Positions 1 to 35,254 of a DNA stretch of 35,254 bases are shown here, piece by piece. This stretch comes from Myxococcota bacterium. GTDB lineage: Bacteria; Myxococcota_C; UBA6777. The position numbers and the translations under genes were made by a program. Every line of letters starts with the position of its first letter. Positions within the stretch are counted from its first letter, which is position 1. The notes below the pieces were generated by a model. It was given only the letters and a program-made list of their open reading frames with translations. It was not told where the DNA came from and made no database searches. The DNA is taken from positions 1 through 35,254 of the forward strand of contig JAKLKB010000061.1 of assembly GCA_023150835.1 (NCBI GenBank), in the 5' to 3' direction.

Positions 1-236
1 CCGCTGTGGCTGCCCAATAATAGGGCGTCTACGTGTTCTCTTTTGTGTACGCACCACTCGGATATCGAACGTAGGGGCAGCCCGCTGTGGCTGCCCAATA
101 GTCGGGCGTCTACGTGTTCTCTTTTGTGTACGCGCCACTCGGATATCGAACGTAGGGGCAGCCCGCTGTGGCTGCCCAATAATAGGGCGTCTACGTGTTC
201 TCTTTTGTGTACGCACCACTCGGATATCGTATGAGT
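1..236. repeat. Tandem array of an 81-bp unit (~2.8 copies, truncated by the window edge) carrying a GTAG-type REP-like hairpin; ends in the terminal inverted repeat of repeat family A
   Basis: Units 1-81, 82-162 and 163-228 are near-identical. The hairpin GTAGGGGCAGCCcgctgtGGCTGCCC spans the unit junctions. The array ends with CGGATATCGTATGAGT (221-236). Confidence 0.9.
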
Positions 237-280
237 GGTTCGTTGGGAAGAAGCGGATGTTGCGGGGGTTCAGTGGGGGA

Positions 281-961
281 TTAGGCGGCTTGGCGGCTGG
301 TGTGTTGGAAAGAAGGCGGTGTTGCGGTGGTTTGGGTTGGGAGGATGTTGTTGCGGCAGCGGATCAGCTTCCAATGTCCGAGGAAGTCGGTGTCGCGGAT
401 ATCGATCACGTCAAGGCCGTTGTCTGCGACAAACTGGCTGAGTTCGACGTCGGGTGTAAAGCCGATCCATCCGGCAAAAGGACGAAGGATCGCTTCGACG
501 CCGTTGATCACGCGATGAGAGGAGCGGAAGTGGTTGACGAGGATCAACTCGCCATCGGGTTTACAGACGCGGCGCATCTCGCTAATTAGACGCTCGGGGT
601 GAGGAACCACCGAAGCAACATACATGGCGATCACTTTGTCGAAGCTTTGATCGGGAAAGTCCATCTGCTCTGCGTCCATCACGCGCAAAGACTCGACGTG
701 ATGGAGTTTTTGATCGGCGACACGTTTGTGTGCAACATCGAGCATCTCTGCCGAGATATCGATGCCGACGATCTGTACATCGTGCGGATACATCGGAAGC
801 GAGATCCCTGTTCCAACGCCGACTTCTAAGATCCGCTCGTCTGTTGCGCAGTGCATGGCGCGGATCGCGGCCTTGCGTCCCGCGTCAAGGGCGGCTCCGA
901 AGATCAAATCGTATACTTTTGCGTAGCGACGGTAGGTATCTTTCACGGTCTTGAGATTCAT
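281..961 (-). CDS. pmtA: Class I SAM-dependent methyltransferase, phosphatidylethanolamine N-methyltransferase (PmtA)-like
   Basis: N-terminus YRRYAKVYDLIFG, SAM motif ILEVGVGTG, and SVVPHP...EMRRVCKPDG...VNHF. ATG at 961 with a GGAG RBS upstream. Confidence 0.75.
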   Translation of the reverse strand: MNLKTVKDTYRRYAKVYDLIFGAALDAGRKAAIRAMHCATDERILEVGVGTGISLPMYPHDVQIVGIDISAEMLDVAHKRVADQKLHHVESLRVMDAEQMDFPDQSFDKVIAMYVASVVPHPERLISEMRRVCKPDGELILVNHFRSSHRVINGVEAILRPFAGWIGFTPDVELSQFVADNGLDVIDIRDTDFLGHWKLIRCRNNILPTQTTATPPSFQHTSRQAA

Positions 962-1302
962 CAACAAAAACTCTCCATGCGAGGGTTGAGGGGCCGAGAG
1001 GACGAGCCTGACAAAAGCGAAGCCCCGCATCAGCAAGCCAAATGCCAGAAAAAGGGTACCTCATCCGAATGGTCGAAGAATGGGACTCTTTTGGTTTCAG
1101 AGGCTTGACTTGTCGTATGTCTCGCACGTACGATGCCGATTCGTTTTGTGCCGAGGCGCGGCAAAAAGGTTGCCCAAAAGCAGCCCGAGCGGACGTCTCG
1201 CGGTGTAGGCATCTGCGTGCATGGAAGCATGTTGAAGAAGTTTTTTGAGTTGGAAGAAGCGAAAGCGTTTTGTGCCATTTGGTGACAGGCAAGGAGGGAT
1301 CG

Positions 1303-4230
1303 ATGAGGTTGCGTTTTCAACGTTTTTTTTGGGTTGTGATGCTCTTGTTCGGAGGGGGGCTGGTGGCCTGTACCTGCGATGGTACGGGGGTGGGCACCTT
1401 TCCTGAGATCGAGTTGATCCCCAACAACATCATTTTTCAAGCGATCCCTGTCGGAAAAGAGACGATCAGGCAAGCGCTGATCCGCAACAAAGGCCAAGTG
1501 GCCCTGACCGTTCGTGAGATATCTGTCCTCAACGAGGCGGGTGGAAAGGCCTTTTCGATCCCTGAAGGCAAACTGCCCACACTACCTTTGCGGATCGAAC
1601 CCAACGAAACTGCGACGCTTTCGATCCGCTATGCCCCCCAATCTTCGGGTGTTGCGCGTGGGAACGTGCGCATCCTCAGCGATGCAAAAAACGTCGATAA
1701 CGACGGATACAACAAGATTACGCTGGCCTCCAGTTTGGTCTCGGCGGATATCCTCGCCACCCCCAACCCGCTGGACTTTGGGGATGTTCCGCCCGGCGAT
1801 ACCAAGATCCTCAGCACGATCCTTTCCAACAAAGGGCAAGCGGATCTGACCATCTCGGAGCTTTCTTTTGTCAGCAACGCTTCGCAAGAACTCGCGATCG
1901 TCACGCAGATCCAGTTCCCCTTGAAGATAGAGCCCGGAAAAGACTTTGACTTGCAGATCAGCTATTCTCCAAAAGGCCCGCGTATCGACGAGATCCTGAT
2001 CGTCAAAAACGATACAAGCCGACCCAACTACGAGATCCGCATCGTCGGACAACGTGCAGCCCCCAAGATCCAAGTCGATCCGGCACTCTTGACTTTTACG
2101 AACTTGCTCGGAACCAAAGACACCAAGACCTTTTTGATCCGCAACGTCGGAGGGCAAGATCTGGAGATCTCGGGCCTTGCTTTGGCCGCAGGAAGCAGCC
2201 AAGACTTTTCCCTGAAAAATCCGCCCACAACGCCGTTTTCATTGAAGGCCAAAGAAGAGATCAAAGTCGAGGTCCAATACCACTCCCAAGATATCCAAGA
2301 CGACCAAGGCGCAGTTGAGATTAAAAGCAATGACCCCGATAGTCCGACCGTTCGCGTTTCCCTTCAAGCCGTCGCCAAAGGTTGCGATCTGAAAGCTACA
2401 CCCGACAAATTGTCTTTCACACGACCTTCCAATCTGACGGTGACCATCAGCAACGTCGGCAACGAGCCTTGCAACTACAAAAGCGCAAGCTTTTCGCCTA
2501 CCACCAGCAAAGAGTTTTCTTTCTTTTTGCCTCCCCCCGCTGCACAAGCCCTTGCTCCGGGAAAAGTCTTTCAGATCGTGGTGCGCTTTTCGCCCTCCGA
2601 TAACGTCGATGACAAGGGCGCTTTGTTGATCGAGTCGGATGATCCCGATGCTCCCAGCCTCGAAGTGCCGCTTGAATCAAAAGTCCCCACAGGTAGCGAG
2701 TGCGAGCTTTCGATCTCCCCCACCACCATCCAATACGGATTCGTCGGCCTTGGCCGCGCACAAACCCGCCAAGTCTTGCTTGAAAACAAAGGCTGGGGAG
2801 AGTGTCTTGTTTCGCAAGCCAACTTGGTCGTGAATCCCTCACAGGTCTTTTCGCTTGGGACTGCCTTCAATCCGCAAGGTGAAAAGATCCCCGCAGGCCA
2901 GTTCTTCCGCATCGATGTGGTTTTTACGCCCAAATCAGGCACTTCTTTCCAAGGCGAGCTGGAGATATCCTCGAACGATGGGGCGAATCCCAAATCCAAA
3001 GTCAACTTGATCGGAACTACGGGACAATTGTGCATCGAAGCGCTCCCCGATCCGCTCGACTTTGGCACCATCCAACAACAATGCTCCTCGCTCAAACAAA
3101 CACTCGAAGTTTACAATATCTGTAGCCAAGCCGTCCAATTGACGGGCATTAAGTTCGGCGCAGGAACCAACCAACCCAACCAAGAATTCTTTATTCGCTC
3201 AGCCCCTAATATGCCGCAATCTCTGCCTTTTGGACAGTCGATCCAACTTCAATTGACCTACGCTCCCCGCAATCTCGGTCCCGACACAGGAACCTTGGAG
3301 ATCGCCAACTCCACACCCGCCCAATCTCCAATCATCGTTTCTTTGGTCGGAAAAGGCGTCGACTCCAACGAACAGACCGACACCTTCCAACAACTCAACA
3401 AGCCCGAGATCGATCTTCTGCTAGTGATCGATGACTCTTGCTCGATGTCGGACAAGCAGAGCAACCTTGCCAACAACCTCAACACCTTTATGTAATGGGC
3501 CTCGACACTCCAAGCCGACTATCATCTTGGCGTGATCACCACAGATACGAAAGCCGCGACGGCAGGCTGTTTGCGTGGGACGCCCAAGTTTGTGACGCCC
3601 GCAACACCCAACGCGATCACCGCCTTCCAAAACAACGTGCGCGTCGGAACAACGGGACACTACGACGAGATGGGATTGGAAGCGTCTTGGATGTTCTTTC
3701 AATCCAACAAGCTTTCGGGATGCAACCAAGGCTTTTATCGCAAAGATGCGGCTCTTTCGTTGATTTACATCTCTGATGAAAAAGACTTTTCTCCGCAGCC
3801 CGTGAACTTTTATATCAACTTCTTTAAAAATCTCAAAGGCATACGCGACGCCAGCAAGATCCGCGCTTCGGCGATCGTCGGTGAACCCGGAAAAACTTGT
3901 CTTGCGGTCGTGTCGACGGATGCGCGTTATTGGGAAACAGCCCGTCAATTGGGTGGTTTGCAGATATCCTTGTGCAATAGCGCTTGGGGAGCGGAGTTGA
4001 CGAAACTGGGGAGCTTGACGTTTGGTTACCGCAGTCAATTCTTCTTGTCGCGGCCCGCAAATCCCGCCACGATCAAGGTGGAGGTAGACGGTAAACCCGT
4101 TGCGCAAAACGCCTCCTCGGGATGGACGTATGATGCGGCTTCCAACAGCATCATCTTCGCCGCAAGCGCCATCCCACAAGCCGGGCAGACCATCAAGGTG
4201 ACTTACCAAGCTTTGTGCCTCCCTCCTTGA
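1303..4230 (+). pseudogene. Large lipoprotein with ~6 Ig-like (choice-of-anchor D/ASH-like) domains and a C-terminal VWA domain, interrupted by one in-frame TAA at 3493-3495 (nonsense allele or sequence error)
   Basis: AAGGAGG RBS, ATG 1303, lipobox LVAC. Repeated P..LDFG...N.G...L.I...SND.D.P units. MIDAS motif DLLLVIDDSCSM. ORFs 1270-3495 and 3532-4230 share a frame and read FM*WASTLQADYHLGVITTD across the stop. Confidence 0.8.
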
Positions 4231-4333
4231 CCTCCTTTGTTCTCTTTCTTCGGCGCTCCTATCCTCCCCATCCATCGGCGGCATCGGCTCTTTGAGCTTC
4301 TTTCTTTTTTCATCCACCCACCATCGCGAGAAG

Positions 4334-5209
4334 ATGTCTATGCGTACCTTTTGGTGTGCCTTTCTGTTTAGTCTGTTTCTGTTTTTTCCGACACCTGCGA
4401 ACGCACGCTCGGACACCAATGCAACGCCCAAGTGTTTAAAGGGCGTGTTGTTGTCTTCTGCCCCTGTGATGGAGAGGATGGGGCCGTTGTTTCGGAGTGC
4501 AGCGCAACACAATCAGGCAGCTTTTCTCTTCGAGACCAACGCTGCGATGGATGGGGCGTTGTGCGGTTTTTTCGAGGGAGGGGCGTGCGTTCCGACCAAA
4601 GCTTCTACGTCAAAGAGCCGAGAGCGCGAAAGGCCCAAGGGAACGCCGCCATCAGAGTGGCAGTTGTTGTTGTTTATGGCGCTTTCTGGTGCAATTGTCT
4701 CGGTGGTATCGAGTTTTGCAATTCAGTCCTTGTTTGAGTTTCTGTTGATCACGCCGTCAAACAACACTGCTGAAAGCCGCATCAATGCAAGCTTTGCGTA
4801 CACAGCAGCCAACGTCGCGTTGATCCCTTGGGTGGTGGCGGGTACGCTGTTCGGGTTGAGCCGCTTGAGCAACAACTATGATTCGAACTTTTGGTGGATG
4901 TTGTTGGGGGCTTATGCTGGACAGGTGCTTTCGGCAGGGATCGGTTTGATGACCACGTTGTTGGGGAGCGGAACCCAGCGGTTTGCGGTGGCTCGGATCG
5001 TGACGTTGATCGCGGATGGCTTGTTGGCGGCGACAGGAGCGATGTTGGCGTATTTGTTCACGCGAAAGGCTTACGAAGAAGTCGAACACATGGGGGCTTT
5101 GTTTCACCTTCGTGAGGGTCGTGTGCGGATGGGTATCCCGTTGCCGTTGATTTATCGCGATGCTTACGAGCAACGTATCTCGATGACGTTTCTAGCAGGA
5201 CGCTTTTGA
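4334..5209 (+). CDS. Hypothetical membrane protein with signal peptide and ~4 hydrophobic helices
   Basis: Signal-like N-terminus (FWCAFLFSLFLFFPTPANA), several TM-like segments, and it fills the gap before the tRNA. Start uncertain (4334 or 4340). Confidence 0.65.
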   Translation: MSMRTFWCAFLFSLFLFFPTPANARSDTNATPKCLKGVLLSSAPVMERMGPLFRSAAQHNQAAFLFETNAAMDGALCGFFEGGACVPTKASTSKSRERERPKGTPPSEWQLLLFMALSGAIVSVVSSFAIQSLFEFLLITPSNNTAESRINASFAYTAANVALIPWVVAGTLFGLSRLSNNYDSNFWWMLLGAYAGQVLSAGIGLMTTLLGSGTQRFAVARIVTLIADGLLAATGAMLAYLFTRKAYEEVEHMGALFHLREGRVRMGIPLPLIYRDAYEQRISMTFLAGRF

Positions 5210-5300
5210 GGGGCGACGCGAGAAAAATGCTGGAAAATAACGAAACAGCGCGGATCATCTGAGGGACTCCTTTGAGGAGCGATGAGAGAAAAATACGCTG

Positions 5301-5329
5301 TTGACAGAGCCGAAAGGGGCGTGTATCTA
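5301..5329 (+). promoter_or_regulatory. Possible sigma70 promoter of tRNA-Ser
   Basis: Perfect TTGACA at 5301-5306, a 17-bp spacer, and a weak -10 (TATCTA) 12 bp before the tRNA. Confidence 0.35.
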
Positions 5330-5341
5330 CATCCAACACAT

Positions 5342-5427
5342 GGAAGGTTGGCCGAGTGGTTTAAGGCGCTGGTCTTGAAAACCAGTGAGCCCGCAAGGGC
5401 CCGGGGGTTCGAATCCCTCACCTTCCG
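5342..5427 (+). tRNA. tRNA-Ser (anticodon UGA), CCA not encoded
   Basis: Acceptor stem GGAAGGT/ACCTTCC plus discriminator G. D-loop GAGTGGTTTAA. Anticodon arm CTGGT-CTTGAAA-ACCAG. Long variable arm GCCC-GCAA-GGGC. T-loop GTTCGAATC. Confidence 0.97.
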
Positions 5428-5457
5428 TCTTTCTGGCAGGATTACGTATTTGGGTGA

Positions 5458-5595
5458 TTTTTGTGGGGCATTGCCCCACGCCCCACAAGGGACTGTGGCC
5501 CCTTGACCCCATATCGGCGAAGAGAGCGCAGGTTTTTTAACCCAACGGCTCTGTCGCTTGAAACACCGCGAACACGGCTTTTTTTGACCACTGCG
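5458..5595 (+). repeat. Dispersed intergenic repeat family B, copy 1 (~140 bp, multi-hairpin)
   Basis: TTTGTGGGGCATTGCCCCAC..AAGGG..CCCTTGACCCC..GTCGCTTGA..GCGAACACGGCTTTTTTTGACCAC. Aligns by eye with 7441-7577 (reverse) and 18493-18599. Confidence 0.8.
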
Positions 5596-5677
5596 TAACT
5601 CCTATCCGTACCACACTCGCCCTACAACACAGGCGATATCCTCGACGGATATCGCCTGTTTGCGTTGATGGAAGCCA

Positions 5678-6460
5678 TCAGGTTTTTGCATCTGGATTGT
5701 TTGAGATGTTTTCTTCGGTGGGATGGCCGTCTTGCGTCGAATGGGTCGAAAAGCCATCGGGCTGGAGGACAAAGTCGTTATCAAATCGCCAAGGTCCGAA
5801 GCGTGTGGGGGCATCAAGAGCTTCTTGGAGGATGGAGAGGTAGATCTCGCGGGGCCATTCAAGGGCACCAAACCGATCGAGGTGGTCGGTGTAAACTTGG
5901 CAATCGATGAGGGGGATCTTCCAGCGCAAGAGTTGTTGGACGATGGCGACAAAGGCGATCTTGGAGGCATCAGGTGCGAGGGCAAACATCGATTCGCCGA
6001 AAAAGGCCGCTCCCAGCGAGACTCCGTAAAGGCCCCCCACAAGGCGATCTTCTTGCCATGCTTCGATGCTGTGGGCGATACCGCGCTCGTGAAGCTGAAC
6101 ATAGGCTTGTTTCATCTCGTGTGTGATCCATGTTCCGTCTTGGCCGGGGCGTGGGACATGAGAGCAGGCTTCGATAACTTGGGCAAAAGCGGTGTCGATG
6201 CGCAGAGTGTAAGCGTGTTTGTGCAAGTGCTTTCGCAGGCTGCGATTGATCAGCAGATCGGGACCCCACAACACAAAGCGCGGATCAGGCGAATACCAGA
6301 GGATCGGCTGGCCTTTGCTGTACCACGGAAAGATCCCGCTACGGTAGCCGAGTTCGAGACGCTCGGGGCGTAGATCACCTCCGACCGCGATGGGGCCAAA
6401 GCGAGGTGCGTTGAGTGGATCGGGGAACACAAGGTTTCTATCGAGTCGATAGATCGGCAT
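5678..6460 (-). CDS. aat: Leucyl/phenylalanyl-tRNA--protein transferase
   Basis: Motifs GGDL.PERL..GY.SGIFPW, WYSPDPR, TWIT, AHSIEAW, VGGLYGV..G..FFGESMF, DASK, IDCQ. ATG at 6460. Confidence 0.95.
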   Translation of the reverse strand: MPIYRLDRNLVFPDPLNAPRFGPIAVGGDLRPERLELGYRSGIFPWYSKGQPILWYSPDPRFVLWGPDLLINRSLRKHLHKHAYTLRIDTAFAQVIEACSHVPRPGQDGTWITHEMKQAYVQLHERGIAHSIEAWQEDRLVGGLYGVSLGAAFFGESMFALAPDASKIAFVAIVQQLLRWKIPLIDCQVYTDHLDRFGALEWPREIYLSILQEALDAPTRFGPWRFDNDFVLQPDGFSTHSTQDGHPTEENISNNPDAKT

Positions 6461-6570
6461 GGTGGGGATATCCTGTTTTTTGCAGCGCGCCTCTGAGCAT
6501 GGTAGGGATACAAGAAGGTTTGCCGTGCGCCTGCGAGCGATGTTGACAGCGTGACAAAGGAAACCGCTTG

Positions 6571-7413
6571 ATGTCAAGTCAGATCACTCTTTCTTTCTTG
6601 CTACAAGGAAAAAAACGCTTGGTTGCGGATCTTTCGCAACCCATCGAGATCGGGATCTCCTTGGATTTTGATGGGGAACAACCGCAAGCTTTTTTTCTTC
6701 CTCGGGCCGAATCGACGGCCTTTTGTGCGGGTTCTTTTGTGGGAGACACGCGGCAAGGGGGCAGCGTCAACTGTTTTTCTTTGCGCCTGACGCCCCACGG
6801 AAACGGTACACACACCGAATGCGTCGGGCATATCGTCGAAGAGCGCGTATGGATCCACTCTCTTTTGCGTCTGAGCTTTTTTCCTGCGTATCTCTTGCGT
6901 GTGCCGTTGGAGTCTTTGGCGGCGAGTGGTGAAACCTACGCAGCACCGCACGATCCGCAAGATCGGGTGATCTCTTCTCGTGCGCTCCAACTTGCTTGGG
7001 ATGCGCTCGGTGAGGCCGAGGATATCTCGGCTGCATGGGTCTTGCAAACCTGCGGATATTCCGATGCTATCGAAGCGCACCGCCGCGTGTACAGCGGTCA
7101 GGTCCCTCCCTACCTGACCGATCAAGCGATCGCGTGGTTGTTGCAACGCGATCCCTTGCACTTGTTGGTCGATATCCCTTCGATCGATCGGGAAGAAGAC
7201 GCAGGGATCTTGCCAAACCACCACCGTTTTTGGGGGCTGCCGCTCGGACAGCGAACACTTCAGGGGCCACCCTCACCGCGAACCATCACGGAGATGATCA
7301 GCGTTCAAGGACAGATCCCAGAAGGTTTGTACGGGCTAGAGATCCAGATCCCTGCTTTTTTGCAGGACGCCGCTCCTTCGCGCCCGCGCTTGTATCCGTT
7401 GTCTCGGATCTAG
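6571..7413 (+). CDS. Cyclase-family metallohydrolase (kynurenine formamidase KynB-like)
   Basis: Metal motif PHGNGTHTECVGH, HLLVDIPSIDRE, TITE, and C-terminal DAAPSRP. kynU is present elsewhere in the window. Confidence 0.8.
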   Translation: MSSQITLSFLLQGKKRLVADLSQPIEIGISLDFDGEQPQAFFLPRAESTAFCAGSFVGDTRQGGSVNCFSLRLTPHGNGTHTECVGHIVEERVWIHSLLRLSFFPAYLLRVPLESLAASGETYAAPHDPQDRVISSRALQLAWDALGEAEDISAAWVLQTCGYSDAIEAHRRVYSGQVPPYLTDQAIAWLLQRDPLHLLVDIPSIDREEDAGILPNHHRFWGLPLGQRTLQGPPSPRTITEMISVQGQIPEGLYGLEIQIPAFLQDAAPSRPRLYPLSRI

Positions 7414-7440
7414 GTGGTGCCGCCTTCCGTAAAAAAATCC

Positions 7441-7577
7441 ACTGTGGACAAAAAAACCCCGTGTTCGCAGGCGCTCAAGCGAGAGTGTCGTTTGTGTGAA
7501 AAACGATCGTTCTGTTCGCCAAAACAGGGTCCATAGAGCCGCGCTCCCTTGTCGCGTATGGGGTGAAACCCCGCAAA
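7441..7577 (-). repeat. Dispersed intergenic repeat family B, copy 2 (inverted)
   Basis: Reverse complement reads TTTGCGGGGTTTCACCCC..ACAAGGGA..GACCC..GGCGAA..TCGCTTGAGCGCCTGCGAACACGGGGTTTTTTTGTCCAC, colinear with 5458-5595. Confidence 0.8.
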
Positions 7578-7619
7578 TGAAGATGATCTGCGGAGATCAA
7601 ACAGAGAAAGGACGACGAG

Positions 7620-8087
7620 ATGTTGTACAATTTTGGTTATGTATTAGAGGGGAAGTTGGCGGGTTGTGGGTATCCCGGGAGGGGAGGGGATCTGCGAGCG
7701 GATCTGCGAGAAGCCAAGCATCGGGGGATATCTGCGGTGGTGACGTTGACGGAATCCCCCTTAGATGCGGAGATATTGGAAAGCGAAGGGATGGTGTTTT
7801 TGCATATCCCAGTGGAGGATTATGAGCCGCCGTCGCTTGGGCAGATTCAGGAATTTGTGGACTTTGTACGCGGTCATCTTGCCCATTCATCGGGGGCGGT
7901 GATGGTGCATTGTATGATGGGTCGTGGTCGAACGGGGACGATGTTGGCGTGTTTTTTGGTGGCGGAGGGTTGGTCGGCGGAGTCGGCGGTTCGTCGTGTT
8001 CGCCAGTCGAGGCCGGCAAGCATCGAATCACTCGCCCAAGAAGAGATGATCGTGATCTGGGAACGTCACTTGTTGATGGACAAGTGA
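7620..8087 (+). CDS. Dual-specificity protein phosphatase (DUSP23/Cdc14-like)
   Basis: CX5R P-loop VHCMMGRGRTG, acid loop IPVEDYEPP, and RPASIES..QE. Confidence 0.92.
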   Translation: MLYNFGYVLEGKLAGCGYPGRGGDLRADLREAKHRGISAVVTLTESPLDAEILESEGMVFLHIPVEDYEPPSLGQIQEFVDFVRGHLAHSSGAVMVHCMMGRGRTGTMLACFLVAEGWSAESAVRRVRQSRPASIESLAQEEMIVIWERHLLMDK

Positions 8088-8145
8088 GCGGTTGGATGGG
8101 GTCGGGACGAGAGGAGCTTGCGCTAGGTCTTGTTTTTTTGATCTG

Positions 8146-8973
8146 TTATTTGATATCGCCAAGGCCGCCGTGACGGAGGGAGGAGAGTAGCTGGTTGATC
8201 TGGTGGCGTTCTTGTTCGATGGTATGCTCGGAAAGAAGGAGCGTTGCGCGTGCGACTTGGAACATGGCTCCTGCGAGTTGGCAGTCCATCTGGCGGACGG
8301 GCTTGATCGAACGGATGTTGTCGAGATGTTCACGGACAAGCTGGCCGCCCATCGATTTTTTGCTGAAGTGGATCGACGTTCCGCCGACTTCCATCTGCGC
8401 TTCCATGTTGGTGAGTTTTCCCGCAGCGTTGAGCCACACCCATTCGAGCGGTGGTTCCCAACCGGGCCGATGGTAGGTCACGATCGTGCGCTTTTCGTCC
8501 GAAGACAGAGCCATCTTTCCACCGCCTTCGCCTTCGACTTCGAGTAGGTACAGGGTGCGTTCTTCGTTGGCGTAGGCTTTAGAAGTAGGGATGCCGTGGA
8601 AAGGGATCTCGCGCAAGCCAAATTCTTCGACGCTGACGGAGAGTTTGGCGTTTGGATCGAGATACAGCGCAAGCTCTTTTTCCAGTTGTGCTTTTTGGCG
8701 CAGACCGACGAGGTTTTCGACGACTTCACCGCGCACAAACAGCTTCATGTTGGGGATGCTCATGATCCGAAAACGATCTGCAAGGCCCGGGTTTTCTTCG
8801 GTATTGACTTTGGCCACCTTGATCACGTCTTGTTCTTTTGCGAACTGATCGAGAACGGGGATCATCATCTTACAGGGGCGACACCATTCTGCCCAAAAGT
8901 CCACCAAAACACGGTCGTTTTCTTGTAAGAATGTATCGAAGTTTTTTTCGGTTAAACTGATCACTTGTCCCAT
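8146..8973 (-). CDS. Thioredoxin with ~165-aa C-terminal extension of unknown function
   Basis: VLVDFWAEWCRPCK, KVNTEEN, cis-Pro loop SIP. AAGGAG RBS before ATG 8973. Confidence 0.85.
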   Translation of the reverse strand: MGQVISLTEKNFDTFLQENDRVLVDFWAEWCRPCKMMIPVLDQFAKEQDVIKVAKVNTEENPGLADRFRIMSIPNMKLFVRGEVVENLVGLRQKAQLEKELALYLDPNAKLSVSVEEFGLREIPFHGIPTSKAYANEERTLYLLEVEGEGGGKMALSSDEKRTIVTYHRPGWEPPLEWVWLNAAGKLTNMEAQMEVGGTSIHFSKKSMGGQLVREHLDNIRSIKPVRQMDCQLAGAMFQVARATLLLSEHTIEQERHQINQLLSSLRHGGLGDIK

Positions 8974-9126
8974 GACTTTGCTCCTTTTTGAGGTTCTGTT
9001 TGTTTGTTGTATTGGCTTGGGTACTCGTCGTGTGTAGAGATCCCAGATCACGATCGGTTGCAAAAAGATCTTGTGCGGTGTGTTTTTGCGTGGGACTTTG
9101 TTGGCGTGGAAAGGGAGAGCAGAGCG

Positions 9127-10368
9127 ATGCGTGTGATCATCACAACATGGGGAACCTTGGGGGATGTGGATCCGATGGCGGCGATCGGGAGTGCGTTGCA
9201 GGCGCGTGGGGCAGAGGTGGTGGTGTACACCAATCCGCATTTTGTGGAGAGAGTGGAGCAGAAAGGTCTTGAAGCGCGGGGATTTGGTGCGTCGTGGTCT
9301 CCTGATGTGTTTGCGCAAGGAACCCATTTGTCGCATCCGCATCTTGGGCCGTTGCGGGTATGGAATGAACTTTATGCGCCGCGATTTTTGCCGCTGTATC
9401 GGGAGATTGAGGCAGAATTAAAAAGAACACGTGTGGACTTGGTGTTGAACCATCTGTGGTGTTTTGGGGGTCATTTTGCGGGGCAAGCAGCAGGGGTGGC
9501 AACGGGCTTCGTTTCGTTGGCTCCGATAAGCTGGTTTTCGTCGGAGAATCCGGGATATCTGGGGCCGCAACGTGCGCCGTACTGGCTTCGCCGTTGGTCG
9601 CTCAAGGGGCCGATGCGTTGGGTGGGACGGGTCTTTTTTGGCAGGTCGTTGCAATCGGCGTTTCGGGAAGTGGGGCTTTCTCTTTCGCGGGATGCGTTTT
9701 TTTCGTCGGTTGCGTCGTGTGCGTGCAATGTCGGGTTGTGGTCGCCTGCGTGGCGGGCGGATGCTGCGGATGATCCTCCGAACGCTTGGACCTATGGGTT
9801 TCCGCGAGGAAGTGGCTTGCTTGCGCCGCTTGGGCCTGAGATCGAGTCTTTCTTGGCGCAAGGGGAAGCGCCTGTCGTGATGGGGCTAGGGTCGGCCTTG
9901 CCGATGCTTGCGCCTGATCTGTACCGAGAAGTTTGGCAAGCGTGCAGTCGCCTCGGCCAGCGGGCGATCTTGGTGGGCGGCCCTGCGGATCTGGTTGGAT
10001 CGAACGAACGTGAATTGTTGGTGGTTCCGTACGCGCCCTATCGTTCGCTGTTTGCGCGTGCGAAGGTTTTGATCCATCACGGCGGGATCAACTCACTTGC
10101 GGAGTCGCTCGAAACGGGCCTGCCATCCGTGATCATCCCTTTTGCGAACGATCAATTCGACAATGCCTATCGCACCGAAGACCTCGGGGCAGCGGTGGTT
10201 CTGCCTCGCCCCAAAGCCAATGCCAAACGCATCCACCAAGCGCTATCACGCGCTATGGCAGATCGGGACTTACAGGCCAAGGCTTATGCTTTGGGAGAGG
10301 CGATCCGAGCGCAACCTTGTGGCATCGAGCGTGTCGCGGAGGCGATCATGGCGAAGACATGGCGGTGA
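9127..10368 (+). CDS. GT-B glycosyltransferase family 1 (RhlB/sterol glucosyltransferase-like)
   Basis: N-terminal GTLGDVDP and C-terminal nucleotide-sugar motif IHHGGINS...G.P.VIIPFANDQFDNA. Confidence 0.9.
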   Translation: MRVIITTWGTLGDVDPMAAIGSALQARGAEVVVYTNPHFVERVEQKGLEARGFGASWSPDVFAQGTHLSHPHLGPLRVWNELYAPRFLPLYREIEAELKRTRVDLVLNHLWCFGGHFAGQAAGVATGFVSLAPISWFSSENPGYLGPQRAPYWLRRWSLKGPMRWVGRVFFGRSLQSAFREVGLSLSRDAFFSSVASCACNVGLWSPAWRADAADDPPNAWTYGFPRGSGLLAPLGPEIESFLAQGEAPVVMGLGSALPMLAPDLYREVWQACSRLGQRAILVGGPADLVGSNERELLVVPYAPYRSLFARAKVLIHHGGINSLAESLETGLPSVIIPFANDQFDNAYRTEDLGAAVVLPRPKANAKRIHQALSRAMADRDLQAKAYALGEAIRAQPCGIERVAEAIMAKTWR

Positions 10369-10388
10369 GAAGAACCATCGTAGAAGAA

Positions 10389-10508
10389 GACTTATACGAA
10401 ATCCGCCCGTTATATGATCGTAAAAAGGTAGGGTCAGCCCCCCGTAGCTGCCCTATTACAGGGCGTCTACGCACTATCTTTTGTGTATAAATCACTCGGA
10501 TATTGTCT
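10389..10508 (+). mobile_element. Repeat family A (MITE-like, REP-hairpin-bearing), degenerate single copy
   Basis: GACTTATACGAAATCCG...ATCGTAAAAAGGTAGGGTCAGCCC..GCTGCCC..AGGGCGTCTACG..CTTTTGTGTA..CACTCGGATAT. Matches the 81-bp unit and 18331-18448. Lies between convergent genes. Confidence 0.7.
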
Positions 10509-10511
10509 TGC

Positions 10512-11168
10512 CTACGATGCGAGCGAAAAGAAGCGCTGTGTTTCATGCCAGATGCGAGGCATACTGGCGATCAGGCCGTGATCATCGTCGACTTCGATCA
10601 GTTGGACGTGGGGGTGTTGTGCTGCGTAGAGGCGTGAGGACTCGATGGGGACGACCGCATCACGTGTTCCGTGGATGATCAGCGTGGGGCAAGGTACGAC
10701 GGGGAAATTGGGATAGCGTGAGCTATCTTCGATAAACCCCCAATGAACGGGGGTTTGGACGCCATCGGCATCGGGAAGCATCAGGTAGCCGTCGTGTTGC
10801 CAACGCGCCATCTTGTCGGCTCCGTGCATCTTGGGCCAACGCGAGACCAGATCAAAGCCCGGGCAGAGTAAGACCAAGCGTGCGACTCGTTCGGGAAAAC
10901 AACTGGACCAGTAGGCGGAGAGATAGCCCCCCATGCTTGAGCCGATCAAGCACCAACGTTGGGCATCTGTCCGAGACCCCGCATCCATCTGATCGAGGCG
11001 CGCAAGCGCCCCTGTATAGGTGAGTTTGGCAAACGAGGGGTTGTTGATATCGGGGCGCGATAGCGTATGCCCCAAGGCTGCGAAAGATTCGCCAAGCATC
11101 TCGCCTTTTCGAGCTTTTGGACCCGAGGCGAAGCCGTGTATGTAGGCGTATACAAAGTCATGGCTCAT
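10512..11168 (-). CDS. YqiA/YcfP-family alpha/beta hydrolase (esterase)
   Basis: YIHGFASGP..K, nucleophile elbow IGSSMGG, IIHGTRDAVVP, and DDDH. Confidence 0.9.
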   Translation of the reverse strand: MSHDFVYAYIHGFASGPKARKGEMLGESFAALGHTLSRPDINNPSFAKLTYTGALARLDQMDAGSRTDAQRWCLIGSSMGGYLSAYWSSCFPERVARLVLLCPGFDLVSRWPKMHGADKMARWQHDGYLMLPDADGVQTPVHWGFIEDSSRYPNFPVVPCPTLIIHGTRDAVVPIESSRLYAAQHPHVQLIEVDDDHGLIASMPRIWHETQRFFSLAS

Positions 11169-11267
11169 TGGAAAGCAAAGTCCTTTCGTTTCTGGGATTG
11201 CCTTTTGTCTCTTGCACAGGCTATCCTTGGCGGCGCGTAGGCGCAAGACAAAACAGAAGGAGGTGCG

Positions 11268-12596
11268 ATGATGAAGCGAAAGCGAGTGTTGATCTTGGGG
11301 GCGGCAGGGCGGGACTTTCATAACTTTCATCTGATGTATCGAGAAGAGGCTTCGGTCGAGGTGGTGGGGTTTACGGCGACACAGATCCCCAAGATCGCGG
11401 GACGCCGTTATCCGACGGAGCTTGCGGGGCCGCTGTATCCCGAAGGGATCGCGATTTATGAAGAGCGAGATCTGGAGCGTTTGGTGCGGGAGTATGGTGT
11501 GGAAGAGGTGGTGCTTTCGTACTCGGATCTTTCGCATGAAGCGGTGATGCACCTTGCGAGTCGGTCGATCGCTGCGGGAGCATCGTTTTTTTTGCCGGGG
11601 GCGGAACAGACGATGTTGCGCTCAAGCAAGCCTGTGATCGGGGTTTTGGCGACGCGAACAGGTTGCGGAAAAAGCCAAGTGTCGCGTTATCTTGGGCGGG
11701 CGCTGAAAGCTGCGGGGAAAACGCCTGTGGTGGTGCGCCATCCGATGCCGTATGGCGACGATCTGCGCAAGCAGCGTTTGGAGCGGTTTGCGACGTACGA
11801 GGACTTTGCGCGCTATGAATGTACCATCGAAGAACGCGAAGAGTACGAAGCGCATGTTCAAGCAGGGATCGTCGTGTACGCGGGCGTGGATTACGAAGCG
11901 ATCTTGCGCGAGGCCGAACAAGAGGCCGATATCGTCTTGTGGGATGGTGGGAACAATGATCTGCCGTTCTTTCGGCCCGATCTGTGGATTACGGTGGCGG
12001 ATCCGCTGCGTGCAGGTCATGAGTTGCGTTATCATCCCGGGGAAGCCAACCTAAGGCGAGCGGATATCGTGTTGGTCAACAAAGCGAATGCTGCCGAAGA
12101 TTGGGCGTTGAAGACGCTTTTGCAAAATATCCATGCGGCGAATCCAACGGCGCGCTGTGTGGTGGCGGATAGTGTGTTGCGTGTGGAAGATCCGTCGATT
12201 GTGGCGGGAAAGCGAGTTCTTTGTATCGATGACGGACCGACGCTGACGCATGGTGAGATGGCGTTTGGAGCGGGGCAGCGAGCGGCGGAGCAGTTTGGTG
12301 CGCGTGAAGTGGTTGATCCACGGCCTTTTGCGGTGGGAAGTCTGCGCGATACCTTGCAGAAATACCCGCATATCGGGCGATTGTTGCCTGCGATGGGCTA
12401 TTTTGCGGAACAGATCGCGGATCTCGAAGCTTCGATCCGAGCGGTGGATTGTGATGCGGTGCTGATCGCCACTCCCGTCGATCTGGGGCGTTTGGTGCAG
12501 ATCGAACAACCGTACACGCGGGTGCATTACACCTTGGAAGATCGGGTGGGAGAACGCTCGTTGTGGCAAGAAGTGCGCGAAGCATTGGGGCTTTGA
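11268..12596 (+). CDS. COG2403-type P-loop NTPase (usually annotated GTPase or cyclic 2,3-diphosphoglycerate synthase-like; arginine synthetase ArcE-like)
   Basis: GAAGRDFHNF, FTATQIP.I.GR.YP.ELAG, P-loop RTGCGKS, RHPMPYG, TIEEREEYE, WDGGNND, DGPTLTHG. AAGGAGG RBS. Confidence 0.88.
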   Translation: MMKRKRVLILGAAGRDFHNFHLMYREEASVEVVGFTATQIPKIAGRRYPTELAGPLYPEGIAIYEERDLERLVREYGVEEVVLSYSDLSHEAVMHLASRSIAAGASFFLPGAEQTMLRSSKPVIGVLATRTGCGKSQVSRYLGRALKAAGKTPVVVRHPMPYGDDLRKQRLERFATYEDFARYECTIEEREEYEAHVQAGIVVYAGVDYEAILREAEQEADIVLWDGGNNDLPFFRPDLWITVADPLRAGHELRYHPGEANLRRADIVLVNKANAAEDWALKTLLQNIHAANPTARCVVADSVLRVEDPSIVAGKRVLCIDDGPTLTHGEMAFGAGQRAAEQFGAREVVDPRPFAVGSLRDTLQKYPHIGRLLPAMGYFAEQIADLEASIRAVDCDAVLIATPVDLGRLVQIEQPYTRVHYTLEDRVGERSLWQEVREALGL

Positions 12597-12683
12597 GGTC
12601 GATGATCTACCCCTCTACATGGAGGGGCTTTTGTGCGGAATCTTTGGTGGTATCGCGCTGAGGCGAGAAGGGAAAAGCGGGCG

Positions 12684-15278
12684 ATGAATACAGGATGTCC
12701 AGATGCGTTGTGGGTGCGTGTGCGTGCGGGAAAGCCGGTATGTTGGATCGGCGCAGGCGTAGTGCGTTGCCTGCCTCCTGAGTGGAAAGTGTTGCGGTTG
12801 AACTGTGGTGTTGCGTGGTCGATGGGAGGCCCGTTGCATCGGGCATATCAGCAGATGCGCGCTTGGCTTGGCGAGCAAGTGGCCTTGTATCCGACAGAAG
12901 AAGACTCTGTGCGAGTTTCTTTGTTGGAGGAGATGCCTTTGCAGATGTTGGAGCCGTTGTTGATCAAGTCGAGCCAACAGCTTGCGGAGCGTTTTGCGGG
13001 GCGGATGTTGATCTGGTTTGATGCGGTCGAACGGGCCGATCAAGGTGTGTTGTCGGCGCTGCGTCGGATGTTGCTGGCGAAAGATCCGTTGGCTTTGCCG
13101 TGGGTGTTAAGCTTTCACGAAGAACCTCAAGCCGAAGTGGCAGGTTTCTTGGCGCAAGTGAGCGAGCGTTGGGGAGAAGAAGTACGCATCGAAGGGCAGG
13201 GCGAAGGATACGTCTCTCCCGAGCGCTTTGGGTGGGAGCAGCTACCTGCACCGATCTTGCGGGTGCTGCGTGCGGGCGCTTTGGTGGGCAGCAGCTTTGA
13301 GGTCGATGCTGCGGGTTATTTGGTCGGGAAAAGCAATCAAGATGTGTTGATGTCGCTGCAAGAGGCCGTCGATCTAGGTGCTCCGTTGGTCGATTATGGC
13401 GATGGGCATCTTTTTTTGCCGCCCAAAGCCGTCGAGCGATTGCTTGGGTCGATGTTGCCCTCGCTACGGGCGCTTTGGCATGAAAAGTTGACGGTCTGGT
13501 TGGCGGGGGATCTCGTCCAAACCACAAAGACCCCTCCAAAAGCGGACCTCTCCTCCGTGGCTTCCGCATCGTTTGAATCCCCCGCACCTCACAGCACGCA
13601 CGAGGGCGCGTTGCCCGAGACCACCGAAACCAATCTGGTTCCTTTTTCTTTGGAGCGCCAACAGGCCGAAGAGGCTCAAAGAGAAGGCGCACGCATTGTG
13701 GTGAAACGTTCGGAAGATTCGCCGATATCGTCTTCTCAAGACCACAAACGGAAGATCCACCGCGAACAAGAAAGAGTCGTTTCTTCCCCATCGAACGGCT
13801 CTCAAGACACGTTCGATCCATCGTTGAGCGACGAAGAACGTGCGGGGCTATTTGCTTCATTGTTTGATTCTGTCGAGACCGACGAGATCAAAGAGGCCGC
13901 TAGAGCAGCAGCAAAAACACCGCTCCCCTCGCACGAAAAACAAACCGAGCCACAAACCGAACCACACCATCGGCGACACACACATTCGCCGATTCGTTCG
14001 GTCCATTCGATGCCTTCGGCGTGGTCTCCTGCGCGTCCAAAGAATGTGTTGGGTGGCAGCGGTCTTGAAACGCGAAAGTTCCCGCACCTTCGACCTGTGG
14101 ATGTACCCAAGTTAAAGCCCACGATGCCGAAAGATCGGGTGCGGATGGCCGAGCATCTTCGCGAAGCAGGTCATTTGACCGAAGCTGCCGAACAATACGT
14201 GGATGCTTCGCGAGAGGCGATGAAGGCGGGAGAGAGCCAACGTGCGTTGTTGTTGATCCAGCAAGCGATCACGCTGTTGGAGGAGATGCCTGAGTCTCCC
14301 GTCCGATCGCTGTTGGAAGCGCGGGCTTTGTTGGAGTTGGGCCGCTTGCAATGGTTGGGGACTTTTCCCGAGGCGACTTTTTCGCTGCAACAAGCGTTAG
14401 CTTCGATGGATGCGGCAGAAGCAGCGTTACCGTTTGATGCGCCTCCTGAGATGGTCGGAGAGATCGCTTCGTTGAAAGCGGGTGTGAGTTGTGATCTTGG
14501 AGAGGCCAAGGTGTTGGAGCGTTCGTTGCGTGAGTTGACGCAGATCAGCCGCCAGTTGCTTGCGGAAGGGCAGCCGCTTCAAGCGGCGCGCCTGCTCAAC
14601 GAGCAAGCCGCTGTGTACATCCGTTTGGGCGATCCTGTGCAAGCAACGCATCTGTTGTATCGTTCACGTGGCCTGTTTGATGATATCCTTGCCAAAGAGC
14701 CGAACCATTCGACCGCACAAGAAGAAAGCGCCGATACCGAACATCTTTTGGCGCGGCTCGCGCTACACGTCCCCTTGCGTCCCGGTCGCGAAGAAGAAGC
14801 GATCGCGATGAGCCTCCAACATGCCCGAAACGCCGAGCGTTGGTATGCTGCCCAACGCCGCTTTCATGCGCTAGGCCGCGTTTGGGGGACGATGGGCCGA
14901 CTCGAACTCAAGCGCGGTCGCCTCGAAGCTGCACAACAGCGTTTGATCCAATCGCTTGAATTGCAACAGCAAAGTGGCGATCTCACGGGCATGGCGCGCA
15001 CGCACGATGCGTTGGCGCAACTCTTTCTGTTGCAAGGCAACGAGATCGAAGCTGTGCGCGTGTTGGGTGCCTCCATCGCGCTCAACTTTGAAAAAGGTGC
15101 GCCGCTGGGTGTGGCCTTTAATCGACGGGCTTTTGATCAGCTTTTGCAACACCTTCAAACGCAACGCATCACGCCCACCACCGCGCTTCAACAACAGATC
15201 CAACAAACCGAAGCCTTGTTGCTGGAGGCCGAGCGGATGCTTGGGCGCGTTGCTCTGCCTCGAACCATCGGTGTCTAA
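12684..15278 (+). CDS. TPR protein with degenerate STAND/AAA-like N-terminal region and low-complexity linker
   Basis: Walker-B-like [11 protein letters not shown] and winged-helix-like LP....[12 protein letters not shown], but no Walker A. S/P/E-rich middle, helical TPR-like C-terminus. Start uncertain (12633 or 12684). Confidence 0.7.
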
Positions 15279-15316
15279 AGTGCAACATGTTGGATAACAC
15301 AAGGAGGATCGCAACC

Positions 15317-17422
15317 ATGCCAGAATGGAGAAAGAAATTCTGGCTCCTGAGTGTGTTCTTATTGCTGATCGTTGGGCATTGGGGATGCGGAGATCCGTGT
15401 GCAGGGCCTTTTCCTGTCGGCCAAGTCCCCGCCGAGTGCCGAACCGAGCCACAACGAGAACCGACACAAGAGCCCACAACACAAGAAGCTGCGGGAGAAC
15501 CCGTCTCTCCCGAGGCTCAAGAAAAGCCGCCCGAAACACAAACGGAAAGTCCCGCTGAAAGCAGCGCAGAGACCTCACCTAGTGAACCCAACGAACCTAA
15601 CGAACCCAGCGAGCCCAGCGACGGCGCGGGAGAAGCGCTCCATGAGACCGCGAAAGAGTCGAGTCCAACGGTACGACTGACAGGCATTGAGGGAGACGGC
15701 ACACAGGCCGCCATCGCCTACCCACAAGGAGAGACAGCCCCCGCGCAAGCCCAAGAAGCCACGCGCCGATTTCAGACTTCTTGGAAGATATCGGGTGAAC
15801 ATCTCGATCAATTAACGGGTTTAAAACTGGTTTCGCAAAAAGATGCTTCGATGGTTTTTACAGAAAAAGACGGTCTTCGTTTTGAGGCTGGAGGTGACGC
15901 CATGCAACGCACTGTATCGCTGCCGAAATCTTTGGTGGCAGGTTTGTTTTTTCTCTACGGTTTGATCGGACAACAAGAGATCTCTCTCGCACAGGTTTAT
16001 GTTTTACAAGGAGAAAAGGGAGACAAAGGCGATGCGGGTACAAACGGCGACAGCTGCCGTATCGCCTCAACCAACAAAAACGCCCAAGGAGACACGGAGA
16101 TCGTTTTTTCTTGTGCAGGCACCTCCAGCACCGTGACCGTGAGCAAAGGTGACAAAGGCAATCGCGGAGAAAAGGGTGAAACAGGCTCCGTAGGTCCGGT
16201 CGGTCCAGCAGGCCCCGCAGGTTCGGTTGGACCCACAGGCCCCGCAGGTTCGGTGGGTCCGGCAGGTCCGACAGGTTCGGTCGGCCCCACAGGCCCGCAA
16301 GGTCCGAAAGGAGATGGTTTCGATGCGGCGACGGTTGCGTATGTGACCCAACTACAAACCTCGCTCAAGATCGATAGCAGCAAGAACACGATGATCTTCA
16401 CGGGCGTGAATGTCTTTGTACAAAACGGTGCGGGAACAACGGTAACGACCAACGGGCTTGGGAATTTGATCGTGGGCTACAACGAAGCCACGACCGCCGT
16501 TCGTACGGGTTCGCACAACATGATCGTCGGAAGCGGACACTCCTACAGCTCGTATTCTGGGATCGTGGCGGGCGAAGGGCACACGCTGAGCGGCAGATAT
16601 TCAGCCTTGATCGGCGGCCAAAGAAACACCGCCAGCGGGGAGCGTTCGGTGGTTGTGGGCGGAGAGCAGAATCAAGCGACGGCGAATAAGGCCAGTGTTT
16701 TTGGAGGAGAGCAGAACCAAGCGACGGCGAGCGGGGCAGGTGTTTTTGGCGGGACGGGCAGTATCTCTTCGGGGGTTCAATCGGCGGTGCTTGGAGGAAA
16801 AACAAACACCGCGTCAGGTCTCCAAGCTGTGGTCGTAGGCGGATCGAACAACCGCAGCGAAGGTACACTTGTGTTGAGCGGAGGGGGAGACAGCAACATC
16901 GCGGCGCAATCGCAAAGCGCTGTGATCGGCGGCCAATCAAACAAAACCGATGCGAATTATTCTTCGGTGTTTGGAGGGCAAAGCAACAAAACCTATGGTT
17001 CTTATAGTAGCATCGTGGGAGGGCAAAACAACTCGACGGGTTTGTTTGGTGGATCGGACGGACAATACGCAACTGTCGCAGGAGGCCACAGCAACGGCGG
17101 AAGAGGAAGTCACTCGTTCGCTTCTGGCGGGGCACAAAATTATGCTTATGGCCCGTACAGTAGCACCACAGGAGGGTATAAAAACACGGCTGGTTCGGCG
17201 ACTGTTGCAACAGACGGCCAATACACGACGACATCAGGCGGCCAGAACAACGTCGCAACGGGCCTATACAGCCACGTTTCAGGCGGTGCGAACAATCGGG
17301 CAGAGGCCGAGAATTCCAGCGTGAGCGGTGGTGCAAATAACCGAACAACGGGGCTTTCCGCGAGTGTTCCGGGAGGCGTGAATCGGGTTGAAAGTGCCAT
17401 CAACGGATGTTCGGGATGCTGA
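15317..17422 (+). CDS. Surface lipoprotein with collagen triple-helix repeats and a C-terminal GGxxN beta-roll (YadA-head-like) repeat domain
   Basis: AAGGAGG RBS, lipobox HWGC, E/P/S/T linker, (G-X-Y)n tract at about 16147-16320, then ~20 repeats of about 14 residues (S.V.GG..N.A.G). Confidence 0.85.
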
Positions 17423-17621
17423 CGTGGTTTTGGTTTGGGATGTTGATGTGGTCTTGAAGGGCCGCGTGGACACAAATCAGCCCGAAGCATACTCAGGAGC
17501 CGAGTGGTTTGGGATCTTGAAGGGTCGTGTGGAAGGGGGGTTTGGAGGGGAGTGGGAGGCTTGTGCGGGGAGGGCGGATTGTGTACAAGAGAAGTCTCGA
17601 TCTTTTTTCAAGGAGTGTGGA

Positions 17622-18332
17622 ATGGTGCGGTGGTTGTGGGTTTTGGGAGTTATGGCGGCATCGGCGTTTGTCGTGGGTGTGGCGTTGGAGATGTACTGGT
17701 TGCGGTTGTTGACGAAGCCGATACCTGTGGGCTGTATGGCGGCGTGGCTGTGGTTTCGGGAAGAGGAAAAGGGGTGGTATGAGTGGGGGATCTTGTTGGG
17801 GCTGTTGTGTTCGATCGGGGGGGATATGTTTTTGGAGTTGAGTGCGGGGATGTTTGTGGTGGGGCTGGGTTGGTTTTTGACGGCGCATCTGTTTTATGTG
17901 ATGGCGTATACTTCGGCGACACGGCGCGCGGTGGCGTTGCAGTTGCTGCCGTTTTTGGGGTATGGGGTGGCGTTGTATGCGTATATGTACGGCTCGATTC
18001 AACAGAAGTTTCCGCGTCTTGTGATCCCTGTGGCGCTGTATACGTTGGTGATCTGTTGCATGATGTGGCGAGCAAGTGCGATGTTGCAAGAGGCGGATAT
18101 TCGGCGTCAAGCGGCATGGTCGGCTTTGTTGGGGGCGATGATCTTTGCGTCGAGCGACTCGGTGATCGCGTTGAATAAGTTCGTTTGGCCGATCCCGGGG
18201 GCTCGTTATGTGATCATCGTGACGTATTGGCTTGGGCAATTGGGGATCGTGCGTTCGGTGATGCGGGCAGAGGCGACAGCTTCGGAGGCCGAAGGCGCGA
18301 AGTCTCGGACGTATGTGCAGCGGGCTGGTTGA
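17622..18332 (+). CDS. yhhN: Lysoplasmalogenase (YhhN/TMEM86 family) membrane protein
   Basis: KPIP, SIGGDMFL, F..GL..FL.AH..Y, PV..Y, GA..F..SDS.IA, and TYWLGQ. AAGGAG RBS. Confidence 0.9.
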   Translation: MVRWLWVLGVMAASAFVVGVALEMYWLRLLTKPIPVGCMAAWLWFREEEKGWYEWGILLGLLCSIGGDMFLELSAGMFVVGLGWFLTAHLFYVMAYTSATRRAVALQLLPFLGYGVALYAYMYGSIQQKFPRLVIPVALYTLVICCMMWRASAMLQEADIRRQAAWSALLGAMIFASSDSVIALNKFVWPIPGARYVIIVTYWLGQLGIVRSVMRAEATASEAEGAKSRTYVQRAG

Positions 18333-18448
18333 TACGATATCCGAGAGATCTGTGATCGAAGCAGAGCGCCCAGACGCCCTGTGCTTGGGCCACAGGGGGC
18401 TGCCCCTACTTTTTTACGATCACACACCCTGCGGATTTCGTATGAGTC
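18331..18448 (-). mobile_element. Repeat family A (MITE-like), complete copy with terminal inverted repeats
   Basis: Begins GATACGATATCCG and ends CGGATTTCGTATGAGTC. Internal reverse-strand GTAGGGGCAGCCCCCTGTGG..CAGGGCGTCT. Overlaps the yhhN stop codon. Confidence 0.75.
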
Positions 18449-18492
18449 GGTGCGTTTTTTGTTCGAGGGTCAACGTGACGCGGATCGGCTTG

Positions 18493-18599
18493 TTTTGTGG
18501 GGCTTTGCCCCCATGTGGAGCGAGAAGATCATCGTTTTTTCAAACCAACGAAGCCGTCGCTTGAGCGGGTGCGAACACGGGGTTTTTTGTCCGCAAGCG
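18493..18599 (+). repeat. Dispersed intergenic repeat family B, copy 3 (internally deleted)
   Basis: TTTTGTGGGGCTTTGCCCCC...GTCGCTTGAGCGGGTGCGAACACGGGGTTTTTTGTCC. Lacks the AAGGG/CCCTT hairpin segment present in copy 1. Confidence 0.8.
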
Positions 18600-18627
18600 A
18601 CGCTGATGAAGAAAGCGAAAGATCGAG

Positions 18628-19902
18628 ATGGAGTGGCGTTTGGATGAGGCGTGTGCGCATGAACAGGATCGCGCAGATGATCTAGGGCGATTGCGGGAGG
18701 CGTTTTGTTTTCCGTATGCGTCGGGGAAAGATGGTGAGACGCTGCTGTATTTTTGTGGGAATTCACTGGGGCTTCAGCCTGTGGGGGTTGCGTCTGCGAT
18801 CGAACAAGAGTTGCAAAAGTGGTCGTCGCAAGCGGTGGAGGGGCATTTTATGCCGCCAGAGCCGTGGTTTCGGTATCACGAGCTGTTGCGCGATGGGATG
18901 GCTTCGTTGGTGGGGGCGATGCCGCATGAAGTCGTGGTGATGAATAGTCTGACGGTGAATCTTCACTTGTTGATGATCTCGTTTTATCGGCCCACATCGG
19001 CGCGTTACAAGATCGTGATCGAAGAGGGAGCGTTCCCTTCGGATCGTTATGCGGTGGGAAGTCAAGCGCGTCTGCATGGTTATGCGCCCGAGGAGGCGGT
19101 GTTGCGGTGGTCGCCGAGGGCAGGCGAAGATCTCTTGCGCATCGAAGATCTCGCGGATATCTTGGACAAACAAGGCGATCAGATCGCGCTGTTGATGCTG
19201 GGGGGTGTGCATTTTTATACGGGCCAATGGCTTGCGATGCGTGAGATCGTCAAGATGGGGCATGCAGCGGGTTGTCTTGTGGGGTTTGATCTTGCCCATG
19301 CAGCGGGGAATGTGCCGTTGTCGCTACATGATTGGGATGTGGACTTTGCGGCGTGGTGTTCGTACAAGTACATCAACAGCGGGCCGGGGGGAGTCGCAGC
19401 GGCTTTTGTTCACGAAAAGCATACGCAAGATCCGAGTCTCTTGCGCCTTGCGGGATGGTGGGGAAATGATCCTGACAAGCGTTTTGCGATGGAAGAGTCG
19501 TTTGTGCCGGTGGCTTCGGCAGATGCGTGGCAATTGAGCAATGCGCCGATCTTGTCGATGGCAGCGTTGCGTGCGTCTTTGGATGTTTTTGCGCAAGCCT
19601 CGATGGAAGCATTGCGCGACAAATCTGTCCGATTGACGGGGTATTTGGAGTTTTTGTTGGAGCAGATGCCTGCGTCTTCTTACACGCAGATCACGCCCAA
19701 AGATCCGAACCAACGGGGAGCGCAGCTTTCGATCCGCGTCCACACAGGAGCGCGGGATCTGCAACAGAAACTTCAAGAGGCAGGGGTGATCTGTGATGTG
19801 CGTCGCGATGTGATCCGTGTGGCACCGGCGCCCTTGTACAATCGCTTCCACGATGTTTGGCATATTGTTCAGATCCTGAGGGGGATTCTTCATGGCTCTT
19901 GA
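18628..19902 (+). CDS. kynU: Kynureninase
   Basis: YFCGNSLGLQP, MNSLTVNLHL, AFPSD.YA, FDLAHAAGN, PLP-Lys motif WCSYKYINSGPG, GWWG, and RVAPAPLYN. Confidence 0.97.
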   Translation: MEWRLDEACAHEQDRADDLGRLREAFCFPYASGKDGETLLYFCGNSLGLQPVGVASAIEQELQKWSSQAVEGHFMPPEPWFRYHELLRDGMASLVGAMPHEVVVMNSLTVNLHLLMISFYRPTSARYKIVIEEGAFPSDRYAVGSQARLHGYAPEEAVLRWSPRAGEDLLRIEDLADILDKQGDQIALLMLGGVHFYTGQWLAMREIVKMGHAAGCLVGFDLAHAAGNVPLSLHDWDVDFAAWCSYKYINSGPGGVAAAFVHEKHTQDPSLLRLAGWWGNDPDKRFAMEESFVPVASADAWQLSNAPILSMAALRASLDVFAQASMEALRDKSVRLTGYLEFLLEQMPASSYTQITPKDPNQRGAQLSIRVHTGARDLQQKLQEAGVICDVRRDVIRVAPAPLYNRFHDVWHIVQILRGILHGS

Positions 19903-19988
19903 GGGGCATGGGGCGGGCTATCGAGGGTGGTTGGGACAGGAAGCGAGGGGAGCGGGTCGTGGTGGGTATGTGAAGGGCATGGGGTGGG

Positions 19989-21113
19989 CTATCGATGGCG
20001 GATGGGACAGGGCGATGGGCTCCAAGCATCGAGCGGGCTTGGGATGGATTGAAGGTCAAGCGGCAAGTGCCACGAGGCGTCGTGTTCCCAAGCGAGGTCT
20101 TGGGGGAGACAGAGGCGGCGGACTTTTTCGATGGGATGGCCTTCTTCGACGAGATGCTCTACAAAACTGGCGCGCAGATTGGAGCAAGAGATAGATTCGT
20201 TGAGTCCGATGGCGCGGGCCGCACGTTGAAGGCTCTTTTGAAGGGTGCTTTCGTGCATATGATCTTGGCATTCAGGGCGTTCAGCCCGAAACAGCGGGCT
20301 ATTAAGCGACATAAAAACGTATCTCCAACTCCAAGCGTTGGCTTCTGAGCCGTTGCCTCGGCGCAGATAGACGGGGAGTCGGACGGCAGCAACACCATGT
20401 TTCAATTCTTCTTGGTAACGCCAGCGTGCGTGTTGGAGGTGGCGGATCAGCGGCTCGTAGAGATTGCGCGCCATGCGAACGGCACGCGAAGGTTTTCCTC
20501 GGGCATCGCGGATCAAGACGGTGGCATGGGTGAAATCGAGATCACGGACACGCAAGCGCAACACCTCAAACAGGCGCATCCCGCCGTTGTACATCAACAT
20601 CGCGGCAAGTCGGTTGTTTTCGTCCATGACTTGAAACATCGCGGAAAGCTCTTCGCGGGAAAGCGGACGTGTGCGCAAGCTATCGGGGGCGAGTCGCGGT
20701 TGGTTCGGATGGGAGCGGGTGGGCTTGGGAAAGCAAAGGCGTTGTAAAAAGCTGAGGGCAGCGCGGGCTTGAGCGATGCTGCTTGGAGAGCGTAGATCTT
20801 GTTGGAGTTTTTGCAAAAACAGGTCGCAAAGGGATTGAAAACCGGCGGGTTGGTCGGCAGAGGCAGGAGCGATCAACCGTTGTTTTTGCAAGGCGTCCCA
20901 AAAGCGCACGCACCAATGATGATAGGTGAGTAAGGTTCGCTCGCTGTAATCTCCCGCATGACGGGCATGTTTGAGGCAGAGCAAAAAGCTGTCTTTGGTG
21001 GTGTGTCTGAGCAAAAGTGCGGGGAGAGCAGGAGATTTGTGTTCGGGTGAGGGGAAACGAGAGGAAGAAAACGGTCTGTGTGGGGTATTGGTTGCGCCGA
21101 GTTGCATGGTCAT
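19989..21113 (-). CDS. Integron-integrase (IntI)-like tyrosine recombinase homolog, predicted catalytically inactive
   Basis: YSERT..TY.HW..RF, SPSS..QA.AAL.FL, LMYNGGMRLFEVLRLRVRDLDF, integron-specific insertion VRLP.YL.R.......W.WRYVF, HMHESTLQK, and terminal SPLD. GGAGG RBS before ATG 21113. Catalytic H/H/Y replaced. Confidence 0.88.
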   Translation of the reverse strand: MTMQLGATNTPHRPFSSSRFPSPEHKSPALPALLLRHTTKDSFLLCLKHARHAGDYSERTLLTYHHWCVRFWDALQKQRLIAPASADQPAGFQSLCDLFLQKLQQDLRSPSSIAQARAALSFLQRLCFPKPTRSHPNQPRLAPDSLRTRPLSREELSAMFQVMDENNRLAAMLMYNGGMRLFEVLRLRVRDLDFTHATVLIRDARGKPSRAVRMARNLYEPLIRHLQHARWRYQEELKHGVAAVRLPVYLRRGNGSEANAWSWRYVFMSLNSPLFRAERPECQDHMHESTLQKSLQRAARAIGLNESISCSNLRASFVEHLVEEGHPIEKVRRLCLPQDLAWEHDASWHLPLDLQSIPSPLDAWSPSPCPIRHR

Positions 21114-21424
21114 GGTGGCCTCCGAAACGATGGGGTGTGGATGGTTGCGCGAGCGATGCGTGGAGAAGCGAAAGCATCGAGCGCTTTTGTCTGCAAAGAG
21201 GCCCATGACAAGGGATGTTCCAACAGGAGATCAAGAAGTGCCTTCTCTTTATGTGTCGAGGTGTTGCGTGGTTTGGAAGGAGCAAGCAAAGCAAGCGAGA
21301 GCAGGGGATTGTCCAAAAAATGGCCGAGGGAGTGTTCGGGATGTGTGCATCGCCGAAGGGGCGCACAACGTTGCAAAGAGACAGATCGCCAAGAGGGAGG
21401 TTTGTGAAGAAAGGAAGTCGAGTA

Positions 21425-24400
21425 TCAGGGAAGGACGGGGAGATTGTCGATGGCTTTCCGAAGGAGTTCTTGGTTTTTGTGTGAAAAGCCGACAAGGTAG
21501 GAGATGATCTTTCCGTTGTGGAAGAGGACAAAGGTGGGTGTGGCGTTGATACGCAGTTTGGTGAAAAAGTCGCGTTGTGTGTCGACGGTGTTGTAAAAGG
21601 GCATGCTTTCGGGGTTTTGTGCGAGCCATGTGATGACGACGCGGGAGGTTTCGTTGCTGACGGTGAGGATGCGGAGGTTGCGGTTGGTGTAGGTTTTTTG
21701 GAAGGCGCGCAGGGCGGGGAGTGCGGCTTTACAGGGGCCGCACCATGTGGCCCAGAAGAAGGCGATCACCGTGCCTTTTTTGAGGTCGGGGAGAGGCTTG
21801 TTGAGATCGACAGAGAGCAGGGAACGGGTGTCAGGGGCGGCACGTCCGACGAGACTTTGTCGTTTCATTGAGGGCGGGTGGGTGAGGCGAAGGAAACGGA
21901 TATTGAGTTCAAGGAGTTTGCCATAACGAAAGACCAAGATCGGGATATCTTGGTCGGGTGGGCTGACCATGACACGCTCGCGGATCTCGAAGGGTTCGGT
22001 GAGTTCGTGTTTTCCGAGGGTGGTGATGATATCGCCTTCGCGGATGCCGGCGTGTGCTGCGGGTGTGTTGAGGTAGACTTCTTGGACACGGACAGCCCCA
22101 GAAGGAAGCAGCCAGCGTTCGGGGTTGGGGACGGGTTGGAAAGCGACGCCAAACCACGAAGGGAGGGGGATGTGCTCGCCTTCAAAGGAGAGGGGGCGGA
22201 GGTGTTCGGTGGTGGAGGTGTATTCTTCGCCGAGGGGGGTTTGTTCGCATTGGATAAGGTTGTGCAAGCCGCGCCGATAGCCGAGGTGATCGGGGTGTTG
22301 GCTGTGTTGGAGTAGGAGACGACCTGCGATGCGAAAGAGCAAGATCTCGATGCGTTGGAGGGCAGCGAGTTGAACTTTGCGTTGGAAGACAAAGTCGTGC
22401 ATCTCTTTTTCGCGCTGCTTGAGGAATCGCAGGCGCTCAAAAAGCATCGGGCGCATCTGAAGGTAGCGAAAGAAGGTTTGTTTGAGTTGGTTTGCGGTGT
22501 AGGCGTAGGTAGAAAAAGAGCGTTGGAAGCCTGTTTTTTTGGCGCGTCGTAGAAAGCGCAAGAAGTCAAGGCGGCGGAGCTGTTCGCCCGTACTGGGGGG
22601 GCCGACGGGAGGTTTTTGGAGATGGCGGAGCCGCTCGCGTAGTTGGCGGAGCCGTTCTTGGCGTGTGGCGGGAGTTTTGCGCGGCGTGGGATGGGTGGAA
22701 GGTGCGGACTTGGGGGCGTATCGCTGGCGCTGGCGCTCATATGCGCGAAGGCGCTGGAGGCGTTGATCAAGTTCGATGTAGCGTTGGATAAGTTGTTGCC
22801 GTCGTTGGTGGGCGGCGCGCTGTTGGGGAGAGAGCGGTTGTGGGCGAGAAGGGCGTTTGGATCGGGGTCGTCGGAGGAATTCGCTGAGAGCGCGATCGAC
22901 GCGTTGTTTGAAATCGGGTTGTTGTTTGAAGATGCCGTTGAGATGGTGATCGCGGGCAGTTTGGAAGACATTGGCCCACATACGTTCGACGCGCTCCCAC
23001 CAAGCGAGCTTTTTGCGCAGTTCGGCGCGTTGTTGTTGGAGGGCGGCGAAGTTGAGCGGGCTTTGGAGTCCGAAGCGACGGGCGATATCTCCGATCAGTT
23101 TGCGATCTTCTTGGATGCCGTCATACCCGAGCGAGGCGTATTGTTGGAGCAGTTGATCGCCGAGTTTGTACATCGAGATCTCGTCGGCTTGTGCGTCGGC
23201 TTGGAGCATGGCGTAGAGGTAAGCGTCAGAACTGCGGTGTGGGACGTCGGGGGTGCGGTCGGTCAGAAGGACTTGACGGTGAGCCTGATCGAGATCTTTG
23301 GCGGCACGCATCGCCAAGATAAAACGATACGCATGACCGACGTGTTTTTTGAGCTGGGTTTCGGGGAAACAGCCGTAAGCGTATTGGCTTGGGAGGGTGG
23401 CGTAGAAGCCGCAGCGGTCGCCTGTGGGGATGCCGAATACTCCGGGCTTTCGGAAGATGCTCCATGCAAAAGAACCCGAGAAACATTGCGACATCACCGA
23501 GACGATACGGCGTTGCCCAAAGGGCCGAAGCTGTTTGTGGAGTTGGCGAACGCTGAGCGACTCTTTCCAAAGAGAGATGGAGTTGTTGGTGAGTTTGGGG
23601 TCTTTGGAGTTGCGAGTGCCGTGATCGGTGACGAAAAGCAAGAGCGGACGGGGATCGTTGGGGTGTTTCTTTGCGAGTCGAGGCAGTTGTTTTTGGAGGG
23701 AGGCTTGGGTTGCAGGAAGCAACGTTGTATTCGGAAGATCAGTGTTGATCAGCTTGGGGCGTTGGACAAAGAGACGAGACTCACGACGCCCGTCAAACAG
23801 CCAACCTTGCGGATCTTGGCGCTTGTGGAGGATGGCTTGATCAGGTTTGGGATCTTGGCCGTCTGCGGAAAAGATGCTGATCTGCTCGGATGATAGGCCG
23901 CGTTCTTGAAGAACCATCCGCATCATCCGAAGATAGAGGACGTGGGAGTAATAATTGATATCGGGGGAGCCTCCACCGTTGAGCAGGATGGCATGCGCAA
24001 AAGGCCCGTGGCTGTGGCTCTTGTCTTGGGTGGGAGCAGGAGCGGAGGCGGATATCTTCGGATGGGCTTGGGGCTGTTTTGCGATCCGTGCGGAAGATTG
24101 GGCTGTTTGGGGTTGTTTTGTGATCCGTGCGGAAGATTGGGCTGTTTGGGGTTGTTTTGTGATCCGTGCGGAAGATTGGGCCGTTTGAGTCGATTGAGAG
24201 GTGGGAGATGTGCGTGCGGTGGGGCGGGAGGTGGGGAGAAGTCGTGCGATGGGGCGGGAGGTGGGGAGAAGTCGTGCGATGGGGCGGGAAGTGGGGAGAA
24301 GTCGTGCGTGGGGCATGTTTGGGGTGGGAGAGAGAGGTCGAGAAGTCGGGAGAGATTGGGCGAAGGCAGGAGAAGTGGGGAGGAAAAGCAGAATGGCGAG

Positions 24401-24439
24401 CCAAGGGGCGTACCGCAAAGGGCGAAGGAGGCTTGGCAT
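21425..24439 (-). CDS. Secreted multidomain protein: clan CD (C13 legumain/caspase-like) cysteine peptidase, helical region, PDZ, and TlpA-like thioredoxin
   Basis: Signal peptide ending PAFA. LLLFVTDHG and SVMSQCFSG His/Cys dyad. PDZ WFGV...VQEV...TPAAHAGIREGDII. FWATWCGPC and TPT. GGAG RBS. Confidence 0.8.
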   Translation of the reverse strand: MPSLLRPLRYAPWLAILLFLPTSPAFAQSLPTSRPLSPTPNMPHARLLPTSRPIARLLPTSRPIARLLPTSRPTARTSPTSQSTQTAQSSARITKQPQTAQSSARITKQPQTAQSSARIAKQPQAHPKISASAPAPTQDKSHSHGPFAHAILLNGGGSPDINYYSHVLYLRMMRMVLQERGLSSEQISIFSADGQDPKPDQAILHKRQDPQGWLFDGRRESRLFVQRPKLINTDLPNTTLLPATQASLQKQLPRLAKKHPNDPRPLLLFVTDHGTRNSKDPKLTNNSISLWKESLSVRQLHKQLRPFGQRRIVSVMSQCFSGSFAWSIFRKPGVFGIPTGDRCGFYATLPSQYAYGCFPETQLKKHVGHAYRFILAMRAAKDLDQAHRQVLLTDRTPDVPHRSSDAYLYAMLQADAQADEISMYKLGDQLLQQYASLGYDGIQEDRKLIGDIARRFGLQSPLNFAALQQQRAELRKKLAWWERVERMWANVFQTARDHHLNGIFKQQPDFKQRVDRALSEFLRRPRSKRPSRPQPLSPQQRAAHQRRQQLIQRYIELDQRLQRLRAYERQRQRYAPKSAPSTHPTPRKTPATRQERLRQLRERLRHLQKPPVGPPSTGEQLRRLDFLRFLRRAKKTGFQRSFSTYAYTANQLKQTFFRYLQMRPMLFERLRFLKQREKEMHDFVFQRKVQLAALQRIEILLFRIAGRLLLQHSQHPDHLGYRRGLHNLIQCEQTPLGEEYTSTTEHLRPLSFEGEHIPLPSWFGVAFQPVPNPERWLLPSGAVRVQEVYLNTPAAHAGIREGDIITTLGKHELTEPFEIRERVMVSPPDQDIPILVFRYGKLLELNIRFLRLTHPPSMKRQSLVGRAAPDTRSLLSVDLNKPLPDLKKGTVIAFFWATWCGPCKAALPALRAFQKTYTNRNLRILTVSNETSRVVITWLAQNPESMPFYNTVDTQRDFFTKLRINATPTFVLFHNGKIISYLVGFSHKNQELLRKAIDNLPVLP
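24068..24308. repeat. Two in-frame tandem repeats: 39 bp x3 (24068-24184) and 30 bp x3 (24213-24308)
   Basis: They encode TAQSSARITKQPQ x3 and ARLLPTSRPI x3 in the peptidase N-terminal linker. Confidence 0.9.
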
Positions 24440-24515
24440 AAGAAAAACTCCGAAGTGAAGGCACGCCATCGGAGCGTTTCTCCAAGGCATGCTTGGGGGG
24501 GTTGAACGGATGGCG

Positions 24516-25274
24516 TCAGGCGGTGTGTTTGTGTTCGAGGGTGTGGTGTGAGGATTGTTTTCCACGAGCATTCCAGTCGAGGATCAGGAAAAAGACGATC
24601 ATCAAGATAAAGGCCGCAGCAGCGATGGGAAGCCAAAAGATATCTTGGTGGGGAGGGATGGCAAGGATGCGCTCACCAAAGCGCTTGACGTAGGCATCCA
24701 AGATCTGCTTGTCGGTATGGCCTGCGACGATGCGCTTTTTGAGGTCCAGTTTGATCTGATCGGAGGCAGGGCTGGGGTGCATGGAGACGGGTTGTACCCA
24801 ACAGCAAGGAGCGATGATCAACGTGAGCAGGTGCTGATAACGCCGAAGTTGGGCAGCATTGAGGGTGGGCGCATCTTCGGCCTTTTTGGGGGCGGAAGAG
24901 GCTGTCAGCGAGTCTGGGTTGTGGCTGGGGGGGGGCGCGTTGGTGGGCACCGAAGGAACGGGGCTTTGTGTGGATGGCGTGTTGTTTTGTGTCGAAGGTT
25001 CGGTTTTTTGTGCGGATGATGGGTTGCTTTGTGCCGAAGGTTCGGTTTTTTGTGCGGATGAAGTGTTGTTTTGTGCGGAAGGAGCGGCAGAAGATGATGC
25101 TGTGGTGGAGGGGAGAGGGATGGGTTGGAGGCGTGACCATCGCGGTGCGGGTGGCTTGCGTGGTGCGGGTGTGGTGGTGGTCGGTGGTGCTGCGTGAAGT
25201 GTGTGGGCAGCGCAAAGCAAGGCCACCGCGAGGAGGGGTTGAAGAGATCGTTGCAATGTCGGGAGTGCGGGCAT
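24516..25274 (-). CDS. ccmH: Cytochrome c-type biogenesis protein CcmH/CycL-like (APCC variant)
   Basis: IIAPCCW.Q.V..H.S.AS..IK......G.TDKQILD.YV.RFGERILA.P followed by a TM helix. Signal peptide and a 42-bp-repeat S/T/P linker. AGGAG RBS. Confidence 0.8.
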   Translation of the reverse strand: MPALPTLQRSLQPLLAVALLCAAHTLHAAPPTTTTPAPRKPPAPRWSRLQPIPLPSTTASSSAAPSAQNNTSSAQKTEPSAQSNPSSAQKTEPSTQNNTPSTQSPVPSVPTNAPPPSHNPDSLTASSAPKKAEDAPTLNAAQLRRYQHLLTLIIAPCCWVQPVSMHPSPASDQIKLDLKKRIVAGHTDKQILDAYVKRFGERILAIPPHQDIFWLPIAAAAFILMIVFFLILDWNARGKQSSHHTLEHKHTA

Positions 25275-25318
25275 TGTGGGGTCTCCTATCCGCAGAGATC
25301 GAACGGATGCGGGTGCGT

Positions 25319-26245
25319 TCAATGAGGTCGGCTGGTTGGTGCGTTGGGGGCGCGTTGTAGAGCAGGAGCGGGTCTTGGTGTGGGGTCGTGTTGCAGGGCG
25401 GGTGCGATCTGGGGTTGGTTTGGCGCGTGTTGCAGCGTGGGTGCGGAGGGACGAGAAGCAGAACCGTGTTGCAGCGTGGGTGCGGAGGGGCGAGAAGCAG
25501 AACCGTGTTGCAGCGTGGGTGCGGAGGGACGAGAAGCAGACATGGGTTGTGTGGCGTGTAAGGGCGGTGGTGTGGGCTGTTTGGGAGCGGGGGAAGAGGT
25601 GGGAGGGTGTTTTTTCGACTTGAGTTTTTGGATGAGTTGGCGGAGGGCGTTGTCGGAGAGACCGCCCGTTGCGTAATGAGCGACGCGGGCATCGGGTCCG
25701 ATCACGACGAGGCTAGGGAGGACACGGATCTTGAATTGCGCGGAAGCGCGGGGTCCGATGTGATGGTAGGCCCATTCGTTTTGGGGGATCTTGTATTTGG
25801 TGAGGAAGGTTTGAAGTTCGCTGGTGGGCATTTGGAGATCGGTGCTGACGAGAAGGGATTGGATGCCTTGTTCTTGGAGAAGTTTGGCGCGTTTGGAGGC
25901 GCTTGCAAGGCCACGGATGCAGGTGGGACACCATGTGGCCCAAAAGTGCAGGACAGTGATCTTGCCTTGGAGAGTGGGCTTCCATTTTTTGGCTTTGTGG
26001 ACATCGATGAGGACAAAGCGTGGGGCTTGAGCGCCTTTGGGGATGGAGGGTTTGGGTTGGTTGAACATCCGAAATGCGACAAGGGCGAGTAGAACAAGGA
26101 TCAAGAAGTTGAGCATGGAGCCGGCAGGATCGCGGCGTTGTGGTCCTTGTGACGAAGAAGTCCCGTTGCGGCTGTGTTTGCGCGAGGCGCGTGGGGAGGC
26201 ATCGGGTTCATCGTGAGGCAAGGGGCGAGCTTGTTTGGGTGACAT
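25319..26245 (-). CDS. TlpA/CcmG-family membrane-anchored disulfide reductase
   Basis: TM anchor, G.QAP.F.L, GKITVLHFWATWCPTC, and VLPSLVVIGPD. C-terminal tail with 39-bp x3 repeat (25426-25540). Confidence 0.88.
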   Translation of the reverse strand: MSPKQARPLPHDEPDASPRASRKHSRNGTSSSQGPQRRDPAGSMLNFLILVLLALVAFRMFNQPKPSIPKGAQAPRFVLIDVHKAKKWKPTLQGKITVLHFWATWCPTCIRGLASASKRAKLLQEQGIQSLLVSTDLQMPTSELQTFLTKYKIPQNEWAYHHIGPRASAQFKIRVLPSLVVIGPDARVAHYATGGLSDNALRQLIQKLKSKKHPPTSSPAPKQPTPPPLHATQPMSASRPSAPTLQHGSASRPSAPTLQHGSASRPSAPTLQHAPNQPQIAPALQHDPTPRPAPALQRAPNAPTSRPH

Positions 26246-26263
26246 GGTGGTCCTCTGTGTGGG

Positions 26264-27499
26264 TTATTCTTCGGAGCGGATGCCGTGTTTGCGTTCGACG
26301 GACTCGTAGAAGTCGATCATTTGGCGGACATACGCTCGTTTTTCGATATACGATTGAGGGAAAAAACTACGCTTAAACCCGTAGATGACGATATTGCGGA
26401 GTTGGTGAGGGGTGAGGTCAAAGTGTTCGGCGGCGAGTTGAACTTCGTTGCTGACGCTGGTGTTGGAGATGGTGCGGTTGTCGGTGCAAAGGGTCACGCT
26501 GAGTTTGGCGTCGAGCATTTTTCGGAAGTTGTGATCGGCGATGCTGGTGAGTTCGGGCATGGTTTGGAGATTGCTGGTCAAACAAACTTCGATGGTGATA
26601 CGGCGTTCGGCGATAAACTGGGCGAGTTGTTTGATGTAAAGTTCGCGGTCAAGGATGCGTTCATTTTGGATGCGGTCGGCGCTGAAGAGGTGGTAGCAAT
26701 GACCGATGCGATCAGCGTGGAGGGTGGTGATCGCTTGGAAGATGCTTTCAGGGCCGAAGGCTTCGCCTGCGTGGACGGTTTTGCTGAGGAAGTGGCGATG
26801 GACGTAGCGGTAGGCTTCGACGTGATCGTCGGCGGGGTATCCGTCTTCTTGTCCGGCGAGATCGAAGCCGACGATGGGGATGCCTTCATCGCGTTTGATC
26901 GCGACGATGGCTTCGGCGAGAGAGTTGGAGGCGAGGCTATAGAGGCGGGGGGTGGCGGTGTAGGTGTGGACATCATTAAAACGGCGGAAGTACTCGGAGA
27001 AGTTTCGTGTAAACATCCGCATGGCGCAAGTGATGATGCCGTATTCAAAGGGGGGTTCTTTGCCATCGCGGATATCGGGGAAGTTGTTGAATTCTTTTTT
27101 GGCTTTGGCGAGTCCAGCGTTCACATGGCGGAGGACTTGGGCCATATTGAGTCCGGGGCGGCTGTGGAGTTGGGGAGCGAAACGGACTTCGATGTAGCGG
27201 ACGCCTTCGGTAAAGTTATCGCAAGCGAGTTCATAGGCGCAACGTTCGAGGGCTTCGCCTGTTTGGAGCACAGCGACGGTGTATTGAAAGCCGCTCAAGT
27301 ATTCGCCGAGGTGGGCGTATCGGGCTTTGAAGACGGTTTCTTTGAGTCCGTCTTCGGTGTACGAAGGGAGGGGGACTTTTTGTTCTTGGGCGAGTTCGAT
27401 CAGGGTTTTGATGCGGATGGAACCGTCGAGATGGAGATGAAGATCCGTTTTGGGGATCTCGCGGATAAATTCGGGGGTAAGCTGGTTATTTTTGGTCAT
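26264..27499 (-). CDS. add: Adenosine deaminase family protein
   Basis: PKTDLHLHLDGS, YIEVRFAP, GFDLAGQE, TVHAGE, RIGH, EVCLTSN, and CTDN. Confidence 0.93.
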   Translation of the reverse strand: MTKNNQLTPEFIREIPKTDLHLHLDGSIRIKTLIELAQEQKVPLPSYTEDGLKETVFKARYAHLGEYLSGFQYTVAVLQTGEALERCAYELACDNFTEGVRYIEVRFAPQLHSRPGLNMAQVLRHVNAGLAKAKKEFNNFPDIRDGKEPPFEYGIITCAMRMFTRNFSEYFRRFNDVHTYTATPRLYSLASNSLAEAIVAIKRDEGIPIVGFDLAGQEDGYPADDHVEAYRYVHRHFLSKTVHAGEAFGPESIFQAITTLHADRIGHCYHLFSADRIQNERILDRELYIKQLAQFIAERRITIEVCLTSNLQTMPELTSIADHNFRKMLDAKLSVTLCTDNRTISNTSVSNEVQLAAEHFDLTPHQLRNIVIYGFKRSFFPQSYIEKRAYVRQMIDFYESVERKHGIRSEE

Positions 27500-27909
27500 C
27501 AAATATCCTCGTGTTGGGTTCGAGAGGGCGAAGATTCTGCCTGTTGGGGAGCGGGGTGCATTGTGCGCGATGACAAGCGAAGGCAGGCAGAACGAAGCGT
27601 GAGTGTTGCAGGGATAGCGTTCAAATTGACCGAAGCATCGGGTCTTTTCGGCTTTTGATCAAAGGCTTTGCCCGCGCCGTAGATTAAATTCGGTGTATTA
27701 TGGGGCGGGGGGGATCGAAGCGCAAGGCCATCAAAAAAGAACAGCGAGCAAGAGACAAGGGACGCGATCGAAAGACTTGACCTGTGGAGGGTTTTGCGAA
27801 AAGATGGCCGATAACGCAAATCAAAGGCTCCAAGAAGGCAGCCCAACGTGTCGAGCAAGCCGTCGGGTTGGGGTTCAAAGGCAGCACAACAGGAAGGGAA
27901 TGGATTACG

Positions 27910-28464
27910 ATGTCAGCGAGAAGATGGTGTTTGTGGGTGGTTTGTAGCGTGGGGTTGTTGTGTGGGATCCGCTCGGTGGCATGGGCTGAAACGGAAAAAG
28001 AAAAAGAAGCCCGCGACAAGATGATCAAAGAAAAAGCTCAGCAAGACGAGCTTTTTGATGTGAACTTTATGAAGGTGTATCGTGAAGCCCAAATCAAATT
28101 CATCCAGCAATCTTATGATCAAGTGATCGGGATGACGCAAAACTTGTTGCGGATGCGCAAGTCCGCACGTGCGATGTTTTTGATGGCGACCGCTTACAAG
28201 GCCAAGGGGCTTTATCCCCGCGCCATCGACCTTTTCCAACAAGCCGCAGGGACGTTCGACGACAAGAGCCAATTTTACGAAAAAGCGCAGTCTCTGTACA
28301 ATGTTGCGTTTTGTTATGAACTCTCGAAGAATCGGGCGCAAGCGATCTCTGGTTGGCAGCTTTATATCAACTTTGCTAACAATTATCCCCAAGAATCCGC
28401 CAGTGTCGCCTTTGCTCGCGCTCGCATCGAGCTACTCAACAGCATCAAAGACAAAGCCCCCTGA
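27910..28464 (+). CDS. Exported tetratricopeptide-repeat protein
   Basis: Signal peptide ending AWA, TPR motifs AMFLMATAYKAKGLYPRAIDLFQQA and SLYNVAFCYE...AI..WQ.YI..YP. Confidence 0.8.
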   Translation: MSARRWCLWVVCSVGLLCGIRSVAWAETEKEKEARDKMIKEKAQQDELFDVNFMKVYREAQIKFIQQSYDQVIGMTQNLLRMRKSARAMFLMATAYKAKGLYPRAIDLFQQAAGTFDDKSQFYEKAQSLYNVAFCYELSKNRAQAISGWQLYINFANNYPQESASVAFARARIELLNSIKDKAP

Positions 28465-28540
28465 TTTGTTTGCTGTGTTTTTTGGATCGCCGTAGGAGGG
28501 AGGGAGTAGGTCAAGACATCCGATGGTTGGGAGCCTCGGA

Positions 28541-29470
28541 TCAATCGCCGTAGGAAGGGGGGGCAGGGGAGTAGCGAGAAGGCGGAAAATAGGGAGGTGT
28601 GTGAGGGGGAGGGATGATGATCGGGCGTGGTCGGTAGTGGTAGGGACGGCAGTAACGTGTAAAGATGCCGGTGTTTTGGAAGCCTGCGCAATTGTTGTAG
28701 CGGAGGGCGAGTTGCCATGTGGGGGCCATCGAAGCGCGGCGGAAGGTGGTAAAGACAGAAGGGGCGTGTTGGTGCTCGCCATAAGCGGTGCCAAGGCCGG
28801 GCTGATGTGGGGGGCGGAAGGGGCGTCGCCAGCGGTGGTAGGGCATACCTGCTGCGGATTTGGCGCGAGAGGGAGCGGGTTCGCGGTCGGCGTCTCGGGT
28901 TGCAGGTTGTCGTTGTTCTTCGGCGCGTCCGTCGTGTGCGCCGCGACGGAAGGGGACAGGATGCGGGTGTGGGATATAGGCGATGGGTTGGTGTTCACGG
29001 AAGACAGAGACACGGATCGAGCCGATGTCGTAGAGCGGACCGCCCATCCTTGCGGCATAAGAAGACGATATCGAGGAGAAACGGAAAGCTGCCACGCTGT
29101 GCTGACTGGTGCGAAAGCCCGTGATATCGACATAAGCATACGGGTTCAGCACGTACCCGCGATGGATATCGGGGCGTGTGGGTTGCCCGTTGATCACATC
29201 GCGTCCGTCCACAGCAGTCACGACTTCGATGCGTTGGTTGGTGAGGTTGCGGATCAAGATCGAGTAGGGTTGTCCGCGTCGTCCAAGCACGAATATCTGG
29301 CCGTGATGCCAGAAGTGAGGGAGGGAGCTTCCGTGACTGCGCAGTTGCACGCTTACCGCTCCAAGGGAGACTTCGCCTCCGCTGCCTGCGATCCGTGCGG
29401 TGGCACAGCCAAGTTGAGGCCAAAAAAGCAAGGTGCCTGTGAACAAAAAGAAACGTAAGAGTGTTGACAT
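28541..29470 (-). CDS. Conserved hypothetical exported protein or lipoprotein
   Basis: Lipobox-like QLGC, beta-rich core G..YSILIRN....RIEVV..VDGRDVING...GY...I.GFR......AF.F, GLGTAYGE, and a Pro-rich tail. GGAG RBS. Confidence 0.75.
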   Translation of the reverse strand: MSTLLRFFLFTGTLLFWPQLGCATARIAGSGGEVSLGAVSVQLRSHGSSLPHFWHHGQIFVLGRRGQPYSILIRNLTNQRIEVVTAVDGRDVINGQPTRPDIHRGYVLNPYAYVDITGFRTSQHSVAAFRFSSISSSYAARMGGPLYDIGSIRVSVFREHQPIAYIPHPHPVPFRRGAHDGRAEEQRQPATRDADREPAPSRAKSAAGMPYHRWRRPFRPPHQPGLGTAYGEHQHAPSVFTTFRRASMAPTWQLALRYNNCAGFQNTGIFTRYCRPYHYRPRPIIIPPPHTPPYFPPSRYSPAPPSYGD

Positions 29471-29634
29471 GGTTTGTATTTCTCCGCATAGAGTGGTATC
29501 CAAAACTGCCTCGTCTTATACGAACGCTCAACAAAAAAGATCTTTACAGGGGTCGAGCCAAAAATTGTGCGGGTGGTGTGCGCCTCTCGAAGTCCGCGGT
29601 TGAGCGCGTTGTGCAACGTGTTAGGAAAAGCAAG

Positions 29635-32600
29635 ATGGAAAACCAAAATCTGGGTGGCTCGGTGTCGTCGTTCTCATCGTTGGAGATCTGTGGCTTGTGC
29701 GGCCATGCAAACCCGCTGGATCAGCGGTTTTGCGGTCAATGTGGTGCGGAATTAAAGGCGTATCTCCAACGGATGCGGGAAGTTCAGCGTGGGACGCAAG
29801 AAGGCCCCCAGATCCAAGTGACCTTTTTGTACGGCGTGTTTGGGGAGTCCGAGGGAGGCGTTCGAGACGCCGAGACGTTGGACAAGCTGCGCAAGCGGTT
29901 GATGGGGCGTTTTCGTTTGGTGGTGACAGAGCGAGGAGCCAAGTTCGAAGACATGGGGCGCGGTCGTTTTAGTGCGACGTTGGGGATTCAAGATCCGACC
30001 GAAGAAGATCCACTTGACGCGGTGACGTTGGGGTTGAAGCTGCTGCGCTTGTCTGCGGTGGCTCCGCAACTTCCGCCGCTACGCCTTGCTGCAACGACGG
30101 GGCGCATCGCGAAGGCGTCCATTGAAAAGCCTTTGGCCCAAGAACAAGACGCCGAAGAGATCGTGGGTGGGCATGGCCTATTGCGCCTTGCAAGTAAGGT
30201 GGTTTGGCATTGTCCTGTGGGTGGTTTGCTGGTGGATGGTCTGACCTATCGGATGATCCGAGACACCCATCGCTGCAAGCGATTTCGTTTGGGCGGCGGG
30301 GTGCTGTCTTCGACCGCCTTTTATGAGGTGGAAAGCTCGGTCGATGCGGCGGGTGCATCCTACGATCCTCCGCTGGTTGGGCGAGATCGCGAGATGGCGC
30401 GGATGGTGCGCGTGTTCGAGCGCGTCGAAGTGGGAGAGGGGCCGATCTTTTTTACGCTGACAGGAGAACTGGGGATTGGAAAGACGCGCTTGTTGACGGC
30501 GTTTCAACAGCAGATCTCTGGTCGGGCGATGCTGTTTCGCAACCCCCGTGAGCGCCGTCGAATCGACCGATGGCGTCGCACTCCTTACTCCTATTTTGCC
30601 GAGATCTTGCGGGCCTTTTTCGAGATCTACGAAAACGAAGAGGACGAACTCAGCCGCCAAAAACTGGTGCAAGGGATCTTGAGTACCACCACCGAACAAA
30701 GTGATGGCCGCTTGCGCGAAATGACCCATCTGATCGGGCTTTTGTGCCAAGTCGACTTTCCAGACTCCCCCTACATCGACGCCGAACGCGAAGATCCCAC
30801 TCAACTCGAACGCCGCGCTTTTACGGCCCTCACCAACTATCTTGAACGCGCTGCAACCCGCCGCCCCATCGTCTTTTTGCTCGACAACTTGTATTCGGCG
30901 GATACTTCCTCGATCCGCTTGTTGAAGCATCTTGCCCAGTATCTCGAAAGCGCGCCTGTCTTGTTTGTGTGTGCTTCGCGCAGCTCGCTGTTGGCGCAGC
31001 TTGAAGAAGAAGCCTCGCTGATCTTGCCGGGTGAACGGCTGACTTTGCGCCCACTTTCCGAAGAGGCCGCTCGCAAGATGCTCAGCAGCCTTTTGCCTGA
31101 GCGCGCCCAACTTTCTCAAGACGCGATCACTCGGGTCTTGTCGATCGCCGAAGGCAATCCCTTCTTTTTGCGTGAGTGCTTGCGTGATCTCCATGAACAA
31201 GGTCTGTCCGCGCTGACCGCAGAAGGGGGGGCCGATCAGATCGATATCCCGGGAAGCATCGAAGGCATCTTGCAAGCGCGGATATCTCGACTGCAACCCG
31301 ATGAGCGCGATATCTTACAAAAGGCCGCTGTTTTCGGTAAAAGCTTTTGGCGCGGCGGCGTCGAGATGTTGTTGCGCTACGAAGGCGAGATCAAACCCGG
31401 ATGGCGCGTGGCCGATGGAGTGCTGCTTGATCGCGACGATGACGCCGAAGATATCTTGACGCGCCTAGAAGCCCAAGGCGTCGTCCAGATGAATCATGCC
31501 ACCACCTTCGACGGCGAGGCGCAGTACAGTTTTGTCCCGAGCCTGCTTCAAGAACTGGTCTACCAAGAACTCCCCGAAAAGCTATTGCCTGCCTACCATC
31601 GACTCGCTGCGCAATGGTTGGAACTGGTCGCCCGCAACAAACACCAAGATCTCGGTGCAGATATCGCCCATCATCTGGAGCTTGGCGAACTTTCCTCGCG
31701 TGCGGCGTTGTACTGGCTTGAACTCGGCCAGCGCGCAGTCAAGGCTTTTTCCCTTGATTCCGCCATCGAATACCTCGAAAAAGCCCTGAAACATCTCGAT
31801 GGGACGCTTTCACATAAGCGCGTCGAAGGCTTGCGCTCCCTCGCCGAAGCCCACCTCCAACAAGGCCGTTATCCCGAGTCTATGCGCTGCTTTGAACAAT
31901 TGTTGAGCTTGTCTTGGCAGATGGGGCAACGCGTCCTTGCTGCCGAAGTCTACACCCGCATGGGATGGGTCGCCTTTTTGATGCGAGACTTTGACAAGTC
32001 CCTCGATCTGCTCAAAAACGGCCATTGTTTGCACCAAGAAAGCGACTACATCCGAGGCGTCGCAATGGCGCTTTCGCACATGGGAAAAGTCTACACCGTC
32101 TTGGGCGATTACGTTCAGGCCCGTCTCTACCTTCAAGAAGCCTTGGATATCCGACGCCAACTTGAACACGCAGGAGACCTTGCTTGGACGCTCAACGATG
32201 TCGGCAACCTGTATTTTGAACAAGGCGAACTGGCCGAAGCGCGGCGCTATCACCAAGAGTCGTTGGAGATCCGCCGCCGACTCGGACATACCCCGCAGCT
32301 TTTGCAGTCGATGAATAACCTTGCGCTGCTGCATGTCGCCCGTGGCGATTATGATGCCGCACTCTCCGAGCTTTTGGATATCTTGGAACTGGCCGAAAAA
32401 ACCGGCGATAAACTGGCCTTGGCGGTGGTCTTGGCAAACTTGGGCGAAGTCTACCTCTTACAAGGCGAATTGAATGCTTCCGCTCAACATCTCGAACGCG
32501 CCATCCAGACCGCAGGAAAGCTCAGCGATACCCTGATCTTGGCGGAGTGTTATCGGTTGTATGGTGAACTGGCCTTGGAGCGCGAAGCCCCCTTGGTTGC

Positions 32601-35254
32601 GTTGGATTGCTGCGGCACGGCCTATCGTTTGGTCACCGAACGCGGTATCCGCTCCGCGATGGCCGCGATCTATCGCTTGATGGGTCAAGCCTTCGCCGCG
32701 ATCTCGCCCGATCTTCTCGCCCGTGAACGTCACGTCGATGGTGAACGCAAGCATCTCCCCTCTGAGTTCTTTGGCCAAGCCCGCGCTTGTTTGGAAGAGT
32801 CCATCGCAACAGCCCGTAGCCACGGCAATACTCGCGAAGAAGCCAAAAGCCGCCTCGAACTGGGCGTCTTTGAAGCCGAACAAGGAAGCATCGCACGTGG
32901 CCGTTATCAGGTCGAACAAGCCCGATCGATCTTTGCTCGTCTTGGCATGGAGTTCTATCGGCAGCTTGCCGAACGTATGCTGGAGGATATCGACGCCTAC
33001 CAACAAGACGAAGATCGCCCCGTCGATGTCGAGCAAGACAACAACTCCCCCTCCCCAAACCCTGCCGCACAAACCATCCAATTCCGCCTGTCCTTCGACG
33101 ACAACGAGCTTGGACCCGCCCCCACTCCCGCCGAAGATCTCGGCGACGAAGGCGATATCGGCGCTCTGATGGAACAAGCCTCCTCAGGGCTGTTGCCCGC
33201 CGTTGTCCGAAAAACACGACCCCAACACGCCAGCGATACCGCTGAGTCTCTCGCCCCCAAAGAGGCCCCCCCTCGCGACAAAACCAATGCCTCCCTCCAA
33301 ACCCAAGAGGCCCCCCCCCGCGACAAAACCAACGCCTCCCTCCAAACCCAAGAGGCCGAAACGCCCACACAAAAAAACACCGAAGCATGGGTCCAAGACA
33401 GCGACACCCTGCTTGCTTTGAGCAACACCAAACAACCCCCCCACGATGACGCCGACGGTGACGCCGACGATGACGCCGAACAAACCGTGTCCTTGATGGC
33501 TGATGATCTAGAACAATCTGATGATCCCGATGATCCCGATGCGCCGACTCAATTCGCTCCGTCCAAGGCATCCGCTCCGTCCAAGGCGTCCGCTCCGTCC
33601 AAGGCGTCCGCTCCGTCCAAGGCATCCGATCCGCCCAACGTATCTGATCCGCCCAATGTGTCCGATGAGGGTGAGATCGGCAAAGCCACTCCCCTCCACG
33701 ATGTTGCTTTGCTTTCATCTGCCTCCTCTATCTCCAATGCCCCCCTACGCCTTCCCCCGCCCTCTTCTCTCAAAAAAGATCCCCACGCCTACGAAGACCT
33801 TGAAACCAATCTTCACCTCAAACCAAGCAACGAAGCCCTCTTGCCCGAAGACCATTATCCCCTTGAAGCCCTTGGCCATGCGCCTTCTTTCTCCGAAAAT
33901 CAACGCGAAAAGTCCACCACCACCGCTGTCTCCCAAACCTCCGAAGAACTCCCGAGCATCGACGATGAAAAAGAGATCCCCGAAAAAACCATGGTCGCTC
34001 CCGTCCATGTCGTCGAAGCCCTCGCCCAAGCCAGCGCCCGCGATACCACCGAACGCAGCCTCTCCGAAAAAAAGGACGCCTTGGTCGATGCCTTCTCGGA
34101 TGCCGATCACGACGACGAGTGGACCGAACGAAAAACCATGCGGGTACAAGGTCTCCCCGCATCGCCTACAACACCCGCGATCTCCACAACTCCTGCCACT
34201 TCCACAACTCCCGCAATCTCCACAACTCCCGTAACCACCGCACCATCCACAGCAAAGGCCCCTTCGACTTCCGCACCATCCACAGCAAAGGCCCCTTCGA
34301 CTTCCGCACCATCCACAGCAAAAGCCCCTTCGACTTCCGCATCTTCCTCCTCAAATCCGCCTACAGCCATCGCACCCTCCGCCGCAAAGTCATCCTCTTC
34401 CCCTCAAACGGTGCGGCCCTCGTCCTCCGATATCCCACAGCTCTCCGTGAAAACCACTCCCTCCACAGGTGCCCCCTCCAACCCCACCAAACCAAGCCCG
34501 ACCCCTCCCACCAAAGATGCCGCCTCCACAAGATTGCCGTTCCCGATGCTGTCAAACCCCAGTCTGCCCGGTGTCCTCAACCCCGCCCACTCTGTCCCCG
34601 AGATGCCCAGCGTCGGTCAATGGAACCCCGCTCACTCTATCCCCGAGATGCCCGGAATCATCGCTCCCCAAGATTCGCTCTCTTCCTCCGCTGACCGCCC
34701 CGCCGCCCGCCCCCTCCCCGGAACTCCCTCTTATGACGATCTCCCCGGATGGATCGCCCCCGAAGAACAAAAACACCTCCCCCACATGGGCGGCAAACTG
34801 CCCTTCCCTAGCCTTTCGCGTACTGATCTCCCCGCGATCCCCCCTCCGTCGATGATCTCGCAGCCCACACAACCCCCTCTCCCTTCCCGTACAAAAGAAA
34901 GCACTCCTCCTGCCGCAACCGCCGTCCCCTCGGCTTCTTCTCCTTCCGCTCAAGATGCACCCACCAAAAAAACCGATAGCTACCCCCCCGAAGAAATATT
35001 CTGGTCCCAAAGCTCCGAAAAGATCGAATCCTTCGCCGTCGAAGAAGATCCCCGCTGGCAACAAAAAGCACCCCAAGAAGTCCAACCCCTCCCCCCCAAA
35101 CCCAAAGTCGCCCCCCCACCGCCTCCCCCACAAGCCCTCAAAGCCCGTCGTTCGGGTACTCCCGCACACGGTGAACCCCTCCTCTCCGCCTCTTCTACCC
35201 CCGCCCATGGCCAAGATGCCCTCCTGTCCCCACCCCCCTCCTCCGATGATATCA
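29635..35254 (+). CDS. Very large signalling protein (3' partial, >1870 aa): zinc ribbon, degenerate class III cyclase-like domain, AAA/STAND ATPase, TPRs, and a long acidic/Pro/Ser disordered tail
   Basis: Manual translation from ATG 29635 gives CGLCGHAN....RFCGQCG, PPLVGRDRE, Walker A GELGIGKT (30463-30486), Walker B VFLLDNLYSAD, AEGNPFF, IPGSIEGILQARISRL, and TPRs at about 31700-32990. The frame was open wherever I translated it, including the window end, which explains its absence from the ORF track. Confidence 0.9.
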   Translation, partial: MENQNLGGSVSSFSSLEICGLCGHANPLDQRFCGQCGAELKAYLQRMREVQRGTQEGPQIQVTFLYGVFGESEGGVRDAETLDKLRKRLMGRFRLVVTERGAKFEDMGRGRFSATLGIQDPTEEDPLDAVTLGLKLLRLSAVAPQLPPLRLAATTGRIAKASIEKPLAQEQDAEEIVGGHGLLRLASKVVWHCPVGGLLVDGLTYRMIRDTHRCKRFRLGGGVLSSTAFYEVESSVDAAGASYDPPLVGRDREMARMVRVFERVEVGEGPIFFTLTGELGIGKTRLLTAFQQQISGRAMLFRNPRERRRIDRWRRTPYSYFAEILRAFFEIYENEEDELSRQKLVQGILSTTTEQSDGRLREMTHLIGLLCQVDFPDSPYIDAEREDPTQLERRAFTALTNYLERAATRRPIVFLLDNLYSADTSSIRLLKHLAQYLESAPVLFVCASRSSLLAQLEEEASLILPGERLTLRPLSEEAARKMLSSLLPERAQLSQDAITRVLSIAEGNPFFLRECLRDLHEQGLSALTAEGGADQIDIPGSIEGILQARISRLQPDERDILQKAAVFGKSFWRGGVEMLLRYEGEIKPGWRVADGVLLDRDDDAEDILTRLEAQGVVQMNHATTFDGEAQYSFVPSLLQELVYQELPEKLLPAYHRLAAQWLELVARNKHQDLGADIAHHLELGELSSRAALYWLELGQRAVKAFSLDSAIEYLEKALKHLDGTLSHKRVEGLRSLAEAHLQQGRYPESMRCFEQLLSLSWQMGQRVLAAEVYTRMGWVAFLMRDFDKSLDLLKNGHCLHQESDYIRGVAMALSHMGKVYTVLGDYVQARLYLQEALDIRRQLEHAGDLAWTLNDVGNLYFEQGELAEARRYHQESLEIRRRLGHTPQLLQSMNNLALLHVARGDYDAALSELLDILELAEKTGDKLALAVVLANLGEVYLLQGELNASAQHLERAIQTAGKLSDTLILAECYRLYGELALEREAPLVALDCCGTAYRLVTERGIRSAMAAIYRLMGQAFAAISPDLLARERHVDGERKHLPSEFFGQARACLEESIATARSHGNTREEAKSRLELGVFEAEQGSIARGRYQVEQARSIFARLGMEFYRQLAERMLEDIDAYQQDEDRPVDVEQDNNSPSPNPAAQTIQFRLSFDDNELGPAPTPAEDLGDEGDIGALMEQASSGLLPAVVRKTRPQHASDTAESLAPKEAPPRDKTNASLQTQEAPPRDKTNASLQTQEAETPTQKNTEAWVQDSDTLLALSNTKQPPHDDADGDADDDAEQTVSLMADDLEQSDDPDDPDAPTQFAPSKASAPSKASAPSKASAPSKASDPPNVSDPPNVSDEGEIGKATPLHDVALLSSASSISNAPLRLPPPSSLKKDPHAYEDLETNLHLKPSNEALLPEDHYPLEALGHAPSFSENQREKSTTTAVSQTSEELPSIDDEKEIPEKTMVAPVHVVEALAQASARDTTERSLSEKKDALVDAFSDADHDDEWTERKTMRVQGLPASPTTPAISTTPATSTTPAISTTPVTTAPSTAKAPSTSAPSTAKAPSTSAPSTAKAPSTSASSSSNPPTAIAPSAAKSSSSPQTVRPSSSDIPQLSVKTTPSTGAPSNPTKPSPTPPTKDAASTRLPFPMLSNPSLPGVLNPAHSVPEMPSVGQWNPAHSIPEMPGIIAPQDSLSSSADRPAARPLPGTPSYDDLPGWIAPEEQKHLPHMGGKLPFPSLSRTDLPAIPPPSMISQPTQPPLPSRTKESTPPAATAVPSASSPSAQDAPTKKTDSYPPEEIFWSQSSEKIESFAVEEDPRWQQKAPQEVQPLPPKPKVAPPPPPPQALKARRSGTPAHGEPLLSASSTPAHGQDALLSPPPSSDDI
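33260..34341. repeat. In-frame tandem repeats in the disordered tail: 45 bp x2 (33260-33357), 18 bp x4 (33555-33626), 33 bp x3 (34238-34341)
   Basis: They encode EAPPRDKTNASLQTQ, APSKAS and APSTAKAPSTS repeats. Confidence 0.88.

Follow-up and report, generated by a model that had tools for sequence, protein, structure and literature searches.

An IntI-like gene beside kynU

The window analysed here, a stretch of 35,254 nucleotides from a Myxococcota bacterium, carries on its minus strand an intact gene for a protein resembling integron integrases (IntI), flanked by kynU and by thioredoxin-type genes (Table 1). Both the uninterrupted reading frame with a good ribosome-binding site and the setting beside kynU and a redox cluster had been described in an original prediction, and both were borne out. 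A longer reading of 405 aa from an ATG at 21206 was rejected, since relatives carry a 1-base indel between both ATGs; the orthologues start with MT.

Table 1. Coordinates of the IntI-like gene, its parts and its neighbours in the window
Feature	Position	Strand	Remarks
kynU	18628-19902	+	neighbour of the IntI-like gene
IntI-like gene (P0001)	19989-21113	minus	intact ORF, 374 codons + stop, 374 aa
Remodelled C-terminus, residues 336-364	20022-20108	minus	alignment and predicted model
Catalytic-type domain, residues 151-335	20109-20663	minus	PF00589
R314, second catalytic Arg kept	20172-20174	minus	R in 71/71 IntI homologues
S311, in place of HxxR His	20181-20183	minus	H in 63/71 IntI homologues
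IntI-specific insertion, residues 244-285	20259-20384	minus	VRLPVYL...AWSWRYVF...QDH
R205, in place of catalytic Lys	20499-20501	minus	K in 62/71 IntI homologues
R180, catalytic Arg kept	20574-20576	minus	R in 68/71 IntI homologues
A315			H in 69/71 IntI homologues
P337, in place of LLGH His			H in 68/71 IntI homologues
A346, in place of Tyr nucleophile			Y in 66/71 IntI homologues
Core-binding (SAM-like) domain, residues 46-130	20724-20978	minus	PF13495 23 bits, cut-off 27 not reached
N-terminal tail, residues 1-45	20979-21113	minus	pLDDT <50 for residues 1-33; 4/45 invariant in family
GGAGG ribosome-binding site	21119-21123	minus	5 nt ahead of ATG at 21113
Upstream spacer, PDZ-thioredoxin gene to IntI-like gene	21114-21424	minus	identity comparison with G001
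Thioredoxin-type genes	21425-24571 and 25319-26245	minus	neighbours of the IntI-like gene

The spacer between the IntI-like gene and the upstream PDZ-thioredoxin gene is 93.2% identical to that of the same-genus genome G001, compared with 87.2% identity at third codon positions, and is presumably promoter and leader. No second copy of it was found in the whole genome, an Rfam search over 17.3-25 kb (spacer included) gave 0 matches, and a promoter scan near the gene returned 1 site against 0.5 expected, with 0 terminators. The GC content of the gene (0.565, vs 0.55-0.59 in the flanks) and a gene order shared with G001 indicate a resident chromosomal gene. Pieces of the gene with zero differences were found at a depth of about 3-8 on contigs of three RNA-Seq libraries (one sample). 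These contigs cover parts of the gene, cannot give strand, ends or level and are a weak hint of its transcription, because DNA carry-over in RNA libraries is possible.

Synteny with kynU had been suggested as a check on the gene, but the neighbourhood of kynU is conserved only within the genus and is therefore uninformative on function. One orthologue of the PDZ-thioredoxin gene, P0171, is 62% identical. In two genomes of the same family (G004 and G005) kynU has different surroundings: the 13.6 and 18.2 kb around it hold nothing that matches the IntI-like protein or the PDZ-thioredoxin protein, and a functional link between kynU and the IntI-like gene was rejected on this ground. A Pfam scan found no transposon-gene matches among the ORFs at 12.6-29.5 kb, and PADLOC gave 0 matches for the IntI-like protein.

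No recognisable attI or attC lies near the gene, nor does any conserved repeat. A custom hairpin scan of contigs C47, C230 and C51 gave no attC-like hairpin at 17-25 kb of the window; its positive control, the C47 site at 44504-44605, ranked first in its contig, but the other C47 site fell outside the best 8, which limits the sensitivity of the scan. A repeat search of 19-22 kb gave nothing attC-like. Across the whole genome, a strict RYYYAAC/GTTRRRY scan left 0 filtered hits, missing the known C47 sites as well, and a search with the C47 end motifs returned only the two C47 sites and noise. The lack of attI and attC first described for the surroundings of the gene was borne out, but integrons are present in the genome, which has two intact IntIs elsewhere, on contigs C47 (322 aa) and C51 (596 aa), the former with adjoining attC-like sites.

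Fold, active site and C-terminus of the IntI-like protein

The protein passes the gathering cut-off of the Pfam family Phage_integrase (PF00589; 65.4 bits vs 27.1, E 6.9e-18, residues 151-334). It matches the NCBIfam integron integrase model TIGR02249 with 166.8 bits (E 7.2e-49, model positions 5-286 of 315), ahead of XerA as the next-best family (70.2 bits), but falls short of the curated cut-off of 265; the two true IntIs of the genome score 444.7 and 340.1. Among 177,635 distinct PDB sequences, two matched at E up to 0.001 (2a3v and 4a8e), the best being VchIntIA (2a3v, E 2.1e-30), and the three best Foldseek matches of an AF2 model of the protein (pLDDT 82, pTM 0.71) were 2a3v chains with E about 3e-15. 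Every IntI hallmark named in the original prediction is present: DYSERT..HHW, the insertion motif LPVYL...AWSWRYVF, DHMHES, and SPLD at residues 359-362. The IntI-specific insertion was assigned by alignment and not by the intI_Cterm HMM; it aligns to 2a3v and 71 IntIs without a large gap, 17 of its 42 positions are invariant within the family, and W263 is invariant in 76/76 aligned sequences. The predicted model together with these alignments shows a two-domain IntI fold that includes the insertion.

Scored against 71 IntI homologues, the catalytic set R-K-H-R-H/W-Y reads R-R-S-R-P-A, with two of the six residues kept. In tyrosine recombinases these two Arg grip the scissile phosphate. The other four positions are changed in 5/5 family members, where Lys becomes R/R/R/R/Q (Q in P0006), the HxxR His S/S/S/S/C, the LLGH His P/P/P/T/D and Tyr A/A/T/T/D. 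The substitutions originally proposed relative to IntI1 (Tyr>Ala, LGH His>Pro, HTLRH>SNLRA and GKG>ARG, with both Arg retained) agree with these catalytic columns, and the gap-free alignment of the C-terminus holds against the genome's own intact IntI and other IntIs. The comparison supports the view that the protein is an IntI derivative incapable of standard tyrosine-recombinase chemistry.

Around the lost Tyr the protein also differs in its predicted structure. No helix is predicted in residues 336-359 of the AF2 model, while the genome's intact C47 IntI, modelled in the same way as a control, shows helices around its Tyr, at 297-300 and 302-310. The remodelled segment (residues 336-364) is 83, 52 and 34% identical to that of P0003, P0004 and P0006, vs 83, 62 and 52% for the catalytic-type domain, and 9 of its 29 positions are invariant, among its conserved elements being L340, W342, P351 and PSPLD.W. 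The models and the alignment thus show the Tyr-bearing helix replaced by a different, family-conserved segment. A sequencing or assembly artefact, with a 3'-end frameshift hiding a normal LLGH...Y terminus, would agree with the HMM match ending at model position 286, but it was ruled out. The same C-terminus recurs in independent assemblies and metagenomes (P0002, P0165, P0168, L022, L025) and is shared by orthologues that are 74, 51 and 42% identical, contigs of other runs match with zero differences, SPLD follows in frame past the degenerate segment, and no LLGH...Y motif turns up when the 3' end is read in either of the other frames.

Orthologues, selection and descent

The same four catalytic positions are substituted in orthologues that are 98, 74, 51 and 42% identical, a check proposed in the original prediction, and the frame is intact in every full-length family sequence seen (P0001-P0004, P0006, P0165, P0168 and the L022 and L025 orthologues). 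Comparison with L022, the orthologue from the same genus, gives 51 synonymous and 17 non-synonymous differences (dS 0.225, dN/dS 0.089); within residues 301-374 there are 8 and 4 (dN/dS 0.14). For the same pair of genomes the dN/dS of the neighbours is 0.093 (kynU), 0.088 (PDZ-thioredoxin gene) and 0.167 (YhhN). As judged from dN/dS in this one close pair, the IntI-like gene shows purifying selection as strong as that on its housekeeping neighbours. That the gene is maintained and not decaying, as first proposed, is supported by this value and by four independent orthologue lineages being substituted at the same four positions.

The family of dead IntI-like proteins is tiny, being found in a few uncultured sludge bacteria labelled Myxococcota. 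When 1.84 billion representatives were searched, ordinary IntIs were outscored only by P0004 (MCB9639664.1), P0006 and the partial P0005, and searches of genome and metagenome contigs for gene context returned only the near-identical loci L022 and L025. Genome searches at order and phylum level covered six genomes; no orthologue was found in three same-family genomes (G003-G005, 86-94% complete) or in the same-genus G002 (64% complete), so that the gene is either dispensable or patchy in its occurrence. Another assembly of the genus has the gene call split into pieces (P0005, P0167), which might reflect pseudogenisation; yet P0005 also runs through the stop of the upstream gene, and this points rather to indel errors in the assembly.

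A FastTree phylogeny was built from 80 sequences, with two Xer-like proteins of this genome as its root. It unites the five family members in one clade (support 1.0) that is nested within the 78 sequences of IntI type and has a stem of 1.10 substitutions per site, a placement that long-branch attraction may have affected. Non-canonical active sites are found in 10 of the 11 members of the subclade around the family, and 13 of the 71 IntI homologues nearest to the family profile have non-canonical catalytic residues.

A non-cutting IntI derivative and its possible roles

With VchIntIA and the genome's two IntIs the protein shares the two-domain fold, the insertion with its conserved Trp, HxHE, SPLD, both catalytic Arg and a place inside the IntI clade. 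It differs from them in lacking Lys, both His and the Tyr nucleophile, in its remodelled Tyr helix, its disordered N-terminal tail of 45 residues, its long stem branch and its score below the TIGR02249 cut-off, and in having no recognisable attI or attC nearby. Because four of the six DNA-cutting residues have been lost, yet selection keeps the gene, the protein probably only binds DNA now. Our preferred reading, to which we assign a probability of roughly 0.7, is that of a selected, non-cutting, IntI-derived DNA-binding protein, a pseudo-recombinase. A paralogue would have been born inside the IntI clade and then have lost its DNA-cutting chemistry, and selection would keep it as a chromosomal gene in a narrow uncultured lineage labelled Myxococcota. 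DNA would be clamped in the manner of a recombinase between the core-binding and catalytic-type domains, possibly by an oligomer formed via the retained SPLD tail, but the covalent 3'-phosphotyrosyl intermediate could not form, and the protein would thus be a site-specific or structure-specific DNA binder.

Within this preferred reading, an architectural or regulatory role on DNA unrelated to integrons falls only a little short of an even chance. Binding of folded attC or attI, with modulation of the genome's two active IntIs, is a tentative candidate, and binding of the genome's abundant palindromic repeat a doubtful one. The roles put forward in the original prediction, a hairpin-binding regulator or a dominant-negative inhibitor of integrases, are hypothetical. 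It is also conceivable, though unlikely, that the protein is a dedicated non-cleaving partner or gatekeeper which binds folded attC (or attI) via the IntI insertion, so that cassette excision and capture rates would be set by site occupancy or by mixed tetramers with the two active IntIs. A complex prediction of the C47 IntI with the IntI-like protein, run without controls, scored 0.00 and speaks neither for nor against such complexes.

A decaying integron remnant, that is an In0 element or inactivated intI that has lost function by missense changes and is drifting to loss, would fit the lack of an attC-like site nearby, the missing orthologue in G002-G005, the gene in pieces in one assembly and the non-canonical residues among the nearest IntI homologues. 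Inactivation of IntI is common, with 43-46% of intI homologues apparently inactivated according to Cambray et al. (2011, PMC3108266). We nevertheless consider decay highly improbable here, given the intact frames, a dN/dS equal to that of kynU, and the replacement of the same four positions across 42-98% identity together with a conserved new C-terminal motif. A recombinase or nuclease still active through an unconventional site, where a partner subunit would lend the nucleophile in trans or a different residue would take its place, also seems very unlikely. In Flp the nucleophile does come in trans from a partner subunit, and the two intact IntIs of the genome could in principle give mixed complexes; both Arg and the family-invariant K207 are conserved, as are H285/H287, and W342 is invariant five residues past the lost His. 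However, four of the six catalytic positions have gone at once, the general-acid Lys (Q in P0006) and the His among them, the Tyr-bearing helix is not predicted, and the family alignment has no invariant Tyr, Ser or Thr in residues 336-358; the only invariant Tyr are Y56, Y64, Y175 and Y265, none of them in the C-terminal segment. Two of the outcomes that had been named as able to overturn the first proposal, an alternative active-site Tyr and a 3'-end frameshift error, are ruled out to the extent that sequence can tell.

By analogy with MrpR, a dedicated binder of a roughly 115-nt palindromic repeat might also have arisen as a hairpin binder from a hairpin-recognising recombinase, and IntIs are described as recognising folded single strands (PMC2095811). 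The repeat gave 717 blastn hits on 191 of the 239 contigs of this genome, and in G001 all 41 of the 41 matches listed were positive, with 0 matches in G002-G005. Gene and repeat thus occur together in two genomes and are both absent from four, a co-occurrence that counts for such a binder but is effectively one observation in this two-vs-four comparison, because the two genomes are closely related (dS 0.23). Repeat families tend in any case to be specific to a species, the 3 copies in the window are close to the roughly 3.3 expected in 35 kb at the genome-wide density, and the ends of the repeat show no attC-like R/L box by eye. We regard this explanation as distinctly unlikely.

With its fold kept, catalytic residues lost and gene maintained, the protein fits the description of a non-catalytic tyrosine-recombinase derivative. 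In0 elements carry an intI-type gene without adjoining attC sites (Cury et al. 2016, PMC4889954), and inactivated intI genes have been scored by stops, frameshifts and inactivating missense changes (PMC4889954; Cambray et al. 2011, PMC3108266). The IntI-like gene shares with these the lack of adjoining attC and a predicted loss of recombinase function; it differs in being intact and under purifying selection, its substitutions being shared by orthologues as distant as 42% identity. TnsF of Tn6022-like Tn7 transposons is, according to Faure et al. (2023, PMC10293859), an inactivated tyrosine-recombinase derivative serving as a DNA target selector; it is Xer-like, has N-terminal zinc fingers and acts in the transposon with TnsABC/TniQ, whereas the protein described here is IntI-derived, with no transposon-gene match among the ORFs at 12.6-29.5 kb and no PADLOC match. 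MrpR (YopR), the Bacillus prophage SPbeta's master repressor, is reported by Kohm et al. (2023, PMC10516654) to have a recombinase fold, no recombinase activity and binding to a repeated element. The tyrosine-recombinase fold and the loss of recombinase function are common to both proteins, with DNA binding retained in MrpR, but MrpR is prophage-encoded and of another lineage, and no MrpR chain appeared in the PDB sequence search at E up to 0.001.

The literature searched, outside subscription journals and supplements, gave no account of an IntI paralogue that is conserved yet catalytically dead. IntIs have been studied as enzymes, and inactive copies are usually dismissed as decay easing the cost of recombination. 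The present case, an integron-derived addition to the short list of dead tyrosine recombinases (TnsF, MrpR), suggests that the IntI scaffold can be reused for a non-catalytic job, the chemistry being lost and the attC-recognition insertion and both phosphate-binding Arg kept under selection. Judging by the altered active sites in 13/71 of the nearest IntI homologues, the phenomenon may be wider than this family. If the protein acts on attC or attI sites, it would add a new layer of integron control and would offer a naturally occurring protein that binds folded single-stranded DNA and does not cleave it; and if it is indeed a gatekeeper, it would be a built-in regulator of the integron at the protein level, evolved by duplication and inactivation of an integrase.

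An integron integrase homolog with a substituted active site

Pfam identified a tyrosine-recombinase catalytic domain (65.4 bits) in the product of the IntI-like gene, P0001. Its top NCBIfam family was the integron integrase TIGR02249 (166.8 bits, E 7.2e-49), a match that is confined to model positions 5-286 of 315 and falls short of the curated cut-off of 265, and the second was XerA (70.2 bits). By sequence, the closest solved structure was VchIntIA (2a3v, E 2.1e-30). An AlphaFold2 model built from a 76-sequence alignment (mean pLDDT 82, pTM 0.71) was compared with the PDB using Foldseek; the three 2a3v chains were the best matches (E ~3e-15), with Xer, Cre and Tn1549 integrases ranked lower. 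The IntI-specific insertion, which the original prediction had described as preserved, is present in the alignment, with W263 invariant in 76 of 76 sequences.

The reading frame is full-length and unbroken with a good ribosome-binding site, as had been claimed, with GGAGG placed 5 nt ahead of the ATG. All orthologs share the MT... start. A longer reading from the ATG at 21206 was rejected, there being a 1-base indel between both starts in relatives.

Six catalytic columns were taken from an alignment of P0001, four family relatives and 71 IntI homologs, and these bore out the predicted loss of catalytic residues with both arginines retained.

Residues at the catalytic columns in the IntI-like protein, its family and IntI homologs
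Column	IntI-like protein	Five family members	71 IntI homologs
Arg I	R180	R in all five	R in 68/71
Catalytic Lys	R205	R/R/R/R/Q	K in 62/71
His of HxxR	S311	S/S/S/S/C	H in 63/71
Arg II	R314	R in all five	R in 71/71
His of LLGH	P337	P/P/P/T/D	H in 68/71
Tyr nucleophile	A346	A/A/T/T/D	Y in 66/71

The C-terminus could be aligned without gaps to that of an intact IntI from the same genome. A 3' frameshift and an alternative tyrosine had both been named as possible refutations; the LLGH...Y motif is absent from the other two frames at the 3' end of the gene, and the only tyrosines invariant across the family (Y56, Y64, Y175 and Y265) all lie away from the C-terminal segment. In the model, residues 336-359, the equivalent of the Tyr-helix stretch, contain no helix of at least 4 residues; the genome's own intact IntI, modelled likewise (pLDDT 94.2), has helices 297-300 and 302-310 around its Tyr. 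Based on the column, frame, tyrosine, model and insertion results, the first observation was therefore right in every testable detail.

Conservation and origin of the family

A word-indexed protein search with the IntI-like protein scored 8000 candidates, of which 16 reached an E-value of 1e-5 or lower. Among them were five family members, namely P0002, P0003, P0004 (from a Myxococcales MAG, source name tyrosine-type recombinase/integrase) and P0006, with 98, 74, 51 and 42% identity, respectively, and the partial ORF P0005; beyond these there is a drop in score from 262 to 121 bits. When 1.84 billion cluster representatives were searched exhaustively with a profile (E up to 0.001), 17,792 proteins matched. 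Ordinary IntIs begin at 192.2 bits, and only three proteins exceed them: P0004 (650.7 bits), P0006 (584.0) and the partial P0005 (206.4). The family is therefore very small. P0005 (316 aa) and P0167 (107 aa) are found on one 310,715-base contig of another assembly from the genus, where the IntI-like gene was called in pieces, and the stop of the upstream gene is likewise read through in this assembly; the pieces represent either assembly indel errors or a broken gene copy.

The identical four catalytic positions are substituted in all four full-length lineages, which also have in common a new C-terminal pattern, LC...L.W.....[WF]..P......PSPLD.W. Identity to P0003, P0004 and P0006 is 83, 52 and 34% over residues 336-364 and 83, 62 and 52% over the catalytic-type domain. 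Compared with the same-genus ortholog (locus L022, 95% amino-acid identity), the gene has 51 synonymous and 17 non-synonymous differences (dS 0.225, dN/dS 0.089), with 8 and 4, respectively, within residues 301-374 (dN/dS 0.14). For the same genome pair, dN/dS was 0.093 for kynU, 0.088 for the PDZ-thioredoxin gene and 0.167 for YhhN. The claim of preservation rather than decay agrees with these values and with the shared substitutions; judged from sequence comparison, the gene is not decaying and purifying selection on it is strong.

A FastTree phylogeny of 80 sequences, rooted with two Xer-like proteins that the same genome encodes, places the five family members in one clade (support 1.0) nested among 78 IntI-type sequences. 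Its stem measures 1.10 substitutions per site, and root-to-tip distances are 4.4-5.0 versus a median of 3.24 for other IntIs, as would be expected if a burst of change had given way to constraint. The subclade surrounding the family has non-canonical active sites in 10 of its 11 members, and the exact placement of the family may therefore be affected by long-branch attraction. At least one non-canonical catalytic residue occurs in 13 of the 71 IntI homologs, which are those closest to the family profile, and altered active sites are not rare among the family's nearest relatives. The 13 are P0038, P0042, P0043, P0048, P0062, P0098, P0099, P0125, P0131, P0138, P0140, P0155 and P0163, some of which group with the family in the tree; their catalytic sets (residues or gaps) include QQQRHY, RRDRHY and RHSRHL. 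There may be further IntI lineages with altered active sites.

Genomic setting and intact integrases

Locations of genes, repeats and attC-like sites (C47 and C51, contigs of the same genome as the window; L022 and L025, near-identical loci of relatives)
Feature	Position	Strand	Remarks
IntI-like gene	window 19989-21113	minus	uninterrupted 374-codon ORF
kynU			convergent neighbor of IntI-like gene
PDZ-thioredoxin gene	window 21425-24571	minus	1048-aa protein; upstream of IntI-like gene, same strand
30-nt + 39-nt tandem repeats	window 24068-24382		encode N-terminal part of PDZ-thioredoxin protein
41-nt direct repeat	window 19900-19940 and 19971-20011		88% identical, spacing 71 nt
26-nt TTCTTCACAGACCTCCCTCTTGACGA-like unit	window ~21385-21410		single in window, tandem duplicate in L022 and L025
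~115-nt palindromic repeat	window 149-232, 10389-10514, 18332-18448; L022 11171-11297		REP/MITE-like
Best eight hairpin-scan candidates	window, within 145-244, 14825-15035, 33099-33208
Intact intI	C47:38592-39536		attC-like palindromes on its divergent side
attC-like imperfect palindromes	C47:42109-42236 and 44501-44607 (locus L026)		shared ends GATGCCNAACAAATCGCNGCA ... GCTCAGGCGTTGGNC
Second intact IntI	C51:652-2442 (locus L002)		596 aa, N-terminal extension ~270 residues

The GC content of the IntI-like gene equals that of its flanks. Its neighbors had been named as kynU and a redox cluster; kynU, the PDZ-thioredoxin gene and thioredoxin-type genes are indeed present, along with adenosine deaminase genes. 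The same-genus genome G001 shares this gene order. In genomes from two further genera of the family, kynU lies elsewhere, without an IntI-like or PDZ-thioredoxin neighbor. No ortholog was found in the same-genus G002 (64% complete) or the same-family G003-G005 (86-94% complete); the comparison at order and phylum level comprised 6 species genomes. The 311-nt spacer upstream of the gene is 93.2% identical to that of G001, versus 87.2% at third codon positions, had no Rfam match and no second copy found in the genome. The 26-nt unit sits in this otherwise well-conserved spacer. Downstream of the gene, the spacer shares just 41% identity with its G001 counterpart, and the 41-nt repeat is a duplicate of the ORF's last codons and stop, beside the kynU stop. 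The PDZ-thioredoxin protein has PDZ and thioredoxin/redoxin domains, with peptidase C13 (PF01650) also in many homologs. Plus-strand GC skew is very strong (+0.24 to +0.40) over ~12 kb that include genes of both strands, and flips to -0.33 at the window's end; the regions concerned are 17500-30000 and 32500-35000 of the window.

The genome assembly (7.56 Mb, 239 contigs) contains IntIs over the TIGR02249 cut-off on C47 (444.7 bits) and C51 (340.1 bits), both with intact HxxRH, LLGH and Tyr motifs. The two C47 palindromes, ~100-125 nt each and 2.4 kb apart, are read as putative attC sites. The C51 IntI is at the contig edge, so any cassette array there would be unassembled. No attC had been noticed near the IntI-like gene, and the eight best-ranked candidates of a hairpin scan of the window all lay outside 17-25 kb, the scan being not fully sensitive (the control site, C47 44504-44605, ranked first in its contig and the second C47 site was outside that contig's best 8); a repeat search of 19-22 kb likewise gave nothing attC-like.

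Occurrence and possible role

The stretch, or part of it, was found in 20 runs from 10 studies; most of these runs carry the label activated sludge or sludge, and two may be the source of this DNA. Contigs from three RNA-Seq libraries of one sample contain pieces identical to the gene (depth ~3-8), which is compatible with transcription, contigs alone being no proof. IntI inactivation is reported in PMC3108266 as pervasive (43-46% of homologs), and In0 (intI without attC sites) in PMC4889954 as 51/215 in complete genomes; finding an IntI that is inactive and lacks an array is therefore nothing new in itself. An intact, conserved IntI-derived paralog under purifying selection after active-site loss was not found in the literature searched, the main texts of non-subscription articles.

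The protein combines the IntI fold, the attC-recognition insertion and two phosphate-binding arginines with the loss of the nucleophile, the general acid and both histidines. It would still clamp DNA and could not form the covalent intermediate, so that it would act by binding. Published precedents are TnsF, described as an inactivated recombinase derivative selecting Tn7 targets (PMC10293859), and MrpR, described as a repressor that has the recombinase fold, lacks recombinase activity and binds a repeated element (PMC10516654). One candidate target considered is the ~115-nt palindromic repeat, which gave 717 blastn hits over 191 of the 239 contigs and is also present in G001, with one copy between the IntI-like stop and kynU. 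No match to the repeat was found in G002-G005, so gene and repeat occur together in two genomes, but these are close kin and amount effectively to one observation. The putative target could also have no relation to integrons. Another option considered is that the IntI-like protein binds integron sites, where it would modulate both active IntIs of the genome.
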